Assembly (NCBI RefSeq): GCF_054482525.1
Contig: NZ_CM137006.1
Length of the DNA: 64,000 nucleotides
Direction: 5' to 3' (one strand)
Shown here: positions 1 to 64,000 of the stretch, in pieces
Layout of the letters: each line of letters begins with the position of its first letter
How positions within the stretch are numbered: position 1 is the stretch's first letter
Translations under genes and position numbers: made by a program
Notes under the pieces: generated by a model
What the model was told of the DNA's origin: nothing
The model's input: the letters and a program-made list of their open reading frames with translations, nothing else
Databases searched by the model: none

Positions 1-688
1 TAGAAAGTCCGGGGGGAGTTACTGAATGTCTGTTAAGTGGTGCCGTGGGTGGAGACTGCTTACTTTTCCACAGTAACTGCAGTCATTCAGGATGCTCAGG
101 AGAGAATATGTCAACGCCACGGGCCGGGCCATTTTCATGCCAGCCAGGATATTTTCAATATTGATGCTGTCTGCTTTTCACCATTTCATCCTCACTGACT
201 GATGTTGTATTTTTGTGCAGCACTACAGATTTGCGTTTCTCTTTTAACTGGTCACGCTCTCCTTTGATATTCAGCGTGGTTGAGTGATGCAGCAGTTGAT
301 TCAGGATTGCTGTTGCCCTGCAACCACCATATCAACTTCTTCCCGGCATGCCGGCGCTGGTATCCAGGCCGGGTTTCGAAGTGAAGCGTTCCTGACGGAC
401 TCATTGATATCCGGGCCGGATGTAGTCATGCAGCATGGAACGTCTACCCGTATACACTGACGGCGTCCGGCCGTGTACATCTCTTCCGCGGTTCAGGGAG
501 CAGCTGTCGCCATGTACTTATTGTCACCAGGAGAGGCATGTACCGCAGCATGCCAGCTCAGCAGTGACAGGATGCCCTTAAGACATCCGTCATGGCTCAG
601 TATGACGACGCCCCCGCTCTGCAGGTGAGCATGCGGGGCCGGGAGCAGCATTCCCGTATTTTGCCGCACCTTCCGGAAGCAACCGGCA

Positions 689-1306
689 TCAGTTACGGTT
701 ATCGTCAACCGTTGTGCGGTATGCCAGGAGCACGTACTGATCCATCAGATCCGCCAGTGCTGCGTTCTGCTTCTGACGGTCGATGATCCATTCCCCCAGC
801 TCTTTTTCTGATTTACGTTTCAGGTTCTCCGTCCAGTCGTCAAGGCTGTTTCCGGTCATTAAATCAAGCCAGCAAAGCCAGACCAGTTTGAGGCGCAACT
901 CAGTGCCACCAAACTGACGGAAGAGGCTGATCAGTTTATTTGCCAGAGAACGCTGCCTCAGACGTTCACATTCAGACAGCAGAATGCCTTCCAGCATCGG
1001 ATGATGAACCAGCAGATGTTCGCTGGTGCATAAGTTCACCACCAGATCATCATCCAGGGGCGGCGTGGCCCGTTTGTCAGAGCCATAAATCAGCCGGTGC
1101 AGACTCCGGGGGACGATGGCAATCTCCGGTTTTTCACCATTGAATGACACCCACCCGGGCGTCAGATTATGGAAGTAGTGGATATTCGGATGACACACGC
1201 CCCAGGATACGGCGTGCCGGGTGAAGCCGGTCAGCCATTTCTGGTAGCTTTCGTGGAGCAGCTCGTAACGGGTCTGATACTGTGGTTTCATTTTCATATT
1301 CCTCAC
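689..1306 (-). CDS. hypothetical protein (205 aa) immediately downstream of alpA
   Basis: Intact ORF in track; same strand, 78 bp downstream of the AlpA-like gene; no motif I can assign. Confidence 0.4.
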   Translation of the reverse strand: MRNMKMKPQYQTRYELLHESYQKWLTGFTRHAVSWGVCHPNIHYFHNLTPGWVSFNGEKPEIAIVPRSLHRLIYGSDKRATPPLDDDLVVNLCTSEHLLVHHPMLEGILLSECERLRQRSLANKLISLFRQFGGTELRLKLVWLCWLDLMTGNSLDDWTENLKRKSEKELGEWIIDRQKQNAALADLMDQYVLLAYRTTVDDNRN

Positions 1307-1384
1307 GGGGGATAACAGGCAGCAGAACGCCGCCGGCAGGCCGGAGATTGCGTCTGCTGTGGGTGAAGGGGCAGTGGTTAAAAA

Positions 1385-1570
1385 TTACGGACGGGACTGT
1401 GCAATACGCGCCTGCAGCCAGGCTTCCACTTCACTTTTCAGCCAGCGGGAGCTGCGGCCAAGTTTGATGGGAGCCGGAAAGGCCCCATCCTTGATGAGCT
1501 TGTAAAACCACTTATCGGTCAGGCCGGTCAGCTGAGTGATAAACGCCATATCGACCATCTGGTCATCCAT
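1385..1570 (-). CDS. alpA: AlpA-family island/prophage transcriptional regulator
   Basis: 61-aa ORF with hallmark motif GLTDKWFYKLIKDGAFPAPIKLGRSSRWLKSEVEAWL; paralogue at 30160..30396. Confidence 0.8.
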   Translation of the reverse strand: MDDQMVDMAFITQLTGLTDKWFYKLIKDGAFPAPIKLGRSSRWLKSEVEAWLQARIAQSRP

Positions 1571-1975
1571 CAGCGAAACTGGGGGGGGTCATAAAAATCT
1601 CCTCCGGATGTTGTTAATCTCAACCGGCGTTGATGATGAAAACAACGCACCACCTTCACCGGCATAACAACCGGGGAGAAACGTAAAAAATCAGTAGGGG
1701 AATATTCCTGCCAGGAGAGAAACGGTTGTGTACAGGCAATACAGGTTGTCTGTTTTGTCAGTGAAGCCGGTATAAACGGAAGATGATTTTGTGTTGCCGG
1801 AATATGGGATGGTATTTTGTCGTGACGGAATCAGTATTTTCAGTGATGATTATTACTGCGCAGGGGAGTACCGGAGAGAAACCACGCCCTGTACCTGCCA
1901 GAGCGGTGGTTTGTATTGACTGAACGGAAGATAAAGCGAGGTAAACACTGTTGTGGTGAGCGGAGAAGACTGAGA

Positions 1976-2767
1976 TTATTCTCTGTAATTACAAACAACA
2001 GTGATCTTATCCGGTTTTTTTACCGTTACGGGTTTCAGGGGATCAATTTTATAGACCGGGGTAATGACCACGCCGTAATTTATGGAGAAAAGCGGGATCC
2101 AGCAATAAACGTCAGGATATTTCTGTGTCTCCGGAATACCTTTTGTGCCAGAGGCCATCAGATCTTTAACGCTCACGAAAAATGACTTCCGCAGATCAAA
2201 AAAGTACTCGTTATATATCACATCCTTTGCCAGCAGGATGACTGCATTACCAACAGCCGATTTTACAGGTGTTTCATCAGGTGGATTATCGTGATTGTAT
2301 ATTGTTCTTTCTATATAAATAAAACAGGCATATTTCGTCTTCTCCCCGGATAGTTGCATCTGGTATTCGCAAATGTCTTTGATATACCGACTTTCAACCC
2401 TTCCAATCATCTTATCCCGGCGATAGTGTCTTTTATGTTTCAGCGCGTACAGAACACCATTTGAACTGTCAAACTCCAGGACACTTCTGGTGAAAAGTTT
2501 GTTTTCCCAGATCTCCAGACAATACTTCTCTGCACTGACGACATTGCGTTTGTGGGGAAGATCCCGTTGATACACTCCATTTAATAAGCGTGACTGCAGT
2601 TCGCCTGCAAGTTGATAGTAACAGTTAATGTCATTAAGGACAGGTGCTGTGGCGTTGAGTAATGTGTTGATTACCTTAGAGCGCGAAAGTTTGTGGGTAT
2701 GACAGTACTCATCCACAATTCGCAGTGTCTCATCACTGGTCATATTGAAAGTTATACGTGTTGTCAT
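1976..2767 (-). CDS. hypothetical protein with N-terminal ribbon-helix-helix-like segment fused to unknown ~220-aa domain
   Basis: 263-aa ORF; N-terminus RITFNMTSDETLRIVDEYCH...SRSKVINTLL fits strand/helix/helix RHH pattern (pattern-based inference); AT-rich. Confidence 0.45.
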   Translation of the reverse strand: MTTRITFNMTSDETLRIVDEYCHTHKLSRSKVINTLLNATAPVLNDINCYYQLAGELQSRLLNGVYQRDLPHKRNVVSAEKYCLEIWENKLFTRSVLEFDSSNGVLYALKHKRHYRRDKMIGRVESRYIKDICEYQMQLSGEKTKYACFIYIERTIYNHDNPPDETPVKSAVGNAVILLAKDVIYNEYFFDLRKSFFVSVKDLMASGTKGIPETQKYPDVYCWIPLFSINYGVVITPVYKIDPLKPVTVKKPDKITVVCNYRE

Positions 2768-3097
2768 GATGAAGTTTTCTGTTAATCATACTGGTTGATA
2801 TGCATAACATTTCATAAAAAATACTGTTAATTCATATAATTGATTTTTTGACTGGTTTTATCCTCGTGTGGTGGAAAGCAGTATTACTGCCACTGTAGTC
2901 AGCATAAATCTATCACACAGAACCACCGAAAATGAAGCATTGCTCAGGGGGAAGCTGCCACTCGTATGAGTTCTCTGAACCATGATAACCAGTATTTTTC
3001 GTTTTGGGTGATTTGTTTATCGTTACAGCTACATACAGTTCATGTACCATTAAAAAATAATAAAGGTTAATTAGTATTATTTATAGAAGTATGTTTA

Positions 3098-3148
3098 TGT
3101 AATTCTACCGTGTAAATGAACCCTGTAATTCTACCTTGTAAATACACC
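3098..3148. repeat. tandem direct repeat (2 x ~25 bp) in AT-rich intergenic region
   Basis: Read directly: tgtaattctaccgtgtaaatgaacc followed by ctgtaattctaccttgtaaatacacc; extra tagaagt copies nearby. Confidence 0.6.
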
Positions 3149-4182
3149 TTGTAACCAAGTCCTGTAGAAGTCTGTCTCATAGAAGTATCTGTGCAGTGAT
3201 ATTCTCTGTAGTAGTACTTGTAACTCTGTCCTTAACTCTCTCTTCAGTAATGTAGTCCCGCAACACCTGAATATAAATCTGTAATGTTCACACACTGACT
3301 GTAACGTGCTTTGTTAAGTAATGTCTGCTATTTTTTTCTGTTATTTTTCCTGTTGTTTTCTGTATTTTGTTGTATGGTGTAATAACTATTCTGAACCCGT
3401 CATCACCTTTATAGCTAAGAGTATGACTTCGCCAGTGTTGATACTGTGGATAACGGTGATTAAGGAATTACTGTTAATGATCTGTTCCTGCAGCTCACCT
3501 GATGAGTTTTGGTAGTAATACGTAAAAGAGTATGCCTCATGTCATTAAAAAGTCTTCCGGAGTGTTGTTTAACCCTGTACCTCTGTTACTCATGTAGTAC
3601 GTTGCGGAAAGCTACGTTAATTGTAATATCTGGTTATGGCGTTATGCCTTCAGTATTAAAAACATCTTTTACCGGAGAAACTGGGAAGTGGAAAGGCTTT
3701 CGGGATAACGTCAGGCCATTATGACGATATTACGTTAATCACAGTACAAGATAACGAGAGGGTAATGGAATTTTAAACCAGAGTAGTTCCACTGTTGTTC
3801 ACTGGAAAAAGTGATTTCCCACGCGCGTTATAAGCTTACTCCAGAGGAGATGGAAGCCTTCAACTCTGCGGTCGATCACCGGCTGGCAGAACTGACCATG
3901 AACAAACTTTACGATCGTGTTCCCGCTTCAGTCTGGAAATATGTTACCTGATAAATGTTTCTGATGAAGTACAGTCGTCACAATGACATCACTTCAGATA
4001 TTATCTGCGCTGTGATTGACTGTCACGTATGCCGTTCTCTGTATGGTTCTGATACCCGGGTGTGGTCCCACTTTCTCTGTGGCGCCCGGGGAGTTGTGAA
4101 CCTGCACGTCTTCGTGTGATAACGTTTTCTTCAAAAATTACGCCAGCGCTTCTTCCTGTGTTACAGAACACGAGGAAGAAAC

Positions 4183-4782
4183 ATGAAGACTTACAACACC
4201 AATCCCGGTTACGAAATGGATCCCCAGCTCCTGACACACTTTAACCAGCATCTGGATTCATTATTCGGGGTATATTCGAAACTGTTACCGTTCAGAATGG
4301 ATTTTGCTTACCGAAAAAACACCCTCAGCTACAGATGTGCCTGCAGGTACGCCATGTGCGCGGAGATACTGCGACTGATTAACGAAGTGGGAGAGAAACT
4401 GGTCGGGTATGCCTGGGTAATGGAATATACGGAACGTAAAGGGCTTCACATTCATTTTGTGGGCTATCTGAACGGTCAGAGCCACAGGAGTTCGTATCTG
4501 GTATCCAGATTGATGGGAGATATCTGGAGGCGGGTTACCGAGGGTGATGGTTACTACCACTGGTGCCGGTTTAATAAAAATTATCCGGTAAACATTAACC
4601 ACGTCATTCACTATTCAGATCACAAAGCGGTGAATGCCTTACGCTATGCCATCAGCTACCTGGCCAAACGAGAACAGAAAGAATGTGGCATCATCCTGAA
4701 ATGCAGCGGGCTTCCTGAAAAAAGTAATCGGGGTCGACCGCGACTGGGCAGCCCCCTGCCGGAGACTTATTCTCTGGTGTAA
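4183..4782 (+). CDS. inovirus Gp2-family protein (YagK/YfjJ-like, rolling-circle initiator homologue)
   Basis: 199-aa ORF; motifs LPFRMDFAYRKN, GLHIHFVGYL, ALRYAISYLAKRE shared with paralogues at 23552 and 28669. Confidence 0.65.
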   Translation: MKTYNTNPGYEMDPQLLTHFNQHLDSLFGVYSKLLPFRMDFAYRKNTLSYRCACRYAMCAEILRLINEVGEKLVGYAWVMEYTERKGLHIHFVGYLNGQSHRSSYLVSRLMGDIWRRVTEGDGYYHWCRFNKNYPVNINHVIHYSDHKAVNALRYAISYLAKREQKECGIILKCSGLPEKSNRGRPRLGSPLPETYSLV

Positions 4783-5090
4783 GACCCTGAACGACAACTA
4801 CGGGCTGGCGCTAATTGTTACAGTCGGTTCCGGAGGCCACTTCAGGGACTCTGCGCATTTTTTACGACATGGCTATTCCGTATGAACCATACGGAGATTT
4901 AACCATGGCACATTCTTTACCATTCCTTCCGGCAACCGATACAGCACATCCTCCGATGTCCATCCCTGCCTGCTGACAGTTTTTTACGCCGGAGGGCCAT
5001 TGTGTGACAACCACAGTGCTGTAACAGCAACCAGCCTGCTTTACCCAAACTCCAGTCCAGATTTTAACTGAACCGCCATTCACACCCTGA

Positions 5091-7290
<2,200 letters not shown>

Positions 7291-7302
7291 GCTTTTCATA
7301 CT

Positions 7303-7803
7303 TTATGAACGTACATCAGCAAAATGCGTCAGTAATTTTTGATTAATGTCTTTAAACAGTTCACGTTCATCATAGGTCAGAGGACTCCAGATTTCTTTCA
7401 GGTACTGGTTTTGTGTAAGGGTAATGCCCTGAATAAAGGACAGGCCTTCAGATGTCAGACTGATTTTTTTAGCACGGCGGTCCTCTTTGCTATCAGTTCT
7501 TTCTGTATATCCGGCTTTTTCTAAAAAATCTGTAATGCGGGTAATGTTTGTTCTGGTAAACTGGAGTTCTCTGCTGATCTCTGAAGGCGAAAGACAATGA
7601 TTATCTGCTGTAGATAATACGGTGAGAACCATATATGTTGAGTAATTTATTCCGTATCCTCCCAGCATTCTCGATATATTATCCTGTATTTTCTTGTTTG
7701 CACGGATACAGAGTTGTATCAAAAGATGTTCCTGACAGGGATACAGGGGATCTTTGTTTTGTTGATATTTGATTATCTTCTCTAATGAGTGTATGTTTTC
7801 CAT
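7303..7803 (-). CDS. MarR-family winged-helix regulator (possibly fimbrial-operon X-type, PapX/SfaX-like)
   Basis: 166-aa ORF with MarR-like wHTH region (LSPSEISRELQFTRTNITRITDFLEKAGYTER...DRRAKKISLT); subfamily from memory only; 3' end lies 13 bp from IS100. Confidence 0.55.
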   Translation of the reverse strand: MENIHSLEKIIKYQQNKDPLYPCQEHLLIQLCIRANKKIQDNISRMLGGYGINYSTYMVLTVLSTADNHCLSPSEISRELQFTRTNITRITDFLEKAGYTERTDSKEDRRAKKISLTSEGLSFIQGITLTQNQYLKEIWSPLTYDERELFKDINQKLLTHFADVRS

Positions 7804-8603
7804 TTAATCATTTTCCATATACTGAAACATTCTGCCTTTATATAAAAGTGCATCAGTCATCCGGTAAATATCTACTTTTCACAACAATCTATGACTGCCT
7901 GATATCTGTATGAGTGAGGCGGCCCGGCAGAGAGTAAGAGCAGATTCCTTCAAATAAAAGAACATAAATGTTCATCGCTGACAAGATGGTGAAAGAATTA
8001 TTTATACTGTTAAATCAGTATAGATAATCTATCTGCCCCTGTGCTTTGTTGAACGAATCCTGACGGCCCTGAATATTCATGCAATATTATTTTATTCAGT
8101 GCACGGTAATATCCTGATTTCCATAGCATGGTGGATATGTGTATCCGGGATGGATGTTTACCAGAACCTTCTCTGTTCCAGTGTGTGGAGTTTTACAGAA
8201 GAGGCGACTGTATGCAACTCTTGCCCCGTAACTGTCTTTATTCGTTTCTCCACACTCTCCGGACATTGTAAATTCCAGATGTGTGGCAGTGTGTTTTTCG
8301 TAAATCGTACACAATGCATTTTTACACGGAGTTCAGCCAGTCGTATCACTGAGAGTTTTTTTTCTGATTTGTACCACTCATGCAGCAGTGATAAGGAGAT
8401 ATTTTCTCTGTCGGGCCAGCAGGGGCGGTGCCACCTGTTTAGTTTTCTTATGTTTGGTAAAAGAGAGGCTAAAATATATACAACAGGCGTATGTAATGAT
8501 TCATATTGTTAATCATTAACCAGTAAGAATTAATGTAGTGGATCGGTAATTCAGGACACCTCGAAATCCTGTTAATGTTAAAACAGTGAAAATGGGGTGA
8601 TGC

Positions 8604-8921
8604 ATGAGCAAAACTCGTCGGACTAAACGCACCTTTTCCCCGGAGTTCAGGCTCGAAGCTATCGAGCAAGTAGTTAAATACCAGCGCGATGTCAGAGAAG
8701 TCGCGCTGGCACTTGAGCTCAATCCTGACCATTTGCGTAAATGGATACGGTTGTATAAGCTGGAACTTCAGGGTATTGAGCCCGCTGGTAATGCCATACC
8801 CCTGAACAGCGAGAAATTCAGCAGCTTAAAAGCGCAGATAAAGCGCCTTGAGATGGAAAAAGAAATACTAAAGCAGGCTGCCGTGCTGATGAGCGAAATC
8901 CCCGGCAAGCTGTCGCGCTAA
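8604..8921 (+). CDS. IS3-family transposase OrfA; downstream OrfB truncated after ~35 codons (IS remnant)
   Basis: 105-aa ORF with IS3-type OrfA pattern (FSPEFRLEAI..., leucine-zipper-like LEMEKEILKQAAVLM); orfB-like frame stops near 9030. Confidence 0.6.
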   Translation: MSKTRRTKRTFSPEFRLEAIEQVVKYQRDVREVALALELNPDHLRKWIRLYKLELQGIEPAGNAIPLNSEKFSSLKAQIKRLEMEKEILKQAAVLMSEIPGKLSR

Positions 8922-9325
8922 TCACACTGCTGAAAGCAAAGCGGCCAGTGCGGATTATTTGTCATTTATTCGGTGTTCACCGTAGCGTTTATTACGCGCA
9001 GGTGAAGCGTCCTGTTAATGTATCAGCGCCAATGATATAAGACAGTAATTAGGATTCGGACGATTTCCTGGACTGCTTTATTATGCCAGCCCGCATTGTT
9101 GGCGGTACATTTCAGGGATGACTGCACCCAGCGAAAATTTTATACGCCGCTCGTTATACCATCTGATGTAAGCATCCACATGCCGCATGAATTTTTCAGG
9201 CGTGATACCCAATCATTTACGCCCATAATATATTTCAGTTTTCAGTCTGCCGAAAAAGCCTTCGCATGCAGCATTATCAGGCGAGCATCCTTTACGGGAC
9301 ATTGAGCGAATAAGGCCTGCTGTAT

Positions 9326-10608
9326 TCACTCTTTCCAGCCAGGCCAGCGATAATGCCCACCTCTGTCACTGTGTATCACCGGTCGTTCGCCAGCATTTAA
9401 CGTTTCGACAGCGTTATCCAGCATAGTGTTGACCAGTTCAGCATCGGGGCGTGTACTGAGAGACCAGCTCACAACTTTTCTGTCGAAGCAGTCCACCACC
9501 GGTGATAGCCAGACTTTTCCTGCAGGAAGCTGGAACTCCGTGATATCTGTCAGCCATTTCTGATTAGGTTGCTCCGCCTTAAAATCTCTGGCGATAAGGT
9601 TATCCGGAGAAGGTCCGATTTCTCCGCAATATGAGCTGTAGCGGCGATGACGGTTACGGCTGACGACAAGCTGTTCCTCCACCATAAGTCTGCGTACAAC
9701 CTTTTCTGATAGCCGATCCCCCTCATGCCTGAGCATCGCATGCAGGCGACGATAGCCATAACACTGGTAATTACTGTTAAATATATCTGTCAGCATCGTA
9801 CGTATCGTGGCGTATTTATCACTGGCTTTCAGTGCAGCCCGGTGATAAAAATAACTGCTACGGGCAAGGCCCAGAACATGCAGTAATTCTGTCAGGGGAT
9901 ATGTTTATCTCAGGGCATCAGTAATCTTTGTTTTTTCTCTGTTGTTCAGGTGACTGATGCTGATGCCCGGGTCTTTTTTTATTATTTCCTCCGCTTTTTT
10001 CAGAATATCCAGTTCCATCTGCCGGCGGCGTATTTCCTGATTCAGTCGGGCGACTTCCTCCCGCAACGCATCGCGTTCTGCCTCCAGGGAAGGGGCGTTA
10101 TGTTTACGCATAGTCTGGTAAGCACTGTTGCCGATAATTTCATCTTTCCATTTATACAATACCGCGCGACTGACACCAATACGCCTGGCGATTTCACTGG
10201 CTGATCCTTGTCGTGTACAGAGTACCATGACAGCCTGACGTTTGACTTCTGGTTCAAAGGACGCAACCGGATTGGTCTTACTGGTAAATACACGTCGTCT
10301 GTCGGGGGAACGTTCATTAACCCAGCGAGCGAGCATATCGGTACAGGGATAACCCAGAGTCCTGCTGGTAAACGCCAGGCAGCAGCCGTGGTTAAGATAA
10401 TGTTCAACGGCAACCTGTTTTTGCTCATCGGAGTAACGGTGCTTATGACGAATGGATTCTTTTGATCCGCCACCTGCTTCCCATGAACGGATCCAACGCC
10501 GCAGATTTCTTTTCGAAGGGTAGCCCAGTTCGCGTACGACGGGGCCAGCTTCTTACCATATTTGAAATAAAGCTCAATGGTGCGAATTTTTTGTTCTTCA
10601 GTAAACAT
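9326..10608 (-). pseudogene. degenerate IS3-family transposase (orfA/orfB split across three frames)
   Basis: ORFs 10042..10608 (MFTEEQKIRTIELYFKYG), 9905..10336 (HTH plus zipper LNQEIRRRQMELDILKKAEEIIKK) and 9326..9796 (integrase core ...HSDRGGHYRW) are in different frames. Confidence 0.55.
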
Positions 10609-10858
10609 GTTTCATCTCCTGAGAGTCCAGGAAATCGTCCGCATCCCCTAACGGTCAAAAATCGTGGCGTTGATACAGGGGAAATCCGTAGTTTTTGATG
10701 CCAGCCATAACGTGTTTGACTATAAAGTATTACGAAAGGACTTTAATGAGCCCCTGGAATAATTCATTAAAGTAATTTACTTCGCTATCCTTTTCCCAGT
10801 TACTCACAAAGAAAAATATTCATAAAATAATTCCCGGGCTGGCAGCCCGGGATGATTA

Positions 10859-12121
10859 CTATTTTAATGGATTGTTAATCTTTGCATATTCAAACGGGCT
10901 GATACATTGTTCTCTGTTCGCACCCAGAAAATCTGCCCACCACTGTAGCATCAGTCGACGTTCTTCCAGATGTTCTGCTTTATGGATATATGCAGCACGT
11001 ACACCATTACGCTCCTGATGGCTCATCTGACGTTCCACAGCATCGCGGGACCACAAACCTGATTCAATCAATGCACTGCACGCCATCGCCCGGAATCCAT
11101 GACCACAGACTTCCTGGGTTGTGTCATATCCCATCACCCTCAGGGCTTTATTTACAGTATTTTCACTGATCGGTTTACGCGGGTCATGTGCTCCCGTAAA
11201 GATCAGACCATTTTCACCAGCCCATGTCTGTAGTTCTGTCAGTATGGCTACAGCCTGTTTGCTGAGTGGCACAAGATGTGGTGTTCGCATCTTGGAGCCC
11301 CGGTGTGAGTATTTTACGCCTGGCAGAGGTTCGCGTTCGGCTGGAATAGTCCACATGGCATTGTCAATATCAATTTCAGACCAGCGGGAATATCTGAGTT
11401 CACTGGAACGAATAAAAACCAGTAAATTCAGCATAACTGCCAGTCGGGTGACAGGCTGACCTTTATAACCGTCAATACGCGACAGAAGTTCAGGCAGGCG
11501 TGAAAGATCCAGAGCAGGGCGATGCTGGCGTTTTACCGTGGTCAATGCACCAGCCATATCCAGAGCCGGGTTATATCTGATGATGCCAGACTGTACGGCA
11601 TAACGCATTACAGCAGATATTCTTTGCTGCAGACGACTGGCGATTTCATAAATTTGTTTTGCTTCTGCAGCACGAACAGGGATAAGCAGGTCCGGGGTAT
11701 TGAGTGTTGTGATATCCCGGTTGCCGATAAAGGGGAAAACGTGTGTCTCGAGGCTTTTGATTACTTTATCGCTGTGTGATTGTGCCCATTGTTTATTACT
11801 GGCATGCCAGCGTCGTGCAATATGTTCAAAAGAGAGTTGTAAATCAGGGACTACTTTTTTAGCTCTTTTTTGTTCGCAAGGGTCAATCCCCTCTGAAATC
11901 AGTTTTCGGGCCTCATCCCGTTTTGTACGAGCTTCGGAGAGAGAAACTTCTGGATATACACCAAGTGCCAGAGTCTTCTCCTTACCCAGAATACGATAAC
12001 GGAGACGCCAGTAACGGGAACCATTAGGATGAACCAGCAGGAACATGCCAGCCCCGTCAGTGAGTTTATAAGCCTTGTCAGTGTGCTTTGCAGCCCGGAT
12101 TTTTGCGTCAGTCAGTGCCAT
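10859..12121 (-). CDS. int: P4-type tyrosine integrase
   Basis: 420-aa ORF; N-terminal MALTDAKIRAAK, C-terminal catalytic region HGFRAMACSAL...YIHKAEH; partial copies at 52262..52335 and 62508..62690. Confidence 0.9.
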   Translation of the reverse strand: MALTDAKIRAAKHTDKAYKLTDGAGMFLLVHPNGSRYWRLRYRILGKEKTLALGVYPEVSLSEARTKRDEARKLISEGIDPCEQKRAKKVVPDLQLSFEHIARRWHASNKQWAQSHSDKVIKSLETHVFPFIGNRDITTLNTPDLLIPVRAAEAKQIYEIASRLQQRISAVMRYAVQSGIIRYNPALDMAGALTTVKRQHRPALDLSRLPELLSRIDGYKGQPVTRLAVMLNLLVFIRSSELRYSRWSEIDIDNAMWTIPAEREPLPGVKYSHRGSKMRTPHLVPLSKQAVAILTELQTWAGENGLIFTGAHDPRKPISENTVNKALRVMGYDTTQEVCGHGFRAMACSALIESGLWSRDAVERQMSHQERNGVRAAYIHKAEHLEERRLMLQWWADFLGANREQCISPFEYAKINNPLK

Positions 12122-12318
12122 AGTTCAGCCTTCTGAATGCGTTAAAGAGGGTACAAATTCTGTCGAACTGGGGTATACCCGCAATTATACCCACACAATG
12201 GGGTTGATGTGGGGGGAATCTGGTTGAGTTCGGTAGAATTGATTTGGAGGCAGAACGCTTAAATTGTGGCGTTCTGAAACGAAAAACGGACCTCCGTGGA
12301 GGTCCGTTGATATGAATT

Positions 12319-12337
12319 TGGTGCCCGGACTCGGAAT
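12319..12337 (-). repeat. 19-nt copy of the 3' end of tRNA-Phe (att-type direct repeat), not a complete tRNA
   Basis: tggtgcccggactcggaat is the reverse complement of ATTCCGAGTCCGGGCACCA; identity to tRNA-Phe stops after ~19 nt; ~200 bp upstream of int on the same strand. Confidence 0.55.
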
Positions 12338-12584
12338 GAAACTGGTTATATAACCAATTGTTTTGTATCGACTGTTTTATCCTTGTTCTTTTTGAGGCCA
12401 CCAATGAGGCCCCCATGTGCAATTCGAATTCTTTTGACGCTATAATCCCTCTTTCTTGTGGTTTGTTGTAATCATTTTGTCTGGTTCGATATGCTGAATC
12501 GCGGAATCGAAGTGACAACAAAATACAGAGATTTATAAAATACCTGGCTACCTGTGTTAGGGAGCGTTAACGCACAGATTTTGT

Positions 12585-12911
12585 TTATGGCTGCCAGAAA
12601 TGATCTGATGGTTTGTCGTCTGGCTCTGCAAGTACCCTGTTGATATCCCGGGAACCATGAACGATACGTTCGATACGAACTTCAGTATCCAGTACCCTGA
12701 ACAGCAGAAGGTAACGACCATACGAACAACCTCTGATCCCAGCCCCTAACTCGGGTCTTTCTCTGTAGAGTACTGGCGATTCGGCTATCAACAGACATTG
12801 TTGGTAAAGCTCTTCGGTAAAACTGATTGCACGGACAGGATTATCCTGAGCGATCCAGTCACCTATAGCTTCAAGATCGTGTTCTGCTAATGGTGAAACA
12901 GTCAGTTTCAT
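12585..12911 (-). CDS. parE: ParE/RelE-family type II toxin
   Basis: 108-aa ORF overlapping upstream antitoxin gene by 4 bp; typical small-toxin size and arrangement. Confidence 0.7.
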   Translation of the reverse strand: MKLTVSPLAEHDLEAIGDWIAQDNPVRAISFTEELYQQCLLIAESPVLYRERPELGAGIRGCSYGRYLLLFRVLDTEVRIERIVHGSRDINRVLAEPDDKPSDHFWQP

Positions 12912-13171
12912 ATTGGCTGTTCACCTTCTGCCATCTTTTTGTATTTGTGCGTCAGTCGCCCGAATACCTCTTCAGCACTTTTACTTTCACCGCTGTTGAT
13001 GCCTGCGGCCACGGCGCTCTGGAGTGATTCAAGCTTTATCTGCTGTTCCCGTTCTTCCAGAGCACGAAGTCCGGCACGAATGACTTCACTTGTATTGTTG
13101 TACCGACCACTTTCTATTTGTTCGCGGATAAACGTTTCAAAGTAAGGACTGAGGGATACACTGGTAGGCAT
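12908..13171 (-). CDS. parD: ParD-family (RHH) type II antitoxin
   Basis: 87-aa ORF; N-terminal RHH pattern VSLSPYFETFIREQIESGRYNNTSEVIRAGLRALEE. Confidence 0.7.
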   Translation of the reverse strand: MPTSVSLSPYFETFIREQIESGRYNNTSEVIRAGLRALEEREQQIKLESLQSAVAAGINSGESKSAEEVFGRLTHKYKKMAEGEQPI

Positions 13172-13242
13172 GGTTATTTTCTCGCCGATTGATTACTATC
13201 AATTAATAATAGTTAATATTCGCGAATTGTAAAATACCTCTT

Positions 13243-14109
13243 TTATGCCTTGCGGCTTTTGTTCACTGTGCTTGCCAGGGCTTCCGGGTAGTGTCTGGCA
13301 ATAATATCATTAAGCCTGTCAACCAGCTCTGGTTTCCTGAACGTGATGTGCGCGGAGCCCTTCTTAAAGTATCTGATGCTGAACATCTCATCTTCATAGT
13401 CCTCTTTACCCTGAACAGACTGGATGTGATCATCCAGATGAATGGTGATGTTTTCCCGGTTGTCGGGGATCGGTTTGCCGCTGAACAGGTGCAGCATTCT
13501 TTCCAGATCGGCAAGTCGATCGGCCTGTTGTCCGGTGATAAGATGAAACCCCCACCGGTCCCACCTCACCAGATTGTTGACGATAATTTTACTGCCAAAT
13601 TTGCAGGGTGAATTGGTTTTGTAATTCCAGCTCAGTCCTCTGAAAACGTTGAGCACCCCTCGCTCAAACACTTCATCTTTGTTCTGGTGCAGTTGTTCAA
13701 ACGTGCTCAGGATATTTGCTTCGCTGATTTCCGGAAAATTATCGTACTCCAGTGACCGGTACCATGTATCACGGGCTTGTGCATCCATTAATGACAGCAT
13801 CCCTGAACGTTGCATCAGATCACGCCAGATTTCGCGGTCAAGGTTGCGGGTGATGGCTTTCATTGCGGTTTCCGGTTTTTCCATCAGCCAGCAACCGCAG
13901 CGAAAATCCTGTTTCATGGCCCAGTCCAGTGCAGTTTTACCTCCGATGCTTTCCGTCAGCACCGAGATTTCTGCCAGTTGCCGGATAAGTGTGTCGATTT
14001 GCAGCAGCGCACTCTTTCGTACAGCCAGAATGTGGCGGATGCTGGTTGAGCCGATAACGTCCGTATGCCCGTTGACCACTTCCGGACGGGGGGCTGTGAT
14101 TTCAGACAT
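13243..14109 (-). CDS. hypothetical protein, position and size of the DUF4942-type island gene
   Basis: 288-aa ORF at the distal end of the CP4-like backbone; family assignment from memory. Confidence 0.45.
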   Translation of the reverse strand: MSEITAPRPEVVNGHTDVIGSTSIRHILAVRKSALLQIDTLIRQLAEISVLTESIGGKTALDWAMKQDFRCGCWLMEKPETAMKAITRNLDREIWRDLMQRSGMLSLMDAQARDTWYRSLEYDNFPEISEANILSTFEQLHQNKDEVFERGVLNVFRGLSWNYKTNSPCKFGSKIIVNNLVRWDRWGFHLITGQQADRLADLERMLHLFSGKPIPDNRENITIHLDDHIQSVQGKEDYEDEMFSIRYFKKGSAHITFRKPELVDRLNDIIARHYPEALASTVNKSRKA

Positions 14110-14193
14110 AATCGATATTCCTTTTTGCAGATAAATGAAAACGCCAGCCCTGTTCAGGCTGGCGTCAGTGGAATGAAGTCTGGTGAGTAAGAC

Positions 14194-14391
14194 TCACCGG
14201 TTCTGTTGCAGAAGCTGCAACTGGCGCAGGATACGGATATCCTCCCTGGCCTGTTCGATACAGGGCAACAGTGCTGCCGAATCCGTTCTATCCTCATCGT
14301 TGTCAAAGATAATTCCCGATTCGCAGTCGATATTGTCCTGTAGCCACGCAATCAGAATATCCAGTGCGGTTTCCGTGGTTAATGATTTCAT
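14194..14391 (-). CDS. small hypothetical protein (DUF957-like); start chosen at internal Met of ORF 14194..14436
   Basis: MKSLTTETALDILIAWLQDNIDCESGIIFDNDED...; typical small gene following the cbtA region. Confidence 0.4.
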   Translation of the reverse strand: MKSLTTETALDILIAWLQDNIDCESGIIFDNDEDRTDSAALLPCIEQAREDIRILRQLQLLQQNR

Positions 14392-14402
14392 GTTGTTCCT
14401 GG

Positions 14403-14894
14403 TTACCAGTCGAAAGTGGGCAGGTCCGGCAGACATTCAGCGCTGGCATCCAGATGAATGAGACTGACGCCATAACGTCGGGTAAGTGTGACAACCAGAC
14501 GACGGAACGTTTTTGACAGGCCCAGGCGCTTAAGCCGCAGAACCGGGTATGACCACGCATCGGTACGTAACAGATATCCGCTACCTGTGAAATGAATCCA
14601 TTCTGATTCGCCGGTGCCATTCGTCTGATGTGACAGCGAGTACAGCCAGGCGTTGTCCTTTGCCGTGATATGCGCGGTACTGCAGCGTATGCCGGTAAGG
14701 GCCGCCGCAGATGATGGCGTGCGCTCTGCTGATGTCCGGTCAGATTCATCAACAACACGAAGGGAGTAACCGTTATCGCAGACCACGTTAATCAGTTCAG
14801 CGAGAGTAACACCATCGACGTCAACGACAATGCGCCCCATGTTCAGTGCCTGCACGTTAATGCTGTCGGCTTCCAGCGTCAGGGCCAGTTTCAT
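14403..14894 (-). CDS. YeeW-like / DUF5983-type hypothetical protein
   Basis: 163-aa ORF overlapping cbtA stop by 4 bp; conserved island position. Confidence 0.5.
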   Translation of the reverse strand: MKLALTLEADSINVQALNMGRIVVDVDGVTLAELINVVCDNGYSLRVVDESDRTSAERTPSSAAALTGIRCSTAHITAKDNAWLYSLSHQTNGTGESEWIHFTGSGYLLRTDAWSYPVLRLKRLGLSKTFRRLVVTLTRRYGVSLIHLDASAECLPDLPTFDW

Positions 14895-15268
14895 TGTTTC
14901 GCCCCCGGATGTTTACCCAGGGTAATGTTATTTACCGTTCTGTAATTGTCGCGGGCCATCAGGCCGGTTGCCCGGCGGGCCCGGAGGATATCAATACTGT
15001 TTATTAACTGAGAACGGGTACAGGCGCTGAATCCTGGCTGGTCGGTACGTACCAGTGCGTATTTTTCAACGAGAAAGTTCACCGCATCGCACAGTGAAAT
15101 GCCTGCCTCAATATGCTGCTCAATCACACGTTCATCAGCGAACGGTGTGTCATTCAGTGTGAGGCCGTAATGCTGGTCCAACAGTCGGGTGAGCAGTGTC
15201 TGCCAGATGGTGACGGGAGACGGGCAGCGCGATGCCTCCCGTACGTGTGTGTCAGGTAATGTTTTCAT
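14891..15268 (-). CDS. cbtA: CbtA-family toxin (YeeV/YkfI/YpjF-like)
   Basis: ORF 14891..15370 trimmed to Met at 15268 (MKTLPDTHVREASRCPSPVTIWQTLLTRLL...); follows cbeA. Confidence 0.75.
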   Translation of the reverse strand: MKTLPDTHVREASRCPSPVTIWQTLLTRLLDQHYGLTLNDTPFADERVIEQHIEAGISLCDAVNFLVEKYALVRTDQPGFSACTRSQLINSIDILRARRATGLMARDNYRTVNNITLGKHPGAKQ

Positions 15269-15314
15269 CTTAAGTTCTCTGTAACTGGTAGTGCTAAAGG
15301 TGAGATATTCGGGG

Positions 15315-15689
15315 TTATGAGGTGGTTGCGGGTGCCAGTGTCGGATAAACAGCCATATAAACGTAACCACAACTGCTGAGGGTATCGGCTTTGCAGGTCA
15401 GCCCTTTTGCATACAGCGTGACGGTATGCTGATGGCGGGGATTCAGTTCACCGCTGGTGAGCATGAGTTCCAGTTGTTTCATCAGCAGCGGAAAGGCCTG
15501 GTCCAGATGGTACGCATCCGCGTCGCTGAACCGGCCTCTGATACCGGCGCGGTCTGCAAGGTAATGCAACCGGTTACCCTCCTGCACCAGACGTGCCCCA
15601 AAACAGGGCGTCACGGTGCAGGGTAGCCCCCACCAGGGGCGGTCGTTGTTATCGTCGGGATGCGTTGTCCCGGGGAGAGTGTCTGACAC
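15315..15689 (-). CDS. cbeA: CbeA-family antitoxin (YeeU/YfjZ/YafW-like)
   Basis: 124 aa; MSDTLPGTTHPDDNNDRPWWGLPCTVTPCFGARLVQEGNRLHYLADRAG closely resembles YeeU as recalled. Confidence 0.75.
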   Translation of the reverse strand: MSDTLPGTTHPDDNNDRPWWGLPCTVTPCFGARLVQEGNRLHYLADRAGIRGRFSDADAYHLDQAFPLLMKQLELMLTSGELNPRHQHTVTLYAKGLTCKADTLSSCGYVYMAVYPTLAPATTS

Positions 15690-15768
15690 GATAAAATCCT
15701 CACAGAAAATTGGTTAAGAATGGTCCGGTGGTGGCGATAATTCTGCTCTTCTGAATGCCCTTCCAGAC

Positions 15769-15990
15769 TCAGTTCAGGGTGACGCTCATCAGCCGGACAT
15801 ACGGGCCAAAACTGTCCTTACGGCGTTCAGCAAACACGGCCAGCACACCGGGAATATCCTGCACTTCACGACCGGTATACGCTTCAGCACTGCCGTGCCA
15901 GCGGTATTTGCCGGTACAGAACGGAAAAAGACGGGATGCCGGATGCTGACGGTGAATACGCATGGCTTCGCCACGGGTGATGATTTTCAT
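15769..15990 (-). CDS. DUF987-family protein (YeeT/YkfH-like)
   Basis: 73-aa ORF in conserved position between radC-like gene and cbeA. Confidence 0.65.
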   Translation of the reverse strand: MKIITRGEAMRIHRQHPASRLFPFCTGKYRWHGSAEAYTGREVQDIPGVLAVFAERRKDSFGPYVRLMSVTLN

Positions 15991-16058
15991 AGTGGGATAC
16001 CTCTGAAGACAGAAGATAAAAGTGAAAACAGGTGTGATATGGTTGTGGCGGTGACGGG

Positions 16059-16550
16059 TTAAAGCAGACCGTGTTCCGCAAAGGAGAAAACCTGGTTGCC
16101 ACCAACTATCAGATGGTCCGGTACCCGGATATCCACCAGGGCCAGTGCCTGTACCAGGCGTTCCGTGATAAGGCGATCTGCCTTACTGGGGGTGACTTCA
16201 CCGGACGGGTGGTTGTGTGCCAGTATCACGGCAGCGGCATTGTGGTACAGGGCACGTTTAATTACCTCCCGGGGATGGACTTCCGTGCGGTTGATGGTGC
16301 CTGTGAAGAGGGTTTCACCGGCAATCAGCTGATTCTGGTTGTTCAGATACAGTACCCGGAACTCTTCCCGCTCCAGTCCCGCCATGTTCAGAATCAGCCA
16401 TTCCCGTGCCGCATGCGTGGAGGTGAAGGCCACACCGGGTTCATGAAGATGGCGGTCCAGGGTTTTCAGGGCCCGCAGAATGAGGCTGCGCTCGCCGGGC
16501 GTCATCTCTCCGGGCAGAAAGGAAAGCTGTTGCATTGTGCTTCTCTCCAT
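16059..16550 (-). CDS. RadC-like JAB/MPN-domain protein (YeeS/YkfG/YfjY-like)
   Basis: 163 aa; JAMM motif region AVILAHNHPSGEVTPSKAD. Confidence 0.8.
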   Translation of the reverse strand: MERSTMQQLSFLPGEMTPGERSLILRALKTLDRHLHEPGVAFTSTHAAREWLILNMAGLEREEFRVLYLNNQNQLIAGETLFTGTINRTEVHPREVIKRALYHNAAAVILAHNHPSGEVTPSKADRLITERLVQALALVDIRVPDHLIVGGNQVFSFAEHGLL

Positions 16551-17036
16551 TCAGTCGATGATGCGCATAATGGCGTTGCATTCCGGATGCTGCAGGGCGT
16601 AATCCCGCAACCGATAATAATGGACCGTCATGGCATAATTCTCTGTACGACAGGCGTGATGACTGTACGCCATCAGACAGGCGGCAATGCCGGCGGCTTC
16701 CGGGCTCATTTCAGCGCGGTTGCCGTTCATGGCATTGAACAGTACCCATGTTTCGTCATCATCGTCATCCGGTTCGGGTACCATAAATGCCCCACCGTTG
16801 TTCAGGGTGTACAGATTCCAGATACCACCGCAGTAGTCTTCGCAAAGACGGTCCATCCAGCCGAAGACACGGGGCTCCAGGGTCACCCACTGTGGAATGA
16901 GGCCAAAATGTTGCGGCCAGAAACTGATGCGCTGTTCATCAGGGACGGGAGTGGCAACCAGTTGAGACTGGTTATTCCCTGGTGCAGTGGTTACGGAAAC
17001 AGAAGGCGTGGTGGAGCTATGCGAAAAGGTTGTCAT
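16551..17036 (-). CDS. antirestriction protein, KlcA/ArdB-like (YfjX/YafX-like)
   Basis: 161 aa; acidic stretch PEPDDDDDETW; conserved position upstream of radC-like gene. Confidence 0.65.
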   Translation of the reverse strand: MTTFSHSSTTPSVSVTTAPGNNQSQLVATPVPDEQRISFWPQHFGLIPQWVTLEPRVFGWMDRLCEDYCGGIWNLYTLNNGGAFMVPEPDDDDDETWVLFNAMNGNRAEMSPEAAGIAACLMAYSHHACRTENYAMTVHYYRLRDYALQHPECNAIMRIID

Positions 17037-17127
17037 GAGATGATTCCTTATAAAAAGTAAATGAATGGAAGAATGCCCGGGGACTGGTACAGACGTGAGT
17101 CAGGGTTGCACTTTCAGGGAAACAGCA

Positions 17128-17946
17128 TCAGCGCATGCTCTCCAGCAGCGTTTCTGCCATCACCCACAATGCGCGATTGAGCTTAATGTCCGTGTCGATG
17201 CTGTGAATGGCACGGGTGTGGATACGTTTTCCTTTAGCGCTGCGACCAGAAATCCCGCCTTTCAGCATATTTTCCTGGATGGTCTGATAAGCACTCCACA
17301 GGTCCTTACCGTAATCCTCCCGGCGTCGTGGCGTCAGAATGTCGGCGGTGGTGACGGGCTGATGTTCGTCACCATAACGGTAAGTCAGTGCCGCCTGTGC
17401 CAGCGCCTGGCGTGCCGGTGGCGGCAGGACCAGCGACTGCATGGCATCACGCTTTTCCTCAATCCGGTCAAAAACGCCCACCACTTCGTAAGCCCCTTCA
17501 ATGACTCTGTCCACCACATTTCCCCGGTGCGGAACACGCACTTCCCCCAGAGACTGACCACAGACGCAGCCGTTCTGGCAGACGAACCTGAAGTAACCCG
17601 GCAGCATCTGGTAGCTGGAGGTACCGTCATGGGAGTTCAGCAGGATGATTTCAGGGACATGTTGTCCGTTTATCTCCCCGTCACGGCGCAGACGCAGCAT
17701 GTGTTTGGTATACCCCCGGCGGCCCGGGTCACGTACGCGGGTCTGGCAGGCAAAGAAGGGCTGAAAGCCTTCCCGCTGCAGGCTTTCCAGCACGGTGATG
17801 GTGGGGATCCAGGTATAGTTCTCGCTTCTGGATGTGTGCTTATCTTCCCCGAATACGCTGGGGACGACCTGCATCAGTTCTTCGCGAGTTAAGGGGCGGT
17901 CACGGCGTATCTGGTTCGCATAACCAAAACGACTTGCTAATCGCAT
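17128..17946 (-). CDS. DUF932-family protein (YfjQ/YafZ-like)
   Basis: 272-aa ORF; size and position match the island DUF932 gene. Confidence 0.65.
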   Translation of the reverse strand: MRLASRFGYANQIRRDRPLTREELMQVVPSVFGEDKHTSRSENYTWIPTITVLESLQREGFQPFFACQTRVRDPGRRGYTKHMLRLRRDGEINGQHVPEIILLNSHDGTSSYQMLPGYFRFVCQNGCVCGQSLGEVRVPHRGNVVDRVIEGAYEVVGVFDRIEEKRDAMQSLVLPPPARQALAQAALTYRYGDEHQPVTTADILTPRRREDYGKDLWSAYQTIQENMLKGGISGRSAKGKRIHTRAIHSIDTDIKLNRALWVMAETLLESMR

Positions 17947-18275
17947 GATTTGCTCCTTATGAATGAGTTAGCGATATAAATGAAAAAGCCGCGCCTCCCG
18001 GAGAAGACGCGGCCTGATGGATGAAATGAATGACGTTTATTGTCTGAGAAGCCCTTCACTGGCGAGCCACACATTAAGCTGTTTTCCGGCATCGGATTCA
18101 AAATTCCAGTACCGCCAGCGCAACTGACCTTCAGCATTACGGATAACCAGCCGGAAATGCGTTCCCTGGTCATCTTCAATAAGCACATTGCGGTAAGCTG
18201 TTGTGACGGCAACCGCCTGTTCGCGTGAGAAAGGGCCTTCGGGCAATTAAACAGGGTGACAGTCCGACATACCGG

Positions 18276-18953
18276 CTATTTTCCGATAAATTCAACGCTG
18301 GCACCGGTGGCATTACCGTCAGCACCAACCGTGACGGTCACTTTGTCGTACGCACGGTCTTCAGGATTGAACACTTCAAACTCAACCTTATTGCCTTTTA
18401 CTTCGTAAGAGCCAAAATCAGCGGTTTCTGTTGTTTCCTCGTCATATTCCCGGGCGTATGCCAGCCGGGCAGCCTGCAGGACGGAATCTTTATTAATGGC
18501 GGGTGTCTGTTTCGGGGAAAAACCGGCAAGTGATGTGACAAATTTCGGACAGACCTTCAGCATATCACCGCGGGTGAATTCCATTCGTACACCAAATGCC
18601 TGTAAAACGGACACATCACGCTCTGCTATGGAGTGAACGGCTTTTTTGACCATTTCCGGCGCCTGTCCGACTTCCACCTCAACAGCCCTGAATCCTGTCT
18701 GCTGATTACACATTTGTGATGTGGGGATCAGGTTACCGTTAATACTGATACGGCTGCCCAGGAGCGTCTGTACGCCATTCGGGCATCCCTGCATCAGGCC
18801 GGTAATACCAATCGTGCCATTTTTCAGCATTACCAGCGCCTGACCATCTTCCGTCATGGTCTGACACCAGCCGTTTTTGACAGCCCAGTTACCGGCGGAG
18901 GTGGAGAAGGATGCCACAGTGAACAGCAGGGGAAAAAGCATTCTGGTATTCAT
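18276..18953 (-). CDS. hypothetical exported protein (225 aa) with N-terminal signal peptide
   Basis: N-terminus MNTRMLFPLLFTVASFSTSAGNWA looks like a signal peptide; no other assignable motif. Confidence 0.45.
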   Translation of the reverse strand: MNTRMLFPLLFTVASFSTSAGNWAVKNGWCQTMTEDGQALVMLKNGTIGITGLMQGCPNGVQTLLGSRISINGNLIPTSQMCNQQTGFRAVEVEVGQAPEMVKKAVHSIAERDVSVLQAFGVRMEFTRGDMLKVCPKFVTSLAGFSPKQTPAINKDSVLQAARLAYAREYDEETTETADFGSYEVKGNKVEFEVFNPEDRAYDKVTVTVGADGNATGASVEFIGK

Positions 18954-19071
18954 GACTGACCTCTGAAATTAAAGAGCGTGTTATTGATAATGACAGACGG
19001 TATACGGCAGTGGTTACCGTAATCCGTTGTCGTGTAAAGGTATACGGTTGCCACGGGGGACTCCGGGGCGC

Positions 19072-19956
19072 TCAGAACAGGTGATCCCACAGTGTGACCA
19101 GTAGGTGGATAATGCGGGCCCGGGCTTTACGCAGAAGCTGTAACATCCAGGCCGGAAAACTGAACCGGGCAACGGCGTCGTCAAAACTTTTCCCGATGGC
19201 GTCACCAAAAGTCTGTTGTGCGTGTTTCCGGGCCTGTTCAGAGCGGTTTTCCCCCCGGATATGTGAATAAACCGCGCTGGTTGCCTGTGGTGGCAGTGCG
19301 TGGATCATCAGTGACACCAGTGCCGGAAGATTCCAGCCGACAGGCGCTGCAACGGAGAGTACCGGAAATGATGACGGGAACAGGGTGGCCACCCGGGCTG
19401 TTACTGTCGCCAGTGAGAGTTCCTGCTGACGGGACGGGCATTTTTCTGCGTCGTTCCATTCTTCAGCAGGAAACACGCGATCGGCATGGCTGAGAACAAA
19501 CAGAAAACGCGAGGGATCTGCACCTTCATTCAGTAAAAACTGATGCATGGCAATATCAGCAGCATACGCACGTTCATCAGCCCGCAGGATCCAGATAATC
19601 AGATCCAGTTCCGGCAGTAACTGACGGTAAAGCTCCCGGTATTCCTGATCATGCTGCGGTGTTTCACCAATGCCGGGCAGATCGACCAGCGTCATTCTGC
19701 GTTCACCAATCTGCAGGGTGAGGCGATGAGCCTGGCGGGTGCAGCCGTTCAGGGGATGCGTGGCGCAGATACGGGACTGAAAAATGGCATTACACAGACT
19801 GCTTTTGCCGGTGCCGGATTTACCCATAATGCCAATCACGGGCTCGTAATGAATAACACCGTGGAGATGTTCAAGGATTTTCTGGCGAATTTCTTCAGGA
19901 AGAAACGTCAGATATGATTTCACTTGTGCGGAGAGGGAAGAATGGCTGAATGACAT
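19072..19956 (-). CDS. YeeP/YkfA/YfjP-family GTPase
   Basis: 294 aa; P-loop GIMGKSGTGKSSL and DLPG switch motif. Confidence 0.75.
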   Translation of the reverse strand: MSFSHSSLSAQVKSYLTFLPEEIRQKILEHLHGVIHYEPVIGIMGKSGTGKSSLCNAIFQSRICATHPLNGCTRQAHRLTLQIGERRMTLVDLPGIGETPQHDQEYRELYRQLLPELDLIIWILRADERAYAADIAMHQFLLNEGADPSRFLFVLSHADRVFPAEEWNDAEKCPSRQQELSLATVTARVATLFPSSFPVLSVAAPVGWNLPALVSLMIHALPPQATSAVYSHIRGENRSEQARKHAQQTFGDAIGKSFDDAVARFSFPAWMLQLLRKARARIIHLLVTLWDHLF

Positions 19957-20047
19957 ACCGGTATCCTGTTGATTTCACTGAACCGGATCACACTAATCCG
20001 GTTTATCATTCAGGTAATATGGGCGTGAAAAAATCTGGAGTGACAAA

Positions 20048-20995
20048 GTGTGGAGGGAAGAGATGACTGCACAACAGATTGATGCATTACGCGACATTGT
20101 TAATAAGGCCAGAGTTACCGCCATTTGTAAAAGTCCGGCCTGGAAATATACTCTGCGAATACTGAAGCGCAGCAGACTCGTGTACAGAGGAGAACGGTCA
20201 GAATCGTTTGATCCGGAGAAACATTTTAATCGTTATACGGTGCGTTATCTGTACCTGCTTAACATAATGGCACTTGAGCTAAAGTCAGATACACGGATTA
20301 AGGTTGAGGTAGGTCAATGGTATCGCATGACGGGTAAACGTTTATCACTTAATGTCCCGCCTTTTATGCTGATTCCGCGTAATATCCGGAGAAAAGTGGA
20401 TGGATTCAGACAATCAGAAGGCGAAGCAACAAAACAAACGGCTCAACCGTTCACGGGCAGTTTGTATGAGGTTTTGAGCAGGGATAACGATTCGGCTGAG
20501 CTGGACGCCTGGTTTGCTGAACCACCGCTGACACGACAGGAAGTGCGGGAGGGGAGGCGTGTCACAGATTTTAATCCATGGGCGCAGTCTTCGTTTATTT
20601 GCCGTTCAGCATCCCCGACGTTTGAACTTTTTTACCAGGAATATAAGCGACTGGGATTAAGTGTTTTTTTTGATCCGGAAAATAGAAAACCTTTTGAAAG
20701 TATAAAAAAACATTTCGGGGATAAACCACAGTTACTGGAGAGACTGGGGGATGTGTTGTTTTTCACGTCGCTTTATAACCAGGGATGTTTAGGGGAGTTT
20801 GTCAATGCGCTTGTGGAAAAGGAGGACATTTATCTGAAAGCGTCCCCCGGGGAAGAAAAGCTGAAAGCACACCAGAAAATGATTAACTACATTGAAGAGT
20901 TCTGCAACAAAATGACGGAAAAGTATCTGATATCCGCAGCCAGGAGACACTACCAAAAGAAGAAAATCGGCAGGAGCAGAAGTGGTGAAAGTTAA
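20048..20995 (+). CDS. hypothetical protein (315 aa)
   Basis: Intact ORF; 3' end overlaps the convergent gene 20992..21915 by 4 bp; no assignable domain. Confidence 0.45.
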   Translation: MWREEMTAQQIDALRDIVNKARVTAICKSPAWKYTLRILKRSRLVYRGERSESFDPEKHFNRYTVRYLYLLNIMALELKSDTRIKVEVGQWYRMTGKRLSLNVPPFMLIPRNIRRKVDGFRQSEGEATKQTAQPFTGSLYEVLSRDNDSAELDAWFAEPPLTRQEVREGRRVTDFNPWAQSSFICRSASPTFELFYQEYKRLGLSVFFDPENRKPFESIKKHFGDKPQLLERLGDVLFFTSLYNQGCLGEFVNALVEKEDIYLKASPGEEKLKAHQKMINYIEEFCNKMTEKYLISAARRHYQKKKIGRSRSGES

Positions 20996-21915
20996 TACAG
21001 TCTGTGGTTCTGAATCACCAGCCTGTGGTTCTGAATCAGATGTTCCAGGACAGCCTGTTGTGTTGTTTTCAGTTCTCTGGTCAGTCTGTCCAGAGTACGT
21101 TTTGCATCTGATGATATTTTAACGTTGATTTGTACCCGCTTATCTTTTTTTCCGTCGGTAAACTGTTTTCGGAATGCATTGTGCATCTTGTCGAAAAATT
21201 TTTCTTTTGCGGCAACCCCATAGTGAAGTACTTTTGGCTGCTGTAAGTATGGTGTATCTGCGGGGAATAAAATTTTTAGTAAAACTACGATAGCAATGTA
21301 TCTTTCGTTATCACTTACAGGATAAAACCAGGAAAGATACGTGTGCGGGATGCGTGCATTGATATATTTCCATGCCCATTCGAGTTGTTCTGTATTCTTT
21401 TTAAGCCATTTGGCTTCGTTTCTCTTTTCGATCTGCAGCCAGTTTTGATGCATTGTTGAGATGAAGCAATCTGATTGATTGTCAAGGATTAATGCATTAA
21501 TCCATTTGCTTATAACATCCAGTCTCATTTCATGATCTGAAGGAATTGTTGTTATGGGTATACTCCCCGCAGGAATCAGCCCCATCATGGCTGTATTGAA
21601 CCCTAATTCATTACGAACCCCAAGGAGTTTGGGATCTGTGTTAATTATAACTAACCAGAACCAGAATGCTGCAATTTCATTTTTTTTAACCCATTCAGGT
21701 ATGTGATTATCTGTCAGTTGTTTATCATTCAACAAATACTCAATTGTTTCATTTTCCCAGCTATATCCATTCACGTTATAACCATCTTCATATTGTTTCA
21801 TCTGATTACGCCTCAATCGCATTCTCTTCTGGTGATTTTCACTATCACATGGAAATCGAATATGCAAGGAAGTTAACAAAAAAACATTGCATCCGGACTT
21901 GTGTTCAAAAAGCAA
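20992..21915 (-). CDS. hypothetical protein with C-terminal ribbon-helix-helix-like segment
   Basis: C-terminus KRVQINVKISSDAKRTLDRLTRELKTTQQAVLEHLI fits RHH pattern; true start probably an internal Met (MKQYEDGYN); 3' end contains 2 x ctgtggttctgaatca. Confidence 0.4.
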   Translation of the reverse strand: MLFEHKSGCNVFLLTSLHIRFPCDSENHQKRMRLRRNQMKQYEDGYNVNGYSWENETIEYLLNDKQLTDNHIPEWVKKNEIAAFWFWLVIINTDPKLLGVRNELGFNTAMMGLIPAGSIPITTIPSDHEMRLDVISKWINALILDNQSDCFISTMHQNWLQIEKRNEAKWLKKNTEQLEWAWKYINARIPHTYLSWFYPVSDNERYIAIVVLLKILFPADTPYLQQPKVLHYGVAAKEKFFDKMHNAFRKQFTDGKKDKRVQINVKISSDAKRTLDRLTRELKTTQQAVLEHLIQNHRLVIQNHRLY

Positions 21916-22479
21916 TCACTTCAAGGCTTGATCACTCTGTGAGATGCTGAAGAACTATTCTCTAACTATTCACGATCTATTCTTGATCTATTCATAATAA
22001 ATTAAAACATGCTATCAACTACTGCTCATATCCTCCTTGGGTGTGTCGTTGTACTGTTCGACTGTTCTTGTGGTCAGATTAACAATCTGAAGAGTAAAAG
22101 CGACAGTAATCTGTCTGTTATAGTGGCGATAAAAACACTGAATGCGCATCCTGTATGTGAAATCCTGTCATGTGGAGCAGTAAGCAATGACAGGCATGCA
22201 TGTTATATGTGAAGGGGGCCGGGAGACGACATAATCAGTATGGCTGTCATTCTGGTTGTAAAACGCGATCACTTTCCGGGGGTAAAAGATGATATGGAAG
22301 CTGACAAACGGTTTGCTTCGGATTGTCTTTTCTGGGGCCTGAAATACGGGGACAGAAAAATAATTCCAGAGTAAATCTGCTCCGTTTTCAGAACAAAAAT
22401 CCCCATGCTGGCCGTGAAAAACTGAAACGAACATTCAGTCTGCATGAGTGTCTGAAGATGTTGAGAATGTCGGTATGAT

Positions 22480-22700
22480 ACTATATACACATGTTTTTAT
22501 TAAGTGTTATATACATATCTTTTTAAATAGATAATTCTACACATATTTTACTAAGTGTTTTTACTAAGCATTTCAGTAAGTGTTATACACGTATTTTCTA
22601 CTAAGTGTTTTACCAGACATACACATGTTTTCATAAACAATTCTACAAGTGTTTTCATTAAGTATTGTTATACACATTGCTTTGTCTGATACACATCCAG
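22480..22700. repeat. cluster of short imperfect direct repeats (taagtgtt core, >=5 copies; acacatgtttt x2) in AT-rich non-coding DNA
   Basis: Read directly from sequence; irregular spacing, no ORF. Confidence 0.6.
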
Positions 22701-23551
22701 TTTAGTAAACCTGTCAGTCCTGTTTTTACGTTAACTAAAATCAGCTTAATGCTACTACAAAACAATCTTTCCTGTTTAAGCAATCAATATGATATTCTAT
22801 TTTTCTGATGTTACATTTAACCTTTTATGAGTTTTCGTGTTTTTAGTCGTTAACCTGAGACAAGTGTTTTTATGTAAAACGCAAATCCGGCTGAGATAAC
22901 CTGGCGTGATTTACTGTGTGCTTACGATGATTTTGTTAAATGGTTTTATGGATGATTTTGTAGCGATAAGATTGATGAGATGATTAACTGGCCCTGGTGT
23001 TTTTTCTCAGTGCAAGGTGATTATCTTCATCATAAGGCTCTTTTCAGAAAAAGCGTGATGATTGGTTCTGGTGTTTTGATTCAGATGAGATTTACGTTAT
23101 CGATGGTTAATCGTTTTTATGGTGTGTTGAAAAGTAACGTTTTCAGGATAAGAAAATCGATTCTGATGTTGGTGGTTTTTGTTCTCGGGGCAGGGTTATC
23201 TGTAAACAGGTTTTAAACGCGCTATTCGGCTCTGTGATTGAGTTTTGTGGTTAAGCTGTAGGTTTTGGTATTGTTGTTGATTCACAGCAGCAGAAAGCGT
23301 TCTGATTGCGTTTTTGGTGTTTTGTTTGCACGTTCTGTTGATCCGTTTCCCTTCGGGCTTTGTAGTTTTTAAAAACCATTTATGCCGTTGTTGTGTGTTT
23401 TACCCTGCGTGTAGGTTTATCTTTTCTTCGTGGGGGATTCATTCTGTTTTAATCAGGAGCCATTGGCGTTGCTCAATGGCGGGATGCCGTAAAGTTTTAC
23501 CGCAGTGATTAATGATGTGAAGTCAATCCAAATCAACGGAGATCTCTCATC

Positions 23552-24283
23552 ATGAATCAACCAATACACAATGCTTACTGGTTATCCCGTTTTGACAGCC
23601 TTCTCGACAGTGCCCTAGTGCAGCACCGTGCCGTCTCGTTAATTCGGGTGGATTTACGTTTTCCTGAGTATATGCCTGCCACTATTATGGATACCGATTT
23701 AGATTCAGCAGTGATTTCTCGTTTTTTCGAATCCCTGAAAGCAAAAATTCAGGCTTACCAGCGGAAAAAACGACGTGCCAACAAGCGTGTGCGTGCAACC
23801 ACTCTGCGTTATTTCTGGTGTCGGGAGTTTGGCAAGGAAAAAGGCAGGAAACATTATCACGTGATATTACTGCTCAACAAAGATACCTGGTGCTCGCCAG
23901 GGGATTTCACCGTTCCTTCTTCGCTGGCGACGCTGATCAAGCTGGCATGGTGCAGTGCTCTGCATCTCGAGCCCTGGCAGGGTAATGGACTGGTTCATTT
24001 TTCCAGGCGGACGCCTTTCCGTAAACCGACATCATCTGATGCTCGCCCTTCTTCCGATGATACGCCTTTGTCGGGTGGATGTTCTGAAACCAGGAAGGCT
24101 TCAGACAAAAAGCCGGGTGAAGCCGCTGTTCTCTGGGTCAAGCGTGGTGATGTGGAAGCGATGCAGAAAGCCATGGAGAGAGCCTGTTATCTCGTGAAGT
24201 ATGAGACGAAGCAGCATGACGGTTCTGGGCAACGTAATTATGGTTGCAGTCGTGGGCCGGGGCGTCTACTGGATGGCAGGTGA
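23552..24283 (+). CDS. inovirus Gp2-family protein (YagK/YfjJ-like)
   Basis: 243 aa; RVDLRFPEY and HYHVILLLNKD motifs parallel the other Gp2-like paralogues. Confidence 0.6.
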   Translation: MNQPIHNAYWLSRFDSLLDSALVQHRAVSLIRVDLRFPEYMPATIMDTDLDSAVISRFFESLKAKIQAYQRKKRRANKRVRATTLRYFWCREFGKEKGRKHYHVILLLNKDTWCSPGDFTVPSSLATLIKLAWCSALHLEPWQGNGLVHFSRRTPFRKPTSSDARPSSDDTPLSGGCSETRKASDKKPGEAAVLWVKRGDVEAMQKAMERACYLVKYETKQHDGSGQRNYGCSRGPGRLLDGR

Positions 24284-24386
24284 GCCCTGTAAAACGGCAT
24301 CCGGTGCCTGAGCATACGTCACGTAATTAACTGTCTTGACCAACAAAATTATGGAGTAACCTGATGGCAGGATTCATTACATTTCT

Positions 24387-25034
<648 letters not shown>

Positions 25035-25051
25035 TATTGCCCATTCTTGCT

Positions 25052-25094
<43 letters not shown>

Positions 25095-25467
25095 TGGCTC
25101 AGCGTATGCGCCATTTGCTTACATATGGGCTTAAACCCTAAGGGGCCCCAGGCTGCATACGCTTTGCCAAATCTGTTCGCTGCTCATGATAACGAAGAAC
25201 CAGGATACAAGGTGGAAGATCCTCAACGCTCAGGGGCGCAATGTTCCCTGTGTTTCATGCCCCCATCGTTTGTTGCTGTGGTGCCAGACTTCTGAGGCAC
25301 CTCCATGTCGTTTTGCTTTTGTCAGCATCATAAATGCGTCGGGACTGGTGAATGGATACAAGCCATTTTATTATCGACGTCAGCGAACATACTCACAATG
25401 TCGGTATATTTCTGAACTGAACAGTAAGTTTTGCGTTGATTACAGTATGCGAAGGAGGTCCATTACA

Positions 25468-27072
25468 ATGAATCCCGATTATGTGCAATCCTTGCAGACA
25501 TCCCACCACTTCCCAGCTGATTTAACCTACAGATTATTTCCTAGTGAGCTTGCGTATCTCATTGACGACTTATATGAAAGTACCCAACTTCCGTTGGAGC
25601 TCATTTTTAATACTGTACTGGCAACGCTCTCACTCTCCTGTCAGTCATTGGTTGACGTTGTTCATCCTCACACCAACATGCCGGAACCCTGCTCACTTTA
25701 TCTGTTGGCAATCGCAGAGCCAGGCGCGGGAAAAACAACGATAAACAGACTGGTGATGAACCCCTGTTACGAATTTGCCGATCGACTCATTCAACAATAC
25801 GAAGAGAGAAACAAAGATTATAAGACTGAACTACAGATCTGGAATACCCGGCAGAAAGCGCTTGCTGCCAATTTAAGAAAGGTTGTTAACCGGGGGTATC
25901 CGGGGGAACAGGAAGAAGAGGCGCTGCGTAATCACGAAAGAAATAAACCGACACGTCCGGTTCGACCGAATTTTATCTATGAAGATGTTTCGCTTAAAGC
26001 GCTTGTGGAAGGGCTCAATGAACATCCTGAGGCAGGGGTTATTTCTGATGAGGCGGTCACTTTTTTCAGAAGCTATCTGAAAAATTATCCGGGCCTGTTG
26101 AATAAAGCATGGAGTGGGCAACCGTTTGATTTTGGACGGGCTGACGAGAAATACCATATCGCGCCACGTCTGACATTTTCGTTAATGTCTCAGCCGGATG
26201 TCTTTACGAATTATATAAATAAAAATGACGTACTGGCGTGGGGAAGCGGATTTCTTTCCCGGTTTCTGTTCAGTCAGGTTGTAAGTTCTTCCTGGATACG
26301 TGATTATACGAGAGGTGAGTTCAGAACAATATCAACCCTGGAGAACTTTCATAAAAAGATTAACGGATTCCTGTTAAACCACAACATTAATTTCCCCGGC
26401 ATGAGCACCGAAAGGAAGACATTAAAACTTGCGAAGAAAGCGTTGGGGGAGTGGCAGGAAAACCAGATTAAGATTGAAAGAAAAGCGCTTGCAGGCGGGG
26501 AGTGGGAACACATCAGAGATATTGTTCTGAAAGCAGGTTCTAATATACTGAGGATAGCTGGAATATTCACCTGCTATTGCTATAAAGATGCTGAGGAAAT
26601 TGAATCAATTGCGCTTTTTAAAGCTATGCATCTCATGGACTGGTATCTGGAGGAGGCGAGCACAATATTTTATCCCATGTCTGCACGATGCCAGTTTGAA
26701 CAGGATGCCTGTGAACTGTATGCATGGATTATGACCCGAATAAGGCAGAATAATTGGCGTGCTATCAGGAAAACAGACATTGAAAGATATGGTCCCAATC
26801 GACTGAGAAGAGCAGAAAAACTTACACCTGTACTCAATCAGTTAATCTGTCAGGGGTATTTATGTATCATCAGAATGCGATCGCATCAGGCACTTTATGT
26901 TTCTGTTTATTGTAACAATGGTTACCTCCTTCCTTTAGGCGCAATGTATTACGAACAGTTTGATATTGTTCTACCCGAGAATATTCATAAAGCGAAAGCA
27001 TATCACGTTAATATTCCACCGGAATTAATTCCGTCATTTGCGTCACCTTTTTCAGAGTATAGCTTATTTTGA
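25468..27072 (+). CDS. DUF3987-type P-loop protein (YfjI-like, P4 alpha C-terminal-like)
   Basis: Start moved from 25186 to ATG at 25468, preceded by AGGAGG at 25453-25458; Walker A AEPGAGKTT; family from memory. Confidence 0.5.
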   Translation: MNPDYVQSLQTSHHFPADLTYRLFPSELAYLIDDLYESTQLPLELIFNTVLATLSLSCQSLVDVVHPHTNMPEPCSLYLLAIAEPGAGKTTINRLVMNPCYEFADRLIQQYEERNKDYKTELQIWNTRQKALAANLRKVVNRGYPGEQEEEALRNHERNKPTRPVRPNFIYEDVSLKALVEGLNEHPEAGVISDEAVTFFRSYLKNYPGLLNKAWSGQPFDFGRADEKYHIAPRLTFSLMSQPDVFTNYINKNDVLAWGSGFLSRFLFSQVVSSSWIRDYTRGEFRTISTLENFHKKINGFLLNHNINFPGMSTERKTLKLAKKALGEWQENQIKIERKALAGGEWEHIRDIVLKAGSNILRIAGIFTCYCYKDAEEIESIALFKAMHLMDWYLEEASTIFYPMSARCQFEQDACELYAWIMTRIRQNNWRAIRKTDIERYGPNRLRRAEKLTPVLNQLICQGYLCIIRMRSHQALYVSVYCNNGYLLPLGAMYYEQFDIVLPENIHKAKAYHVNIPPELIPSFASPFSEYSLF

Positions 27073-28668
27073 AATAACCTTACACAGATAAAACAAAATC
27101 AACCAACCTTCATTCGGAGGTTGGTGATAAGGCGTTTTGCATATCCTGCACCTATGCAAATGTTCACCAATTATGGGGGGGGAATGAGAATTTCTCTGAA
27201 AAAACCGCTACGGTAGCAACAGTAGCAGCACATGCACCACATCTGTGATTTAATTTTGTTTTCATAATGACCTGCTGTCAGAGCTGGTTGAATACAGGAG
27301 TGTGCGCACTGGTGGAAGCATGGCTTTCGTTTTTTATTGATCGAAAGTGAATCGAAAGATTATTTTTAACATAGATTAAAGCTAATCATTAACCATATTG
27401 TGTGAGTTTTCATATATAACTTCGTTTGATTTTCGTCGTGATGAGTGTAGGTGTATATGATAATGTCGGTCTCTGCCTGAATAACGAATGGTTATCACTG
27501 TTACTGAAAAGAGATGCTGTTCAAGTTTGCATTTCAATAGGAGAGTGAAGAAAAATGATTTGATATTTTTTCTGTAAGATAATGGTTTGTCATGTTCGTA
27601 TTCAGAACGGATGATTTCTTATTTTTACTCATCAAACATGGATAATTTTAATTTAGGTTTATTACTATAATTAGTATCTACCCCTTTATTTATCATCCAT
27701 CTCTGCCCTTCATTTTCCCTCTCTGTCTTTACACATTCCATTACTCTTATTCTCATCCAGTTATATTCACTCCCTTCCTTGTCTAATCTTCATTGTCACC
27801 ATTATCATGGTATCCACCTTCTCCATTCCTCAATCATAACTACTGTAACTCATATGATACTCAGATAAGTTATTCTCTACTACGCTATTGCTGATATCCA
27901 TCTGTTCCTGTTTTCAGTAAAATAATAATTTATTTTAATTTTATCCATCATGAGCTGTATTTGCTTAACAATGATTGTTTATCTGATATGTTTTAACCAT
28001 TCTGGTAAATATCAATACTTCTGTCATCACTGATTAACTGAATGCTTACTCTTTAATAAGGTATCCATTATTCTGTAACGATTAGCCGAGCAGGGTAAAT
28101 AACAGAATTAATAGAGTGAATTTCTGATTGTGTTTGTTCGTTCCTGATTATCTTGTATTTTAAATAAAATGAAAATTATCCATCCATGGTATGTTTCATT
28201 CTGGTACCGTGTACCCGTTAACGTTCATATCTTGAACATGAGTTGTTTTTAACAGATAAAATGAGTGCGTGTAAGTTTATTGGGTTACAGGTATCGTGTT
28301 GGCCTTGTACACGGTTTTTTAGAACCATTGAGAGCAAGTTTGTAATTTATGATGGTGATTAGTCGTAATATGTTTCTTGAACTTCTGATCGTGGGTTTTT
28401 ATCGCATATTTTGCAGTATTTCGTGATGTTTATTGATTCTGTATTTTATTCACTCCTCGTTTATCTCATCTCTTTAGCTAATACCATCAGATAATCCATT
28501 TATTTCTGCACAACGCTACGTGTCGTTAATAACCGACGTATCCATTCTGTTACAGCATGCCTGATAAATACCGTCTGTAAGTTATTACCGTTTTAGATCT
28601 GATTATGAGCGAAAGCATTAATTCGTTTACAGCACTTAAAACGTCATTAACTTTCAGGAGTCATCAGC

Positions 28669-29235
28669 ATGCCTAAATCTTACACACCAAACTGGTTTTT
28701 TACCGCTTTACTTGACAATCACATCAATCAGTTGGTCGCACGCTATTCCCGTCTGCGGGCCTTACGCATGGATTTCTTCTACAGGAAAGATACGCCTGAT
28801 TTCTTACAACCTGATCATCGCTGGCTTGAATTGCAGTTGCGTATGCTGCTGGAGCAGGTGGAACAATTTGAAAATATCGTTGGTTTCTTCTGGGTGATTG
28901 AATGGACGGCTGATCATGGTTTTCATGCGCATGCGGTTTTCTGGCTCGATCGTCAGAGGGTTAAAAAAATATATCCCTTTGCGGAGCGGATTACGGAATG
29001 CTGGCAGTCTATTACGCATAACAGCGGTTCGGCACACCGCTGTACATATCAGCCGCATTATACATACAACATCAACATTCCTGTGCGCCACAACGATCCT
29101 GAAAGCATCGATAATATTCGCGGTGCCCTGCATTATCTGGCGAAAGAAGAGCAAAAAGACGGGCTGTGTGCCTACGGCTGCAGTGAAGTTCCTGAGCGTC
29201 CTGCTGCAGGGCGTCCTCGTAAGCCTCACTTCTGA
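28669..29235 (+). CDS. inovirus Gp2-family protein (YagK/YfjJ-like)
   Basis: 188 aa; LRMDFFYRKD, GFHAHAVFWL, ALHYLAKEEQ motifs. Confidence 0.65.
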   Translation: MPKSYTPNWFFTALLDNHINQLVARYSRLRALRMDFFYRKDTPDFLQPDHRWLELQLRMLLEQVEQFENIVGFFWVIEWTADHGFHAHAVFWLDRQRVKKIYPFAERITECWQSITHNSGSAHRCTYQPHYTYNINIPVRHNDPESIDNIRGALHYLAKEEQKDGLCAYGCSEVPERPAAGRPRKPHF

Positions 29236-29518
29236 AGCTTAAGGCCTGAGCCTCCGCTCCTGGAAACACTCCGTCGGTAAAAATCTACCGCCCTGATTAA
29301 TGATGTGAACTGAAGTCAACGGAGATCATTCACCTTAAACCCACCTCAGGAATTTTACACCTGTCTGGTCTCCTGACTGTCCTGGCATACGACATCTGCC
29401 ATCCCCGGTTCCACGGTTATCACATCAACAATCTCAGTACACGACGCCTTCAGTTTCACCATACGCTCGTCTTTCGCTGGCGGGGATGCGTCGTGCGTTT
29501 CCATATGGAGCATATCTT

Positions 29519-30091
29519 ATGAATGGTATCCCTCATTTCGACTATAGCCTGGCGCCCTTCTGGCCGTCTTATCAGAACAAAATCATCGGTGTTCTCAACC
29601 GTGCGCTGCGTGAACAGTCCTGCTCCCGGGTACGGCGGATCCTGCTTCGTCTGCCGTGGGAACATGACAACGCCTTCAGTGACAGAAAAATCTGGTTCGG
29701 TATGGATTTTATCGAAACCGTCAGTGCGCTGATGAATGCAACACCCGGACGTGACCTCTGCTGGCTCCTGACCCGTCATCCTGAAAAACCGGAATACCAC
29801 GTGGTGTTATGCGTCAGACAGGAGTATTTCGATGGCCCTGAACTGGACCGGCTGATTCTGGATGCCTGGAGCAACGTACTGGGCTTCGCGTCACCGGGTG
29901 AAGCGGCACCGTACCAGAAGCAGATAACACGGGATGTGGTGCTGGACAGTCGTTCACCGGACTGCGAAGACATCCTCAAAGAGTTGATATGGGCGTTCAG
30001 TGATTTCGCCCGCGATCGTCGTGGTGTGCGCGATCCGGAAGCCCGTTACCTCGCCGGTAATCCCTGGTATCCCGTAGCAGGCCAGCTCTGA
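29519..30091 (+). CDS. hypothetical protein, possibly a divergent Gp2-family paralogue
   Basis: ORF 29486..30091 trimmed to ATG at 29519 (GGAG 8 nt upstream); RILLRLPWEHD and YHVVLCV resemble Gp2-family motifs. Confidence 0.4.
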   Translation: MNGIPHFDYSLAPFWPSYQNKIIGVLNRALREQSCSRVRRILLRLPWEHDNAFSDRKIWFGMDFIETVSALMNATPGRDLCWLLTRHPEKPEYHVVLCVRQEYFDGPELDRLILDAWSNVLGFASPGEAAPYQKQITRDVVLDSRSPDCEDILKELIWAFSDFARDRRGVRDPEARYLAGNPWYPVAGQL

Positions 30092-30159
30092 AAACACCGT
30101 TCAGCAGATTAATCCGCATTTGCACAACCTTCATAAATCTCATAAAGGACATTCTGACC

Positions 30160-30396
30160 ATGTTGACCTCAATGACAGGCCACGACAGCGTGTTGCTGCG
30201 TGCTGACGATCCCCTGATCGACATGAACTACATCACCAGTTTCACCGGTATGACCGACAAATGGTTTTACAAGCTGATCAGTGAAGGCCATTTCCCGAAA
30301 CCCATCAAGCTGGGCCGCAGCAGCCGCTGGTACAAAAGTGAAGTGGAGCAGTGGATGCAGCAGCGAATTGAGGAATCACGAGGAGCAGCAGCATGA
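30160..30396 (+). CDS. alpA: AlpA-family transcriptional regulator (second copy)
   Basis: 78 aa; GMTDKWFYKLISEGHFPKPIKLGRSSRWYKSEVEQWM. Confidence 0.8.
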   Translation: MLTSMTGHDSVLLRADDPLIDMNYITSFTGMTDKWFYKLISEGHFPKPIKLGRSSRWYKSEVEQWMQQRIEESRGAAA

Positions 30397-30664
30397 AACG
30401 TGTTGTGATGCCGGTACGCTGGCAATGTGCAAAATGCCGGCGCTGGTATTGCGGAAATCAGCCCTGTCCCTGGTGCTGGCGACATTACCGTTCATTTTCC
30501 TGCTGACCCTCTCCGGTCAGCCAGCAGGTTGTAGCTCTTTCCTGACTGATTCGTCATTCCATTCACATTGTTTATAACTGGCATTACACCGGTGTTGATG
30601 CGCACCTTCCCGTGTGTCTGCACCGGCTTAACAAAATTCAACAGGGTTTGAAAAGGAACATTTC

Positions 30665-31213
30665 GTGCAAATAACCGAAGCCTTAATTTCAGAGCCGGGA
30701 GACATCCGGCGTTTTGTTCAGCAGGCGGTGGACCACTGGCCGCGTCTGCTGGCAGTCCACTTCACGCTCCATTCGGCTGAAGGAAACATCAACGGGCAAC
30801 AGATTCAGGCATTCTGTACTTCCTTTTACCGACAGGTGCACGAACGTATTACTGAGCGTAATCACACTGCCTGTCCATCCTCGCCGGTGGTATTACGCTG
30901 GTTGCGGGAACAACATGGAGGAGCAACAATACGATGCCTGTTGCTGCTCAGCCAGACGAGCATTTGCCATCCGCGGGCCAGTGCCACGGTTGATGAAGAA
31001 TGTTCGCAACGGGTGGATTTATTGCAACAGACCTGGAAGGTGATAAGCGCTGGCGGACAATGCCAGGTTGAAAGGTGTTTTCGGGTTGCCCGGGGTGATA
31101 CATCTGGCCAGTATGTTGCGTTAAAAACAGTCGCATTGTCTCTGGGGTTACCGGTTGTGATCGCCATTACCCATCGTCCGGTACAGCGCTGTACATTGAT
31201 TACAGCTCAGTGA
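30665..31213 (+). CDS. hypothetical protein (182 aa); may be a decayed gene
   Basis: ORF only; high Cys/Arg content, no motif. Confidence 0.3.
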   Translation: MQITEALISEPGDIRRFVQQAVDHWPRLLAVHFTLHSAEGNINGQQIQAFCTSFYRQVHERITERNHTACPSSPVVLRWLREQHGGATIRCLLLLSQTSICHPRASATVDEECSQRVDLLQQTWKVISAGGQCQVERCFRVARGDTSGQYVALKTVALSLGLPVVIAITHRPVQRCTLITAQ

Positions 31214-31231
31214 ATCAGCGCAGTTGTGCAG

Positions 31232-31534
31232 TCAACGAGGTTTTCTGGCTTTTCGTCGGTCATTCAGCATCATTAAACGGGTCTCTGCCTCTTTCTGTTC
31301 CTGTGGTGTCACTTCCCCGCACGGCTGACCGTTCAGGTTGTAACGGGCGCCACCTGCTATTAACGCACGGTAATAGCGCGGAGACTGCACATAAGACGCC
31401 ACTGCTGCATGTAATGTACCAGCGCCAAACGCCAGTTCTCGGATGGCGATATCCTGTATCAGGTCGTCAGGTATCCCCACTTTAAGTGGTTTTGTTTTTT
31501 TCCCGGTTGAATGACTCAGGCCAGAGTTCCACAA
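31232..31534 (-). CDS. hypothetical protein (100 aa)
   Basis: ORF only. Confidence 0.3.
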   Translation of the reverse strand: MWNSGLSHSTGKKTKPLKVGIPDDLIQDIAIRELAFGAGTLHAAVASYVQSPRYYRALIAGGARYNLNGQPCGEVTPQEQKEAETRLMMLNDRRKARKPR

Positions 31535-32128
31535 GACGAATAATGCGCTTACGGTTTTTGCTCTGGCGTTTTGTCATGTCGCCACGGTGTTTTATCAGCA
31601 GGTTTCTGTTTATCGTTCAACTGTGGTATCTGGTCACCGGCCTTCATTTTGTATGCTGTGTCCGTTTTATCCTGCAGCGGCGTTGCCGGTGATTTACTGA
31701 AAATACCCTGCGGTTTACGGTTAATGGTCAGAGTTACCATCAATTTTGTTACCTCGCGCTGTCAATGGAAGTAGTACCTCATCCGATATCTGAAAATGTT
31801 TTCCGGTGGATGTTACAGCGAATTTCATGTAAGACATGTTGTTGTCGGTATTGTTCAGTACTGTGCGTTGTGAGCGTATTCGTTATCAGACAGAGGGGCA
31901 GGGAACAAACGTCAGAGGTTAAGGATATCCGGGAACAAATGGCGTAAACGGACATCTCAGTGCCTGAGAAACAGTACAGGTCAGGCCATCATGGCCTGCA
32001 AACAGAGCCCTGGCGACCCCGTGGCCGAAAACGAAACAATAACCCGCGCGCAGTGCGAGGAATCCGGATGTGAAGCAATCAGCAGGTAATATTAATGGCA
32101 GGACCAGCAGGTTCTTTAAACAAACGAA

Positions 32129-32891
32129 GGTGGTGACTCCAATTAGTAGAACATATATTTTTCGATAAAGGCACCGATGACTTTTTCATGAAGTTCTACA
32201 GAGCGCGAGAAACAGATAGTTCTGCGGGCCAGACGTTTGATTCGGGTTCTCAGAGGTAGATGTTGCGCTCAATGCGCTGAGTAAAAATCTTACCAGTCAG
32301 ATGCTTCTCCTTCGGTAACTCTCTGGTGTAACTACCCCATTCGTCAGTGGTCAACATACCGATGGTAAAAGGGCAAGCAGCGCCAGCAATTCACGACAGG
32401 TTTAATCAGTCCGTAGGCCAAAAGTGTAGGCCAGAACGCCACCAGTTTTCGTGTTGTACGTGTACCAGAGCCAGTGCTGTCGCGCTTTACTGCCGACAAA
32501 ACTCCATTGCTCATCAAGTTCGCAGATGAGAGCCATATCAGCATGAGCGACCGGGTATGACGTTATTCTTCGTGGCGAGAGTTTTTTAAAGTCCGGATGA
32601 CAGTATTAATGCCGATTTTCAGCGTACGGGCAGTATCGCGAACTCCGGCACCGTTGAAAGCCATTTCAGTGATTTGCTCTTTAACTCCCGGTTTACGGGC
32701 CTCGTAACGGTAAGTGAGCTGAAGCACTCGATGACAGTCACGGCAGCGAAATCGATCATGTCCTTTGGGTTCTTCCCGTGACGGTAAACCTGAACGGACT
32801 GGCAACAGGAGCAATGAAGGTTAACTGTGACCATGAAAGAACCTTAAAAGTGGCTATTATACCCCTAATTCAACTAATTGGAGTCATGACC
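32129..32891 (-). mobile_element. IS1-family element, divergent, insB degenerate
   Basis: Terminal inverted repeats ggtggtgactccaattagt (32129..) and reverse complement ...aattggagtcatgacc (..32891); InsA-like ORF intact, InsB frame broken. Confidence 0.6.
32563..32814 (-). CDS. insA: IS1-family InsA
   Basis: 83 aa; CxxC...QLTYRYEARKPG...MAFNGAGVRDTARTLKIGINTVIRTLKNS parallels IS1 InsA. Confidence 0.65.
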   Translation of the reverse strand: MLLLPVRSGLPSREEPKGHDRFRCRDCHRVLQLTYRYEARKPGVKEQITEMAFNGAGVRDTARTLKIGINTVIRTLKNSRHEE

Positions 32892-33182
32892 GTATTCATA
32901 ATGGATTAGGTTCAGCAGTTGCTGAAGTGCTTGTAGAAACTTGTCCTGTGCCCATGCGTCGGGTGGGGGTTAAAGAGCGGTATGGCCAGGTTGAAACTCA
33001 GGACTTTTTACAGAGAGAGTACGGGTTAACCGCGCAAGCTATTGTGGCGGCAGCCAGAGAGCTATTGTAATTCATGGAGTTTGTTTACCATTCTGTTTTT
33101 CTTAAAAGTGAGTGTCTGTGCGGTCACTAAACTCGGTAATAAAGCAGTTCATTGCAGGATAAGAAGCGTTTGGTTGTGTCGT

Positions 33183-33440
33183 TTTACCGTAAGAACCGAC
33201 CGCCGTATGTATCCATTAAGCCAGTATTGGTAACGTAGGTGCCCACCTTTTCAAACTGGTGGGCGCCTGTTATGGAGCAAAAACATTATCCGCAGAACCC
33301 CGCAGATCATTTTCAAATGAGTTAAACTTCAAATGGTTAAACTGGTTTTGCAACCAGGAGCCTCTGTTGCCCGTATTGCCCGGGAACACGATATCAATGA
33401 TAACCTCCTGTTCAAATGGCTCAGACTCTGGCAGAACGTA
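33183..33440 (+). mobile_element. IS66-family left-end remnant with frameshifted tnpA (orf1) start
   Basis: Terminal sequence begins gtaag...; downstream frame encodes MVKLVLQPGASVARIAREHDINDNLLFKWLRLWQ; same ~75-bp end repeated at 53082..53158. Confidence 0.4.
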
Positions 33441-34296
33441 AGGTAAAGGGAGATGAAAAAGGCAATAGCAGAACTGAGTGACAGTGAAACCATTCTGGCG
33501 TACAGGGTTGGATGGTGAAACTGATAAAAAACCCCCTCTGAAATTCTGTCAGAGGGGCTAGTCAATAAGGGAATAATATTCAACATGAAGATGTCTTCTG
33601 GGAATGTTTATATAGCAAATGCTTTCACTCCGGTAATTAATTTCCGTGATTAACTGCTTTCGATCAATAAAGGAATTGCAAAAGTGTGATCTTGTTCACG
33701 ACATCGTGGATAATAATATGCCTGATGTCTGAATCCGGAAACAGTGCTCTGGCGGGTTTCATGTGAAGTTGACGGATAAAAAATCCGCACGACCAGACAG
33801 ACGTGCGGTTTACGAAATTCGTAACAAGAGGCTTTTCTACGGATCACGTGGTGCGTGCCACGTGAAATTTTTGTAGCGCAAAATGTGCAATGTGTAAATA
33901 CAAGGAAGGAAAAAAGTTAAATTGGTAGAAGTCCATGCCTGCCACATGTACGTCTGCATTCCTCGTTTTGAACAGAATTCTCACCAGACATCGTGAATTT
34001 CTCATTCAATCATCAGAGATATTAACCAGGATTTTTATTGTTTTGTGATATCAGCAGTGCAGGTATACAGACGTTAAAGTAATCAGGTTTATTATAACCA
34101 CCTTTACAAAGTTGTATATGTTTATAATTTAATGATTTTAATGCCAGTCGTTTTCTGCTGCTTAAATTGAGGTCGCATATTATACACAATAATATTCCTG
34201 GCATTATTAAATTAATAAAAGAGGATTCTTATCACTGTATTTTTGCTCCGCACTACCGTTCTGGCTGGTGAAGTAATAATACAGGAGAATAACAGA

Positions 34297-34863
34297 ATGC
34301 TTAAAAGACGTGATGCTTTTTTAAAGAAAAGCGCGCTGGCAGTGAGTGTGGCCCTGCTGCTCTCGGCTCAGGCTCAGGCTGTTTTGACAGGGCCTGTTGA
34401 TGCTAATTCTTCCAGCTTACTGATTGGAGAAAACTCTTTTATTACGAATTCAACTGGTACAGCTAATAACACTTTCCTTTTGGGAGGTGGCGCTTTTAAC
34501 ATGGATTCACCAGGAAGTCTTCAGTTTGGCTCTTTTTCGGGAGTGTATAATTCTCCACACAGTGTCACCCTGGGAAGGGATGCCGGTCAGGCTGAGTCAA
34601 AATATGGTGTTGCCATAGGTAAGAGCGCTGAGGTACTTAATTCACAGCAGAGTGTTGCTATTGGGGGATGGGCTGGAATAGAAAATTCTTCAGGCTCTGT
34701 AGCTCTGGGCCATGGCTCACAGGTGTCGGGAGAAAATAACGTGGTATCTGTTGGTGCCGGACCTGAGGGATATGGAGAGAGTGTCAAAGGAGCACCGGAA
34801 ACCCACTCTATTGTAAACAAGACATTTTTATCTTTTATATTCAATGGCTTATTTTCCTGCTAA
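34297..34863 (+). pseudogene. N-terminal fragment of a trimeric autotransporter (YadA-like) adhesin
   Basis: Signal peptide MLKRRDAFLKKSALAVSVALLLSAQAQA then head-type repeats (SVAIGGWAGIENSSGSVALGHGSQVSGENNVVSVGAG); ORF ends abruptly at the resistance-module junction. Confidence 0.55.
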
Positions 34864-35103
34864 TTGGTAATACCATGAAAAATACCATGCTCAGAAAAGG
34901 CTTAACAATATTTTGAAAAATTGCCTACTGAGCGCTGCCGCACAGCTCCATAGGCCGCTTTCCTGGCTTTGCTTCCAGATGTATGCTATTCTGCTCCTGC
35001 AGCTAATGGATCACCGCAAACAGGTTACTCGCCTGGGGATTCCCTTTCGACCCGAGCATCCGTATGAGACTCATGCTCGATTATTATTATTATAGAAGCC
35101 CCC

Positions 35104-35919
35104 ATGAATAAATCGCTCATCATTTTCGGCATCGTCAACATAACCTCGGACAGTTTCTCCGATGGAGGCCGGTATCTGGCGCCAGACGCAGCCATTGCGC
35201 AGGCGCGTAAGCTGATGGCCGAGGGGGCAGATGTGATCGACCTCGGTCCGGCATCCAGCAATCCCGACGCCGCGCCTGTTTCGTCCGACACAGAAATCGC
35301 GCGTATCGCGCCGGTGCTGGACGCGCTCAAGGCAGATGGCATTCCCGTCTCGCTCGACAGTTATCAACCCGCGACGCAAGCCTATGCCTTGTCGCGTGGT
35401 GTGGCCTATCTCAATGATATTCGCGGTTTTCCAGACGCTGCGTTCTATCCGCAATTGGCGAAATCATCTGCCAAACTCGTCGTTATGCATTCGGTGCAAG
35501 ACGGGCAGGCAGATCGGCGCGAGGCACCCGCTGGCGACATCATGGATCACATTGCGGCGTTCTTTGACGCGCGCATCGCGGCGCTGACGGGAGCCGGTAT
35601 CAAACGCAACCGCCTTGTCCTTGATCCCGGCATGGGGTTTTTTCTGGGGGCTGCTCCCGAAACCTCGCTCTCGGTGCTGGCGCGGTTCGATGAATTGCGG
35701 CTGCGCTTCGATTTGCCGGTGCTTCTGTCTGTTTCGCGCAAATCCTTTCTGCGCGCGCTCACAGGCCGTGGTCCGGGGGATGTCGGGGCCGCGACACTCG
35801 CTGCAGAGCTTGCCGCCGCCGCAGGTGGAGCTGACTTCATCCGCACACACGAGCCGCGCCCCTTGCGCGACGGGCTGGCGGTATTGGCGGCGCTGAAAGA
35901 AACCGCAAGAATTCGTTAA
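35104..35919 (+). CDS. sul2: sulfonamide-resistant dihydropteroate synthase Sul2
   Basis: 271-aa product matches Sul2 as I recall it. Confidence 0.95.
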   Translation: MNKSLIIFGIVNITSDSFSDGGRYLAPDAAIAQARKLMAEGADVIDLGPASSNPDAAPVSSDTEIARIAPVLDALKADGIPVSLDSYQPATQAYALSRGVAYLNDIRGFPDAAFYPQLAKSSAKLVVMHSVQDGQADRREAPAGDIMDHIAAFFDARIAALTGAGIKRNRLVLDPGMGFFLGAAPETSLSVLARFDELRLRFDLPVLLSVSRKSFLRALTGRGPGDVGAATLAAELAAAAGGADFIRTHEPRPLRDGLAVLAALKETARIR

Positions 35920-35979
35920 CTGCACATTCGGGATATTTCTCTATATTCGCGCTTCATCAGAAAACTGAAGGAACCTCCA

Positions 35980-36783
35980 TTGAATCGAACTAATATTTTT
36001 TTTGGTGAATCGCATTCTGACTGGTTGCCTGTCAGAGGCGGAGAATCTGGTGATTTTGTTTTTCGACGTGGTGACGGGCATGCCTTCGCGAAAATCGCAC
36101 CTGCTTCCCGCCGCGGTGAGCTCGCTGGAGAGCGTGACCGCCTCATTTGGCTCAAAGGTCGAGGTGTGGCTTGCCCCGAGGTCATCAACTGGCAGGAGGA
36201 ACAGGAGGGTGCATGCTTGGTGATAACGGCAATTCCGGGAGTACCGGCGGCTGATCTGTCTGGAGCGGATTTGCTCAAAGCGTGGCCGTCAATGGGGCAG
36301 CAACTTGGCGCTGTTCACAGCCTATCGGTTGATCAATGTCCGTTTGAGCGCAGGCTGTCGCGAATGTTCGGACGCGCCGTTGATGTGGTGTCCCGCAATG
36401 CCGTCAATCCCGACTTCTTACCGGACGAGGACAAGAGTACGCCGCAGCTCGATCTTTTGGCTCGTGTCGAACGAGAGCTACCGGTGCGGCTCGACCAAGA
36501 GCGCACCGATATGGTTGTTTGCCATGGTGATCCCTGCATGCCGAACTTCATGGTGGACCCTAAAACTCTTCAATGCACGGGTCTGATCGACCTTGGGCGG
36601 CTCGGAACAGCAGATCGCTATGCCGATTTGGCACTCATGATTGCTAACGCCGAAGAGAACTGGGCAGCGCCAGATGAAGCAGAGCGCGCCTTCGCTGTCC
36701 TATTCAATGTATTGGGGATCGAAGCCCCCGACCGCGAACGCCTTGCCTTCTATCTGCGATTGGACCCTCTGACTTGGGGTTGA
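35980..36783 (+). CDS. strA: aminoglycoside 3''-phosphotransferase APH(3'')-Ib (StrA); TTG start
   Basis: 267-aa product matches StrA; first codon is ttg at 35980. Confidence 0.95.
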   Translation: MNRTNIFFGESHSDWLPVRGGESGDFVFRRGDGHAFAKIAPASRRGELAGERDRLIWLKGRGVACPEVINWQEEQEGACLVITAIPGVPAADLSGADLLKAWPSMGQQLGAVHSLSVDQCPFERRLSRMFGRAVDVVSRNAVNPDFLPDEDKSTPQLDLLARVERELPVRLDQERTDMVVCHGDPCMPNFMVDPKTLQCTGLIDLGRLGTADRYADLALMIANAEENWAAPDEAERAFAVLFNVLGIEAPDRERLAFYLRLDPLTWG

Positions 36784-37619
36784 TGTTCATGCCGCCTGTT
36801 TTTCCTGCTCATTGGCACGTTTCGCAACCTGTTCTCATTGCGGACACCTTTTCCAGCCTCGTTTGGAAAGTTTCATTGCCAGACGGGACTCCTGCAATCG
36901 TCAAGGGATTGAAACCTATAGAAGACATTGCTGATGAACTGCGCGGGGCCGACTATCTGGTATGGCGCAATGGGAGGGGAGCAGTCCGGTTGCTCGGTCG
37001 TGAGAACAATCTGATGTTGCTCGAATATGCCGGGGAGCGAATGCTCTCTCACATCGTTGCCGAGCACGGCGACTACCAGGCGACCGAAATTGCAGCGGAA
37101 CTAATGGCGAAGCTGTATGCCGCATCTGAGGAACCCCTGCCTTCTGCCCTTCTCCCGATCCGGGATCGCTTTGCAGCTTTGTTTCAGCGGGCGCGCGATG
37201 ATCAAAACGCAGGTTGTCAAACTGACTACGTCCACGCGGCGATTATAGCCGATCAAATGATGAGCAATGCCTCGGAACTGCGTGGGCTACATGGCGATCT
37301 GCATCATGAAAACATCATGTTCTCCAGTCGCGGCTGGCTGGTGATAGATCCCGTCGGTCTGGTCGGTGAAGTGGGCTTTGGCGCCGCCAATATGTTCAAC
37401 GATCCGGCTGACAGAGACGACCTTTGTCTCGATCCTAGACGCATTGCACAGATGGCGGACGCATTCTCTCGTGCGCTGGACGTCGATCCGCGTCGCCTGC
37501 TCGACCAGGCGTACGCTTATGGGTGCCTTTCCGCAGCTTGGAACGCGGATGGAGAAGAGGAGCAACGCGATCTAGCTATCGCGGCCGCGATCAAGCAGGT
37601 GCGACAGACGTCATACTAG
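36783..37619 (+). CDS. strB: aminoglycoside 6-phosphotransferase APH(6)-Id (StrB)
   Basis: MFMPPVFPAHWHVSQPVLIADTF...; start overlaps strA stop (tgATG). Confidence 0.95.
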   Translation: MFMPPVFPAHWHVSQPVLIADTFSSLVWKVSLPDGTPAIVKGLKPIEDIADELRGADYLVWRNGRGAVRLLGRENNLMLLEYAGERMLSHIVAEHGDYQATEIAAELMAKLYAASEEPLPSALLPIRDRFAALFQRARDDQNAGCQTDYVHAAIIADQMMSNASELRGLHGDLHHENIMFSSRGWLVIDPVGLVGEVGFGAANMFNDPADRDDLCLDPRRIAQMADAFSRALDVDPRRLLDQAYAYGCLSAAWNADGEEEQRDLAIAAAIKQVRQTSY

Positions 37620-38198
37620 ATATCAAGCGACTTCTCCTATCCCCTGGGAACACATCAATCTCACCGGAGAATATCGCTGGCCAAAGCCTTAGCGTAGGAT
37701 TCCGCCCCTTCCCGCAAACGACCCCTGGAAGCCCCGTAGCGACGCGGAGAGGGGCGAGACAAGCCAAGGGCGCAGGCTCGATGCGCAGCACGACATAGCC
37801 GGTTCTCGCAAGGACGAGAATTTCCCTGCGGTGCCCCTCAAGTGTCAATGAAAGTTTCCAACGCGAGCCATTCGCGAGAGCCTTGAGTCCACGCTAGATC
37901 TATCTCATCTGCGCAAGGCAGAACGTGAAGACGGCCGCCCTGGACCTCGCCCGCGAGCGCCAGGCGCACGAGGCCGGCGCGCGGACCCGCGCCACGGCCC
38001 ACGAGCGGACGCCGCAGCAGGAGCGCCAGAAGGCCGCCAGAGAGGCCGAGCGCGGCCGTGAGGCTTGGACGCTAGGGCAGGGCATGAAAAAGCCCGTAGC
38101 GGGCTGCTACGGGCGTCTGACGCGGTGGAAAGGGGGAGGGGATGTTGTCTACATGGCTCTGCTGTAGTGAGTGGGTTGCGCTCCGGCAGCGGTCCTGA

Positions 38199-38849
38199 TC
38201 AATCGTCACCCTTTCTCGGTCCTTCAACGTTCCTGACAACGAGCCTCCTTTTCGCCAATCCATCGACAATCACCGCGAGTCCCTGCTCGAACGCTGCGTC
38301 CGGATCGGCTTCGTCGAAGGCGTCTATCGCGGCCCGCAACAGCGGCGAGAGCGGAGCCTGTTCAACGGTGCCGCCGCGCTCGCCGGCATCGCTGTCGCCG
38401 GCCTGCTCCTCAAGCACGGCCCCAACAGTGAAGTAGCTGATTGTCATCAGCGCATTGACGGCGTCCCCGGCCGAAAAACCCGCCTCGCAGAGGAAGCGAA
38501 GCTGCGCGTCGGCCGTTTCCATCTGCGGTGCGCCCGGTCGCGTGCCGGCATGGATGCGCGCGCCATCGCGGTAGGCGAGCAGCGCCTGCCTGAAGCTGCG
38601 GGCATTCCCGATCAGAAATGAGCGCCAGTCGTCGTCGGCTCTCGGCACCGAATGCGTATGATTCTCCGCCAGCATGGCTTCGGCCAGTGCGTCGAGCAGC
38701 GCCCGCTTGTTCCTGAAGTGCCAGTAAAGCGCCGGCTGCTGAACCCCCAACCGTTCCGCCAGTTTGCGTGTCGTCAGACCGTCTACGCCGACCTCGTTCA
38801 ACAGGTCCAGGGCGGCACGGATCACTGTATTCGGCTGCAACTTTGTCAT
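38199..38849 (-). CDS. tetR: tetracycline repressor TetR, class A
   Basis: MTKLQPNTVIRAALDLLNEVGVDGLTTRKLAERLGVQQPALYWHF...; start at internal Met of ORF 38199..38876. Confidence 0.9.
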   Translation of the reverse strand: MTKLQPNTVIRAALDLLNEVGVDGLTTRKLAERLGVQQPALYWHFRNKRALLDALAEAMLAENHTHSVPRADDDWRSFLIGNARSFRQALLAYRDGARIHAGTRPGAPQMETADAQLRFLCEAGFSAGDAVNALMTISYFTVGAVLEEQAGDSDAGERGGTVEQAPLSPLLRAAIDAFDEADPDAAFEQGLAVIVDGLAKRRLVVRNVEGPRKGDD

Positions 38850-38854
38850 GCTTG

Positions 38855-38907
38855 ACACTTTATCACTGATAAACATAATATGTCCACCAACTTATCAGTG
38901 ATAAAGA
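38855..38907. promoter_or_regulatory. tet operator palindromes in the tetR-tetA divergent promoter region
   Basis: actttatcactgataaaca and aacttatcagtgataaaga palindromes between the divergent genes. Confidence 0.7.
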
Positions 38908-38954
38908 ATCCGCGCGTTCAATCGGACCAGCGGAGGCTGGTCCGGAGGCCAGAC

Positions 38955-40154
38955 GTGAAACCCAACAGACCCCTGATCGTAATTCTGAGCACTGTCGCGC
39001 TCGACGCTGTCGGCATCGGCCTGATTATGCCGGTGCTGCCGGGCCTCCTGCGCGATCTGGTTCACTCGAACGACGTCACCGCCCACTATGGCATTCTGCT
39101 GGCGCTGTATGCGTTGATGCAATTTGCCTGCGCACCTGTGCTGGGCGCGCTGTCGGATCGTTTCGGGCGGCGGCCGGTCTTGCTCGTCTCGCTGGCCGGC
39201 GCTGCTGTCGACTACGCCATCATGGCGACGACGCCTTTCCTTTGGGTTCTCTATATCGGGCGGATCGTGGCCGGCATCACCGGGGCGACTGGGGCGGTAG
39301 CCGGCGCTTATATTGCCGATATCACTGATGGCGATGAGCGCGCGCGGCACTTCGGCTTCATGAGCGCCTGTTTCGGGTTCGGGATGGTCGCGGGACCTGT
39401 GCTCGGTGGGCTGATGGGCGGTTTCTCCCCCCACGCTCCGTTCTTCGCCGCGGCAGCCTTGAACGGCCTCAATTTCCTGACGGGCTGTTTCCTTTTGCCG
39501 GAGTCGCACAAAGGCGAACGCCGGCCGTTACGCCGGGAGGCTCTCAACCCGCTCGCTTCGTTCCGGTGGGCCCGGGGCATGACCGTCGTCGCCGCCCTGA
39601 TGGCGGTCTTCTTCATCATGCAACTTGTCGGACAGGTGCCGGCCGCGCTTTGGGTCATTTTCGGCGAGGATCGCTTTCACTGGGACGCGACCACGATCGG
39701 CATTTCGCTTGCCGCATTTGGCATTCTGCATTCACTCGCCCAGGCAATGATCACCGGCCCTGTAGCCGCCCGGCTCGGCGAAAGGCGGGCACTCATGCTC
39801 GGAATGATTGCCGACGGCACAGGCTACATCCTGCTTGCCTTCGCGACACGGGGATGGATGGCGTTCCCGATCATGGTCCTGCTTGCTTCGGGTGGCATCG
39901 GAATGCCGGCGCTGCAAGCAATGTTGTCCAGGCAGGTGGATGAGGAACGTCAGGGGCAGCTGCAAGGCTCACTGGCGGCGCTCACCAGCCTGACCTCGAT
40001 CGTCGGACCCCTCCTCTTCACGGCGATCTATGCGGCTTCTATAACAACGTGGAACGGGTGGGCATGGATTGCAGGCGCTGCCCTCTACTTGCTCTGCCTG
40101 CCGGCGCTGCGTCGCGGGCTTTGGAGAAATTCTTCAAATTCCCGTTGCACATAG
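38955..40154 (+). CDS. tetA: tetracycline efflux MFS transporter TetA, class A (GTG start)
   Basis: VKPNRPLIVILSTVALDAVGIGLIMPVLPGLL...; GGAGG 6 nt upstream of GTG at 38955; C-terminal tail may differ from the Tn1721 form. Confidence 0.85.
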   Translation: MKPNRPLIVILSTVALDAVGIGLIMPVLPGLLRDLVHSNDVTAHYGILLALYALMQFACAPVLGALSDRFGRRPVLLVSLAGAAVDYAIMATTPFLWVLYIGRIVAGITGATGAVAGAYIADITDGDERARHFGFMSACFGFGMVAGPVLGGLMGGFSPHAPFFAAAALNGLNFLTGCFLLPESHKGERRPLRREALNPLASFRWARGMTVVAALMAVFFIMQLVGQVPAALWVIFGEDRFHWDATTIGISLAAFGILHSLAQAMITGPVAARLGERRALMLGMIADGTGYILLAFATRGWMAFPIMVLLASGGIGMPALQAMLSRQVDEERQGQLQGSLAALTSLTSIVGPLLFTAIYAASITTWNGWAWIAGAALYLLCLPALRRGLWRNSSNSRCT

Positions 40155-40420
40155 CCCGGCAATTCCTTTCCCTGCTCTGCCATAAGCGCAGCGAATGCCG
40201 GGTAATACTCGTCAACGATCTGATAGAGAAGGGTTTGCTCGGGTCGGTGGCTCTGGTAACGACCAGTATCCCGATCCCGGCTGGCCGTCCTGGCCGCCAC
40301 ATGAGGCATGTTCCGCGTCCTTGCAATACTGTGTTTACATACAGTCTATCGCTTAGCGGAAAGTTCTTTTACCCTCAGCCGAAATGCCTGCCGTTGCTAG
40401 ACATTGCCAGCCAGTGCCCG

Positions 40421-40726
40421 TCACTCCGCGGTCTTCACTGCGTGATCGAGTTGATCGACACCCGCCGTGACACGCTCCATGAAGTGCCTGCCTGCGTCTG
40501 TTAGCCGAACGCCCCGCGCATGGCGCTCAAATAGCAGGACACCAAGGTTATCCTCCAGCGCTTTCACACGCGCGCTGACGCTCGACTGGCTGATACCAAG
40601 TGCCTTGGCCGCATGCCGAAAATTCAGATGCTCGGCGACGGCGATGAACTGAACAAGGGAAATGAGCGGTATCCTGCCAGACAGGATACCGACATTCACG
40701 AGGTTTCGATGGTTAGTGCGCCGCAT
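40421..40726 (-). pseudogene. truncated LysR-family regulator gene associated with floR
   Basis: 101-aa ORF with LysR-type HTH (HLNFRHAAKALGISQSSVSARVKALE) but lacking the effector domain. Confidence 0.7.
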
Positions 40727-40753
40727 CGGAGCGGGCCTGCTACCAGTCGTCGG

Positions 40754-41968
40754 TTAGACGACTGGCGACTTCTCGGTGGCAGCCCCACGGAGCCGAAGGA
40801 GCACCAGCCCCAACGAAACCAGTACCGCCATCGCCGTGGCGTAACAGATCACGGGCCACGCTGTGTCACCGTTTAAAAGTGCCACCGCCAATGTCCCGAC
40901 AATGCTGACTATCAGGCTTTGAACGCAGAAGTAGAACGCGACCGCTGATCCCGCGATGTCGTCGAACTCTGCCAAAGCGCCGTTCGCGGTAACGGACACC
41001 GTGAAGACAATACCGACCGCGACAACCCACATCGGTAGGATGAAGGTGAGGAATGACGGCGAGCCGTAAAGTTCGCCGATCCCCAACAGGACCGCTCCGC
41101 AAACAAGCAACGCCATCCCACGCGCCACGCATCCTGCGATGCCCCATCTGGCGACAAAGGACTTCGCGAAACGGGTTGTCACGATCATTACAAGCGCGAC
41201 AGTGGCGAAGGCAAAGCTGAATCCGATCTCGGAATATTCCGCTTGGCCTATGAGCACACGGGGAGCCGTCGAGAAGAAGACGAAGTAGGTGCCCATACCG
41301 GCGCTAAAGCCGACAGTGTAAACCCAAAAAGCCGGACTCGCGAAGATCGGCAAGACAGATCGGCGCGTCTTGACTTGATCCAGAGGGCGGGTTTCGTGCC
41401 ACCTGAAACCCGCATTTAGGAGTGCGAGCATCGCCAGTATAGCCAAAGTAATGAATATCGCCTGCCATCCCAAGAACTCGCCGATCAATGTTCCGGCGAT
41501 AGGGCCGAGCGCAGGCACGAACGCCAGCATCGAACTGAAAAGGCCGTAGATGACGACACCCTCAGGACGGTTGGCATAAACGTCGCGAACCGTCGCGAAC
41601 GTCGCCACCAGCATGGCCGACGCGCCCACTGCTTGAAGTAGACGGAAAGCGACAAAGGCCGGTGCAGTTGAAGACCAAGCTGCTCCCAGAGACGCAATGA
41701 CGAAAGCCGTTGCGCCCGCAAGTAGAATTGGCCGTCGCCCGATTCTGTCTGAGAGCGGACCAAAAATCACCTGGCCCACGCCGAGCATCACCATATAGAG
41801 GCTCAACGTGAGTTGGATCATAGCGGGCGTCGTGTTCAGGATGCCGGGCATCGCTGGAACGACAGGGAGATAAATATCCATCGCCAGTGAAGCGAGGATG
41901 TCGAAAGGAGCCATCAGCAGCAGTGCTGCCGGCAGCGTATAGGCCCACGCGGGGCGTGTGGTGGTCAT
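40754..41968 (-). CDS. floR: florfenicol/chloramphenicol efflux MFS transporter FloR
   Basis: 404-aa product matches FloR as recalled. Confidence 0.95.
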   Translation of the reverse strand: MTTTRPAWAYTLPAALLLMAPFDILASLAMDIYLPVVPAMPGILNTTPAMIQLTLSLYMVMLGVGQVIFGPLSDRIGRRPILLAGATAFVIASLGAAWSSTAPAFVAFRLLQAVGASAMLVATFATVRDVYANRPEGVVIYGLFSSMLAFVPALGPIAGTLIGEFLGWQAIFITLAILAMLALLNAGFRWHETRPLDQVKTRRSVLPIFASPAFWVYTVGFSAGMGTYFVFFSTAPRVLIGQAEYSEIGFSFAFATVALVMIVTTRFAKSFVARWGIAGCVARGMALLVCGAVLLGIGELYGSPSFLTFILPMWVVAVGIVFTVSVTANGALAEFDDIAGSAVAFYFCVQSLIVSIVGTLAVALLNGDTAWPVICYATAMAVLVSLGLVLLRLRGAATEKSPVV

Positions 41969-42184
41969 GACGAATCAACCCTCGATTAAGGAATACCGGG
42001 CGACGTCTGCTCGTCAGCAATCAGATGAGACTAGCCTTACAGAGCGCCGCAACAACAATACTGGTTGTTGCGGCTTACTTGTCTGCTGACTTGGAATTTC
42101 CCATCTGATTACTCCACGCTTACGAATATGAATTGCTACATTTTATCCGATTATCTTTTGCTTCGCAATGCGGCATGGGCGCAC

Positions 42185-43069
42185 TCAGCGTTCCAGCCCC
42201 CTCTGCCGCCCTAACTGCCACGACACCGACCCGCCCTGCACGATGCCCATAACCTCGCGGCCGAGTTGGCGGTCGATGATCGGCCGCCACGGGACAAGGG
42301 TGAACTCATGGGATTTCTCGACCACGGCGAACTTGCCGCTCGATAGATGCACGGTTCCGGTAAACTTGCCGCTGACGCTCTCGCCGTCCGTGGCGGCGCG
42401 GAACGGCAGGCCCTTACTCAAAGCCATATCCGATCCGACGCCGGCTACCTCGCGCTCCCGCAGGATGGCGAGAAGGTTGCGCCGGTAGAAGACGCGGCTG
42501 TCCCGGCTGCGGGTGGCGTCGCCCTGTTCGATATGGTGCTCGCGGCGCTGGTCCATGGCTTCGCGGACTTGTTGCCCGAAGCCGGTTGGCGCAAGGTCGG
42601 CCGTCTCGCCGTGGATCAGCCGCCGGTCCAGCCAGGTCGCGCCGTCCGATCCGATCTGTTTGTTCAGATCGACCGGGGAAAGGACGCGAACGCTGGCCTG
42701 ACTGTCTCGGCCGGCGTCATGGGCGGCGGCACGGCTGACCAGATCATTGGGGATGCGCCATTGGTCGGCGTCGATCCGCTCGACGATACCGGCCCGGCGT
42801 AGCGCCTCCAGCCGGCGCACATGGGCATCGACATAGCCCTCATAGTCGCCGCCTGGAACGCGGCACGTATAGGAAGAATAAACGCCCTTTTCACCCAAGT
42901 CCAACAGCTTTGGACCGCAGTTGACTCTTTCGACACCCCTGCGATGCAACCCAATCCGGCTGACGGGGAGCCAGCAACGCTGAAAATTTACCCTCCTCTT
43001 TCCCACTAGCGGCTCCTTTTCCGACAACCAGCACGGCGGATCCCTGCCGCGGCGCTGTGAACGCAGCAT
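42185..43069 (-). CDS. floR-associated hypothetical protein (often annotated VirD2-like)
   Basis: 294-aa GC-rich ORF between floR and the ISCR2 fragment, the position this gene occupies in floR cassettes. Confidence 0.55.
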   Translation of the reverse strand: MLRSQRRGRDPPCWLSEKEPLVGKRRVNFQRCWLPVSRIGLHRRGVERVNCGPKLLDLGEKGVYSSYTCRVPGGDYEGYVDAHVRRLEALRRAGIVERIDADQWRIPNDLVSRAAAHDAGRDSQASVRVLSPVDLNKQIGSDGATWLDRRLIHGETADLAPTGFGQQVREAMDQRREHHIEQGDATRSRDSRVFYRRNLLAILREREVAGVGSDMALSKGLPFRAATDGESVSGKFTGTVHLSSGKFAVVEKSHEFTLVPWRPIIDRQLGREVMGIVQGGSVSWQLGRQRGLER

Positions 43070-43099
43070 TTTGATTGGTATCGTTGGCCTTCAGGCTCG

Positions 43100-43753
43100 T
43101 CAGTCAAACAGACCCAGGAGCAGCTCAGCCGGTGGCGCCCGGCTTTCGGGTAACGCCCTGGTCCCGCTGGTTTCGGCTTTGTGCTTCAGGTGATCAAGGA
43201 TCTGCTTGATCACTATAGGGTCTTCAATGCAGGCGATGACTTTCATGGCGCCGCCGCAGCCGCTGCAGGTCTCGATGTCGATATTGAAAACACGCTTGAG
43301 CCGTTGCGCCCATGTCATCGACGCTCGCCGTTGTGCTGGTGTTGCCGGTTCATCAGCCACCCTGACCTTGTTGCCCCTGCCCCGTTTTGCCGGCGTGACC
43401 AACGCCCGGTGCCGACTGTTGGGTGCGAACACCCCGTGGAAGCGGGTTAGGTTGACTCTGGGCTTCGGTACCAGGGCGGCCAGCCTTGCAATGAAATCCA
43501 ATGGTTCGAAAATGACGTGCGTGGTGCCGTCCCGGTACGGCGTCTTGAGCTGGTAGCGCACGTTGCCGCCTCGTGTTAACGACAGCCGCTTCTCGGATAC
43601 CGCCGGGCGGCTGATGTACCGGCACAGCCGTTCGAGCTTCTTGCGTTCATCGGCCCTGGCCGCCACGCCGGCGTGCAGGCTGGACCCGGCTACCTTGCCA
43701 ATCCCGTCACCGAACGGATCACCACTGGTCGGCAGAGTTTGCAAAGTGAACAA
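43100..43753 (-). mobile_element. truncated ISCR2 (IS91-family rolling-circle transposase), C-terminal part only
   Basis: 217-aa ORF resembling the ISCR2 C-terminal half; N-terminal half absent, sequence changes to papI at ~43740. Confidence 0.65.
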
Positions 43754-43968
43754 CTCTGCCCCGCCTGCTTCTCTCCTTTCAGAAGCCAGTATGTTGCCAT
43801 GCCCCGTCTTAATGGTGAGCGCTGAACCATACCTGCTTTTTCCAGTAATAACAGGTAATAGCGGGCCTGGTAATCCGTTACCGCCAGCGCCTCCGCAATT
43901 TCTGCCGTTTTCCCTCCATCATGCCTGTTCAGAAATTCCAGTATTTCATTCTTCATATATTCACTCAT
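43738..43968 (-). CDS. papI: fimbrial regulatory protein PapI (3' end abuts the ISCR2 fragment)
   Basis: [61 protein letters not shown] matches PapI; ORF tail beyond ~77 codons is junction-derived. Confidence 0.8.
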
Positions 43969-44390
43969 CTCACTGTAACAAAGTTTCTTCGAATAATAAA
44001 AATCATGCTTTCTGTTATCAACGGAAAGGTATTTTTATTCTCTGTGTTTGCTGTGTTTGCTGTGTTTGCTTTATTTGTGCAATTTAGTGAATTTGCTTTT
44101 TATTTGCTTTATTTGATATGTATCACATTTTGCGTTTTATTTTTCTGTGAAAAGAAAGTCCGTAAAAATGCATTTAGACGATCTTTTATGCTGTAAATTC
44201 AATTTACTATGATGTTTTTATCTGAGCGCATTCTTATTATTAGTGTTTTATTCTAGTTTAATTTTATTTTGTGGGTTAAAAGATCGTTTAAATCAATATT
44301 TACAACATAAAAAACTAAATTTAACTTATTGCGTGAAGAGTATTTCCGGGCCGGAAGCATATATCCAGGGGCCCGACAGAAGGGGGAAAC
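43969..44390. promoter_or_regulatory. pap phase-variation switch region (papI-papB intergenic) with the two Dam GATC sites
   Basis: Only two GATC sites in the interval, at 44180-44183 and 44282-44285, 102 bp apart as in the pap switch; also a 9-bp triplicated repeat gtgtttgct at ~44041-44070. Confidence 0.7.
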
Positions 44391-44705
44391 ATGGCGCATC
44401 ATGAAGTCATCAGTCGGTCAGGAAATGCGTTTTTGCTGAATATACGCGAGAGCGTACTGTTGCCCGGCTCTATGTCTGAAATGCATTTTTTTTTACTGAT
44501 AGGTATTTCTTCTATTCACAGTGACAGGGTCATTCTGGCTATGAAGGACTATCTGGTAGGTGGGCACTCCCGTAAGGAGGTCTGCGAGAAATACCAGATG
44601 AATAATGGGTATTTCAGTACAACACTTGGGAGACTTATACGGCTGAATGCTCTTGCAGCAAGGCTTGCACCTTATTATACAGATGAGTCGTCGGCATTTG
44701 ACTGA
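44391..44705 (+). CDS. papB: fimbrial regulator PapB
   Basis: 104-aa ORF directly downstream of the switch region; PapB-like size and position. Confidence 0.8.
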   Translation: MAHHEVISRSGNAFLLNIRESVLLPGSMSEMHFFLLIGISSIHSDRVILAMKDYLVGGHSRKEVCEKYQMNNGYFSTTLGRLIRLNALAARLAPYYTDESSAFD

Positions 44706-44911
44706 ATGATGGCATTCCGGAGTTATCTTACAGATAAAAAGAAGTCCTTATCAGAAAGCAGACAGGTTATATCAGTATTCTGTCGATAAATAACCTGCCC
44801 TGAAAATACGAGAATATTATTTGTATTGATCTGGTTATTAAAGGTAATCGGGTCATTTTAAATTGCCAGATATCTCTGGTGTGTTCAGTAATGAAAAAGA
44901 GGTTGTTATTT

Positions 44912-45180
44912 ATGATTAAGTCGGTTATTGCCGGTGCGGTAGCTATGGCAGTGGTGTCTTTTGGTGTAAATGCTGCTCCAACTATTCCACAGGGGCAGGG
45001 TAAAGTAACTTTTAACGGAACTGTTGTTGATGCTCCATGCAGCATTTCTCAGAAATCAGCTGATCAGTCTATTGATTTTGGACAGCTTTCAAAAAGCTTC
45101 CTTGAGGCAGGAGGTACATCCAAGCCAATGGATTTAGATATTGAGTTAGTAAATTGCGATATTACAGCTTTTAAACAAGG
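44912..45180 (+). pseudogene. papA: major pilin papA, 5' fragment only
   Basis: MIKSVIAGAVAMAVVSFGVNAAPTIPQGQGKVTFNGTVVDAPCSIS... pilin N-terminus; pilin-like sequence ends at ~45177, where a perfect palindrome starts. Confidence 0.7.
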
Positions 45181-45189
45181 TCAAGCACT

Positions 45190-45235
45190 GATGAATCCCC
45201 TAATGATTTTTATCAAAATCATTAGGGGATTCATC
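45190..45235. repeat. perfect 21-bp inverted repeat (hairpin) at the papA truncation junction
   Basis: gatgaatcccctaatgatttt / tatc / aaaatcattaggggattcatc; no flanking T-run. Confidence 0.7.
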
Positions 45236-45583
45236 AGGACTCAGTATAAATCCAAGACAAAATCCCCCCGTGAATGCATTTAATAAAGACTTTAATGTTC
45301 TGTTAAAGGTGCGGATATAAAATGCATAAATAAAAGAAAGAGATCCGGTGATTATACCGGTGCAAAAATATGTTGTCCATTCAGGTACCGTATTTTGTAA
45401 AACAGTATAATGAGATATAGCGGATGCCCACAACATATACCAGCACAAACCACCTGTAATAAGATATGTTATTGCTGTGGAAAACCATTTCCTGTATTTA
45501 TTTTCAGGGTAATTGTTCTTGCCCATCAACGCATTTCCAGAATATTTAAAATAACCTGTCACCGAAACGGAATAAAGGCGCAA
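45200..45583 (-). CDS. hypothetical small membrane protein (127 aa)
   Basis: Hydrophobic segments (LITGGLCWYMLWASAI; GIITGSLSFIYAFYI; GGFCLGFIL); 42 bp downstream of the dGTPase gene on the same strand. Confidence 0.4.
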   Translation of the reverse strand: MRLYSVSVTGYFKYSGNALMGKNNYPENKYRKWFSTAITYLITGGLCWYMLWASAISHYTVLQNTVPEWTTYFCTGIITGSLSFIYAFYIRTFNRTLKSLLNAFTGGFCLGFILSPDESPNDFDKNH

Positions 45584-45625
45584 TAACCATAACGGGAAAA
45601 TATGCGCCTCTGGTAATCGGCAGTG

Positions 45626-46858
45626 TTACTTCAGACAGTGAGTTTCCCATTCCTTGACTGCAAATGTATCCATCATACCTGAAATATAGTCAACCACTGC
45701 TCGTTTTTTGCTGATTTCAAATATACAGGAATCTGGTTGGGGTAAGGTGAATTTAAGTTCAGGAGGCAGAAATTTATAATTCTCTCCTTCATTGTAAAAG
45801 TCATATAAATCCCTGATTATTTTATTTCCCCTGAACTCATAGGTGAGGATATTACGTTTTCGCATGATGACTTTAAAGAGAAGTTTTTTGAGTCCTTCGG
45901 ATAACGCATTCAGTTTCCCGAACCCCAGTTCCTGAAAACCATTCAGGTTCGTTACTACAGAAATATCTGCAACGAGGCGATTGACAATATTTGAAGTTAA
46001 CTCCTTGCGGAATATGATGGCAAATTCTTCTGAGGTTTTCAGTAAGTTAGCCTGAAAAGCGGTGTTTCTCGACTGAGTAACGATTTCCCTGAACTGTTCC
46101 CTCGCTCCCCGGAATTCGTCAGAAATCTGAAACTCATATTCAATATCTTCAATCGTGACCATGTTCCTGCTAAGGGCATCTTCCAGGTCATGCGCGGCGT
46201 AGGCAATCTCATCCGCGAGATCCATTATCTGCGCATCAATCGTTTTCTCTCCGGGATTCAGATCGAGCTGATTTTCAGCAAGCAGGTTAATGTAAAAATA
46301 GTAATCATCATCATAAATGAACTTGCCGGCAGTAGCTGCAGCGCGGGGGATGGGATACTTAACAACCGAAAGTAAACTACGGTGAGTCAGATTTAATCCG
46401 TTGCAGTATGAAAATTTCTTCTCCAGTTTTCTCAGGATACGTAGCGCCTGTGCATTACCTTCATAGCCGCCGATTTCTTCAGACAGTTCATTAAGCAGTT
46501 TTTCACCGGAATGACCGAAAGGAGGATTTCCGATGTCATGCGCCAGCGCTGCCAGTTCAACCACCACCGGGTTAATCAGTTTGAGGTCTGACGCGATACT
46601 TCGGGCGATCTGAGCAACCTCAAGACTGTGCGTTAATCTGTTTCTGTTGAATTTTTCAGGATCAATTTCAAAAAGTTGCATCTTTCCCTGCAGCCTGCGA
46701 AATGATGATGAATACAGAATACGCGCGTAATCCCGTTGATAATTATCCCGGCTTCTTGTTTCACCATCGGGGGACGGGTGCTCTCTGGTATCAGCAAGCG
46801 CACTGATAAGTTTTTGTTCCTGCTCTTGCGCAAATTCTTTTAATTCATTGCAGTACAT
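45626..46858 (-). CDS. HD-domain dGTPase-like deoxynucleoside triphosphate triphosphohydrolase
   Basis: Motifs YQRDYARILYSSSFRRLQGKMQLF, RLTHSLEVAQIARSIA, LAHDIGNPPFGHSGE typical of Dgt-family enzymes; start at second Met (RBS-like AAGGAAG upstream); AT-rich. Confidence 0.75.
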   Translation of the reverse strand: MYCNELKEFAQEQEQKLISALADTREHPSPDGETRSRDNYQRDYARILYSSSFRRLQGKMQLFEIDPEKFNRNRLTHSLEVAQIARSIASDLKLINPVVVELAALAHDIGNPPFGHSGEKLLNELSEEIGGYEGNAQALRILRKLEKKFSYCNGLNLTHRSLLSVVKYPIPRAAATAGKFIYDDDYYFYINLLAENQLDLNPGEKTIDAQIMDLADEIAYAAHDLEDALSRNMVTIEDIEYEFQISDEFRGAREQFREIVTQSRNTAFQANLLKTSEEFAIIFRKELTSNIVNRLVADISVVTNLNGFQELGFGKLNALSEGLKKLLFKVIMRKRNILTYEFRGNKIIRDLYDFYNEGENYKFLPPELKFTLPQPDSCIFEISKKRAVVDYISGMMDTFAVKEWETHCLK

Positions 46859-47008
46859 ATTTCTTCCTTTCTGGAGCATGTTACCAAATCAGAATACCGG
46901 ATGAACAAAACTGGTGGCTACATCCTGTAGGGATTATGTATTAGTAAGCTCTGGCCATTAGTGCCATTTCAGGTTATGTGATCCTACCCACGTAATATGG
47001 ACACAGGC

Positions 47009-47875
47009 CTAAGCGAGGTTCTTGTTTTCAAATTGTTCCGGACTGAGGCCGCCACACCAACTGTGCCGCCGCCACCGATTGTAATCACATTCGATATAAT
47101 TAAACACCGTTGCCCGCATTATTTCCCGGCTGATAAAGTGTTCTCCATGGATACATTCCACTTTCAGCGAATGAAAGAAGCTTTCCACGCAGGCATTATC
47201 GTAGCAGCAACCTTTTGCGCTCATACTTCCACGCAGATTATGCCGCTTCAGTTGCGCCTGATAATCTGCTGAACAGTACTGGCCTCCACGGTCCGTGTGA
47301 ACGATAACGTTCCGGGGCCTCTTACGCCGCCACAGCGCCATCTGCAGGGCATCGCAGGCCAGTTGCGCCGTCATGCGTGGCGACATTGACCAGCCAATAA
47401 CGGCACGTGACCACAGGTCAATGACCACTGCCAGATACAGCCAGCCTTCATCTGTACGTAAGTACGTGATGTCTCCTGCCCACTTCTGGTTCGGGCCACT
47501 GGCGTAAAAATCCTGCTCCAACAGATTTTCTGACACAGGCAGGCCGTGTGCGCGGTAGCTGACCGGGCTGAACTTCCGGGAGGCCTTTGCCCTCAGTCCC
47601 TGACGGCGCAGGCTTGCCGCCACGGTTTTTACGTTAAAGGGGTAACCCTGAGCACGCAGTTCATCCGTCAGGCGTGGGGCACCGTAACGCTGTTTTGACC
47701 GGGTAAAAGCCGCGAGGACAACGCTGTCGCAGTGTTGGCGGAACTGCTGACGCGTGCTTATCCTTGTCCGCCGCTGACACCACGTATACCAGCCGCTGCG
47801 GGCCACCCGGAGCACGCGGCACATTGCTTTGATGCTGAACTCAGCCTGATGTTTTTCAATAAAGACATACTTCAT
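47009..47875 (-). CDS. insF: IS3 transposase OrfB
   Basis: 288-aa product matches IS3 OrfB as recalled. Confidence 0.9.
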
Positions 47876-48170
47876 TTCAGACGATTCGCAAAGTATGTCG
47901 CGGCCTTTTGGAGGATAGCCAGTTCCTCTGCCTGCTCCGCCAGTTGCCGCTTCAGGCAGGCATTTTCAGCGGCCAGTTCACTTTCACGCTCTGACGAACT
48001 CATTTGTTGCTGCAGTTTGCTGCGCCACGCATAGAGCTGTGATTCATACAGGCTGAGTTCACGGGCTGCGGCAGCAACACCGATGCGTTCAGCAAGTTTC
48101 AGGGCTTCACTGAGAAATTCAGGCGAATGCTGTTTACGGGGTTTTTACTGGTTGATACTGTTTTTGTCAT
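47871..48170 (-). pseudogene. insE: IS3 orfA with a 1-bp deletion in a poly-A run near codon 9
   Basis: Translation from ATG at 48170 gives MTKTVSTSKNPVNSIRLNFSVKP*; element is 1257 rather than 1258 bp; no minus-strand ORF >=60 aa in the track here. Confidence 0.6.
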
Positions 48171-48337
48171 GTGAGTCACCTCTGACTGAGAGTTTACTCA
48201 CTTAGCCGCGTGTCCACTATTGCTGGGTAAGATCAAGTCTTACTTACCCTGTGAACCATGTTGATATTGATACTATATTGACTATATGCCATACAGGTGG
48301 TAATGATTAGTTACTACCATACAGGAAAAGGTAGAAA

Positions 48338-49318
48338 ATGACTCTTTTGGTAACGGCTGAGTGTGTTGACGATCTGATAAACGATGTTCATCAAGCTATC
48401 CTAGCGGATGGACTCAGTAACGATCCTACAAAAGGATCAACTCTAGAGATTCTTGGTGCCTATCTTGTCCTTACCGACCCCCGCCGAAGAATAAGTAGAA
48501 CAGAATCCCGAGGAAAACTAATTAGTTGCTTAGGTGAATTTCTGTGGTATCTCTCAGCTCAGAACGATCTTGAGTTTATAAAACACTTCATACCACGTTA
48601 CGCTGAATCCGCTGAGTCAGATGGGAAAATACATGGTGGTTACGGGCCACGGTTGTTTAATATGCGTGGTTTATATAATCAGCTAAAAAATGTTATCAAC
48701 CTTTTGCAGGAGAAAAAACCTACCAGACGTGCAGTAATACAGCTTTTCGATGCCTCAGACTTGGTGCCCTCAAAAACTGAACAGCGAGAATACGTAGATA
48801 TTCCTTGTACAATATCTATGCAGTTTATTGTCAGATGTGAAGAGCTGCATCTATTTGTTTGTATGCGTTCTAACGATGCCTTTATGGGGCTGCCTCATGA
48901 TGTATTTGCGTTCACGATGCTACAGGAATTAGTTGCCCGCTTGATAGGATGCGAATTGGGTCACTATCATCACTTTGTATCCAGCCTACATCTCTATAAA
49001 AATGATTTAGAAAAAGTGAAGGCTCTTCAGAAAGAGGGGTTCATGAGCACCCTACCAGTCATGGGATCGATGCCTGAAATGCATTCCTTAGATGATATCT
49101 TACCCCTGCTTGAGGCAGAAAAAGCTCTTCGAGAGAATAAGGAATTTGATATTGACACTACTTCCTTGAATGACTACTGGAAGGATTTATTGCGTATATT
49201 AAAAATCCACTTTTTGTTACGTTCACATACACCCAACCACAAAGGACTAGCCTTCCAAGAGTTGGCTGCAATGAAAAATCAGGAATATCGGTTTATTTTT
49301 GAAGGAAGACTACAATGA
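48338..49318 (+). CDS. thymidylate synthase-fold protein (ThyA / dNMP hydroxymethylase family) with ~90-aa C-terminal extension
   Basis: Aligns by eye to ThyA: GSTLEILGAYLVL, ISCLGEFLWYL, LYNQLKNVINLLQEKKPTRRAVIQLFDASDL, DIPCTISMQFIV (Cys at catalytic position), CMRSNDAFMGLPHDVFAF, HLYKNDL. Confidence 0.7.
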   Translation: MTLLVTAECVDDLINDVHQAILADGLSNDPTKGSTLEILGAYLVLTDPRRRISRTESRGKLISCLGEFLWYLSAQNDLEFIKHFIPRYAESAESDGKIHGGYGPRLFNMRGLYNQLKNVINLLQEKKPTRRAVIQLFDASDLVPSKTEQREYVDIPCTISMQFIVRCEELHLFVCMRSNDAFMGLPHDVFAFTMLQELVARLIGCELGHYHHFVSSLHLYKNDLEKVKALQKEGFMSTLPVMGSMPEMHSLDDILPLLEAEKALRENKEFDIDTTSLNDYWKDLLRILKIHFLLRSHTPNHKGLAFQELAAMKNQEYRFIFEGRLQ

Positions 49319-50259
49319 AAAGACATAATCAAATCAGTCAGCTGGTTAGTAATTTGCAAAATTTTAGCCGCAATGAACACAACCTAAATGGCCTAAGTTC
49401 TCCTGCCTGCTTTGATGTTTTAGCCTGTCAGATTATCGACAGTATACGTCGTATACGCTATGTGGAAACTCTTGCATTACGGACCGATTATATGACTCCG
49501 TTACGAAAAGAGCCGAATTCTGATGTTTTTGATCCTCTCCGCGCTGCCTGCCTTTATCTTCGTGACAACAATTACGATGAAGCCTGCTGGCTGGTTTTCC
49601 TTGCCACACATTTCGGCAAGAGTAACAAAACCGGCTGGATTTTGTGTCGAGATATATACAGTGGACTCGGTACACAAACGTGGACATGGGATACGATAAC
49701 TGATGACTTTGCTGCTTTTGAACAATGGTTCGCCAGCGTCTCTGATGAGTTGACAGCTAACAGTAGCCTAAGACAATATGGTAACCATCGGAAATATGAA
49801 ACGAAGAAATATCACTCTCGTCGTTCAATACCTGCGGTTTTTCGCTCTTACATCGGATTCATTGGTGCTACACACAGTCATGAGGCTAGGTTTGCAGAGG
49901 CCAAGAGCTTTTCATCTTCACCAGAATCTTTATTCGAACTATTGTATTCAGGGCTAAATGCCGTGATCTCATTTGGACGAACCGCAAAATTTGATTACCT
50001 AACTATGCTCAAGAAAACGGGACTTCTGGATGTAGAGCCGGGTCATGCTTTTCTGAATGGAGCAACCGGGCCCCTTCAAGGAAGCCGGCTACTTTTCAGC
50101 AATAGCCGGACTGCTGGTGACACAATAGACGTATTGAATGAAAAACTAGCTGACCTTGCGGCAATTATTCCTGCACCCTACTTGAGAATGCAGGTTATTG
50201 AAGATGCGTTGTGCAACTGGCAGAAATCACCTGACCGTTATGTCTATTTCGGCGGCTGA
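49315..50259 (+). CDS. uncharacterised protein co-operonic with the TS-fold gene
   Basis: 314-aa ORF overlapping upstream gene by 4 bp (ATGA); no motif I can assign. Confidence 0.5.
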   Translation: MKRHNQISQLVSNLQNFSRNEHNLNGLSSPACFDVLACQIIDSIRRIRYVETLALRTDYMTPLRKEPNSDVFDPLRAACLYLRDNNYDEACWLVFLATHFGKSNKTGWILCRDIYSGLGTQTWTWDTITDDFAAFEQWFASVSDELTANSSLRQYGNHRKYETKKYHSRRSIPAVFRSYIGFIGATHSHEARFAEAKSFSSSPESLFELLYSGLNAVISFGRTAKFDYLTMLKKTGLLDVEPGHAFLNGATGPLQGSRLLFSNSRTAGDTIDVLNEKLADLAAIIPAPYLRMQVIEDALCNWQKSPDRYVYFGG

Positions 50260-50261
50260 TA

Positions 50262-51344
50262 TCAGACGATATCTTCTTTACGGAATCTCACTTTAAACCG
50301 ATTAAGGTGAGAAAAAGGTATATTACCTTCATGCTGCAAATATCCCAGTACGATCCCTTTGGATACCCCCATTTTCCTAGCTAACCGGATGATCTCTTTC
50401 CAATGCCGGACACCATAGCGACTAAGTTGCTGCCGGTATTCTTCTGGGATAAGAACATCAACGGCAAATTTATCTGCTTCCTTTTCCTCTTCCGACGAAA
50501 GACTATCTTTACCTTCTACGCGAACTCGGACAGCTTCATGCAAGATGAGATGCCCAATCTCATGAAACAGCGTAAACCAAAAATGGTCATCGGTCAGATA
50601 ACGGAAACTCATGACTAGGGTTGCGCGATCTGGTGTAAAAAAGCAGGTAGCACCACTTGCCCGACATCCCTTTGGCGTTGGCAACACAACGAGAGAAACT
50701 CCAGCAGTGGCGAGAAGGTCGCGAATGTAAGGGATAAAAATCCTCATGTCGGGTTCATTTGTAGCTTTGCGCAGTTCTGGCAACAATGCTATCAGCCCCT
50801 CTTTATCCCATACAGCACAGTTTTGGTTTGAGGTAAGTTGTGCAGCCCTAGTCAGCCACACCAAATCGGCCATAGGCTCGGTTGCCAGATTAAGAGATTT
50901 ACGAAAAGCGACCAAAGGAGCATCTGACTGAATTTTATAAAAAAAATCATTGACGGAATTTATTCCGAAAAACGATAGGCAGTGCTGGAATTTACTTTCC
51001 CGAGTTGTAGTTTTGGGGATCCAACCAAACTCCATCATATCACGTACAGGCAATGATTCGAGCCAATCATTATTCACTTTCTCGAGGTATCCAATTTGCT
51101 GGCGATAAGCGACTTCGCGCTTGATCCAGAAGTCTGTCGATACGTTGAATAACTCCTCAAGCTTACAAGCCAGAGACTCATTGAGTCGGATTTTTCCTTC
51201 AAGAAGTTGCTGACCCCGGATAAGAGACAATCCAATCCTCTTACTCAGTTCTTCACCAGAAAGCCCATGTTCATCCATTAGATCTATAATTGTATCACCG
51301 GGTGGAGATACCCAGTCAGGCTGGAAGTCCTGCGTAACTATCAT
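50262..51344 (-). CDS. XRE-family HTH fused to ImmA/IrrE-type zinc metallopeptidase (HigA-like antitoxin/regulator)
   Basis: N-terminal HTH (IIDLMDEHGLSGEELSKRIGLSLIRGQQLLEG), C-terminal HEXXH (FTLFHEIGHLILHE); overlaps upstream small gene by 4 bp. Confidence 0.65.
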   Translation of the reverse strand: MIVTQDFQPDWVSPPGDTIIDLMDEHGLSGEELSKRIGLSLIRGQQLLEGKIRLNESLACKLEELFNVSTDFWIKREVAYRQQIGYLEKVNNDWLESLPVRDMMEFGWIPKTTTRESKFQHCLSFFGINSVNDFFYKIQSDAPLVAFRKSLNLATEPMADLVWLTRAAQLTSNQNCAVWDKEGLIALLPELRKATNEPDMRIFIPYIRDLLATAGVSLVVLPTPKGCRASGATCFFTPDRATLVMSFRYLTDDHFWFTLFHEIGHLILHEAVRVRVEGKDSLSSEEEKEADKFAVDVLIPEEYRQQLSRYGVRHWKEIIRLARKMGVSKGIVLGYLQHEGNIPFSHLNRFKVRFRKEDIV

Positions 51345-51667
51345 TTCACGTCACCTATGAACACTAACCGTATCCGGCTAACTCGGGACCAGTTAATTGT
51401 ATTATCTTGATTTTTGGGCTGAACTGTATTCCCACAGACAAATCCCATTTTTACATCACCGAGAATGGTAATTGTAATACACTCTTCCCCATCCTCAAAG
51501 CAGACCTCCGGCGAACCTACGGGCAACAGTAATATGTTGTCTGTCACGGAAAGATCGGAAAGTCGCGAGCGTAGTCTTGATGCCACTTTGTCACCAAAGA
51601 TCTCATTTGCCTCATGCATACTCTCGCAAATAGTCCTTAACTTCTTGCTTTGAAAGGTAATGAACAA
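51341..51667 (-). CDS. HigB-like (killer-protein family) type II toxin candidate
   Basis: 108 aa; N-terminal KKLRTICESMHEANEIFGDKVASRLRSRLSDL resembles HigB-family pattern; toxin-first gene order. Confidence 0.5.
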   Translation of the reverse strand: MFITFQSKKLRTICESMHEANEIFGDKVASRLRSRLSDLSVTDNILLLPVGSPEVCFEDGEECITITILGDVKMGFVCGNTVQPKNQDNTINWSRVSRIRLVFIGDVK

Positions 51668-51810
51668 AATTATCCACTTTTATTTTTCTTGGTTGCTACG
51701 TTTATAGCAAACTCAACGCTCATTCACAAAATGAGATGTAGCGAATTAATGGACTCTGCACATATTAAATGTTAATGATGGACTTAAAATCACGGATTCG
51801 TAAGGGAAAC

Positions 51811-52077
51811 ATGAAAGGTAAACATCAAGACACTAAAGCCCTGTCTGACGTGCTAGCGGAAATGCAACGGCAGGATGCCAAATGGGGGGCAGACCGTAAT
51901 CAAGATCCTTTTATCTGGGGAGCGATTCTCGGAGAAGAGGTGGGAGAATTTCATCAGGCTGTCCTCCATGATCGTTTTGGTGGTAAAGCAGCCGGTACCA
52001 GTAGGGAGGAAGCAGTACAAATTGCTGCTGTTGCACTGCAAATCATCGAATATTATGATCGCGTAATAGATCGATAA
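51811..52077 (+). CDS. small MazG-like NTP pyrophosphohydrolase-like protein (tentative)
   Basis: AILGEEVGEFHQAV and REEAVQIAAVALQIIEYY resemble the MazG EExGE helix pair; start at internal Met of ORF 51769..52077. Confidence 0.35.
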   Translation: MKGKHQDTKALSDVLAEMQRQDAKWGADRNQDPFIWGAILGEEVGEFHQAVLHDRFGGKAAGTSREEAVQIAAVALQIIEYYDRVIDR

Positions 52078-52261
52078 ATTAGAATTAATCAACTAAGAGT
52101 CTTTTACACGCGAAGATGAACTCTGGCAGCCATCTACCTTCGTGGGCCTGTAGAACACATCTAATTGCAATACTCCCAGTTAATCACTAACCAGCCTCTC
52201 CAGTAAGGCTGGTCGATTAGGTTTAATTAAACAGATATAACAAGCAATTCACTTGGTATTA

Positions 52262-52335
52262 CGCGGTTCACACAGACTTCTTTAGTTGTGTCATATCCTA
52301 TAACTTTCAGAGGCTTATTTACGGTATTATCACGA
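52262..52335 (-). pseudogene. internal fragment (~75 bp) of a P4-type integrase gene
   Basis: ggttcacacagacttctttagttgtgtcatatcctataactttcagaggcttatttacggtatt parallels int at ~11095-11170; flanked by an ISL3-type end. Confidence 0.5.
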
Positions 52336-52930
52336 ACGGTGCAAAAGTGGCTCTTCCGCAACCTAGGTGGAGATTTTCATGCCAGTGGACTCATTACCCT
52401 CTGCCTAAGTAGTTCAAATCCGGCTCGACCATACATCAGATGTTTCAGCATCTTCAGGCGATTTACATGACCTTCGACAACACCGTTACTCCAGCGGCTG
52501 CTGGTTGCCTCACATATAGCCGCAGCATCAGCTTCCATCCCCGCAGCCACGCGCCGAAGTTCTGCTGAACCGTTTTCGTGGACTCGAGTGAACCAACTGC
52601 TTAGATTTGATTTATTTGGGGTTTTCAGAATACGGTAGAACTCAAGTACTAGTTGCTGCGCTATTTTCAGCGCCGGTTCTTTTTCACACATCAGACTAAT
52701 AAATCGGGAAGCATAATTTTCTTCACCCCTGATTATTATCCAGGGCATCAACCAGCGGCTTACCCGGGACACTGAAGGAAGTCTGGCGGCAGTAGTAACT
52801 GGTGGGTTCCAGCCTTTACGCCATTTGGCAACAGCATCCCTGACGATGGTTTCACTGCCTGTAACCCCCGGGCCACCATTTCCCGCCATATCCAGTCGCT
52901 GGTGTGCTGAATTGGTCATGTATGAAGGAA
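52336..52930 (-). mobile_element. ISL3-family IS remnant (3' part of transposase gene and one terminal repeat)
   Basis: ORF 52377..52919 ends with ISL3-type C-terminus WSNGVVEGHVNRLKMLKHLMYGRAGFELLRQRVM; terminal sequence ggctcttccgcaa at ~52336. Confidence 0.55.
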
Positions 52931-53081
52931 GATATCAATGGTGGTATCTCCCTTTCAAAAGGAAGTGAAAAGCTTGATGCCTGCTGCCAGGCAATCAATA
53001 TTACGTGCTTTTAACGACTATCCTAAATGGTGGTAGCTATGCAGAGCTCCCGGTCCTAGCGCTGGGAGCTTATCGCTTATC

Positions 53082-53158
53082 TTTACCGTAAGCGTAAACG
53101 GACCGCCGTATGTAGCCATTAAACCAGTATTGGTAACGTAGATACCCACCTTTTCAAA
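53082..53158 (+). mobile_element. isolated IS66-family terminal repeat (~75 bp), same end and orientation as 33183..33255
   Basis: tttaccgtaagcgtaaacggaccgccgtatgtagccattaaaccagtattggtaacgtagatacccaccttttcaaa, ~90% identical to the 33.2-kb copy. Confidence 0.4.
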
Positions 53159-53495
53159 AGGGAAGTGGATAAAAGATAGCGAAAATGCGAAGAGTTGATT
53201 AATGCATTGAAACAAAATTCATTAATGATGAACTTGGAGAAAAGCTCCATCGTTTTATTGGCTCAAAAAACATATCCCATAGATGATCAGCCATACCTTC
53301 ATTGGTTAGCAAGGTATCCTGTGAGTAGCCATGGCTGAAGATGCCCATTGATGGGCGAAAACCAAGGATCTGACCGTTAGAGCAGTTATGTCGTTAAACA
53401 CATCACCACCATATGCCATCCGGCTCACTTCGTCGGCCAAATTAGTGTGATATTCTTTCCAGAAATGCTGTTGTATCCACGACATAAGGCGATGA

Positions 53496-56400
53496 TTGAT
53501 GGAGCAGTCTCTCAATTTTGAAATGTTGCGCAGCCAGTGGCCGGAACTGGCTGAACTCGCGTGTATGGCGGAACGCTATGTTCACTCCGATCCGGAAAGT
53601 TGTCTGGTCAAGCTGCGCAACTACACCGAATTGATGGTGCGCTGGTTGTATCGTCAGGAGCGGTTGCCGGAAGGTATTAAGGCTAATCTTTACGATTTAA
53701 TGAATGCTGATGTCTTTACCAGCATGATGCCGGAAGCCATCATCATGAAAATGGATGCGCTGCGTATCCATGGCAACCGTGCCGCGCACGGCGGACGTAT
53801 CAAAGCTAAAGATACTTACTGGCTGCTCAAAGAAGCGTATTTGTTGGGAATTTGGCTGTATGTTCGCTACGCCCACGGTAATGTTGATGACTGCCCCAAA
53901 TTTACACTCCCTCCATTAACACAATCTTCAGGTCGTGCAGATGAAAAACGTCTGGAAGATGCAATCAGGGCTCAGGATGAAAGCCGTGAGCGCGAACTGG
54001 CGCTGCAACGCGCACTACAGCAAGAACAGGAAAAGGCCGAACACCTCACTCAACGCCTGAATGAAGCCAGAGCGCGTAACCAGCATGTTGCCGATATTCT
54101 CTCTATTGATGAAGCGGAAACCCGCCGTCGCCTGATTGACTCTCGCCTGCTTGCTGCTGACTGGAATGTAGGCGAAGGCCTTAAAAATACCGATCAGGTT
54201 ACGCAGGAACATCCCGTTAAAGAACAACCTACCGCGACCGGAGACGGTTATGCGGACTATGTCTTGTGGGATGAGGCACACAAACCGCTGGCGGTGGTGG
54301 AAGCAAAAAAAACCAGCGTCAATGCCGAGCAAGGACGAATTCAGGCCCGGCTGTATGCAGACTGGCTGGAAAAAGAATACGACCAGCGTCCGATCATCTT
54401 CTACACCAACGGCTATGATATCTGGCTGTGGGATGACCATAAAACTCATGGTTATCCCCCGCGTCGGGTGTTTGGCTTCTACAGCAAGGAAAGCCTGCAA
54501 TATCTTATTCAACAGCGTGAAACCCGTCTTCCGCTGAACAGTGTGCCGCACGTAAAAGATAACGAAGGTAAGGCCGTTGCCGGACGTTTGTACCAGCTTG
54601 AAACCATTGCCCGTGTCAGCGAGCGGTTTACCAACAAATACCGGCAATCGCTAATTGTTCAGGCTACGGGTACAGGCAAAACCCGCGTGGCAATAGCGCT
54701 AAGCAAACTAATGATTGATGCCCGCTGGGTAAAACGCGTCCTGTTTCTTTGCGACCGCAAGGAACTACGTAAACAGGCGGCGAATGCCTTTAATCAATTC
54801 ACCAATGAGCCGCTGTATGTGGTCGGGAAATCGAAAAAAGCAGACAGGCAGAATGCTAGGATCTACATCGCCACCTATCCTGGTATGATGAAAATCATGG
54901 ACCATTTCGATGTTGGTTATTTCGATTTGATCATCGCCGATGAATCCCATCGCTCTATCTACAACGTTTACGGCGATCTGTTTAAGTATTTTGATGCCCT
55001 CCAGATTGGCCTGACGGCCACGCCGATTGACATGGTGAGTAAAACCACTTTCGGCCTGTTTGGTTGTGAAGGACGTATTCCTACCGCCAACTACAGCCTG
55101 GAAGATGCCATCGCCGATAACAATCTGGTTCCCTATGAGGTTGTCACGCACACCACAGAATTCCTGCGCGAAGGCATCAAACGGGAGAAATTAAGCGACG
55201 CACAAATCCGCGAGCTGGAAGAACAAGGCATAGATCCCAATACGCTGGAGTTTGATGGCAAGGCGCTGGATGAGGCGATCTACAACAAAGACACCAACCG
55301 CTATATCCTGCGTAACCTGATGGAAAATGGCCTGAAAGATCGGGACGGCCAGTTGCCAGGTAAAACCATCATTTTCGCCCGTAACCACAAACACGCGCTG
55401 CTGTTGAATGAATTATTCGACGATATGTACCCGCAGTTTGCCGGGCGCTTCTGCCAGGTCATCGACAATTACGATCCCCGCGCCGAGCAACTGATTGATG
55501 ATTTTAAAGGGCTGGATGAAAGCACCAACAAAGAGCTGACCATCGCTATCTCCGTTGACATGCTCGATACCGGTATTGATGTCCCGGAAATTGTGAATCT
55601 GGTCTTTGCCAAACCGGTCAAATCAAAAGTGAAGTTCTGGCAGATGATTGGCCGTGGTACGCGCCTCTGTCCGGGGTTGTACGGTTACGACGATAACGGC
55701 AAACCTCTGGATAAACAGAAATTCCGCATTTTCGATCACTGGGGCAATTTTGAGTATCACGAACTGCATACCGAAGAGGCCGAAGTCACAGCGACAAAAT
55801 CGCTTGCACAAAAACGCTTCGAAGCGTGGGTTATGCTGGGGGCCGCTGCGCAACGTAAATTCGACAAACAGGCGGTGGATTTAGTTGCTCACCAGCTACG
55901 CGAGCAAATCAATGCACTGGATGAAAAGTCGATTGCCGTCCAGGAAAAGTGGCATCAAAAAGCGCAGTACAGCGATGAAAAAGTGCTGCGCCAGCTTTCC
56001 CCGAAAACACAGCAGGATTTGCTATCTGTCCTGGCCCCGCTGATGCAGTGGCTGGACGTGCGCGGGCAAAGCGACGCTATGCGCTTTGATATGGATATTC
56101 TGGCGGCGCAAACTGCCCGTTATACCAACCCGGAAGAGCTGGATGTGCTCTGGCCGGTCATCGTCGAAAAAGTGGAGCGCCTGCCGCCGCATTTGGCGCA
56201 GGTCCAACAGCAAGGACCGCGGATCAATCAGCTTCGTGATTTAGGCTGGTGGAAGCAGGCCAGCCTGGAAGAGCTGGAAGATATCCGCATTCATCTGCGC
56301 GGCATCATGCACCTGATGGAAAAAGACGCGACGCCGAAATTTGGTTCGATACAGGTGGATATTACCGAAGATGCGAACCTGATTCAGACGGAAAACCGCA

Positions 56401-56912
56401 AAACCAACATCCGCTCGATTGACTTCAAACTCTATCGCCAGCAGGTGCAGGGAGCGCTGGAGCCGCTGTTCCAGCAAAATCCGGTGCTGAAGAAAATCCG
56501 CAACGGCGAGCCTGTGACGCAAAGCGAGCTGGATGAACTGGCTAAACTGGTGCTGATCCAGAACCCTAACGTTGATATCCGGGCACTGAAAGAGTTCTAC
56601 CCGCAGGCGACCGCCAGCCTGGATAAACTATTGCGTACCATCATCGGGATGGACAGCGACGCGGTGGAAGTGCGCTTTGCTCAGTTCGCCGCTGATAACA
56701 GCCTGACCAGCCAGCAATTGCGCTTCCTGTCATTGCTGAAAAACCACATTCGCGATTACGGCACCATTGAAATGCGGCAGCTCTTTGAACAGCCTTTTAC
56801 GCATATCCACAACGAAGGCGTTACCGGTGTGTTCCCTGATATAGAGCAGATCGCCCGCCTACAAAAGATAGTCGAAGAGCTGGGTGTTGTGACCGACGCA
56901 GCAACGGTATAA
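53496..56912 (+). CDS. hsdR: type I restriction enzyme R subunit (HsdR)
   Basis: 1138 aa; helicase motifs QATGTGKTRVAIAL and IIADESHRS; N-terminal domain typical of HsdR. Confidence 0.9.
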   Translation: MMEQSLNFEMLRSQWPELAELACMAERYVHSDPESCLVKLRNYTELMVRWLYRQERLPEGIKANLYDLMNADVFTSMMPEAIIMKMDALRIHGNRAAHGGRIKAKDTYWLLKEAYLLGIWLYVRYAHGNVDDCPKFTLPPLTQSSGRADEKRLEDAIRAQDESRERELALQRALQQEQEKAEHLTQRLNEARARNQHVADILSIDEAETRRRLIDSRLLAADWNVGEGLKNTDQVTQEHPVKEQPTATGDGYADYVLWDEAHKPLAVVEAKKTSVNAEQGRIQARLYADWLEKEYDQRPIIFYTNGYDIWLWDDHKTHGYPPRRVFGFYSKESLQYLIQQRETRLPLNSVPHVKDNEGKAVAGRLYQLETIARVSERFTNKYRQSLIVQATGTGKTRVAIALSKLMIDARWVKRVLFLCDRKELRKQAANAFNQFTNEPLYVVGKSKKADRQNARIYIATYPGMMKIMDHFDVGYFDLIIADESHRSIYNVYGDLFKYFDALQIGLTATPIDMVSKTTFGLFGCEGRIPTANYSLEDAIADNNLVPYEVVTHTTEFLREGIKREKLSDAQIRELEEQGIDPNTLEFDGKALDEAIYNKDTNRYILRNLMENGLKDRDGQLPGKTIIFARNHKHALLLNELFDDMYPQFAGRFCQVIDNYDPRAEQLIDDFKGLDESTNKELTIAISVDMLDTGIDVPEIVNLVFAKPVKSKVKFWQMIGRGTRLCPGLYGYDDNGKPLDKQKFRIFDHWGNFEYHELHTEEAEVTATKSLAQKRFEAWVMLGAAAQRKFDKQAVDLVAHQLREQINALDEKSIAVQEKWHQKAQYSDEKVLRQLSPKTQQDLLSVLAPLMQWLDVRGQSDAMRFDMDILAAQTARYTNPEELDVLWPVIVEKVERLPPHLAQVQQQGPRINQLRDLGWWKQASLEELEDIRIHLRGIMHLMEKDATPKFGSIQVDITEDANLIQTENRKTNIRSIDFKLYRQQVQGALEPLFQQNPVLKKIRNGEPVTQSELDELAKLVLIQNPNVDIRALKEFYPQATASLDKLLRTIIGMDSDAVEVRFAQFAADNSLTSQQLRFLSLLKNHIRDYGTIEMRQLFEQPFTHIHNEGVTGVFPDIEQIARLQKIVEELGVVTDAATV

Positions 56913-56975
56913 TACGCACATGACAAGCCCCGGCAGCGGGGCTTTTGTATTTAAAACAGGATATAAAAGCTAACA

Positions 56976-58610
56976 ATGATCACTGGTGACTTAAAAAGTA
57001 AAATCGACGGCCTGTGGGAAGATTTCTGGGTGGGTGGTATCACCAACCCGCTGACCGTAATCGAACAGATCACCTATCTAATGTATTCCCGGATGCTGGA
57101 TACTCAGGAACAACGCGACGAGAAGCGTAAACAAATCGCGGGTATTGATTTTAAACCGCGTTTTGCACCAGAACAGCAGGAGTTCCGTTTCAGTCACTAT
57201 AGCAATCTTGGCTCGGATGAGATGATGGAAGTGGTGCGCGATGGTGTATTCCAGCATTTTCGTCAGCTCGGCCAGGCTGATGCGTCGAAGGTAACGCTGC
57301 TGGGCAACTTTATGAAAGATGCCCGTCTGGAGATTGTTAAGCCTTCATTGCTGACCAAAGCGGTTGAGGTGATCAAAAACCTGCCATTGGATCGCGGCGA
57401 CACCAAAGGCGACCTTTACGAATACCTGTTAAGCAAGCTGACCACTGCCGGAATCAACGGCCAGTTTCGCACACCGCGCCACATTATCCGCACGATGGTT
57501 GAAATGATGGAGCCGAACCCCGCCCGCGGCGAGACGATTTGCGATCCGGCCTGCGGCACCGGTGGCTTTCTGGCAACCAGCTATGAATATCTACTGGAGA
57601 AGTACAGCTCGCTGGAATCCATTCATACCGAGATTGGCACCAACGAACGTGGTGAGCTGGAAGAGCAAAAAATCTTTACCGGCGATCTGTTGACCCCGTG
57701 GCGTAACCATGTGGATAACAATATGTTCCACGGTTACGACTTTGACACCACAATGTTACGTATCGCCGCCATGAACCTGATTATGCACGGCGTGGAAGCG
57801 CCGGATATCCACTATCAGGACACCATGAGCCAGAGCTTCAGCACAAACTTCCCGCAGGCCAGTAAAAACGCTTTCAACCTGATTCTGGCAAACCCGCCGT
57901 TTACCGGTTCACTGGACGAAGAAGATATCGACTCCACGCTGTCGGCAATGGTGAAAACCAAAAAAACCGAACTACTGTTCCTGGCGCGTATTCTGCAAAT
58001 GCTGAAAGTGGGCGGGCGCAGTGCCACTATCGTGCCGCAGGGCGTGCTGTTTGGCTCCAGTAAGGCGCACCAGTCACTTCGCAAAACGCTGGTGGAAGAT
58101 AACCAACTGGAAGCGGTGATCAACCTGCCTTCCGGCGTATTTAAACCTTACGCTGGCGTGGCGACGGCGATCCTGATCTTTACCAAAGGCGGTCAGACGG
58201 ACGAGGTCTGGTTCTACGATCTGCAAAATGATGGCTACAGCCTGGATGACAAGCGTAACCCAATTAAAGACAACGACCTGCCGCATCTGCTGGCAAGCTG
58301 GAAGCATTACCGTACTTTACGCGGGCTGCCGGTTGATAACTTTATGGGTGAGAAGTTAGCCTCGTTGCTGAAACAGCAGTACCCGGAAGGGATTGATGCT
58401 GGCGTTGATTTTAAAGATCGCACTCAGGCGGCGTTTATAGTGCCAAAAGAAGATATTGCTGCCCAGAAATACGATCTCTCTATTAATCGTTATAAAGAAG
58501 TGGTGTATCAGGCTGAGGAGTATGAAGATCCGAAGGTGATATTGAAGCGGTTAAAAGATCTGGAAAAAGAGATTCTGGCGGATCTGGATGAGCTGGAGGG
58601 GATGCTGTGA
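56976..58610 (+). CDS. hsdM: type I R-M N6-adenine DNA methyltransferase subunit (HsdM)
   Basis: 544 aa; SAM motif [10 protein letters not shown] and catalytic NPPF. Confidence 0.9.
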
Positions 58611-59749
58611 AAAAAAATCAATTGGTCACACTTGGCAAACATATAGACATATTGTCCGGGTGTGCATTCCCTTCAAGTGGATTCAATAGGAACAATGGTG
58701 TTCCACTAATCCGTATTAGAGATATTCTTTCAGGAAAAACCGAAACTTATTATGAAGGCAGTTATGACTTAAAATATCTTATTAAAAAAGGTGATTTACT
58801 AGTTGGGATGGATGGAGATTTCAACCGTGAGTATTGGAAAGGTACTGATGCGTTGTTAAATCAACGGGTATGTAAAATTACGCCAAATCCTGAAACACTT
58901 GATAAAAATTTTCTATATCATTTCTTGCAAAAGGAATTGGATAAAATTCATGCTACAACAGATGTTGTGACTGTAAAACATTTGTCTGTAAAAAAGATAC
59001 AAGATATTAAAATTAGGCTTCCTTCATTAAAAGAACAAAAACGCATTGCTGCTATTCTTGATAAAGCTGATGCTATACGCCAAAAGCGCGAACAAGCCAT
59101 CAAACTGGCTGATGATTTTTTGCGGGCTAAGTTTCTAGAGATGTTTGGAACTCCTGCAAACAACATACATCGTTTCCCGAAAGGAACGATTCGCGACTTG
59201 GTTGATTCAGTAAATTATGGAACTTCAGCAAAAGCCTCTATTGATTCTGGTGAATATCCTATATTACGGATGGGTAATATAACATATCAAGGTAGGTGGG
59301 ATTTTACAGATTTAAAATATCTTGATCTCAGTGTAAAAGAAAAGGATAAATATTTGGTTAAAGAAGGCGATCTTCTTTTCAATCGTACTAACAGTAAGGA
59401 ACTTGTTGGTAAAACAGCTGTGTATGAAGAAGACAGGCCTATGGCATTTGCTGGATATTTAATCCGCGTTAGACCTAATTCTATCGGAAATAACTACTAT
59501 ATTTCAGGGTATCTTAATTCCATCCATGGCAAAATCACATTGATGAATATGTGTAAAAGTATTGTTGGCATGGCTAATATTAATGCACAGGAATTGCAGA
59601 ATATAGAGATATTAATCCCACCTAAGCATCTACAAGATGAGTATGAGATTATTTATAAAAAAATAAAAAAAGGACTAAGCATTTATGATAAAAGCGCAAT
59701 GCAACTTCAACTTTTAGCATCAAACCTATCGAATAAATATTTCATGTAA
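58607..59749 (+). CDS. hsdS: type I R-M specificity subunit (HsdS)
   Basis: 380 aa; two variable target-recognition regions separated by conserved LPSLKEQKRIAAILDKADAIRQK; 4-bp overlap with hsdM; AT-rich. Confidence 0.85.
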   Translation: MKKNQLVTLGKHIDILSGCAFPSSGFNRNNGVPLIRIRDILSGKTETYYEGSYDLKYLIKKGDLLVGMDGDFNREYWKGTDALLNQRVCKITPNPETLDKNFLYHFLQKELDKIHATTDVVTVKHLSVKKIQDIKIRLPSLKEQKRIAAILDKADAIRQKREQAIKLADDFLRAKFLEMFGTPANNIHRFPKGTIRDLVDSVNYGTSAKASIDSGEYPILRMGNITYQGRWDFTDLKYLDLSVKEKDKYLVKEGDLLFNRTNSKELVGKTAVYEEDRPMAFAGYLIRVRPNSIGNNYYISGYLNSIHGKITLMNMCKSIVGMANINAQELQNIEILIPPKHLQDEYEIIYKKIKKGLSIYDKSAMQLQLLASNLSNKYFM

Positions 59750-59757
59750 GGTTCATT

Positions 59758-61380
59758 ATGAAATTAACTAAACTTGTACTTGAAAATTTCAGATCTGTTA
59801 GAGAGCGGCAGGAAATTGATTTTGCACCTGTAACATTACTATTGGGGCCAAACAGCGCGGGCAAGACTACTATTTTAATTGCATTATTTTATCTTCAACA
59901 AATATTAGACCGTGAGCAGTGTGATCCTATATATTTAGAAGCTATGGGGAACAGGCGCATAGATGGATTTAGATCTCTAGTCCATAATGGGGATCTGAAT
60001 AATGTAATTACTATTGGTATCGGTTTCGATCCTGAACAAACAATAGGTGTAGAATATAAAACATATTTAGAAGAACTTGGTGATATTTTCGATATTCATT
60101 TTATAAAAATGAAAGACATTGCAGATGAAACTGAAAAGGTTTATGTAGAGTTTAAAATCGCATGGTCACAATTGCACAGAGCAGCATATATAAAGAACTA
60201 TGCTGTTTCTATAAATAATGAATTTATTGGAGAGCTAAGTAATGATGAGTATACTAAATCATCTTTAGTAAATAGATTGAACTTTACTCATCCGTTGCTT
60301 CTTCCTATTGATTATAATTTATGGCTTGAATCTATTGATAAGGAAGGATTAGATACGATTGCCAGTGAATTTGAAATATCTTTAAATGACTTAATTCCTG
60401 GCTTAGAACGTAATAAAAGTGGTGCAACAGAGCGAGTAAAAACTGTTGATTATATATTTGAAGAAGATAAAGAAAAACCAATGTTTCCTGTTTTTTTAAA
60501 GACGAAAATTGGTGCGTTACCTCAACTGGGAAGAACTGTTGATACAAATTTGAAAGTTTTTGATATATCCGAGCCAGTTGAGTATTTTAATCGAGATATA
60601 ATCACCAGAGTGCTAACGCAAGTTTTTACTTCTCCGTTAGATAAATTAAATAATTATTTAAAGGCTAGCGTATCTATTGGACCGTTAAGAATTATACCTG
60701 ATTCTTCATTTACGCCAAATCCTTATCCAGAACAAAATGGATGGTTTGATGGTACATCAGCATGGGATAAGCTGTGTTTATCTCAACAAAATGATAGTGA
60801 TTTGATTAAAAAAGTAAGTGATTGGTTTTCCAATAGAGATAAACTAAACACTAATTATAATATATTTAGTGGAGGAGAATTTGATATAAAAACCTCCCCT
60901 CAACTTTTAGGTCTGAAAGATAATGTTTACTTCTGTAAAATAGATTCAAGCCAAATGTTATTTCCAAATCAAGTCGGTGTCGGATTAACTCAGATAGCAC
61001 CTCTTATTATTGCAGCCAATATAGTTCAGGATGGATTAATTGCTATAGAGCAGCCTGAGCTACATATTCATCCCGCTTTACAACTCGCTGTAGGTGATCT
61101 GTTTACCCAATATCCCCTTGATGTTAAAAGACCTATGTTTTTAGTCGAAACACATAGTGAGCACATTTTGCTTCGAATTTTAAAAAGAATTAGACAAACA
61201 ACGGACAATGAATTACCTGAATCAAATTACCCAGTAAAACCTGATTTTATATCAGTGATCGTTTTCGAGGATAATAATGGTTCGACTGTTACTAGGAAAA
61301 TAGATATTACTGATGATGGTGACTTCAAACAAAAATGGCCCAAAGGTTTCTTCGAAGAAAGAAGGGGAGAGCTTTTTTAA
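59758..61380 (+). CDS. ABC/SMC-type AAA ATPase of anti-phage type (AbiLi/PtuA/AriA-like)
   Basis: 540 aa; N-terminal LENFRSV...LLLGPNSAGKTTIL, C-terminal IEQPELHIHP and LVETHSEHILLR; no nuclease domain visible; starts 9 bp after hsdS. Confidence 0.7.
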   Translation: MKLTKLVLENFRSVRERQEIDFAPVTLLLGPNSAGKTTILIALFYLQQILDREQCDPIYLEAMGNRRIDGFRSLVHNGDLNNVITIGIGFDPEQTIGVEYKTYLEELGDIFDIHFIKMKDIADETEKVYVEFKIAWSQLHRAAYIKNYAVSINNEFIGELSNDEYTKSSLVNRLNFTHPLLLPIDYNLWLESIDKEGLDTIASEFEISLNDLIPGLERNKSGATERVKTVDYIFEEDKEKPMFPVFLKTKIGALPQLGRTVDTNLKVFDISEPVEYFNRDIITRVLTQVFTSPLDKLNNYLKASVSIGPLRIIPDSSFTPNPYPEQNGWFDGTSAWDKLCLSQQNDSDLIKKVSDWFSNRDKLNTNYNIFSGGEFDIKTSPQLLGLKDNVYFCKIDSSQMLFPNQVGVGLTQIAPLIIAANIVQDGLIAIEQPELHIHPALQLAVGDLFTQYPLDVKRPMFLVETHSEHILLRILKRIRQTTDNELPESNYPVKPDFISVIVFEDNNGSTVTRKIDITDDGDFKQKWPKGFFEERRGELF

Positions 61381-62276
61381 TGTTCTACGAATGCGCCATT
61401 TCACCAGAGGCTTTGTTTGAGATCGCAATTGATCGGAGAAATTATCGTGACTTCATAAAAGGATTTTCTACGGGCGGTAACTTTCTCTATAGTGAATTAC
61501 CAAAGCTGAAGAGAAATAAAAAACAATTGCTTGGGCTATTAAATGCTAATCATAGTGAACTTCAAAAAAAACGATTAGAGGACCTTATTATTTTTTTGAA
61601 AAATAATAAGGTTAGTAGGGTTTATGATTATGTTGGTGACATGTCATGGTCAGATAACATCTCTGCTGTAAATCGAATTGAACAATTTGATCATGTAGTG
61701 AGTTCTACTCCTTGTGATAACCTTGATGTAACTAATATAGATGATTTCTTTGGGTTAAATTATGCTCGGCAAAAAATTGTTGCTAGAATTGCTGAGGATA
61801 TGATATCTATAATCTCACGCTTATTAAAAACATCAGAGCATATTATTATAGTTGACCCATACTTTAGTGACAAACAAAGATGGTGGAATGTATTTATTTC
61901 ATTACTTAGCGTTAGTGCTAATAACTCTTATAAAAAAAATTTAAAGATAGATGTTATATTTGATGGGAGTAAAGAAAACTCCCCAACGGTGAATTATTTG
62001 GCTAATAAGTTGAACCGCGAAAACCTTGTCTTTCCAGACGATTTTAAATTATCAGTAACATTTAAGTCTTTAACTTCTCGCGAGGGTAATGAATGTCTGC
62101 ATAATAGATATGTTCTTTCTAATGTTGCTGGAGTTTGTTTCATGCATGGTTTAGATGAGGGAGAAGGAACGGATGATGTCTCAATTTTGTCGAAAGAGGG
62201 ATATAATAAAAGATGGGAACATTACACTACGAATAATGTTTTTGATTTAATAGAAGAGCGTGAAGTTATATGTTAA
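61380..62276 (+). CDS. uncharacterised partner of the ATPase (candidate effector)
   Basis: ATG overlaps ATPase stop (TAATG); alternative in-frame start at 61335; 298 aa, AT-rich, no assignable motif. Confidence 0.5.
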   Translation: MFYECAISPEALFEIAIDRRNYRDFIKGFSTGGNFLYSELPKLKRNKKQLLGLLNANHSELQKKRLEDLIIFLKNNKVSRVYDYVGDMSWSDNISAVNRIEQFDHVVSSTPCDNLDVTNIDDFFGLNYARQKIVARIAEDMISIISRLLKTSEHIIIVDPYFSDKQRWWNVFISLLSVSANNSYKKNLKIDVIFDGSKENSPTVNYLANKLNRENLVFPDDFKLSVTFKSLTSREGNECLHNRYVLSNVAGVCFMHGLDEGEGTDDVSILSKEGYNKRWEHYTTNNVFDLIEEREVIC

Positions 62277-62507
62277 GTATTTCCCTTACTGTTTTCAATT
62301 AAATCCTACAAACTTATTAGGACCCTTTAAAATTTATTCAACACGCCAATAAAAAATCTAATTCTATTAATCTTGACCTGGTCTATCAAAATGATAGACC
62401 AGGCTTCTGTTATCTACATTACTTCTAGTGAAATAGCCAACCAATCGTCCCTATAAGGCAGGTTAAATAGTTTTAATTTAGCAAATTTGATAAACAACTC
62501 ACTCGCC

Positions 62508-62690
62508 ATTACCCCGATTGATCTTCGCATAGTCAAACGGCGTAATCGCTCTCTCCCGATTGGCATCCAGAAAATCTGCCCACCACTGCAGCATCAGCTT
62601 GCGCTCATCCAGATGCTCCGCTTTATGGATATACGCTGCCTGCACTGAGTTACGTCCATGTGGCTCATCTGACGTTCAGCCGCTTTATCT
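62508..62690 (-). pseudogene. 3'-terminal remnant of a P4-type integrase gene
   Basis: agaaaatctgcccaccactgcagcatcag...gctccgctttatggatatacgctgcc...catctgacgttc parallels the 3' end of int (10859-11060); frame broken. Confidence 0.55.
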
Positions 62691-62906
62691 CGTGCTGTTC
62701 TGGTCTCAATACTTCCATGCCGTTGCAATTACCTCTTAAACCATTCCTTATCATTTTCATGTCTTCGATAAGAAATCTTCATCATTCATGATCGATTTTG
62801 TCGATCGATTCGATCGAATTTTCTCTTTTTACCTTGTCTTTTGCATGGTTTTAAAATGAGCAACCTTCTTTATCGGGTGGGGTAAGAACCAACGGAGATG
62901 ATTGAA

Positions 62907-63644
62907 ATGAAAAAGGTTATTGCTGTTTCAACACTTGCAATGGCAGGCATGTTTTCGGCCCAGACTCTGGCTGATGAGAACAAAACTGGCTTTTATGTGA
63001 CCGGTAAAGCCGGTGTTTCTGTTATGTCACTTTCAGAGCAACGTTTCGTTGATGGTGAAGGGGCATGGGCGGATAAATACAAAGGCAGTGACAAAAGTGA
63101 TACGGTTTTTGGCGCAGGCCTTGCGGTGGGATACGATTTTTATCAGCACTACAATGTGCCGGTGCGTACTGAAGTGGAGTTTTATGGCCGCGGTAACGCT
63201 GAATCAAAATATCGTCTGAGTTATTGGGAAAGTGCCGGTGGTGCCGAGTTCGATGATGCACAGAACAAGCTCAGTGTAAACACGCTGATGCTGAATGCGT
63301 ATTATGATTTCAGAAACAGCAGTGCATTCACGCCATGGATATCTGCTGGTCTGGGTTATGCACGGGTTCATCATAAAACTTCGTACATATATACCGATAA
63401 CAGCCCGGCAGGCAGTGAAGTTTATTCAGCTTCAGCGTCAAAATACGAAAACAACCTGGCATGGAGCCTGGGTGCCGGTGTTAAATACGATGTGACGCAG
63501 GATTTCAGCCTTGACCTCAGCTACCGGTATCTGGATGCAGGGGATTCCACTCTGACTTATAAAGATGAGGATGGTGCTAAATATAAATCCTCTGTTGATG
63601 TCAGAAGTAACGAGTTTATGTTAGGTGCAACATATAACTTCTGA
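62907..63644 (+). CDS. Hek/Hra/Tia-family (OmpX/Ail-like) outer-membrane beta-barrel adhesin/invasin
   Basis: Signal peptide MKKVIAVSTLAMAGMFSAQTLA, alternating aromatic beta-strands, C-terminal ...MLGATYNF; start at second ATG after GGAG. Confidence 0.65.
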   Translation: MKKVIAVSTLAMAGMFSAQTLADENKTGFYVTGKAGVSVMSLSEQRFVDGEGAWADKYKGSDKSDTVFGAGLAVGYDFYQHYNVPVRTEVEFYGRGNAESKYRLSYWESAGGAEFDDAQNKLSVNTLMLNAYYDFRNSSAFTPWISAGLGYARVHHKTSYIYTDNSPAGSEVYSASASKYENNLAWSLGAGVKYDVTQDFSLDLSYRYLDAGDSTLTYKDEDGAKYKSSVDVRSNEFMLGATYNF

Positions 63645-64000
63645 CAGCCATTTCTGCCTGCGCTTTGGAGCACAGTAAAGTGCAGGTATGACAAATCAAT
63701 AACAGATATCCTGATGATATTCTCCCTCTGGCAACTAATAATTTCAGATGAATGAAATATAAATAGAGCAAAAATATTACTTTCGTTGATTTTTTACAGG
63801 GGGCAGGTAGCGCGCAGTATGGTTGTCAGTCTGTTAAATGAAAAAGGACTGTTGTTGGGACACGTTGTTTTTTGTCATATCAGCCCTTCCGGAAACAATA
63901 AACCGTATTACGAAGGAGGCTCCCGGACATCTGGTTTAAAGTTTGAACATAATCAAATAAAAATCTGTTGCCGGAGGGCGTAGTTTTGTGGAACTGACAA

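Follow-up and report, generated by a model that had tools for sequence, protein, structure and literature searches.

Organization of the locus

We analyzed a 64,000-nucleotide stretch of contig NZ_CM137006.1 (NCBI RefSeq assembly GCF_054482525.1), here called the window, in which an intact dGTP/dNTP triphosphohydrolase gene (hereafter dGTPase) is followed on the same strand by a small open reading frame (ORF) and, beyond it, by a short palindrome and the 5' fragment of a papA-type fimbrial gene (Table 1). Although the ORF list gives a longer reading of the dGTPase, PGAP annotation of identical records, together with homologues, places its start at the downstream of the two ATG codons. The first-pass annotation of this DNA had recognized a dGTPase-like ORF with HD-domain motifs, and profile searches bear this out, with 316 bits against TIGR01353 (cut-off 152) and 365 bits against the PADLOC dGTPase model PDLC02374 (E 1.5e-109, residues 21–413). 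The HD motifs are intact, comprising an RLTHSLEVAQ stretch and HD pairs at residues 107 and 223, as are the metal-binding H...HD...D residues of the HD core. The domain content is HD plus HD_assoc, and homologues are 408–410 aa proteins with PF01966 and PF13286.

Table 1. Features of the dGTPase locus in window coordinates
Feature	Position	Strand	Details
papA-type major fimbrial subunit gene, 5' fragment	44912..45187	+	Truncated by the IS10 scar
50-bp palindrome, two IS10 outside ends	45188..45237	.	CTGATGAATCCCCTAATGATTTT, 4 nt, reverse complement of CTGATGAATCCCCTAATGATTTT
Small ORF, 127 aa	45200..45583	-	TTG start at 45583, 42 nt from the dGTPase ORF
5' remnant of membrane-protein gene, codons 1–96 of 189	45239..45526	-	Codon mapping; alignment to P0001 and P0003
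Spacer, dGTPase stop to conserved ATG	45527..45625	-	99 nt; holds a 9-bp GC-rich hairpin and the TTG of the small ORF
dGTP/dNTP triphosphohydrolase gene, intact	45626..46858	-	410 aa; identical to WP_000271619.1; start ATG at 46858
Longer ORF reading of the dGTPase	45626..46879	-	417 aa, from upstream ATG at 46879 (ORF list)
IS3-family element, frameshifted transposase	47009..48170	-	ORF list; PGAP annotation of matching loci L002 and L029

The IS3-family element lies directly upstream of the dGTPase and parts it from a ThyA-like/aGPT-Pplase3 pair. The island around the dGTPase also carries a type I restriction-modification system, an XRE/ImmA gene, an AAA ATPase and an integrase remnant, and the same Escherichia coli island holds a MazG-like gene and ThyA-like/aGPT-Pplase genes. 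A resistance module (sul2, strAB, tetA, floR and ISCR2) is inserted in the island.

The small ORF ends in an IS10 scar

The inverted 23-mers of the palindrome are exact, with 0 expected by chance, and CTGATGAATCCCCTAATGATTTT agrees with the IS10-Right outside-end sequence given in PMC2705183. A 56-nt stretch at the palindrome was found again in ~700 plasmids. PGAP describes the papA-type fragment on its far side as 'incomplete; missing C-terminus', and the fragment's fimbrial-subunit NCBIfam matches cover approximately the first half of the models only, the Pap matches ending at query position 475. The palindrome is the scar of a transposon, and the two DNAs that meet at it are unrelated. Excision or rearrangement of Tn10 leaves short IS10/Tn10-end scars, which the palindrome resembles in having two outside ends back to back with no element in between; unlike those scars, however, it is flanked by unrelated genes, and the 9-mers that border it (GGTCAAGCA vs GACTCAGTA) are unlike each other and form no target duplication. 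Since GGTCAAGCA and GACTCAGTA differ, the palindrome does not mark a simple insertion and excision. Because the 9-mers are no target duplication and the flanks are unrelated, we infer that two IS10 insertions must also have recombined or lost the DNA between them by deletion.

The small ORF is a composite of three parts. Its residues 1–19 are a TTG extension upstream of a conserved ATG (MGKNNY...), residues 20–115 match residues 1–96 of a 189-aa protein (P0001; WP_000517677.1, E. coli cq9), and residues 116–127 and the stop codon are encoded by the IS10-end palindrome. An uninterrupted copy of the 189-aa gene is present in a matching locus (L002, 11720–12289), and in E. coli cq9 the dGTPase and the intact 189-aa gene occupy NZ_CP031546.1 4291464–4293365. 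What the remnant in the window still specifies is TM1, TM2 and the greater part of TM3; the conserved C-terminal beta domain is missing. PGAP called no gene at the ORF, and scans of its translation with Pfam, NCBIfam, PADLOC and PHROG returned no significant family. No native gene product corresponds to the 127-aa ORF, which is a dead chimera. The first-pass annotation had seen a 127-aa protein with three hydrophobic segments 42 bp downstream of the dGTPase on the same strand; the ORF, its strand and its coordinates hold good, as do the hydrophobic segments, but the third segment is clipped, the C-terminal domain is gone, the product is not native and the true spacing, from the dGTPase stop to the conserved ATG, is 99 nt and not 42.

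The intact 189-aa protein family

The one domain that is well conserved in the 189-aa family, the C-terminal beta domain, is not in what is left in the window. Invariant residues in the family alignment (P125, C133, C151 and G178) all fall past residue 96, and the AF2 model of the intact protein (pLDDT 92.7) has three TM helices and a beta domain. Scans of the 189-aa protein and 23 family members with Pfam, NCBIfam, PADLOC and PHROG gave no significant family, a fold search with the 189-aa protein gave no informative match, and we found no conserved neighbor gene beyond an enrichment near CdiA and T6SS toxin genes. DUF6678 was considered as a conserved upstream neighbor and rejected: it sits directly upstream in a single Pantoea locus, present in the genome contig L003 and in the short read-assembly contig L004, and in one Enterobacter locus it lies 4.7 kb from the family gene. 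No relatives of the family turned up in 2.9 million viral contigs, which speaks against a superinfection-exclusion gene of prophages.

The toxin-locus association makes it possible, if still doubtful, that the intact protein is an orphan immunity-type protein against CDI or T6SS toxins acting in the periplasm or inner membrane, in which three TM helices would anchor a disulfide-bonded periplasmic beta domain. Of 26 family loci, 5 (L017, L019, L020, L021 and L026) have a PT-VENN/filamentous-haemagglutinin (CdiA) gene no more than 5 kb away, these neighbors being identified by Pfam, with no match in NCBIfam scans of the toxin-like neighbors; L017 and L020, however, are one orthologous locus. The placement directly downstream of a toxin C-terminal domain is true or nearly true in two loci: in L020, from Pantoea, the family gene begins 46 nt after a CdiA C-terminal ORF, and in L026, from Klebsiella sp. 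BIGb0407, a family gene fragment follows cdiA and a small ORF. A further locus (L022) has a VgrG-like neighbor. The two invariant cysteines and the charge distribution, which would put the C-terminal domain outside the cytoplasm, are consistent with an immunity protein, as are the lack of any other conserved neighbor and the absence from viral contigs. On the other side, approximately three quarters of the family loci have no toxin gene nearby, the E. coli island has none, and neither the family models nor the fold search provided a match in favor of such a role.

It is very improbable that the intact protein is a membrane-disrupting abortive-infection effector akin to the 'S-2TM-beta' effectors of CBASS. 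One AFDB50 match (A0AAU6U6D7; 34% identity, E 9.5e-16) carries the name 'SMODS-associating 2TM beta-strand rich effector domain-containing protein', and the overall modeled layout, in which a beta-rich domain comes after the TM helices, is similar. However, 0 of 23 family members match Pfam S_2TMBeta, even at E <= 0.1, the family has no convincing PADLOC match, its TM helices number three rather than the two of S-2TM-beta, and a cyclase or other sensor gene was not found as a conserved neighbor.

Conservation of the gene pair

The first-pass annotation had proposed that the membrane protein could serve the dGTPase as an accessory or regulator, or else be an unrelated gene, and had held that absence of the downstream gene from homologous dGTPase loci would count against the partnership. 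Absence is what we found: with tblastn and 23 family members as queries, the 189-aa family was near dGTPase homologues (63%–82% identity) in 0 of 10 distinct contexts (18 loci), and conversely a dGTPase was near the 189-aa family in 0 of 26 loci in other genera, within flanks of mostly 5 kb. By the annotation's own reasoning, therefore, the proposed partnership falls, and its alternative of an unrelated gene is the one favored by the evidence of the chimera and of co-occurrence.

In intact E. coli islands the pair is always together: among 343 E. coli carriers of the dGTPase, 205 genomes have an intact 3' part and 128 the IS10 junction, and where the 189-aa gene is intact (~205 genomes) both genes are co-oriented and 99 nt apart. 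A consensus scan of this spacer in the intact locus L002 found neither a terminator nor a promoter, and RNA folding gave the 99-nt spacer no significant stability (z = -1.6). The intact pair may thus be co-transcribed in these ~205 genomes, hence some functional link may exist there. Nonetheless, on at least two independent occasions the 189-aa gene has been lost from beside a dGTPase that stayed intact. Besides the IS10 junction, an IS3-family remnant cuts it after residue 75 in another locus, again with an intact dGTPase (P0002, L044), and frameshifted variants were also found (P0004 and P0005). The IS10-truncated variant probably reflects one recent event that spread clonally with the resistance module, and retention of the dGTPase after that single event is therefore weak evidence of independence.

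Validated anti-phage dGTPases are sufficient as single genes (Tal et al., bioRxiv 10.1101/2021.04.26.441389), as the first-pass annotation had correctly stated. Clover, as outlined in PMC12265719, is a two-gene dNTPase defense in which the dNTPase CloA is accompanied by the nucleotidyltransferase CloB, so that dNTPases can have regulatory partners. The window dGTPase shares with Clover an HD-type dNTPase (CloA structures 9p8s–9p8v), but CloA is only distantly related to it (85–92 bits), and the neighbor here is a membrane protein rather than a nucleotidyltransferase and does not co-occur with the dGTPase. Shared strand, short distance, constant company in E. coli and the lack of a detected terminator are thus set against a copy in the window that retains 96 of 189 codons, is missing the conserved domain and closes within IS10 sequence, against zero co-occurrence in both directions outside the one E. 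coli island, and against a dGTPase that outlasts its neighbor; we consider an accessory or regulatory role in a two-gene defense system very unlikely. Equally slight is the chance that, in the ~205 genomes where it is intact, the 189-aa protein is co-transcribed with the dGTPase and ties dNTP depletion to a signal from the envelope, for instance phage adsorption or injection; were this true, the pair would be a two-gene form of the dGTPase system particular to this lineage, and the window would hold a decayed copy.

A probable stand-alone dGTPase of a known defense type

Identity with the housekeeping dgt, the name that one plasmid record in PLSDB gives to the dGTPase, is effectively ruled out by a score of 156 bits on PRK04926 (the E. 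coli Dgt equivalog model), for which the cut-off is 405, by length (410 aa vs ~505 aa for Dgt) and by presence in no more than 343 of the 5,426 complete E. coli genomes (6%), all in a chromosomal island context; the housekeeping identity that the first-pass annotation had named as a refutation thus does not apply to this accessory gene. Both enzymes belong to the HD-domain dNTP triphosphohydrolase superfamily; however, their alignment is limited to the N-terminal HD core (81 bits to PDB 4x9e), and Dgt is a core gene whereas the dGTPase here is an island gene.

The closer relatives are the anti-phage dGTPases, such as the Shewanella putrefaciens CN-32 enzyme Sp-dGTPase (IMG 2524134135) and the E. 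coli G177 enzyme Ec-dGTPase, with which the window protein shares the HD and HD_assoc domains and the H...HD...D residues. The THSLEVAQ motif is conserved among the window protein, the Sp, Ec and Ms dGTPases and the solved structure 9vwa. Identity to the Sp, Ec and Ms proteins is 45%–49% over the N-terminal core only, the published Ec G177 and Sp comparison sequences being the first ~400 nt of each gene; over the first 133 aa of Sp-dGTPase it is 48.7% in 115 aligned columns, and full-length identity is probably lower. The set for which Tal et al. reported defense-island enrichment shares 45% identity or more with Sp-dGTPase across 90% or more of the length. The window protein and its close homologues are shorter than the validated enzymes (408–410 vs 450–463 aa), and the window protein does not pass the NCBIfam antiphage_dGTPase models (NF041026 / NF003701; 284 bits vs a cut-off of 400, and 252 vs 383). 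Judging from sequence, the ~408-aa dGTPases are a clade sister to the validated one and distinct from it. The top solved structure is 9vwa (387 bits, full length), which with 9vwc and 9vwg is named 'Deoxyguanosinetriphosphate triphosphohydrolase-like protein' (402 aa); it has the same length class and motifs but is a different protein, with approximately half of its residues identical. A literature search for these three PDB entries found no describing paper, only chance string matches.

As with the PADLOC/DefenseFinder 'dGTPase' system, the gene combines a strong model match and single-gene organization with a distribution in defense islands and at prophage ends. Homologues lie at prophage ends by an integrase in Proteus, E. 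coli and Stx2c phages, an Edwardsiella homologue lies in a phage-gene region (RecT, Exonuc_VIII and S24 repressor), and others adjoin NACHT, SIR2_2 and Lamassu LmuB (LmuB_C) genes. The window dGTPase and its homologues are located in defense islands and mobile elements. Together, the HMM match and this genomic context point to a putative anti-phage role for the ~408-aa clade, and the gene itself is RefSeq-annotated, PADLOC-callable and of an already known single-gene defense type.

Interpretation of the locus

We consider it highly likely that the locus consists of two unrelated neighbors, namely an intact, stand-alone accessory dGTPase and a dead, IS10-made chimera of the 189-aa gene. By analogy with validated anti-phage dGTPases, the enzyme would act alone, hydrolyzing dGTP and possibly other dNTPs on infection to deoxynucleoside and triphosphate, and so would starve phage DNA synthesis. 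An IS10-mediated rearrangement would have brought the papA fragment up against codons 1–96 of the membrane-protein gene, with the leftover scar closing the reading frame and the conserved C-terminal beta domain being lost. Among the loci compared, the 189-aa gene has a dGTPase for a neighbor in this E. coli island alone, most likely as independent cargo and not as a dGTPase component.

The pairing as proposed has little discovery value, comprising a known kind of defense gene with a pseudogene fragment as its supposed partner, and ORFs closing within a transposon scar are not to be taken for proteins. Members of the ~408-aa dGTPase clade are frequent at the ends of prophages and in the defense islands of Enterobacterales. 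The membrane proteins of the 189-aa type form a small, unnamed family with a confident structural model and a link to CDI/T6SS toxin loci, and they might represent a new family of immunity proteins.

The dGTPase and its relation to anti-phage enzymes

The first-pass annotation had identified the larger of two adjacent reading frames as a dGTPase, and this was borne out: the product scores 316 bits against TIGR01353 (dGTP triphosphohydrolase; cut-off 152) and 365 bits against the PADLOC 'dGTPase' defence model (E 1.5e-109), and its catalytic motifs, including the HD pairs at positions 107 and 223, are unbroken. PGAP starts the gene at the second ATG (46858), giving a 410-aa protein identical to WP_000271619.1, and homologues of 408-410 aa share PF01966 (HD) and PF13286 (HD_assoc). 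Among solved structures 9vwa/9vwc (402 aa) comes nearest, aligning at 387 bits over the full length; a literature search on it found no descriptive paper. Housekeeping dgt can be dismissed, since the protein reaches only 156 of the 405 bits that the E. coli Dgt model requires, aligns with Dgt structures by its N-terminal core only, and is encoded by a segment detected in 343 of 5,426 complete E. coli genomes, every time chromosomal and in an island.

Six dGTPases have been cloned as single genes, four of which protected E. coli, and the validated anti-phage enzymes are 450-463 aa long (Tal et al., bioRxiv 10.1101/2021.04.26.441389). Over the first ~133 residues (the N-terminal core), the window protein shares 45-49% identity with the validated dGTPases of Ec G177, Sp CN-32 and Mesorhizobium, and its 284 bits against NCBIfam antiphage_dGTPase fall below the curated cut-off of 400. 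It therefore belongs to a sister clade whose members are shorter. An anti-phage role is inferred from its HMM match and genomic setting, and the contexts of homologues are consistent with this. Among homologues sharing 63-82% identity, those of Proteus and E. coli occupy prophage ends, next to integrases, and the Edwardsiella one sits among phage genes that include RecT, Exonuc_VIII and an S24 repressor. A 64% homologue is found 2-3 kb from the genome end of Stx2c phages. Others adjoin a NACHT protein in Klebsiella, a SIR2_2 protein in Pantoea, a Lamassu LmuB_C gene in Xenorhabdus, or T5orf172/SNIPE or HNH genes.

Genomic island surrounding the dGTPase

The 44-46 kb interval of the window is AT-rich (GC 0.37), with a GC-rich resistance module on one side and an IS3-family element on the other. 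On an identical record, PGAP annotates island genes as YfjI, inovirus-Gp2-type, AlpA-type, a type I R-M system, an AAA ATPase and an integrase remnant, and the resistance module as sul2, aph(3'')-Ib, aph(6)-Id, tet(A), floR and ISCR2.

Features of the window at and around the dGTPase gene
Feature	Position	Strand	Remarks
tet(A), IS91-family remnant, LysR fragment, floR, DUF3363 gene, truncated ISCR2	about 38880-43760		resistance module
Palindrome (IS10 scar)	45188-45237		50 bp
Small ORF	45200-45583	minus	127 codons, TTG start; 42 nt downstream of dGTPase ORF
dGTPase ORF	45626-46879	minus	417 codons; ORF listing
Thymidylate-synthase-like gene and 314-aa gene	48338-50259	plus	4-nt overlap
XRE-HTH + ImmA/IrrE-type metallopeptidase gene, with 108-aa ORF	50262-51667	minus	360 aa
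Small MazG-like protein	51769-52077	plus	phrog_24212 E 3.8e-37; PGAP 'MazG-like family protein'

The thymidylate-synthase-like protein (326 aa) matches PHROG thymidylate synthase (E 1.6e-43) and falls under every NCBIfam ThyA cut-off, and its 314-aa partner hits Pfam aGPT-Pplase3 at E 5.5e-90 and ADDT amino acid:DNA transferase at E 1e-58. Such enzymes carry out thymidine hypermodification in phages; the present pair is in a defence island on an E. coli chromosome. The MazG-like gene, less than 7 kb from the dGTPase and thymidylate-synthase-like genes, brings the nucleotide-pool genes there to three. DefensePredictor lists aGPT-Pplase and MazG as predicted, unvalidated defence domains, and a validated system containing thymidylate synthase is reported there (PMC13092281). 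The XRE/ImmA protein matches PADLOC PD-Lambda-2_B at 102 bits and, weakly, RmrA, CapP and Lit; the unannotated 108-aa ORF overlapping the start of its gene by 4 nt had no match in database searches and is a candidate toxin or partner gene of a PD-Lambda-2-like module.

The downstream reading frame is a chimera

The 127-aa membrane protein reported 3' of the dGTPase does exist as an ORF so placed on the same strand, but it is a chimera that reads into an IS10 scar. A search of 5.8 billion proteins returned only four relatives, the best being a 189-aa protein (734 member sequences; 96% identical over 76% of the query) and the next full-length one a 190-aa Pantoea protein. In E. coli cq9 the corresponding intact 570-nt gene (WP_000517677.1, 'hypothetical protein') is located 99 nt 3' of an identical dGTPase. 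Codon-by-codon mapping assigns residues 1-19 of the ORF to an upstream extension preceding the conserved ATG (MGKNNY...) and residues 20-115 to native residues 1-96; the remaining residues, 116-127 (PDESPNDFDKNH), and the stop codon come from the palindrome, which consists of CTGATGAATCCCCTAATGATTTT, 4 nt and the exact reverse complement, an arrangement not expected by chance. Each arm has the sequence of the IS10-Right outside end (PMC2705183).

On its opposite side, the palindrome cuts a papA-type fimbrial gene (PGAP 'papA, incomplete, missing C-terminus'). The 9-mers on its two sides differ, and the scar therefore joins two unrelated DNAs, which would imply an IS10-mediated deletion or recombination rather than simple insertion and excision. 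On records identical to the window, PGAP leaves the interval from papA' to the dGTPase without a gene. The 127-aa ORF is thus a mechanical ORF spanning a transposon scar, and the window copy of the 189-aa gene is best read as a pseudogene remnant.

The resistance module abuts papI/papB/papA', and papA' abuts the scar. Relative to cq9, module and pap fragment stand where the 3' half of the 189-aa gene, followed by H-NS-like and ProQ-like genes, had been; the DNA replaced may extend beyond the span compared.

The intact 189-aa family

A HMMER scan of 1.84 billion cluster representatives gave only 46 relatives of the 189-aa protein; none was found in 2.9 million viral contigs, and Pfam, NCBIfam, PADLOC and PHROG scans of the family gave no match. 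Among 23 full-length members, the N-terminal hydrophobic segments are weakly conserved and a C-terminal domain of ~85 residues is well conserved (...PGP-S-GK-G-CEAGL-IKD...LC...GM-VWVT...G-YI-Y-F), with P125, C133, C151 and G178 invariant, all past residue 96. The AlphaFold2 model from this alignment (mean pLDDT 92.7) shows three long helices plus a beta domain of seven strands, of which the window remnant retains the helices only, the third one clipped. A basic N-terminus, a basic TM2-TM3 loop and the pair of invariant cysteines point to a C-terminal domain that is periplasmic and disulfide-bonded. One AFDB match is named 'SMODS-associating 2TM beta-strand rich effector', but no family member matched the corresponding Pfam model.

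Toxin genes are the sole contextual signal for the family. CdiA-type genes (Fil_haemagg_2 + PT-VENN) lie within 5 kb in 5 of 26 family loci (L017, L019, L020, L021 and L026): in Pantoea sp. Eser the family gene begins 46 nt past the CdiA C-terminal ORF, and in Klebsiella sp. BIGb0407 the order is cdiA, a small ORF, then a fragment of the family gene. A Hafnia locus (L022) has a VgrG-like gene nearby. This suggests membership of orphan immunity arrays; an immunity-type role is our best guess, a tentative one, and is irrelevant to the dGTPase. A 104-aa DUF6678 gene is directly upstream of the member in Pantoea sp. AS-PWVM4 (L003 7620-7934), and another is 4.7 kb away in Enterobacter asburiae (L014 9605-9916); DUF6678 is not conserved in the remaining loci and was rejected as a conserved neighbour.

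The gene pair is not conserved

A pattern-based scan across GTDB, with a single genome for each species, yielded 24 family loci (Serratia, Rahnella, Pantoea, Lelliottia, Enterobacter, Leclercia, Xenorhabdus, Pseudomonas, Sodalis, Hafnia, Aeromonas, Dickeya, Klebsiella, Erwinia and others), which, with a Pantoea locus seen on two contigs, made 26. By tblastn none had a dGTPase nearby (flanks mostly 5 kb), and no other conserved neighbour was found among the loci examined. Conversely, 23 family members used as tblastn queries (E <= 0.01) found no relative in any of ten distinct contexts (18 loci) of dGTPase homologues 63-82% identical, including the closest non-E. coli relatives.

Within E. coli, the intact 3' part of the 189-aa gene occurs in about 205 genomes and the exact papA'-scar junction in 128; this truncated form probably arose once, not long ago, and travelled with the resistance module. 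A second, independent cut (P0002, locus L044) falls after residue 75 through an IS3-family remnant, the adjoining dGTPase being intact, and two further variants (P0004, P0005) are frameshifted. The downstream gene is thus missing from the homologous dGTPase loci examined, the outcome that the first-pass annotation had named as refuting its proposal.

L044 (E. coli, GCA_037967615.1 contig, 1-2949) represents another island allele, with a 97.6% identical dGTPase, the neighbour gene remnant fused to an IS3-family rve remnant, and a ShlB/TpsB-type transporter gene directly upstream on the opposite strand. The dGTPase has also hitch-hiked with the resistance region onto pNDM5_LS003, a conjugative IncI-gamma/K1 blaNDM-5 plasmid that alone among 72,556 plasmids carries the block (NZ_OP290546.1, 12486-17132; floR, DUF3363, papI, papB, papA', IS10 scar, truncated gene and dGTPase; 98.8% identical).

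In the intact island the two genes are co-oriented across a 99-nt spacer, in which a scan detected no consensus terminator or promoter and a 9-bp hairpin was statistically unremarkable in a fold test; co-transcription in the single E. coli lineage with this island is conceivable. A real functional partnership is nevertheless highly improbable. The membrane accessory or regulatory partner proposed earlier is unsupported, the pairing being absent elsewhere and the window copy a broken remnant; the alternative offered alongside it, an unrelated gene, is right. The locus comprises a known kind of single-gene defence enzyme, recognized here by HMM match and context, together with a pseudogene fragment.

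Follow-up and report, generated by a model that had tools for sequence, protein, structure and literature searches.

A frameshifted IS3 copy of IS3/IS3H mosaic type in a genomic island of Escherichia coli

The window, by which we mean the whole stretch of 64,000 nucleotides that was analyzed (contig NZ_CM137006.1), is colinear with the chromosome of Escherichia coli ECCNB12-2 (99.99% over 37 kb) and harbors on its minus strand a complete insertion sequence (IS) of the IS3 type (Table 1). The IS is placed in a region of about 200 bp between two divergent units, a thymidylate-synthase-like gene together with an aGPT-Pplase3/ADDT gene on one side and a gene of the dGTPase family on the other. The dGTPase gene starts 99 bp beyond the right end of the IS3 and is read in the same direction, the IS lying upstream of it.

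The thymidylate-synthase-like gene (PF00303, E = 5e-25) overlaps a gene for a protein of 314 amino acids that matches both aGPT-Pplase3 (PF18746, E = 5e-90) and amino acid:DNA transferase (PF18724, E = 9e-59). Neither of the two proteins matched any PADLOC defence model. We take such a pair to be typical of phage thymidine-hypermodification pathways; here it is found in a chromosomal island of E. coli. Further along follow a gene for a 360-aa XRE-family protein that resembles PADLOC PD-Lambda-2_B (E = 9e-30) and a type I restriction-modification set composed of HsdR (1138 aa; REase_I, E = 2e-273), HsdM, HsdS and an AAA ATPase. The nearby presence of the PD-Lambda-2_B-like protein and of the type I restriction set places the IS in a defence island. 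The same island contains a chromosomal multidrug-resistance module (ISCR2-floR-tetA-strAB-sul2), the positions of which were taken from the colinearity with the annotated ECCNB12-2 chromosome. Adjoining the dGTPase gene are remnants of a P-fimbrial operon with a shortened papA and a PapB-like regulator, as annotated in the colinear genome.

Table 1. The IS3 copy, its parts and its neighbors (positions are those of the window; tilde, approximate)
Feature	Position	Strand	Remarks
IS3-type insertion sequence, complete	46979..48235	-	1257 bp; from inverted repeat pair and full-length alignment with K-12 IS3A
Left inverted repeat (IRL)	48197..48235	-	TGATCTTACCCAGC...; from inverted repeat pair
Right inverted repeat (IRR)	46979..47017	-	ends ...GGGTAGGATCA; within a 901-nt tract 100% identical to K-12 IS3
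Shortened orfA frame	48099..48170	-	ATG 48170-48168, 23 codons, TGA 48101-48099; only the first 9 residues native
A5 run, site of the 1-bp deletion	48142..48146	-	A6 in canonical IS3; orfA codons 9-10; single alignment gap
Rest of orfA	47872..48141	-	open, out of frame with the ATG
IS3H-type divergent tract	47881..48037	-	element positions 199-355, second half of orfA
A-AAA-G programmed -1 frameshift motif	47905..47909	-	intact, identical to K-12
orfB	47009..47875	-	288 aa; DDE/rve catalytic domain; identical to K-12 insF1
Extra 14 bp at left junction	48236..48249	-	GGGTAAGTAAGACT (minus-strand reading); between target sequence and IRL; absent from empty site
dGTPase-family gene	45626-46879	-	PADLOC dGTPase defence model, E = 1.5e-109
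Thymidylate-synthase-like gene and 314-aa gene	48338-50259	+	overlapping
XRE-family protein gene	50262-51344	-	360 aa
Type I restriction-modification set	53496-61380	+	HsdR, HsdM, HsdS, AAA ATPase
P-fimbrial operon remnants	~44391-45181		papA ~44912-45181; PapB-like regulator ~44391-44705
Multidrug-resistance module	~35104-43762		ISCR2-floR-tetA-strAB-sul2
sul2	35104-35919		ECCNB12-2 colinearity
aph(3'')-Ib	35980-36783		ECCNB12-2 colinearity
aph(6)-Id	36783-37619		ECCNB12-2 colinearity
tetR(A)	38199-38849		ECCNB12-2 colinearity
tet(A)	38955-40154		ECCNB12-2 colinearity
floR	40754-41968		ECCNB12-2 colinearity
ISCR2 remnant	43100-43762		ECCNB12-2 colinearity

The element is bounded by imperfect terminal inverted repeats with arms of 39 nt that are 72% complementary and have the ends TGATC...GATCA (5'-TG...CA-3'). 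IRL, which begins with TGATCTTACCC..., is the same as the IRL of IS3H and that of the IS3 in strain FORC 064, and from base 4 on also the same as that of K-12 IS3A. Between the repeats orfA (frame 0) is followed directly by orfB (frame -1); the two overlap in part, the ATG of orfB sharing bases with the stop codon of orfA (ATGA). Pfam assigned rve (E = 5e-28), rve_2 (E = 5e-22) and HTH_21 to OrfB. The frame arrangement, the A-AAA-G motif near the end of orfA, the rve domain of OrfB and the TG...CA inverted repeats together are those of the IS3 group of the IS3 family. The frameshift motif is contained in CCAAAAGG (47904-47911), which has the identical sequence in K-12, and RNA folding of the region predicted the same downstream stem in the window copy and in K-12, with a z-score of only about -1.0, a value that is not evidence by itself. 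A further ORF of 288 aa (13243-14109), considered as a second OrfB of the IS3 type that could serve as a helper, was rejected as unrelated.

In an alignment of the window copy and the IS3A of K-12 MG1655, one gap alone was observed, five A in the window copy (A5) versus six (A6) in K-12. The longer spacing at this site is kept by IS3H (pSS_046) and by two degraded relatives on plasmids (pCP127 and p54214), and an intact IS3 with A6 is present at the same locus in FORC 064. Since A5 versus A6 is a specific difference that was checked against references, chance is not at issue. Translation from the orfA ATG at 48170 yields MTKTVSTSKNPVNSIRLNFSVKP followed by TGA. An upstream GTG shares the frame with the ATG and runs into the same stop (26-aa ORF), and the reading-frame listing of the orfA frame that carries the helix-turn-helix contains no ATG, GTG or TTG start before 48003. 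When the sixth A was put back in silico, an OrfA of 99 aa was obtained in which Pfam HTH_Tnp_1 was found at residues 12-78 (E = 8e-9), and with a -1 shift at A-AAA-G the repaired copy gave an uninterrupted OrfAB of 387 aa. HTH_Tnp_1 was found only in the OrfA thus repaired; from the orfA ATG the domain is not translated as the sequence stands. The earlier note on this DNA, made from the letters alone, had already called the element a 1257-bp IS3 copy, had marked a span (47871-48170) that turned out to be that of orfA, and had traced the end of the ATG frame after 23 codons to the loss of 1 bp from a poly-A run, on which points the alignment and the translation bear it out. A full-length orfA, which would have spoken against the note, did not emerge from the alignment with its single A gap.

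How the lesion would act can be deduced from the reading frames. With one A gone from the A6 run (orfA codons 9-10), the frame shifts and runs into the TGA after 23 codons, so that orfA is not unbroken from its start to the frameshift site, as autonomy of the copy would demand. In OrfAB of IS911, a member of the IS3 family, the N-terminal helix-turn-helix binds the IS ends, the leucine zipper multimerises and the C-terminal DDE domain catalyses (PMC2909936). In the window copy everything past OrfA residue 9 is lost, the predicted helix-turn-helix that recognizes the IS ends and the segment equivalent to the zipper both being left untranslated. As judged from the frames and from the known expression scheme of the IS3 family, ribosomes starting at the orfA ATG would also not reach the slippery A-AAA-G in frame, and an OrfA-OrfB fusion would not be formed. 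The claim of the earlier note that the copy cannot make OrfAB on its own is thus upheld as far as the frames allow. As nothing is damaged in orfB, at the slippery site or in either inverted repeat, and as the addition of one A in silico restores OrfA and OrfAB, the single-base deletion is the sole disabling lesion. The orfA frame also has an internal ATG, at 48003, with no Shine-Dalgarno-like sequence before it; from this ATG a peptide of at most 43 aa and, by frameshifting, a fusion that lacks the helix-turn-helix could in principle arise. We infer that a functional transposase is not made by the window copy, and we are highly confident that the element is a transposase-defective IS3 copy fixed at one position of an E. 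coli genomic island, between the thymidylate-synthase-like gene and the dGTPase defence gene.

The window copy differs from K-12 IS3A (insE1/insF1; 1258 bp) at 50 of 1258 positions and thus has 96.0% nucleotide identity to it. Under the ISfinder convention an element counts as an isoform when its nucleotide identity to the reference reaches about 90% or its transposase identity reaches 95%; with the above value and with an OrfB that is 100% identical, the window copy is an isoform of IS3 itself. The two have the same architecture, the same ends and the same A-AAA-G motif, with 100% identity throughout orfB and IRR. The differences, besides the missing A, are unevenly distributed: 46 of the 50 fall within element positions 199-355 (binomial P about 1e-36), in which the identity is only about 71%, whereas from position 357 to 1257 there are 0 mismatches to K-12 IS3. 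Positions 196-356 are 71% identical to K-12 IS3 and 95% identical to IS3H, a name used by RefSeq for an element of Shigella sonnei pSS_046 ("IS3-like element IS3H family transposase"). The orfB region shows the opposite relationship, with 100% identity to K-12 and about 95.7% to IS3H, from which it differs at 39 positions including a 3-nt insertion in IS3H. IS3H also differs in having A7 and an intact frame at the site of the lesion. Because of the IS3H-type tract, the repaired OrfA is merely 84% identical to InsE of K-12, versus 95% to OrfA of IS3H. By position the tract corresponds to the leucine zipper of IS911.

From this pattern of identities the window copy is seen to be a recombinant, the second half of orfA being of the IS3H type and the remainder of the canonical IS3 type. 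Recombination or gene conversion between relatives of IS3 is the most likely cause; in either direction, the window copy having gained an IS3H-type tract or the canonical IS3 holding a foreign one. Exact-pattern scans of 100,044 species-representative genomes with a 53-mer containing window-specific substitutions and with a 54-mer from the IS3H-type tract gave no matches, and therefore a source of the tract outside the E. coli, Shigella and E. albertii records was not traced. A literature search for IS3H yielded no descriptive paper.

A close relative is a sister variant of 1255 bp, found on the chromosome of EcPF5 and on plasmid p537-20, which has just 8 differences from the window copy and has the mosaic and the private substitutions in common with it. 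In the sister variant AAG stands in place of the ATG, and through a net loss of 3 nt the entire orfA can be read from the upstream GTG. The copy on p537-20 (L008, 1501-2755) is flanked by a 3-bp duplication, CTC, which indicates that the sister variant has transposed. RefSeq lists this copy as a valid transposase (WP_085962211.1) and the EcPF5 copy (L004, about 2813-4067) as "frameshifted". The EcPF5 copy adjoins the same dGTPase gene with a right junction identical to that in the window, and its left flank is unrelated (IS1, fecIRA). In FORC 064 the IS3 (L010, 2753-4010; WP_096945146.1, annotated "programmed frameshift") lies between the same two genes and has the right junction GGATCA/CATAACC as in the window; it is unlike the window copy in its A6 run, in a second half of orfA of the K-12 type, in 3 substitutions near IRR and in a left flank that is 11 bp shorter. 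That one locus has differing IS3 alleles in different lineages suggests that IS3 copies have exchanged sequence by recombination or gene conversion.

The flanks of the window copy read ...AAGACT / CATAAC... and thus do not form a 3-bp target duplication. In EC2 the site is unoccupied (...GGTTCACATAACC...), and relative to EC2 the window has at the left junction 14 bp more, of which 11 are missing in FORC 064. When reconstruction of the target duplication was attempted, the EC2 site GGTTCACATAACC proved open to a second reading, in which it arose by a deletion between two TCACA repeats. Read in inverted orientation, GGGTAAG within the 14-bp stretch matches the IS terminus CTTACCC. The missing duplication and the 14 extra bp argue for a later rearrangement of the junction and not against membership in the family. 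The data fit one old insertion, the left junction and the 5' part of which would since have been reshaped by recombination in separate lineages.

The sequence of 1257 bp was found with 100% identity in 30 of 30 complete E. coli genomes among the matches listed, the hosts and sources of these copies being chicken, pig, cattle, human, panda, gull and river water. With a query composed of 150 nt of left flank and the first 400 nt of the element (counted when at least 80% was covered), 226 genomes were found to carry the variant at the same left junction. The 5' 400 nt were present with at least 99% identity in 227 records, 226 of them at this one locus. In the genomes that were inspected (3 of 3) the insertion lies between the same two genes and is labeled in RefSeq as a frameshifted "IS3 family transposase", a pseudogene. 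The repaired (A6) sequence used as query gave no 100% match, every top match being 99.8% over 399 bases; an A6 version of the exact mosaic was found neither among the best matches in 5,426 complete E. coli genomes nor on plasmids. On the plasmids searched there was also no full-length window allele, the best match (98.0%) being the sister variant.

The earlier note had named a sequencing error as the finding that would overturn its reading, and homopolymer indels are a frequent artefact of assembly. That the A is missing only from the assembly, the IS3 being in reality intact, is nevertheless extremely improbable: a run of 5 bases is short for a systematic error, the 30 identical copies come from independent assemblies made in differing laboratories, the variant recurs at the junction in the 226 genomes, in FORC 064 six A were resolved at this locus, and the search of the 5,426 genomes did not bring up an A6 mosaic among its best matches. 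The A5 allele is real, inherited and essentially confined to one locus. It may be asked whether enough OrfA or OrfAB could still be produced for autonomous movement, either through slippage of polymerase or ribosome on the A run or from another start codon. The lesion does sit in a slippery-looking A run, and the sister variant regained its frame via the net -3 change, so that restoration of the frame does occur in the lineage. Polymerase slippage, however, is not efficient on a run as short as A5, and the heptamer T-AAA-AAC is not of the tandem-slippage kind; the upstream GTG is in the dead frame, the frame of the helix-turn-helix is without a start before 48003, and an allele confined to one locus does not speak for a copy that moves by itself. 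We consider autonomy exceedingly unlikely. At this orfA site the A run has a length of A5, A6 or A7 among the relatives, which raises the question whether codons 9-10 are a recurrent slippage hot spot and a reversible on/off toggle of the transposase. The sister lineage, which got its frame back by compensating deletions and later moved onto a plasmid, would fit such a toggle. Were this true, which is highly unlikely, the window copy would be dormant and re-activatable by one +A event rather than a fossil.

The earlier note had also considered that the copy could be mobilised in trans. Judged from its ends this would be structurally possible, both inverted repeats being undamaged and in agreement with those of canonical IS3. 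Most genomes with the allele also contain other IS3-like places, numbering 1-8 on each chromosome in the rows listed. That intact IS3 copies really mobilise the element is very doubtful, since the left junction is the same in 226 of the 227 records with the allele, the plasmids searched contain none of full length, and the window copy is without a target duplication. The window itself, in which no other IS3 20-mers were found, contains no helper, and on at least one carrier chromosome, that of LWY24, this copy is the only IS3 place. Also, transposases of the IS3 family, e.g., that of IS911, prefer to act in cis. The possibility raised in the note thus stands on structural grounds, and the distribution is against its use. 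A different reason for the retention of a dead IS could be a regulatory role, the element splitting the divergent promoter region and driving or insulating expression of the dGTPase gene, upstream of which it lies in the same orientation. This is very unlikely, although the dGTPase gene is intact in the window-type genomes and annotated as frameshifted both in EC2, with its empty site, and in FORC 064, with its intact IS3. The comparison covers just these two genomes without the defective copy, and recent clonal or island spread explains the retention equally well, the copies being 100% identical. A scan for consensus promoters gave 3 sites versus 1.7 expected, none of them facing outward at the IS ends, and the scan for promoters and terminators revealed nothing above expectation and nothing at the ends. 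The preferred interpretation is therefore still that of a transposase-defective copy: the IS3 is inherited with the island and is not moving.

The IS3/IS3H-type mosaic, the missing target duplication and the confinement of the allele to a single locus go beyond the earlier note. The window copy is otherwise an ordinary IS pseudogene, which RefSeq already marks as frameshifted in the genomes inspected. Beyond correct annotation the importance of the finding is small, and the adjoining genes are more interesting than the IS itself. In annotations the element should be entered as a pseudogene of the IS3 family with IS3/IS3H mosaic structure, and it should not be counted among active transposases. 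It can be used as a stable single-locus marker of one genomic island, which carries type I restriction, the dGTPase, the gene pair of the thymidine-modification type and, in the genomes inspected, floR-tetA-strAB-sul2. Together with its sister alleles it provides a small worked example of mosaicism and decay in an IS.

Follow-up and report, generated by a model that had tools for sequence, protein, structure and literature searches.

The window analysed here, a 64,000-nucleotide stretch of contig NZ_CM137006.1 (RefSeq assembly GCF_054482525.1), raises the question of what a thymidylate synthase (TS)-fold enzyme and its operon partner do at a locus that also encodes a toxin–antitoxin (TA)-like pair. 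The first-pass annotation of this DNA saw in the two genes an accessory module that modifies nucleotides or targets the nucleotide pool, for DNA hypermodification or against phage, and the genomic context reported below supports an accessory pyrimidine-modifying module that is likely anti-phage. In the interpretation that we favour, to which we would give about an even chance of being right, the genes belong to an inducible anti-phage system that acts on cytosine nucleotides or DNA and in which the enzymes serve as the effectors.

Layout and distribution of the cassette

The locus consists of two convergent operons that together make up a cassette of 3.8 kb. On the plus strand, the TS-like gene (48338..49318, 326 aa) encodes an enzyme of the MilA / T4 gp42 type, a predicted dCMP 5-hydroxymethylase, and is followed by the gene for a clade-3 aGPT-Pplase, an enzyme of the amino-acid:DNA-transferase (AADT) family (49315..50259, 314 aa), which overlaps it by 4 bp (ATGA) and is translationally coupled to it. 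Both ORFs are present as originally described, and the description of the pair as AT-rich also holds, the GC content being 0.39–0.45. On the minus strand, a HigB/RelE-fold small protein (51341..51667, 108 aa, TTG start), which carries no annotation in most RefSeq records, is encoded ahead of a HigA-type helix–turn–helix (HTH) domain fused to an M78 (ImmA/IrrE) metallopeptidase (50262..51344, 360 aa), a homologue of component B of the PD-λ-2 system, with a 4-bp overlap at the start of the M78 gene.

These two genes constitute the TA-like pair (50262..51667), which the first-pass annotation took to be a flank of a two-gene operon. This was mistaken, the pair being an obligate part of the cassette: in 77/77 species loci the M78 gene lies convergent to and directly abuts the aGPT-Pplase3 gene downstream, with the HigB-fold gene preceding it. 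The TS-like gene is found upstream of its partner and on the same strand in 75 of the 76 species-representative loci, and IMG/VR contigs show the same arrangement (TS-like gene upstream in 23/23, M78 gene convergent in 20/20). The loci span Proteobacteria, Bacteroidota, Acidobacteriota, Chloroflexota, Planctomycetota and Actinomycetota; at least 219 species representatives out of about 100,000 carry the family, which amounts to about 3,900 protein clusters and is represented by the cassette in 231 of 5426 complete Escherichia coli genomes (~4%). Across more than 100 loci whose sequence identities range over 35–85%, the order of the four genes is preserved, as are all catalytic residues. The unit is a self-contained, horizontally mobile four-to-five-gene cassette that is unchanged across many phyla.

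The fifth gene (51811..52077, plus strand) is a lineage-specific member of the cassette in Enterobacterales. It encodes a small protein that RefSeq labels 'MazG-like family protein', a label for which neither NCBIfam nor the PDB yielded a match and for which PHROGs returned only families of unknown function. Its location within the cassette does not vary among Enterobacter, Providencia, Serratia and Pantoea, and none of the more distant loci has it; the gene was rejected as a core component because of this restriction to Enterobacterales. Longer variants of the cassette carry an additional gene for a protein of ~265 aa, which has no match in Pfam, NCBIfam, PHROGs or the PDB; it seemed UDG-like, and comparing it with Mug and Ung of E. 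coli gave nothing significant.

The IS3 copy (orfB, 47009..47875), the TA-like pair, the dGTPase gene (45626..46879; PADLOC 1.5e-109) and the annotated MazG-like gene are all located where the first-pass annotation had put them. As context for the enzymes these neighbours fared differently: linkage of the MazG-like gene to the cassette is confined to Enterobacterales, and the dGTPase, a bona fide anti-phage-type enzyme encoded 1.5 kb from the cassette, is linked to the cassette in no other genome. A functional link to the dGTPase was rejected, as tblastn finds no such gene beside the cassette in about 100 other loci; dGTPase and IS3 are unrelated neighbours.

Disruption of the operon by IS3 can likewise be ruled out, since the element stops near 48235, ~100 bp short of the ATG start codon of the TS-like gene, and leaves a conserved promoter-like block intact. 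A promoter-like site on the plus strand (48278..48307; TTGACT, 18 nt, AATGAT) lies 3' of the IS3 end and ~30 bp 5' of the TS-like gene; it came from a consensus scan, which taken alone does not exceed chance expectation. Upstream of the orthologous genes, Enterobacter shares the block ATTGACT...GGTGGTAATGAT..GTTAC and Providencia shares part of it. Conserved promoter-like blocks are also present in the divergent intergenic region between the HigB-like and MazG-like genes (51668..51810), where TTTATAGCAAA and GGACT...TAATG.TAA are kept across five enterobacterial genera. A search for operators found the inverted repeat TTGCTACGTTTATAGCAA at 51693..51710, which on its own is not rarer than chance.

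A predicted dCMP hydroxymethylase and its transferase-family partner

The TS-like enzyme matches Pfam PF00303 (6e-25, residues 58–232), and its Cys157 (DIPCTISMQF) aligns with the nucleophile of TS and MilA and is invariant in 76 relatives, in agreement with the original observation of a TS-family core with a cysteine at the catalytic position of ThyA. The best match in the PDB, by a wide margin, is the CMP hydroxymethylase MilA (1.6e-41, against 1e-18 or weaker for ThyA). A C-terminal extension had been noted as well; relative to ThyA it is real, and it is a trait shared by MilA-type enzymes, given that the MilA alignment reaches residue 304. The assertion that the gene is not a housekeeping thyA also withstood scrutiny. 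All eight NCBIfam TS models stay below their cut-offs, with scores up to 81 bits against cut-offs of 108–576 (the best being 81.4 bits against an equivalog cut-off of 327), and at the ThyA specificity positions the protein has Asp188 in place of the uracil-specifying Asn177 and Asp154 in place of a hydrophobic residue.

The substrate and product of TS-fold enzymes can be read from a handful of positions. Asn at ThyA position 177 goes with dUMP specificity (read against PMC5175136 and PMC13326640), while Asp at the same position directs the enzyme to cytosine, and Ser together with Arg directs it to deoxyribose, such that the A176S/K133R exchange in MilA switches its preference to dCMP (PMC5175136). 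An acidic residue at the position of ThyA L143 is associated with a hydroxymethyl product and a hydrophobic one with a methyl product, and retention of Asp at ThyA D169 rules out 5-hydroxy-dCMP synthases (PMC13326640). In the family described here, Cys157, Ser178, Asp180, Asp188, His218 and Tyr220 are invariant among 76 sequences. The determinants of cytosine recognition and hydroxymethyl formation are present at Asp188 (equivalent to ThyA N177; 76/76), at position 154 (equivalent to L143; Asp or Glu in 66/76, 87%, and Asp in the protein of this locus) and at Asp180 (equivalent to D169; 76/76). The residues that confer deoxyribose preference (Ser167 and Arg126') have their counterparts in Ser178 (76/76) and Arg130 (67/76, 88%). 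By these diagnostic residues the enzyme is predicted to be a dCMP 5-hydroxymethylase. An alternative assignment as a 5-hydroxy-dCMP synthase was dropped because Asp180 is retained.

The enzyme thus shares with T4 gp42 and MilA the catalytic Cys, the Asp at ThyA N177 and the acidic residue at L143, and with MilA also the C-terminal region. It departs from MilA in having Ser and Arg, the deoxy type, in place of Ala176 and Lys133, and from T4 gp42 in being encoded by a host or a mobile genetic element and in lacking the accompanying gp1 kinase, gp56 dCTPase and glucosyltransferases.

The partner was initially described as a protein of no recognisable motif, which does not hold: it is placed in the aGPT-Pplase/AADT family by its matches to Pfam aGPT-Pplase3 (PF18746, clade 3; 5.5e-90, residues 34–313) and ADDT (PF18724; 1.1e-58). 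Its fold is of the HhH DNA-glycosylase-like type and closest to a solved AADT; phage AADTs resemble it only distantly in structure (TM about 0.45–0.5). At least 95% of 84 sequences retain E296, D297 and C300, and the motif E-D-x-x-C-N-W in which these residues reside matches the Glu-x-x-x-Cys catalytic motif of PaMx11 gp46 (E243-T244-x-x-C247). An essential Cys with a nearby Glu is a feature of AADTs including gp46 (E243/C247), M6 gp51 and ViI gp247 (PMC8989533, PMC11472151). Alignment by hhalign pairs MQVLEDALCNWQK of the partner with IQEVETILCKWKS of gp46, at a statistically weak E value of 0.032, and searches of PDB sequences with either the single sequence or a profile found no sequence-level link to any solved structure; fold and motif are what suggest the relationship to gp46. 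Cys91 of a 'DEACW' motif was considered as the catalytic cysteine as well and was discarded for lack of conservation, in contrast to the conserved Cys300.

[quoted passage not shown] The clade-2 enzymes operate through addition of the Cys at C6 and an exocyclic methylene (PMC8989533), and the pathway requires the DNA kinase to activate the hydroxymethyl group (PMC8989533, PMC11472151). Characteristic of the family is the use, together with a linked 5-hmdU DNA kinase, of 5-phosphomethyl-dU in DNA, and the attachment of an amino acid or polyamine to the C5-methylene of a DNA pyrimidine. The cassette diverges from this scheme in several respects: its transferase-family enzyme is bacterial and belongs to clade 3, the phage AADTs being only distantly similar in structure; its TS-like enzyme is of the cytosine and not of the uracil type; it lacks a DNA kinase as well as PLP, radical-SAM or FAD tailoring enzymes; and it is tied to a TA-like control pair. 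No kinase-family gene was found in any of about 100 cassettes, and a Walker A motif occurs in 1 of 76 TS-like sequences and in none of the Pplase3, M78, HigB-like and extra ~265-aa families. The leaving-group chemistry that we propose below is therefore conjectural. According to a 2026 paper, aGPT-Pplase systems await validation.

The control pair and the defence context

The HTH–M78 protein matches the PADLOC model PD-Lambda-2_B at 8.7e-30 over residues 15–341, and Pfam identifies Peptidase_M78 (2.4e-10) together with HTH_3. The motif H261-E262-x-x-H265 is conserved in 81 M78 sequences, and owing to this conserved HEXXH the peptidase is probably active. The HigB-fold protein has no match to the PD-Lambda-2_A model, and its family conserves only F5, R11, C14 and W93. 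PD-λ-2 is a validated three-gene, TA-like abortive-infection system of E. coli, in which B is toxic, A neutralises B and a third, unrelated gene is required for defence (Vassallo et al. 2022; PMC9519451). The cassette likewise has a small HigB-like gene followed by an overlapping gene for a HigA-type HTH with a C-terminal M78 peptidase; the latter protein is homologous to PD-λ-2 component B, and the small protein, with its HigB fold, is the probable counterpart of component A. The third gene of PD-λ-2 is P4-antitoxin-like, whereas the cassette has a convergent two-enzyme operon instead; no cassette protein matches the PD-Lambda-2_C model, and it is the TS/aGPT-Pplase3 operon that holds its place. 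The combination of an M78 metallopeptidase bearing HEXXH with an Xre-type HTH is also reminiscent of ImmR/ImmA, CBASS CapH/CapP and RosmerTA RmrA, and the M78 protein matches the CapP and RmrA models at 1e-10. In contrast to these systems, HTH and peptidase are fused in the 360-aa cassette protein, which has a HigB-fold partner.

Neither the TS-like enzyme nor its partner matches any model in PADLOC. In Serratia, Pantoea and two viral contigs the cassette resides in the gpA–gpQ hotspot of P2-like prophages, a documented defence hotspot (PMC9122126). Elsewhere its neighbours include the dGTPase and a type I restriction–modification system (E. coli), a Shedu-type SduA_C gene (Bradyrhizobium), Gabija GajB (Rhizobium) and HipA (Vibrio). 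The 30 nearest flanking ORFs of 15 loci contain only two clear defence matches, GajB and, weaker, Mad2, so that the enrichment in defence islands, as judged from nearest neighbours, is modest.

DefensePredictor, a machine-learning approach, assigns the TS protein itself (WP_000174035.1) a log-odds score of 7.63, the strict cut-off being 4 (Science 2026, PMC13092281). The same work validated DS-4 ('NTTI'), an E. coli system composed of a TS, a dNMP kinase, a 5-hmdU DNA kinase, a TIR protein and a hypothetical protein (PMC13092281). DS-4 employs a host-encoded TS homologue in anti-phage defence, as we propose for the cassette, and the two TS proteins share 29% identity (E 1e-28). The resemblance ends with the TS: that of DS-4 has Asn at the N177 position and is thus of the uracil type, it is accompanied by kinases and a TIR effector and by neither an AADT nor a HigB/M78 pair, and the cassette in turn has no kinase or TIR gene. 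Anti-phage dCTP deaminases and dGTPases are comparable in the outcome that we propose, namely that the pool on which the phage draws loses a deoxynucleotide, but they achieve it by deamination or triphosphate hydrolysis and not by hydroxymethylation and substitution at C5. The claim that no described system has this architecture can be upheld only in part; the control half is homologous to PD-λ-2 B and probably A, DS-4 contains a TS, and the TS of the cassette has been predicted to be defensive.

A proposed mechanism and its alternatives

In our model, the HigB-like/HTH–M78 pair would hold the system silent or neutralised until it is switched on by the sensing of phage infection or DNA damage. 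The TS-like enzyme would then convert dCMP and methylene-tetrahydrofolate to 5-hydroxymethyl-dCMP, and Cys300 of the clade-3 transferase, together with Glu296 and Asp297, would attack C6 of 5-hydroxymethyl-cytosine, present either in the free nucleotide or as a base already incorporated in replicating DNA. This attack would expel the hydroxyl and generate an exocyclic methylene, to which a nucleophile would be added at C5. The net effect would be to drain the dC pool and/or to place bulky cytosine adducts in replicating phage DNA, and phage replication would be halted, probably by abortive infection. E. coli is not known to have an efficient hm-dCMP kinase, and incorporation into DNA would therefore be uncertain unless a phage kinase is hijacked. 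The narrower version of the model, in which a kinase-independent, inducible cytosine branch (dCMP to 5-hm-dCMP to C5-substituted cytosine by a clade-3 AADT) is gated by the HigB/HTH–M78 pair and corrupts the phage pool or DNA, is one that we put forward tentatively and consider somewhat doubtful.

All known AADT members are phage-borne and serve the escape from restriction; here, a distinct clade and a large family is found in hosts or mobile elements and is wired to a defence-type switch. If the cassette is protective, it would represent a new logic for bacterial immunity, whereby the cytosine of the invader is modified rather than cut or starved, and a second, enzymatically tractable output for a PD-λ-2 type control pair. 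If the cytosine branch holds true, it would furnish the first enzymology for clade-3 aGPT-Pplases and the first AADT acting on cytosine, and phage-style hypermodification would be turned into a weapon, a new class of immunity based on introducing damage into viral DNA. A transferase able to derivatise 5-hydroxymethyl-cytosine without prior phosphorylation would furthermore be of interest for 5hmC labelling. The cassette is present in culturable E. coli, strain PCN033 being one carrier, and offers clear active-site mutants (C157A, C300A and H261A).

The toxic component of PD-λ-2 is B itself, and for this reason the cassette enzymes might not be the effectors. The HigB-like/HTH–M78 pair would in that case execute abortive infection, and the enzymes would be a PD-λ-2C-like sensor, trigger or accessory that, for example, detects or processes phage-made hydroxymethyl-pyrimidine nucleotides. 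We regard this as unlikely, although it leads the alternatives: the nearly full-length homology of the M78 protein to PD-λ-2B, the division of labour among toxic B, neutralising A and an unrelated third gene, and the conserved HEXXH of a probably active peptidase all fit it, but all the catalytic residues of the two enzymes are conserved across phyla, which argues for a real biosynthetic flux. Next in rank, and unlikely too, is that the cassette puts a 5-substituted cytosine into DNA belonging to the host or mobile element that carries it, thereby giving protection from restriction or marking self, with the TA-like pair as a regulator or addiction module. DNA hypermodification is the only setting in which the AADT family is known, the family combines an HhH-type fold with a basic median pI of 9.2, and the P2-like prophages that carry the cassette could use it in lytic growth. 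Their copies, however, sit in the cargo hotspot and not among the replication genes; tblastn finds no match in 50,697 sequenced phage genomes and only 24 loci occur among 2.9 million viral contigs; and the cassette has neither a dNMP kinase or dCTPase to force incorporation nor a cognate nuclease.

Improbable in our estimation is a TA or addiction locus coupled to small-molecule or salvage chemistry without a role against phage, by analogy with MilA/MilB and the bacimethrin pathway, in which the TS-like enzyme would produce a nucleotide of hydroxymethyl-cytosine and a metabolite or antimetabolite would arise through release or transformation of the base by the glycosylase-fold partner. Here the deoxy-type Ser178 and Arg130 set the enzyme apart from MilA and BcmA, the partner has the transferase Cys motif and not glycosylase catalytic residues, no other biosynthetic genes are linked, and the patchy distribution of a mobile unit, its hotspot location and the PD-λ-2 homology suit defence better. 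That the gene serves as a spare or substitute for the housekeeping thymidylate synthase, or is the decaying fragment of a phage hypermodification cluster, is hardly credible in spite of its RefSeq label 'thymidylate synthase' and of matches to PHROG TS families (1e-43). Against the former stand the scores far below the NCBIfam equivalog cut-offs, the Asp for Asn177 in 76/76 sequences and the occurrence of the gene in only 4% of complete E. coli genomes, while the gene order and catalytic residues maintained across more than 100 loci, at 35–85% identity, speak against decay.

The two halves of the cassette, finally, have diverged in parallel. The enzyme pair and the control pair show 65% and 64% identity in Providencia and 50% and 55% in Vibrio, respectively, a pattern that fits the model with the enzymes as effectors and the alternative with the control pair in that role alike.

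The predicted hydroxymethylase and its transferase-like partner

The first gene of the operon (48338..49318, plus strand, 326 aa) encodes a protein with the thymidylate synthase (TS) fold, as the first-pass annotation had recognised; it matches Pfam Thymidylat_synt over residues 58–232 (6e-25) and phage TS PHROGs (1e-43). Among solved structures MilA, the CMP 5-hydroxymethylase of mildiomycin biosynthesis, is by far the best match (1.6e-41, residues 26–304), whereas ThyA proteins reach only 1e-18 or weaker. NCBIfam TS equivalogs all score far below their cut-offs (81 versus 327 bits at best), and a housekeeping thyA, already doubted in that annotation, is excluded. Since the match to MilA runs to residue 304, the C-terminal extension remarked on earlier stands as a feature of MilA-type enzymes.

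Published specificity determinants were mapped onto the alignment and onto 76 TS-like homologues from the cassettes. The catalytic nucleophile (ThyA C146) corresponds to Cys157, the cysteine noted at first pass, and is present in 76/76 relatives. ThyA N177 is replaced by Asp188 in the window and in 76/76 relatives; an aspartate at this position directs the enzyme towards cytosine, as in MilA D186 and T4 D179 (PMC5175136). Ser178 (ThyA S167; 76/76) and Arg130 (ThyA R126'; 67/76) form the combination that selects deoxyribose, and the A176S/K133R exchange switches MilA to dCMP (PMC5175136). ThyA L143 is matched by Asp154 (Asp or Glu in 66 of the 76), an acidic residue here denoting a hydroxymethyl and not a methyl product, and ThyA D169 by Asp180 (76/76), a position at which Asn marks the flavin-dependent 5-hydroxy-dCMP synthases (PMC13326640). 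Judged by its residues, the protein is best read as a predicted dCMP 5-hydroxymethylase.

The second ORF (49315..50259, plus strand, 314 aa) shares an ATGA with the first, in which stop and start codons overlap, and is preceded by a Shine-Dalgarno-like GAAGGAAG. It was initially described as lacking any recognisable motif, which no longer holds: it matches Pfam aGPT-Pplase3 (PF18746, 5.5e-90), a name already found in newer RefSeq records, and the amino-acid:DNA transferase family ADDT (PF18724, 1.1e-58). Clade-2 members are phage enzymes that attach glycine, serine or putrescine to 5-phosphomethyl-dU in DNA; their chemistry passes through a Cys-C6 adduct and an exocyclic methylene (PMC8989533, PMC11472151). 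No sequence search of the partner reaches a solved structure; its AF2 model, built with 32 homologues, is confident (pLDDT 93.4). The top conserved block of the clade-3 family, Q293..E296-D297-x-x-C300-N-W-Q-K, is placed by hhalign, in a statistically weak alignment (E 0.032), on IQEVETILCKWKS of gp46, the PaMx11 phage enzyme PUGT, whose E243, T244 and C247 in this stretch are metal/acid and nucleophile residues (PMC11472151). The putative equivalence of the two active sites rests on fold and motif. The aGPT-Pplase3 family is basic (median pI 9.2), and with its HhH-type fold this makes us lean towards a nucleic-acid substrate; the resemblance to QNG1 leaves a nucleotide substrate open too. Clade 3 is a bacterial clade: tblastn of the partner against 50,697 phage genomes gave no match, BFVD yielded only distant structural relatives (TM about 0.45–0.5) and IMG/VR held only 24 loci, several of them prophage-like.

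Cassette anatomy and the control pair

The partner has homologues in about 3,900 clusters. A one-genome-per-species scan returned 219 loci, 80 of which were taken for gene-order analysis, counting only loci whose contig leaves room for the neighbour. The TS-like gene lies upstream of the partner on the same strand in 75/76 species loci and 23/23 viral contigs. Downstream, an HTH–M78 gene is convergent and abutting in 77/77 species loci and 20/20 viral contigs, making the unit larger than the two-gene operon first proposed. A small gene ahead of the M78 gene was found by tblastn in most loci; in L043, where tblastn missed it, hhalign recovered it (3.8e-26). A decayed phage remnant is excluded as an account of the cassette.

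In the window the HTH–M78 gene (50262..51344, minus strand) encodes 360 aa, with an Xre/HigA-type HTH at the N terminus and, at the C terminus, an M78 peptidase that keeps a conserved HEXXH. The small HigB-fold gene (51341..51667, minus strand) has a TTG start and overlaps it by 4 bp; it is absent from most RefSeq E. coli annotations, yet conserved across phyla, and its predicted structure has a pLDDT of 94.5. The PADLOC model PD-Lambda-2_B matches the 360-aa protein over nearly its whole length (8.7e-30), and the CapP, RmrA and Lit models match it more weakly. In layout the pair probably corresponds to A and B of PD-λ-2, an abortive-infection system that has been validated; there B alone is toxic and A neutralises it, and defence also needs a third, unrelated gene (PMC9519451).

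In the window the stop codons of the two operons lie 2 bp apart within the palindrome TGATATCA (50257..50264), with no terminator-like structure between the convergent genes. Across all loci the 3' ends typically abut (median 19–22 bp between aligned ends), a pattern that hints at convergent-transcription coupling.

About one third of species loci carry an extra gene of ~265 aa between the two enzymes (for example L027:7204-8004 and L065:3113-3919, plus about 27 others). Its family, at least 3,179 clusters strong and without a Pfam domain in any of them, has the invariant motifs ATLGLNPSNREF, ACHLDLIPxAT, LILNG and GxNHNIQSSFG; the protein is UDG-superfamily-like by eye, with no comparison significant. 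In four marine gammaproteobacterial cassettes a ~100-aa gene (phrog_4887) precedes it (L048:6839-7144, L059:6773-7135, L065:2781-3092 and L066:6850-7152).

Proposed defence role, mechanism and rival readings

The computational case for the cassette is solid, and its setting suggests a defence role. Between P2-type replication gene A and portal gene Q, a documented hotspot for anti-phage cargo (PMC9122126), sits the five-gene block of Serratia marcescens, Pantoea agglomerans and two viral contigs (L091:2275-10900, L095:2032-11666, L098 and L099); the L091 block adjoins a HicAB pair. In E. coli the cassette has type I restriction-modification (R-M) and dGTPase genes as neighbours; in Bradyrhizobium it adjoins a Shedu-type SduA_C gene, in Vibrio HipA and conflict-system genes, in Providencia type I R-M beside an integrase, and in Rhizobium Gabija GajB. 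When 30 nearest flanking ORFs were sampled blind, clear PADLOC matches came from only two of them, so defence-island enrichment is modest. DefensePredictor (Science 2026) counts the window TS-like protein, WP_000174035.1, among its predicted novel defence genes (log-odds 7.63, the strict cut-off being 4; 45% overall validation rate among cloned predictions) and singles out aGPT-Pplase-containing systems as predictions that still lack validation. DS-4, a system validated in the same paper, contains a TS homologue with 29% identity to the window protein; it carries Asn at the base-specificity position where the window protein has Asp188, and is therefore of the uracil type.

Beyond gene content, order and coupling, catalytic-residue conservation, folds and homologies, which we take as established, we infer the following course. 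The control pair would silence or neutralise the system until infection; the TS-like enzyme would make 5-hm-dCMP; Cys300 of the clade-3 transferase would attack C6, with substitution of the C5 hydroxymethyl group; and the dC pool or replicating phage DNA would be damaged. No kinase was found in the cassette, and this is the main chemical gap in the scheme. DNA C5-methyltransferases can derivatise 5hmC with thiols by Cys-C6 activation, without phosphorylation; because the activation is the same, kinase-independent chemistry of the clade-3 transferase is by analogy plausible but unproven.

Other readings arrange the same parts differently. The M78 pair might be the true effector and the two enzymes accessory, which we consider unlikely; slightly less probable is that the DNA modified by the cassette belongs to its own host or prophage. 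A toxin–antitoxin module coupled to MilA/MilB-like metabolite chemistry is the most improbable of these. Known relatives exist for every part (PD-λ-2 A/B, phage AADTs, T4 gp42/MilA), and the family had been named and computationally flagged before; what is new is the combination of a predicted cytosine-type hydroxymethylase, a kinase-less bacterial clade-3 AADT and a HigB/HTH–M78 switch. The early impression of an undescribed architecture is only partly borne out.

The genomic setting in the window

The window is E. coli chromosome, and the 3.8-kb block 48270..52100 occurs in 231 of 5426 complete genomes at ≥98.5% identity, always chromosomally. The two overlapping enzyme ORFs are AT-rich, as first reported (GC 0.39–0.45 versus 0.50–0.64 in much of the surroundings). 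All four neighbours listed at first pass are present: an IS3 end near 48235, ~100 bp ahead of the TS-like ATG; an HD-domain dGTPase (45626..46879, minus strand; PADLOC anti-phage dGTPase model, 1.5e-109); the toxin–antitoxin-like pair (50262..51667); and a gene named MazG-like by RefSeq (51811..52077). The dGTPase stands beside the cassette in none of the other loci examined and seems to be a separate defence gene; the MazG-like gene accompanies the cassette in Enterobacter, Providencia, Serratia and Pantoea but in no other loci.

A type I R-M locus (53496..56912, plus strand, and downstream) comprises hsdR, followed by M and S in the matching RefSeq record; beyond it come an AAA ATPase gene and a hypothetical one. 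With these and the dGTPase, the region is a defence island. An RlxS-type relaxase in truncated form and an ISCR clade Ia (IS91-like) transposase reduced to its C-terminal half lie at 42185..43753 (minus strand), within a segment of GC 0.55–0.64 (40000..43900). Because this high-GC block abuts the AT-rich island, it suggests an ISCR-borne piece acquired separately. A truncated chaperone-usher fimbrial major-subunit gene (44879..45283, plus strand) and an ISL3 transposase fragment (52377..52919, minus strand) are also present, and the island surrounding the cassette is pieced together from gene remnants. The promoter-like stretches at 48278..48307 (TS operon) and 51760..51795 (MazG-like gene) have in common the arrangement GACT, ~17–18 nt, [GT]TAATGAT; it is kept in several genera and could represent a shared control element, or just similar -35/-10 boxes.

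Follow-up and report, generated by a model that had tools for sequence, protein, structure and literature searches.

Organization of the locus

The window analyzed in this study was a stretch of 64,000 nucleotides from contig NZ_CM137006.1 (assembly GCF_054482525.1). Its initial annotation described a 108-aa and a 360-aa open reading frame (ORF) that overlapped by 4 bp, which was confirmed. The strand of the two ORFs, which had been left unstated, is minus. The genes and other features of the locus are as follows.

48338..49318, plus strand: gene of the thymidylate synthase (TS) superfamily with MilA-like (cytidylate hydroxymethylase-like) features, matched by Pfam PF00303
49315..50259, plus strand: gene of the aGPT-Pplase3 / amino-acid:DNA-transferase family, matched by Pfam PF18746 (4.8e-90) and convergent with the pair
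50257..50264, no strand assigned: tail-to-tail junction of the large gene and the aGPT-Pplase3 gene, with stop codons 2 nt apart
50262..51344, minus strand: large gene (360 aa, ATG start), encoding a HigA-type XRE helix-turn-helix (HTH), a conserved middle part of ~150 aa and an M78 metallopeptidase of the ImmA/IrrE/CapP type
50349..50636, minus strand: Peptidase_M78 domain (PF06114) of the large protein, residues 237–332 (Pfam, 42 bits; cutoff 22)
50550..50564, minus strand: HEIGH zinc motif, residues 261–265, within Peptidase_M78
51126..51284, minus strand: HigA-type HTH domain of the large protein, residues 21–73 (Pfam HTH_3, 23.9 bits; cutoff 23)
51341..51344, minus strand: 4-bp ATGA stop/start overlap of the small and large genes, from the ORF coordinates
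51341..51667, minus strand: small gene (108 aa, TTG start), first gene of the pair, from the ORF list
51668..51810, no strand assigned: divergent intergenic region of 143 bp that separates the pair from the MazG-like gene, with putative promoter and operator site
51811..52077, plus strand: MazG-like gene (all-alpha NTP pyrophosphohydrolase-like; PGAP name), divergent from the pair

The arrangement of these genes was surveyed in 81 related loci, whose identities ranged from 33 to 86%. The stop/start overlap between the small and large genes was retained in 74 of the 81 loci (−4 in 33 loci and −8 in 24), and the ATGA overlap of the window suggests that translation of the two genes is coupled. 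At the other end of the pair, the tail-to-tail junction leaves no room for a terminator. The pair and the aGPT-Pplase3 gene were convergent in 76 of 77 loci, the median spacing of their stop codons was 1 bp, and the 3′ ends of the convergent genes overlapped in 32 loci.

The promoter and operator of the pair are presumably located in the 143-bp intergenic region, the mean column identity of which was 87% among E. coli, Serratia and Enterobacter. Neither a conserved palindrome nor a consensus promoter was found in this region. The palindrome TTGCTA-N6-TAGCAA was present in the intergenic region of E. coli but was not kept in that of Serratia. In addition, scans for consensus promoters and terminators as well as repeat searches around the pair revealed nothing that exceeded chance, and no RNA family was found in an Rfam scan of positions 47900–52400.

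The HTH-peptidase fusion protein

The N-terminal XRE HTH and the C-terminal HEXXH motif that had been noticed in the large protein were both verified, as the Pfam domains HTH_3 and Peptidase_M78, the latter with its HEIGH motif. The HTH also matched TIGR02607 (antidote_HigA) at 7.6e-5 and 22.5 bits, which is under the cutoff of 47.7. The profile of the large protein matched the solved HigA antitoxins 2icp, 4mcx and 6chv at 2.5e-9 to 1e-8 and, with its peptidase part, CapP at 0.007. At E ≤ 1e-10, 1396 homologs of the large protein were identified. H261, E262, H265, H269, E277, E287 and E289 were invariant in 25 homologs whose identities went down to 38%. Judged by its sequence, the peptidase of the large protein is apparently active.

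Among the defense models of PADLOC, PD-Lambda-2_B (PDLC03982) matched the large protein at 8.7e-30, and the match extended over residues 15–341 of 360 and model positions 60–378 of 402. PD-λ-2 is reportedly an anti-phage system found by Vassallo et al. in 2022 in E. coli ECOR42. The RmrA models matched parts of the C-terminal half of the large protein, covering at most residues 204–333 and often residues 257–303 (E values of 4e-10 to 5e-5).

The small HigB-fold protein

The small ORF has no CDS in the PGAP annotation of the E. coli RefSeq record examined. It is a real gene rather than a chance ORF, because its dN/dS ratios against the orthologs of Serratia and Enterobacter were 0.15–0.22, its family comprised 641 cluster representatives at E ≤ 1e-3, a homolog immediately preceded the peptidase gene in 77–81 of the 81 related loci and the overlap with that gene was retained. 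Thus, a conserved gene missed by the standard annotation of E. coli was identified. TTG was the start codon of the small gene in 49 of 81 loci, whereas the large gene used it in 2 of 80.

The kinship of the small protein with HigB was visible through structure prediction only. The small protein of the window had no match in Pfam, NCBIfam, PADLOC or PHROGs, and phmmer and profile hmmsearch against the PDB sequences returned noise only. In the wider family, 12 of 114 members matched Pfam PF05015 weakly, and the probability of the hhalign comparison with HigB was only 37%. The AlphaFold model of the small protein had a pLDDT of 94.5 when 114 diverse sequences were used as input; the model from nine close homologs had a pLDDT of 57 and was unusable. 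When the former was compared with the PDB by Foldseek, the best matches were all HigB of Proteus vulgaris (TM 0.73, probability 1.0; TMt range 0.66–0.76), below which YoeB, RelE and YafQ were found.

The catalytic residues of P. vulgaris HigB, which are H54, D90, Y91 and H92, had no conserved counterparts in the small family when mapped by sequence. By hhalign, H54 aligned to a variable column of the family, and the family alignment ended in five variable columns without a conserved Tyr or His. The family has conserved polar residues of its own, which are R11, C14, E15, R35, D38, H80, W93 and R98. Given these residues, the small protein may possess a catalytic activity.

These results bear on the initial suggestion of a toxin-antitoxin or signal-responsive regulator pair with a HigB-like small gene. 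The HigB-like fold was borne out by the Foldseek match. The polarity of a small toxin and a large antitoxin is doubtful, because the small family does not preserve the catalytic residues of HigB and because in PD-λ-2, the only tested relative, the peptidase fusion, B, is the toxic partner, which is neutralized by the HigB-like A, while a third gene is needed for defense (PMC9519451).

The partner enzymes and accessory genes

The best PDB match of the TS homolog was the CMP 5-hydroxymethylase MilA (1.6e-41), compared with 1.4e-18 for the best true TS. MilA is the CMP hydroxymethylase of mildiomycin biosynthesis (PMC5175136). The TS homolog contains C157, D188, R130 and S178 and has residues of the dCMP type; the Asp found at the position of Asn177 is of the cytosine type. 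According to Pfam, the aGPT-Pplase of the window belongs to clade 3 and not to clade 2, the enzymes of which are DNA base-modifying transferases (PMC8989533).

The start of the MazG-like gene was corrected by means of an alignment. This gene was found beside the cassette only in E. coli, Serratia, Enterobacter and one IMG/VR locus, and it was rejected as a core part of the cassette given its limitation to the enterobacterial lineage. An additional gene of ~270 aa was found in 33 loci. Its product matched nothing in Pfam, PHROGs or the PDB sequences and lacks a P-loop motif, and its motifs gave the impression of a putative resemblance to the UDG superfamily. No kinase family was conserved around the 81 loci.

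Conservation and distribution of the cassette

The aGPT-Pplase3 gene was found in 77 and the TS homolog in 73 of the 81 related loci, and in ~75 of the 81 the pair was convergent to both. The loci with TS and aGPT-Pplase3 genes were distributed over at least eight phyla: Pseudomonadota, Myxococcota, Acidobacteriota, Chloroflexota, Bacteroidota, Gemmatimonadota, Verrucomicrobiota and Spirochaetota. Members of the small family at 28–29% identity occupied the same four-gene cassette. The association of the pair with the enzyme genes is strongly supported by this conservation of gene neighborhood.

The initial annotation had also raised the possibility that the pair controls the neighboring nucleotide genes. 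Its tie to these genes held as linkage; a shared operator was not found. At 67 loci, the longest exact k-mer common to the 150-bp upstream regions of the small and TS genes was compared with those of shuffled sequences. The proportion of loci with p ≤ 0.05 was 4.5%, which is the chance level of a comparison that degenerate operators would escape, and thus the result lends no support to an operator common to the pair and TS promoters.

The cassette was present in 255 of 5426 complete E. coli genomes. It is flanked by genes of an anti-phage dGTPase and of a type I restriction-modification system. Its flanks differed between Serratia and E. coli, and it was also found on plasmids and in mobile surroundings that contain IS elements. 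A search of 2.9 million viral contigs recovered relatives of the pair at only 29 places, ~15 of which also had TS and aGPT-Pplase genes. The cassette is mostly cellular and not phage-borne.

At 24–32% identity, relatives of the pair adjoin other genes instead, such as those of Fic, ThiF/multiubiquitin, pAgo or prophage CI. Given that these distant relatives adjoin such varied genes, the pair is likely to be a modular, toxin-antitoxin-like switch. Moreover, the very TS protein of this cassette, WP_000174035.1, was listed by DefensePredictor as a predicted novel defense gene, with a log-odds score of 7.6, so that a role of the four-gene cassette as an anti-phage defense system has already been predicted by others.

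Proposed function and alternative explanations

On balance, we favor the explanation that the HigB/HigA-derived pair forms the switch of a conserved cassette of four genes, the other half of which is the convergent operon of the MilA-like TS homolog and aGPT-Pplase3. The cassette is predicted to act most likely in anti-phage defense. According to this explanation, the translationally coupled two-gene operon descends from a HigB/HigA module, in which the HigA-type antitoxin has gained a C-terminal M78 zinc peptidase and the HigB-fold partner has lost the canonical RNase residues. The effector operon encodes the cytidylate-hydroxymethylase-like TS homolog and aGPT-Pplase3, to which the ~270-aa protein is added in some lineages and the MazG-like protein in enterics.

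The weakly translated HigB-fold protein would bind the HigA-like domain and thereby keep the peptidase fusion quiescent, as suggested by the parallel with PD-λ-2, in which A neutralizes the toxic B. Together, the two proteins probably repress the promoter of the pair. A cue that originates from the phage would free or activate the peptidase, the activated peptidase would relieve repression and/or cleave a target, and the nucleotide-modifying effector operon would then be engaged. The near-zero spacing of the convergent operons may add a transcriptional or antisense coupling of the two halves. In this scheme, the anatomy, folds and homology of the pair and its obligate linkage to the enzyme genes are observations, while the binding and neutralization, the trigger, the chemistry of the effectors and the role in defense are inferred from them.

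More tentatively, the cassette could represent a new kind of anti-phage system. In such a system, a HigBA-derived peptidase switch, built on the overlap of convergent transcripts and on a TTG start that is weak by design, would unleash an enzyme resembling dCMP hydroxymethylase together with an aGPT-Pplase of clade 3, and both would deplete or chemically alter the cytosine nucleotide pool or DNA during infection. If this is true, antiviral chemistry on cytosine nucleotides or DNA would be new among validated defense systems.

It is rather unlikely that the pair acts solely as a transcriptional switch like ImmR/ImmA, DdrO/IrrE or CapH/CapP, without toxin-antitoxin behavior. The HTH would then act as a repressor, and a signal of DNA damage or infection would make the peptidase cleave itself or the small protein, which would only raise expression of the enzyme genes. 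The peptidases of those three systems inactivate an XRE repressor upon a stress signal (PMC12828697), and the M78 domain of the large protein matched both the CapP and the ImmA/IrrE models. That relatives of the pair accompany many effector modules is also regulator-like. However, the effector operon is convergent to the pair and therefore neither downstream of nor divergent from its promoter, and the exact k-mer comparison at the 67 loci revealed no shared operator. Moreover, PD-λ-2B, the closest tested relative, is toxic alone (PMC9519451).

An even lower probability is assigned to a canonical HigBA addiction module, in which the small protein would be an active ribosome-dependent mRNA endonuclease, the large protein its antitoxin and autorepressor, and the module would merely stabilize a mobile cassette or island. 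The pair resembles such a module in its HigBA-like order with the toxin gene first, its HigB-like fold and its HigA-like HTH, and the weak TTG on the toxin gene would hold the toxin under the antitoxin. The mobile contexts of the cassette (IS elements and plasmids) and the names of NCBI homologs, which mention HigA or killer proteins, are also in line with it. However, an addiction module leaves unexplained both the invariant, apparently active peptidase and the constant tail-to-tail pairing with the same two enzyme genes over eight phyla. Its toxin would lack conserved counterparts of HigB H54, D90, Y91 and H92, no toxin model of Pfam, NCBIfam or PADLOC was significant on the small protein of the window, and the polarity is reversed in the tested relative PD-λ-2 (PMC9519451).

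Finally, a function outside defense, namely modification of self-DNA or nucleotides or an antimetabolite pathway (5-hydroxymethyl-cytosine derivatives, as in the biosynthesis of mildiomycin and bacimethrin) with the pair as a regulator or a safeguard against self-poisoning, is improbable: the nearness of the TS homolog to MilA (PMC5175136), the modification of DNA bases by clade 2 aGPT-Pplases (PMC8989533) and the few places found in viral contigs would fit it, but the spread of the cassette is patchy and horizontally moved, its context in E. coli is a defense island, its DefensePredictor score is high and no further biosynthetic genes are conserved around it.

As the predicted switch half of a putative anti-phage cassette, the pair links a toxin-antitoxin-like switch to a specific and tractable effector chemistry, as predicted from the enzyme genes. 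Three design features of the cassette are conserved, which are the TTG start of the small gene, the coupled translation of the pair and the convergent operons with overlapping 3′ ends. Given that it is native to E. coli, the cassette also provides a means of validating a computational defense prediction.

Comparison with known systems

Similar to the thymidine-hypermodification clusters of phages and to DS-4, the cassette combines a pyrimidine hydroxymethylase of the TS superfamily with an aGPT-Pplase-family or other base-modification enzyme. Different from the phage clusters, it contains no 5-hmU DNA kinase and no PLP or radical-SAM enzyme, its aGPT-Pplase is of clade 3 and its TS homolog has the cytosine-type Asp. 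DS-4, a validated system of DefensePredictor, combines a TS with two kinases, one for dNMP and one for 5-hmdU, and with a TIR protein; it has no pair of HigB and HTH-peptidase genes.

ImmA/ImmR, IrrE/DdrO, CapP/CapH and RmrA of RosmerTA are modular regulators or antitoxins of mobile-element and defense functions. The large protein shares with them the M78 HEXXH peptidase and the XRE-type HTH. Different from these systems, the HTH and the peptidase are parts of a single polypeptide here, and the partner has a HigB fold. The CapP and RmrA models matched only the peptidase domain or the zinc-motif region of the large protein (47–126 residues). No CD-NTase gene is present at the locus, and RmrT had no PADLOC match there.

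Similar to HigBA of the P. vulgaris Rts1 type, the gene in the toxin position comes first, overlaps the following gene by 4 bp and encodes a protein with a RelE/HigB fold. Solved HigA proteins, among them that of P. vulgaris, are matched by the HTH of the large protein. The antitoxin-like protein, however, has ~280 extra residues that include the M78 peptidase, and conserved counterparts of the catalytic residues of HigB are missing. The small protein also has an insertion of 15–20 residues before the last strand, with a conserved Trp inside.

The pair is also similar to PD-λ-2, in which gene 1 encodes a HigB-like small protein and gene 2 a fusion of an Xre/HigA HTH with an ImmA/IrrE peptidase, in a toxin-antitoxin-like arrangement and a defense context. 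The co-directional third gene of PD-λ-2, the P4-antitoxin-like C, is absent here, and the large gene is followed by the convergent aGPT-Pplase3 gene. PD-λ-2A belongs to PF09907 (HigB_toxin; DefensePredictor Table S5), whereas the small family identified here leans weakly to PF05015. PF09907 had no Pfam match in the small family, and the PADLOC model PD-Lambda-2_A matched neither the small protein of the window nor any of the 114 family members. Thus, the small protein and PD-λ-2A are from separate RelE-fold families, and the toxicity polarity of PD-λ-2 may for this reason not transfer to the pair. Pairs of HigB-like and HTH-peptidase proteins are already known from PD-λ-2; the present locus reveals a clade of them that is tied to two pyrimidine-modifying enzymes in at least eight phyla.

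Gene Content and Genomic Setting

The window comes from the E. coli chromosome. As described in the initial annotation, it contains two ORFs that overlap by 4 bp, of which the larger encodes an N-terminal HTH and a C-terminal HEXXH motif; ORF coordinates, Pfam matches and a HEIGH motif all agree with this description. The small, large, aGPT-Pplase3 and thymidylate synthase (TS) homolog genes are referred to here as the cassette.

Features of the cassette and its surroundings
45626–46879 (−): dGTP triphosphohydrolase; PADLOC anti-phage dGTPase model, 1.5e-109
about 47009–48170: frameshifted IS3, between dGTPase and cassette
48338–49318 (+): TS homolog
49315–50259 (+): aGPT-Pplase3
50262–51344 (−): large ORF, 360 aa
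50550–50564 (−): HEIGH, large protein residues 261–265
Large protein residues 21–73: HTH_3 (Pfam), score above the curated cutoff
Large protein residues 237–332: Peptidase_M78 (Pfam), score above the curated cutoff
51341–51344 (−): overlap of small and large ORFs, 4 bp
51341–51667 (−): small ORF, 108 aa, TTG start
51811–52077 (+): MazG-like gene, 88 aa, divergent from the pair
52377–52919 (−): truncated ISL3-family transposase remnant, between MazG-like gene and R-M
53496–58610 and beyond (+): type I R-M (hsdR-like helicase, hsdM, hsdS)

The annotated gene order is dGTPase, frameshifted IS3, 'thymidylate synthase', hypothetical protein and 'XRE family transcriptional regulator', followed by the MazG-like gene, ISL3 remnant and type I R-M. 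In the matching E. coli record, an AAA ATPase gene and a hypothetical gene come after the type I R-M. The 3.8-kb stretch 48300–52100 was present in 255 of 5426 complete E. coli genomes, with at least 99% identity in 250. Given the type I R-M and the dGTPase, the cassette region of E. coli is a defense island. The MazG-like gene accompanies the cassette in the enterobacterial lineage only and matches two PHROGs of unknown function. Alignment placed its true start at 51811 instead of 51769, because the longer frame has a stop codon in Serratia.

The Large Protein

A profile built from 25 homologs of the large protein matched solved HigA antitoxins, including 2icp and 4mcx, in the N-terminal domain (2.5e-9 to 1e-8) and CapP (7t5t) in the peptidase part (0.007). 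The histidines and glutamate of HEXXH as well as further His/Glu residues were invariant in homologs down to 38% identity, and with these residues the peptidase is probably active. The PADLOC model PD-Lambda-2_B matched residues 15–341 (8.7e-30); the matches of the RmrA, CapP and Lit models were confined to the peptidase domain or zinc-motif region. As a rival explanation of the pair, a pure ImmR/ImmA-like switch appears unlikely.

The Small Gene and Its Product

Orthologs of the small ORF were found in Citrobacter, Serratia and other assemblies (78–94% identity), and its dN/dS ratios against Serratia and Enterobacter were 0.15–0.22. When 1.84 billion cluster representatives were searched exhaustively with HMMER, 641 family matches reached E ≤ 1e-3, nearly all of which were 100–125 aa. 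The small protein of the window matched none of the Pfam, NCBIfam, PADLOC and PHROG models, and PDB sequence searches also returned no match. Its AlphaFold model, calculated from a 114-sequence alignment, had a pLDDT of 94.5 and consisted of a strand, three helices and four strands. The best PDB matches of this model in Foldseek were many entries of P. vulgaris HigB (probability 1.0; target-normalized TM 0.66–0.76), followed by YoeB, RelE (RelK) and YafQ. In addition, hhalign aligned the family with a HigB sequence that agrees with 4mct_B (E 3.5e-4 across 75 columns), and Pfam HigB-like_toxin PF05015 weakly matched 12 of the 114 members. The small ORF is a genuine gene, and its product has a predicted HigB fold.

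The residues conserved in the small family are F5, R11, C14, E15, G25, L32, R35, D38, G51, P53, N79-H80, W93, and R98, of which N79-H80 is replaced by G-N in the E. coli lineage. The alignment revealed no conserved counterparts in the family of H54, D90, Y91, and H92, the catalytic residues of HigB. From this we infer that the small protein is not a HigB-type mRNase; it may have some other kind of activity. A canonical HigBA addiction module, which the modeled fold would suit and the missing catalytic residues would not, is improbable. The PGAP annotation of the E. coli RefSeq record that was inspected has no CDS at the small ORF, probably because the gene starts with TTG and no family model covers it. 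The missed 108-aa gene is in the stretch 15046–15511 of locus L001.

Linkage and Conserved Architecture

In Serratia grimesii, the MazG-like, small, large, aGPT-Pplase3 and TS genes were found together beside proBA, in a flank different from that of E. coli. This locus was added to the best 80 loci by large-protein similarity (one genome per species, 33–84% identity).

Occurrence of cassette genes in the 81 loci
Large-protein homolog: 81
Small-family ORF directly upstream of the large gene: 77–81
aGPT-Pplase3: 77
TS homolog: 73

The exceptions were mostly truncated contigs. Loci with both enzyme genes were from Pseudomonadota (alpha, beta, and gamma), Myxococcota, Acidobacteriota, Chloroflexota, Bacteroidota, Gemmatimonadota and Verrucomicrobiota as well as Spirochaetota, in which the locus was on a Leptospira plasmid. 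Two distant small-family members (28–29% identity), looked up independently, had the same cassette. The small ORF is therefore conserved with the peptidase gene, and the linkage of the pair to the two enzyme genes is obligate and fixed in geometry.

The pair and the aGPT-TS operon were convergent in 76 of 77 loci, with a median stop-to-stop distance of 1 bp and one of ≤20 bp in 70 of the 76. This distance was negative in 32 loci, where the coding 3′ ends overlap by 4–20 bp. In the window, only 2 nt (50260–50261) separate the stop codons of the large and aGPT genes, which leaves no room for a terminator, so transcription of each operon must run on into the other unless it ends within the genes. 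The weak start codon TTG was the aligned first codon of the small gene in 49 of 81 loci; by the same procedure, it was found in 2/80 for large, 5/68 for TS and 11/57 for aGPT genes. Moreover, the small-gene stop overlaps the large-gene start in 74 of 81 loci, an arrangement that would couple their translation. Together, convergence, TTG start and stop/start overlap point to coupling between the operons and to a small:large protein ratio whose control is under selection.

The proposal that the pair controls the nucleotide genes agrees with this obligate linkage and fixed geometry; an operator common to the promoters of the pair and the enzyme operon was not found. If the pair exerts such control, convergent transcription or an effect at the protein level may mediate it, in place of a shared operator. 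Overall, the earlier interpretation is partly supported.

Partner Enzymes and Additional Genes

Annotated as 'thymidylate synthase', the TS homolog is far closer to MilA (1.6e-41) than to the best true thymidylate synthase (1.4e-18). The catalytic Cys is kept (C157), and D188 is at the position of TS Asn177. An Asp at this position is a cytosine-type signature. Compared with MilA, the homolog has Arg130 for Lys133 and Ser178 for Ala176. MilA is the CMP 5-hydroxymethylase of mildiomycin biosynthesis, and the preference of its double mutant A176S/K133R moves from CMP to dCMP (PMC5175136). The MilA similarity, Asp188, Arg130/Ser178 and the behavior of the mutant suggest a dCMP-directed hydroxymethylase or methylase, not a dTMP synthase.

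In 33 of the 81 loci (L008 9044–9847, −, and 32 others), the aGPT and TS genes flank a conserved gene of ~270 aa that has no known domain and is absent from the E. coli cassette. Among its motifs are ATLGLNPSNREF, ACHLDLIPYAT, and GFNHNIQSSFGVT, and Pfam, PHROG and PDB-sequence searches gave no match. A few loci have an extra small XRE-HTH gene of about 112 aa between the ~270-aa gene and TS on the opposite strand (L009 10224–10562, +; L015 4451–4792, +; L049).

Relatives of the Pair

Relatives at about 24–32% identity keep the two-gene form and have different neighbors. ThiF/multiubiquitin genes adjoin them on Streptomyces and Rhodococcus plasmids (L086 and L087, 2400–6100), a Fic gene is co-operonic in Deinococcus within an R-M locus (L088 4667–7465), and the Paraburkholderia neighbor is a 161-aa hypothetical. 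A Piwi-domain (pAgo) gene lies beside the relative at L113 5941–9962, and in prophages L105, L108, and L109 the relative directly follows the CI repressor. These differing neighbors point to a portable, widely reused switch module that accompanies varied conflict-system genes. Pair relatives were rare among 2.9 million viral contigs, with 29 loci, about 15 of them with both TS and aGPT; bona fide phage records had weak relatives only (≤28% identity over full length).

Proposed Function and Comparison with Known Systems

The pair is real and HigBA-derived. In the proposed mechanism, the HigB-fold protein would restrain the peptidase fusion, an infection cue would release it, the effector chemistry would come from the enzyme operon, and the cassette would serve in defense against phage. 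A non-defense modification or antimetabolite pathway, for which the MilA-like enzyme might speak, is quite improbable in a defense island.

The wider cassette has already been flagged computationally by others. In DefensePredictor, the very TS protein of the window (WP_000174035.1) is entered as a 'predicted novel defense gene' (log-odds 7.6), and an aGPT-Pplase system, with one gene marked as a known-defense homolog, is placed among predicted, unvalidated ones (PMC13092281). DS-4, a validated TS-containing system, consists of TS, dNMP kinase, 5-hmdU kinase and a TIR protein (PMC13092281); apart from TS, its gene content differs from that of the cassette. The aGPT-Pplases of clade 2 act on phosphorylated 5-hmU in DNA, to which they transfer amino acids (PMC8989533), whereas that of the window belongs to clade 3, and no 5-hmU DNA kinase was conserved around the cassette in the 81 loci.

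In PD-λ-2 of E. coli, component A is HigB-like, the Xre-peptidase fusion B is toxic by itself and rescued by A, and defense needs a P4-antitoxin-like third gene (Vassallo et al., 2022; PMC9519451). The pair resembles A/B in architecture, and the large protein resembles B also in sequence. However, the window locus has no such third gene, and PD-λ-2A is in Pfam PF09907, whereas the small protein represents a different RelE-fold family. Thus, the window locus is a relative, not a member, of PD-λ-2.

Follow-up and report, generated by a model that had tools for sequence, protein, structure and literature searches.

Integrative islands carry one integrase gene, at the tRNA-proximal end. Among the systems closest to the locus described here are the 'integrase-only' defence islands found at tRNA hotspots (Hochhauser et al. 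2023, PMC10121019) and the leuX-integrated P4-family islands of E. coli W, S22EC and C. koseri, whose integrase belongs to the same lineage as one of the integrase fragments studied here (90-91% nucleotide identity). As at our locus, these islands hold defence cargo directly behind the integrase stop codon and a TIR/WYL flank; C. koseri and Kosakonia share the same five-gene operon with it, and E. coli W the same hsdRM backbone (95.6%). Satellite phage P4 also targets leuX, and the closest intact E. coli relative of our fragment, the W leuX integrase, has the three-domain architecture of P4 Int and is 57.4% identical to it over 97% of its length (E 4e-155). Unlike the P4 satellite genes, however, the annotated genes of the leuX relatives are CP4-like (DUF932, RadC, YeeU/CbtA).

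The second point of comparison is GI-pheV, reported to have 19-bp direct repeats and modules that evolve by insertion, deletion and recombination (PMC11537424). The tia- and pap-containing intP4.3 type of that study resembles the island enclosing our locus in its tRNA-Phe site, P4-type integrase and IS-separated modules, and further in tia, pap remnants and a yee/CP4-44-like module. A restriction-modification (R-M)/ATPase module with internal integrase scars is apparently undescribed there, since a search of the paper for 'restriction', 'pseudogene' and 'truncated' returned nothing, and the derivation of this module from a leuX-type island goes beyond GI-pheV as described in PMC11537424.

We analysed a 64,000-nucleotide stretch of E. 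coli DNA (the window; contig NZ_CM137006.1). We propose, with a probability of about 0.8, that 53157-62683, ~9.5 kb long, represents the integrase-proximal part of a leuX-type P4-family island that was truncated at both ends and is now a passenger in GI-pheV, and that an integrase scar to its left comes from a different integrase. Unlike the leuX islands, the locus has a 185-bp frameshifted integrase stub, lacks an adjacent tRNA-Leu or att repeat, has its distal backbone deleted, and lies inside a pheV island.

Two integrase fragments of apparently different lineages

The window's intact integrase (420 aa; 10859-12121, minus strand) served as the query. Elsewhere in the 64 kb, only two places matched it significantly by blastn or tblastn, the next best match having E >= 0.07. 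An earlier note on this DNA had described both as integrase-derived and as lying, like the intact gene, on the minus strand, and the alignments bear this out. The sites it gave were right and the exact ends a few bases off (52262-52335 and 62508-62690, as against 52271-52340 and 62499-62683).

The left snippet, 52271-52340 on the minus strand, corresponds to about codons 318-339 of a P4-type integrase and is cut on both sides. It aligns with nt 948-1018 of the intact gene at 80% identity over 71 nt (blastn, E 1e-11) and, as protein, is identical to aa 318-339 at 15 of 22 positions (tblastn, E 2e-5). The similarity keeps the reading frame through 22 codons and is co-linear with the conserved GYDT..EVC motif, and about 1760 E. 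coli integrase genes match the snippet at 80-90% identity. It is only 60-70 bp long and was left without annotation by PGAP, yet with such E-values chance or low-complexity noise is ruled out as the source of the resemblance. Its right edge is ambiguous (52329-52342), because the 13 bases at 52330-52342 match the flank of an ISL3 copy at 12 of 13 positions.

The right stub, 62499-62683 on the minus strand, is what remains of a leuX-type P4-family integrase gene: its last ~185 bp, with about codons 362-422 and the stop codon. The stretch 62518-62677 is 76% identical to nt 1087-1247 of the intact gene (blastn, E 3e-26), and as protein 37 of 46 residues are identical to aa 371-416 (tblastn, E 2e-20). 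In identical genomes PGAP labels 62499-62683 as a pseudogene, 'integrase, frameshifted, missing N-terminus', and one nucleotide is deleted between 62654 and 62655. Past 62683, intact integrases are no more than 46-48% identical; the 5' 85% of the gene is replaced at 62683/62684 by the DNA upstream of a Tia/Hek-like outer-membrane protein gene (62898-63644, plus strand; OMP_b-brl, 'tia' in strain 165), which is not part of the decayed island. The three integrase domains (Arm-DNA-bind_3, Phage_int_M and Phage_integrase) are all present in the C. koseri integrase and in the window's own; the stub retains the last ~60 codons, the region of the ...AAYIHK... motif. Lacking the arm-binding, core-binding and most of the catalytic parts, it cannot recombine. 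No intact integrase more than 92% identical to the stub was found in 5426 E. coli genomes, and among the matches listed (sampled), all those of at least 93% identity are annotated integrase pseudogenes.

The relatives of the two fragments differ. The stub is 91% identical to the S22EC integrase and 90.5% to the W leuX integrase, whereas the left snippet shares only a 17-nt local match with leuX integrases. The nearest kin of the snippet are the window's own integrase (82%) and the F41 pheV integrase (78%), and searches of E. coli genomes, plasmids and phages gave no relative above 84%. Since the snippet lies on the minus strand, its own cargo would have stood to its left, so that its integrase would have served the module there (MazG / XRE-M78 / ThyA-like / dGTPase) and not the R-M genes. 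Lineage affinity and orientation together suggest that it is the scar of a different P4-type integrase from the right stub, a reading that draws on a fragment of only 60-70 bp whose closest relatives are 82-84% identical.

A single integrase gene split by an inserted R-M cassette or other element would also leave two pieces on the same strand, and these pieces are indeed non-overlapping and nearly adjacent in the gene (nt 948-1018 and 1084-1269). On the minus strand, however, the 5' piece should have the higher coordinates, and here the order is reversed. With the discordant affinities just described, and with an uninterrupted integrase gene in C. koseri and Kosakonia whose 3' end is colinear with the cargo, we regard a split gene as very improbable.

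The R-M segment has intact relatives at leuX

Between the fragments lies a complete type I R-M operon on the plus strand, as the earlier note had recognized; the 'ATPase pair' it placed beside the operon is one ABC ATPase and a partner that is not an ATPase. By Pfam, NCBIfam and PADLOC, hsdR, hsdM and hsdS are uninterrupted open reading frames with the expected domains, in one operon. hsdR (53496-56912) encodes a restriction subunit of 1137/1138 aa with an N-terminal DUF4145 and a C-terminal EcoEI_R_C domain, ResIII and HSDR_N also being matched (PADLOC REase_I, E 2e-273). hsdM (56976-58610) encodes 544 aa with HsdM_N and N6_Mtase (E 2e-60) domains, and hsdS (58607-59749) encodes 380 aa with two target-recognition domains (Methylase_S, two stretches). 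The ATPase gene (59758-61380) and the partner gene (61380-62276) follow, and a terminator-like hairpin with a 12-bp stem (62377-62403, plus strand) stands between the partner gene and the convergent integrase stub.

In C. koseri (L019/L020) the order is TIR, hsdR, hsdM, hsdS, ATPase, partner, an intact 422-aa integrase and tRNA-Leu(CAA), beyond which lie ahr, yjgR, lptGF, pepA, holC and valS. Kosakonia (L016) aligns with the window at 92% over 2021-7222 (window 53406-58610) and, unbroken over 3.65 kb, at 89.6% over 7666-11311 (window 59045-62683), the latter alignment ending exactly at the stub breakpoint. The region between partner and integrase, which holds the hairpin, is 81% identical to that of C. 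koseri, 89% to that of Kosakonia, and unrelated to E. coli W. At leuX of E. coli W, an intact integrase is followed by other cargo and then by hsdS-hsdM-hsdR; the hsdR-hsdM block is 95.6% identical to the window over 5359 nt, including 247 nt upstream, and of hsdS only a 104-nt central region is conserved. The integrase adjoins the leuX tRNA in C. koseri, Kosakonia, E. coli W and S22EC.

Both flanks of 53157-62683 are homologous to the S22EC leuX island. On the left, three pieces make up 53157-53495 (no strand assigned): a remnant of the sequence between WYL and TIR, the final 128 nt of a gene for a TIR-domain protein, and the DNA upstream of hsdR. At 53252-53379 the window matches the 3' end of the S22EC TIR coding sequence with 93% identity, and 53159-53245 is 84% identical to the same island; against E. 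coli W, 53157-53251 is 83.5% identical and 53252-53495 lies inside the 95.6% block. No tRNA gene and no leuX 13-mer was found in the window. An intact E. coli island with exactly this cargo was not found; the intact versions, 88-92% identical at the protein level, are in other genera.

The earlier note had placed the R-M cargo in a former P4-integrase island with a decayed integrase and suggested looking for the intact progenitor in other genomes. That idea holds up well, as the progenitor type is present intact at leuX both in C. koseri (integrase, partner, ATPase, hsdSMR) and in E. coli W (integrase, then hsdSMR). The integrase pseudogene marks an old island edge whose intact form survives in another genus.

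Matters are different for the proposal that the two remnants bracket one decayed P4-integrase island, its cargo immobile for want of an integrase. Both fragments are on the same strand and flank the R-M genes, no att repeats lie nearby, and the stub, frameshifted and missing ~85% of the gene, is non-functional. The intact relatives, however, have an integrase on the right side only, with TIR, WYL and backbone on the left, and the nearest relatives of the two fragments differ, the left one lying beyond a junction of ISL3 element and filler. Only the right stub belongs with the R-M cargo. Together with the occurrence at several tRNA loci described below, this contradicts the bracket and makes the proposal unlikely; not every integrase fragment bounds the genes beside it.

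The left junction and a putative order of events

The earlier note had also seen an ISL3-type end at the left fragment, and this is confirmed by a 27-bp terminal inverted repeat that starts at 52343, abuts the fragment and matches both ends of a full-length ISL3 copy (L014). It opens an ISL3-family (ISEc38-like) remnant at 52343-52893 on the minus strand, which retains this one inverted repeat and the 3' third of the transposase gene; the remnant (from 52336 or 52343) is 94% identical to full-length copies. A 180-aa open reading frame (52377-52919) matches DDE_Tnp_ISL3 (E 4e-10) and NF033550 (E 5e-28), the C-terminal ~110 residues of the transposase domain being left, and the N-terminal part of the transposase and the second end of the element are missing. 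The junction filler that follows (52894-53156, no strand assigned) includes a 78-bp dispersed repeat, 53080-53157, that is found again beside IS elements and on plasmids; 52894-53079 is present only in genomes having this same structure. The filler also gives a weak, sub-threshold match to AfaR (31.8 bits against a gathering score of 100).

From these breakpoints and homologies we infer the following order of events for the leuX-type origin. The intact form would have comprised tRNA-Leu(CAA), the integrase gene, a short intergenic region with the hairpin, the convergent hsdR-hsdM-hsdS-ATPase-partner operon, TIR/WYL genes and a CP4-like backbone. At 62683/62684, DNA from upstream of the tia-like gene would have taken the place of the 5' ~85% of the integrase gene, leaving the 185-bp frameshifted stub, and the distal part (the body of the TIR gene, WYL and onward to the att site) would have been lost at ~53157, where filler and truncated ISL3 were joined. 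Separately, an ISL3 element may have entered the left integrase gene, later deletions taking most of the IS along with the 5' part of that gene, and the 3' part of the gene as well. Truncated at both ends, the leuX-type island would thus have become a passenger in the composite tia-type tRNA island (GI-pheV) of this E. coli lineage.

The block recurs in a selC island and the stub at three tRNA loci

An exact 19-nt copy of the pheV 3' end, found by k-mer search, lies at 12319-12337 on the minus strand, directly 5' of the intact integrase gene. No other att-type repeat lies in the window, and this one is the att-type edge of the composite GI-pheV, in which the whole segment lies. Strain W2-5, 99.997% identical to the window over 33500-64000, has an intact integrase and tRNA-Phe next to yqgA ~17.6 kb further right, so that the pheV site, a P4-type integrase and the ~19-bp tRNA 3' end repeat of GI-pheV are all present. 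The R-M segment itself is not an autonomous excisable island, since both of its integrase copies are fragments and no att repeats flank it: no tRNA-derived repeats were found near 52-63 kb, and no leuX or pheV att 13-mers near either scar.

The earlier note had inferred that the cargo is now fixed in place, which these comparisons contradict. A selC island with a backbone only ~90% identical shares a block of at least 45234-54765, left scar included, at 99.6% identity, and its gene order is the same through to the right stub. The stub, broken at the same point, is present at selC and pheV and, with other cargo, at pheU. GI-pheV, moreover, keeps its 19-nt pheV repeat, and W2-5 its intact tRNA-proximal integrase. 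Related islands may now be exchanging the block by homologous recombination, or it may travel with the entire genomic island by means of the tRNA-proximal integrase.

The R-M segment is a case of ordinary island mosaicism, a known kind of mosaic, and the current view of island evolution is unchanged by these results. It offers a worked example of how small tRNA-island defence cargo may end as an immobile-looking module in a large virulence/resistance island, and integrase stubs of this kind are useful landmarks where modules and defence-gene slots are to be delimited in the tRNA islands of E. coli.

The ATPase and its PLD-like partner

The 540-aa ATPase is of the ABC type (AAA_15, OLD-ABC-like; AAA_15 E 1e-22). 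Its best PADLOC match is PDC-M55A, an uncharacterised candidate (1e-40), followed by NsnB (3e-37) and AriA (6e-22), and its N-terminus matches OLD and PtuA in the PDB. The 298-aa partner shows a PLD-like fold and, more weakly, PIN-like matches; we predict a nuclease-like effector of the PLD superfamily that may include a PIN-like domain.

Three described systems have related ATPases. Menshen (NsnABC) has been reported next to type I R-M systems (PMC12065111), and the inPIN-plus-effector layout reported for NsnC is similar to the partner's combination of a PLD fold and weaker PIN-like matches. The NsnB model, however, covers only the C-terminal part of the ATPase, the NsnC match is marginal (E 0.003), and no DUF262 protein that could represent NsnA (ParB/DUF262) is found among the open reading frames of 53-62 kb. 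For PARIS (AriAB), the AriA model matches, but there is no AriB (DUF4435/TOPRIM) beside the ATPase, where the partner is PLD-like and not TOPRIM. For Septu (PtuAB), PtuA models match and the HNH protein PtuB is absent here. The type I R-M system and the ATPase/effector pair are probably active defence genes, and the hsdRMS-linked ATPase/PLD-like pair represents a candidate defence module conserved in four genera.

A possible role of the stub in cassette exchange

The G+C content of hsdS (0.34) and of the ATPase gene (0.33) is low, the hsdS-ATPase-partner cassette as a whole having 33-34% against 51-53% for hsdRM and the stub, and the low value in hsdS marks the start of a variable cassette. 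Among the matches listed, the ATPase partner in E. coli always adjoins a pseudogene stub, and at least four different cargos stand directly behind the stub: the ATPase pair; SBD-HNH/5'-nucleotidase/CN-hydrolase; TerB/ATPase/helicase; and a PEtN-transferase pseudogene.

It is conceivable, though on balance doubtful, that the stub is kept for its usefulness, with the conserved integrase 3' end and hsdM/hsdR acting as homology arms by which defence cassettes are swapped between autonomous leuX islands and tia islands that bear the stub (pheV, pheU, selC). The identical breakpoint is found in four other islands, in stub alleles that diverge by up to ~20-30% in the integrase part and by only ~10% in the adjoining flank; for F41, identity over successive segments is 67%, 82% and 90%. 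The cargo-proximal half of the window's stub is also closer to leuX integrases than the distal half (96.8% vs 86%; mismatches 3/93 vs 11/77, Fisher p = 0.011), and the varied cargos and low-G+C cassette agree with exchange. The counts are small, however, the alleles few, and no swap was caught between near-identical backgrounds; neutral scar retention with ordinary mosaic-island recombination fits the same data. Such exchange would add to the leuX-type origin proposed above and would not exclude it. More speculatively still, if stub and hsdM/hsdR are the arms of a defence-cassette exchange slot, the cassette (ABC ATPase and PLD-like effector, Menshen-like without NsnA) could, by analogy with PrrC in the EcoprrI locus, back up the type I system as its abortive-infection arm.

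To its right the stub always has the Tia-like gene, and the outer-membrane protein, the PEtN transferase, a TPR protein and the tRNA-proximal integrase are recurring neighbours at selC, pheU and pheV.

Two integrase fragments accompany the R-M genes

The only intact integrase of the window (10859-12121, minus strand; 420 aa, with Arm-DNA-bind_3, Phage_int_M and Phage_integrase domains) was used as a query against the whole window at both the protein and the DNA level. Exactly two further significant places were found, every other match having E >= 0.07. The left fragment, at 52271-52340(-), corresponds to nt 948-1018 of the integrase gene (80%, E 1e-11 in the DNA search), and its translation, VRDNTVNKPLKVIGYDTTKEVC, aligned with ISENTVNKALRVMGYDTTQEVC of the intact integrase (E 2e-5 in the protein search). 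The second match, at 62518-62677(-), corresponds to nt 1087-1247 (76%, E 3e-26 in the DNA search), and 37 of its 46 residues match the intact protein (E 2e-20). It belongs to the right stub (62499-62683(-)), which PGAP annotates as an integrase pseudogene, frameshifted and missing its N-terminus; the reading frame is broken by the loss of 1 nt between 62654 and 62655. This alignment of the copies, which an earlier note had proposed as its own check, therefore bore out the two fragments it had reported, within a few bases of its coordinates and on the minus strand like the intact integrase; chance similarity was rejected on the E values.

The ISL3-type end said to cut the left fragment is likewise real, as shown by a 180-aa ORF for the C-terminal part of an ISL3 transposase (52377-52919(-)) and by a 27-bp terminal inverted repeat from 52343 that matches both ends of one full-length ISL3 copy. 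The remnant at 52343-52893 is 94% identical to ISEc38-like copies. Of the 13 nt just outside the inverted repeat (52330-52342), 12 are the same as those beside an unrelated full-length copy of strain ETEC1746, which leaves a margin of about 11 bp for the right edge of the integrase snippet. Either the IS reaches beyond these 27 bp or the element strongly prefers certain targets.

The right stub and the R-M cargo derive from a leuX-type island

A search for an intact progenitor island in other genomes, also suggested by the earlier note, was positive and revealed that the right stub belongs together with the R-M cargo, which consists of hsdR-hsdM-hsdS, an ABC ATPase gene and the gene of a 298-aa partner protein, predicted to be nuclease-like and of the PLD superfamily (53496-62276(+)). 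In Citrobacter koseri (loci L019 and L020), the genes run TIR, hsdR, hsdM, hsdS, ATPase, partner, integrase and tRNA-Leu(CAA), followed by ahr, yjgR, lptG, lptF, pepA, holC and valS, which is the leuX locus; the integrase is uninterrupted, with 422 aa and all three domains. Kosakonia cowanii (L016) has the same arrangement, and its positions 7666-11311 match window 59045-62683 in one unbroken alignment at 89.6%, spanning hsdS, ATPase, partner, the hairpin-containing intergenic region and the integrase 3' end, and ending exactly at the stub breakpoint (62683/62684). Past the breakpoint, identity to any intact integrase is only 46-48%, the random level. The Kosakonia hsdR-hsdM genes are 92% identical to those of the window, and the intergenic region between partner and integrase is 81-89% identical to both Citrobacter and Kosakonia. 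A distal flank remnant of the leuX-type island lies at 53157-53379; the TIR gene is represented in it by its final 128 nt (93% identity).

E. coli W (L007) has an intact integrase at leuX, 90.5% identical to the stub. Different defence genes come next, namely those for an SBD-HNH endonuclease, a 5'-nucleotidase and two hypothetical proteins. After them stand hsdS-hsdM-hsdR, which share 95.6% identity with the window along 5359 nt (247 nt upstream of hsdR included), and past hsdR there are WYL and GTPase genes and a CP4-like backbone. The label "P4-int-type" is justified, since the W integrase and phage P4 Int share 57% identity along 97% of the length of the former. Strain S22EC carries the same integrase lineage as the stub (91%) and the same TIR/WYL flank, with a different type I system. 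The G+C content of hsdS, ATPase and partner is 33-34%, compared to 51-53% for hsdR, hsdM and the stub; judged from this composition, the three genes appear to be an exchangeable cassette within a conserved frame.

Close homologues of the partner protein are confined to Enterobacteriaceae, and in Salmonella the five genes occur as an operon that lacks an integrase stub behind it. An early AlphaFold prediction for the partner relied on a shallow alignment and was discarded (pLDDT 48.6), and assignment of the ATPase pair to Menshen, PARIS or Septu was rejected.

The left fragment is a separate scar

The nearest relatives of the left fragment are the window's own integrase (82%) and the pheV integrase of strain F41 (78%), whereas its likeness to the leuX integrases, which are 90-91% identical to the right stub, is limited to a 17-nt local match. 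A single integrase split by an insertion was ruled out, because the piece nearer the 5' end should have the higher coordinates in a minus-strand gene and is instead found ~10 kb lower. In islands of this kind, the integrase occupies the tRNA-proximal end and the cargo lies behind its stop codon; a minus-strand integrase at 52.3 kb would hence have served the genes to its left, not hsdRMS. The origin of the cargo in an island with a decayed P4-type integrase, as put forward in the earlier note, thus holds for the right stub, given its C. koseri, Kosakonia and E. coli W relatives at leuX, and fails for the left fragment. The symmetric bracket of two remnants is wrong, as the left one is of another integrase lineage, which would have had its own cargo leftward.

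A codon-degenerate pattern for NKPLKVIGYDTT gave 0 matches in 100,044 species-representative genomes, and blastn with the left fragment found nothing in phages and no relative above 84% in plasmids and complete E. coli genomes. Among the matches listed for the exact MazG-like protein encoded to its left, the same hsdR operon stood to the right in every context, the ISL3-remnant ORF was called in most, and no alternative context with an intact integrase was seen. Between the left fragment and the R-M segment lie the shortened ISL3 copy, a 186-bp stretch seen only in this structure, and a dispersed repeat of 78 bp.

In the simplest history, ISL3 would have inserted into a second, neighbouring integrase; a later deletion would have taken the remainder of the IS together with the 5' part of this integrase and the distal portion of the leuX-type island, and a separate event would have removed the 3' part of the neighbouring integrase. 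We infer this order of events. In E. coli W, the leuX 3' end and ~50 nt downstream are repeated before a second integrase (L007 24130-24523), which makes this locus a tandem array of two defence islands; the same tandem logic would underlie the left fragment.

On many chromosomes and plasmids of E. coli, the dispersed repeat (53080-53157) adjoins IS66, IS4, IS110 and IS3 elements and traE. An AfaR sRNA match below threshold overlaps it (53070-53166(-); 31.8 bits versus a gathering score of 100); Rfam returned nothing else on 51.5-64 kb.

The scarred block has been exchanged between tRNA loci

The stub is old and widespread. No intact integrase above ~92% identity to it was found among 5426 complete E. 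coli genomes, about 250 of which carry the present structure at >= 99.7% identity. Among the matches listed, every stub match of at least 93% is an annotated pseudogene, and the ATPase partner always adjoins the pseudogene stub. A 27-mer spanning the stub junction had 0 matches in species representatives, and, as far as this level shows, the scar seems confined to non-reference E. coli. The same breakpoint with the tia-like and PEtN-transferase neighbours occurs at selC in CAVP766, at pheU in 23CRST038 (SBD-HNH/5'-nucleotidase/CN-hydrolase in place of the ATPase pair) and at pheV in both F41 (TerB/ATPase/helicase system) and strain 165 (PEtN-transferase pseudogene).

CAVP766 is 99.6% identical to window 45234-54765, exact left fragment included, and keeps the gene order to the stub, except that hsdS differs and ISEcp1/CTX-M-15 has inserted at ~62419; stub and right flank are near-identical up to ~62860, and one ATPase protein accession is common to CAVP766 and strain W2-5, which is nearly identical to the window over 33500-64000. 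The CP4-like backbone of the selC island, by comparison, is only about 89-94% identical to that of the window; the block with both scars has thus passed between islands that sit at different tRNA genes. A k-mer search found no leuX or pheV att fragments near either scar. The cargo was therefore not fixed in place, as had been supposed, since the block has been exchanged between islands at selC and pheV although it has neither its own integrase nor att sites.

Divergence among stub alleles is greater towards the cargo than towards the breakpoint. In F41, identity rises from 67% in the 3' half of the stub to 82% in the 5' half and 90% in the flank next to it, and the window stub matches the leuX integrases at 96.8% in the cargo-proximal half versus 86% in the other (Fisher p = 0.011). 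These patterns hint, suggestively only, that cargo swaps may recombine within the stub.

The ISEcp1-blaCTX-M-15 unit of the CAVP766 selC copy (L003 ~9137-11870) sits in the intergenic region between partner and stub, just 3' of a terminator-like hairpin (62377-62403).

The enclosing island at pheV and its other modules

The window is E. coli chromosome, 99.997% identical over 33500-64000 to strain W2-5 (NZ_CP032989), in which both scars and the R-M genes sit within a large island integrated at pheV. To their right, W2-5 has the tia-like OMP gene, the PEtN-transferase gene, a TPR gene, IS remnants and a raffinose-type sugar operon, then an intact 394-aa integrase and tRNA-Phe adjoining yqgA. 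To their left are the MazG-like, XRE/M78 and thymidylate-synthase-like genes, the last with an aGPT-Pplase3 gene, followed by IS3 and a dGTPase gene and, further left, by pap remnants and an ISCR2-type resistance module (sul2-strAB-tetA-floR).

The 64-kb window holds no tRNA genes. At 12319-12337(-), immediately 5' of the intact P4-type integrase, a k-mer search located 19 nt identical to the 3' end of the pheV tRNA; this places a second element integrated in tandem into attR of GI-pheV, and the repeat both closes the composite GI-pheV on its far side and opens that element. GI-pheV has been described with 19-bp direct repeats and a modular, IS-separated, recombining structure (PMC11537424), with which the repeat and modular layout of the window agree. 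Integrase-only defence islands at tRNA hotspots (PMC10121019) and recombining GI-pheV (PMC11537424) being already documented, the structure described here is a well-resolved new instance.

A defence-type dGTPase, an XRE/M78 protein (PD-Lambda-2_B-like) and a MazG-like protein neighbour the next two genes, within a module that also covers 45626-46879(-), 50262-51344(-) and 51811-52077(+). The thymidylate-synthase-like gene and the aGPT-Pplase3/ADDT gene after it (48338-50259(+); PF18746, E 5e-90) represent enzyme types of phage thymidine hypermodification, here in a bacterial island; the module may be left over from a prophage, or may serve in defence through modification of nucleotides or DNA. 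The stretch 13281-32128 is a CP4-44/'yee'-type backbone (DUF932, RadC, YeeU/CbtA, DUF4942, inovirus Gp2-like), which shares about 89-94% identity with the distal part of the CAVP766 selC island and is interrupted in the window by extra insertions. The resistance module at 35000-44000 (sul2, aph(3'')-Ib, aph(6)-Id, tetR/tetA, floR) has a high G+C content (0.58-0.64) and ISCR2/IS91-type remnants, and is inserted beside the pap fimbrial remnants.
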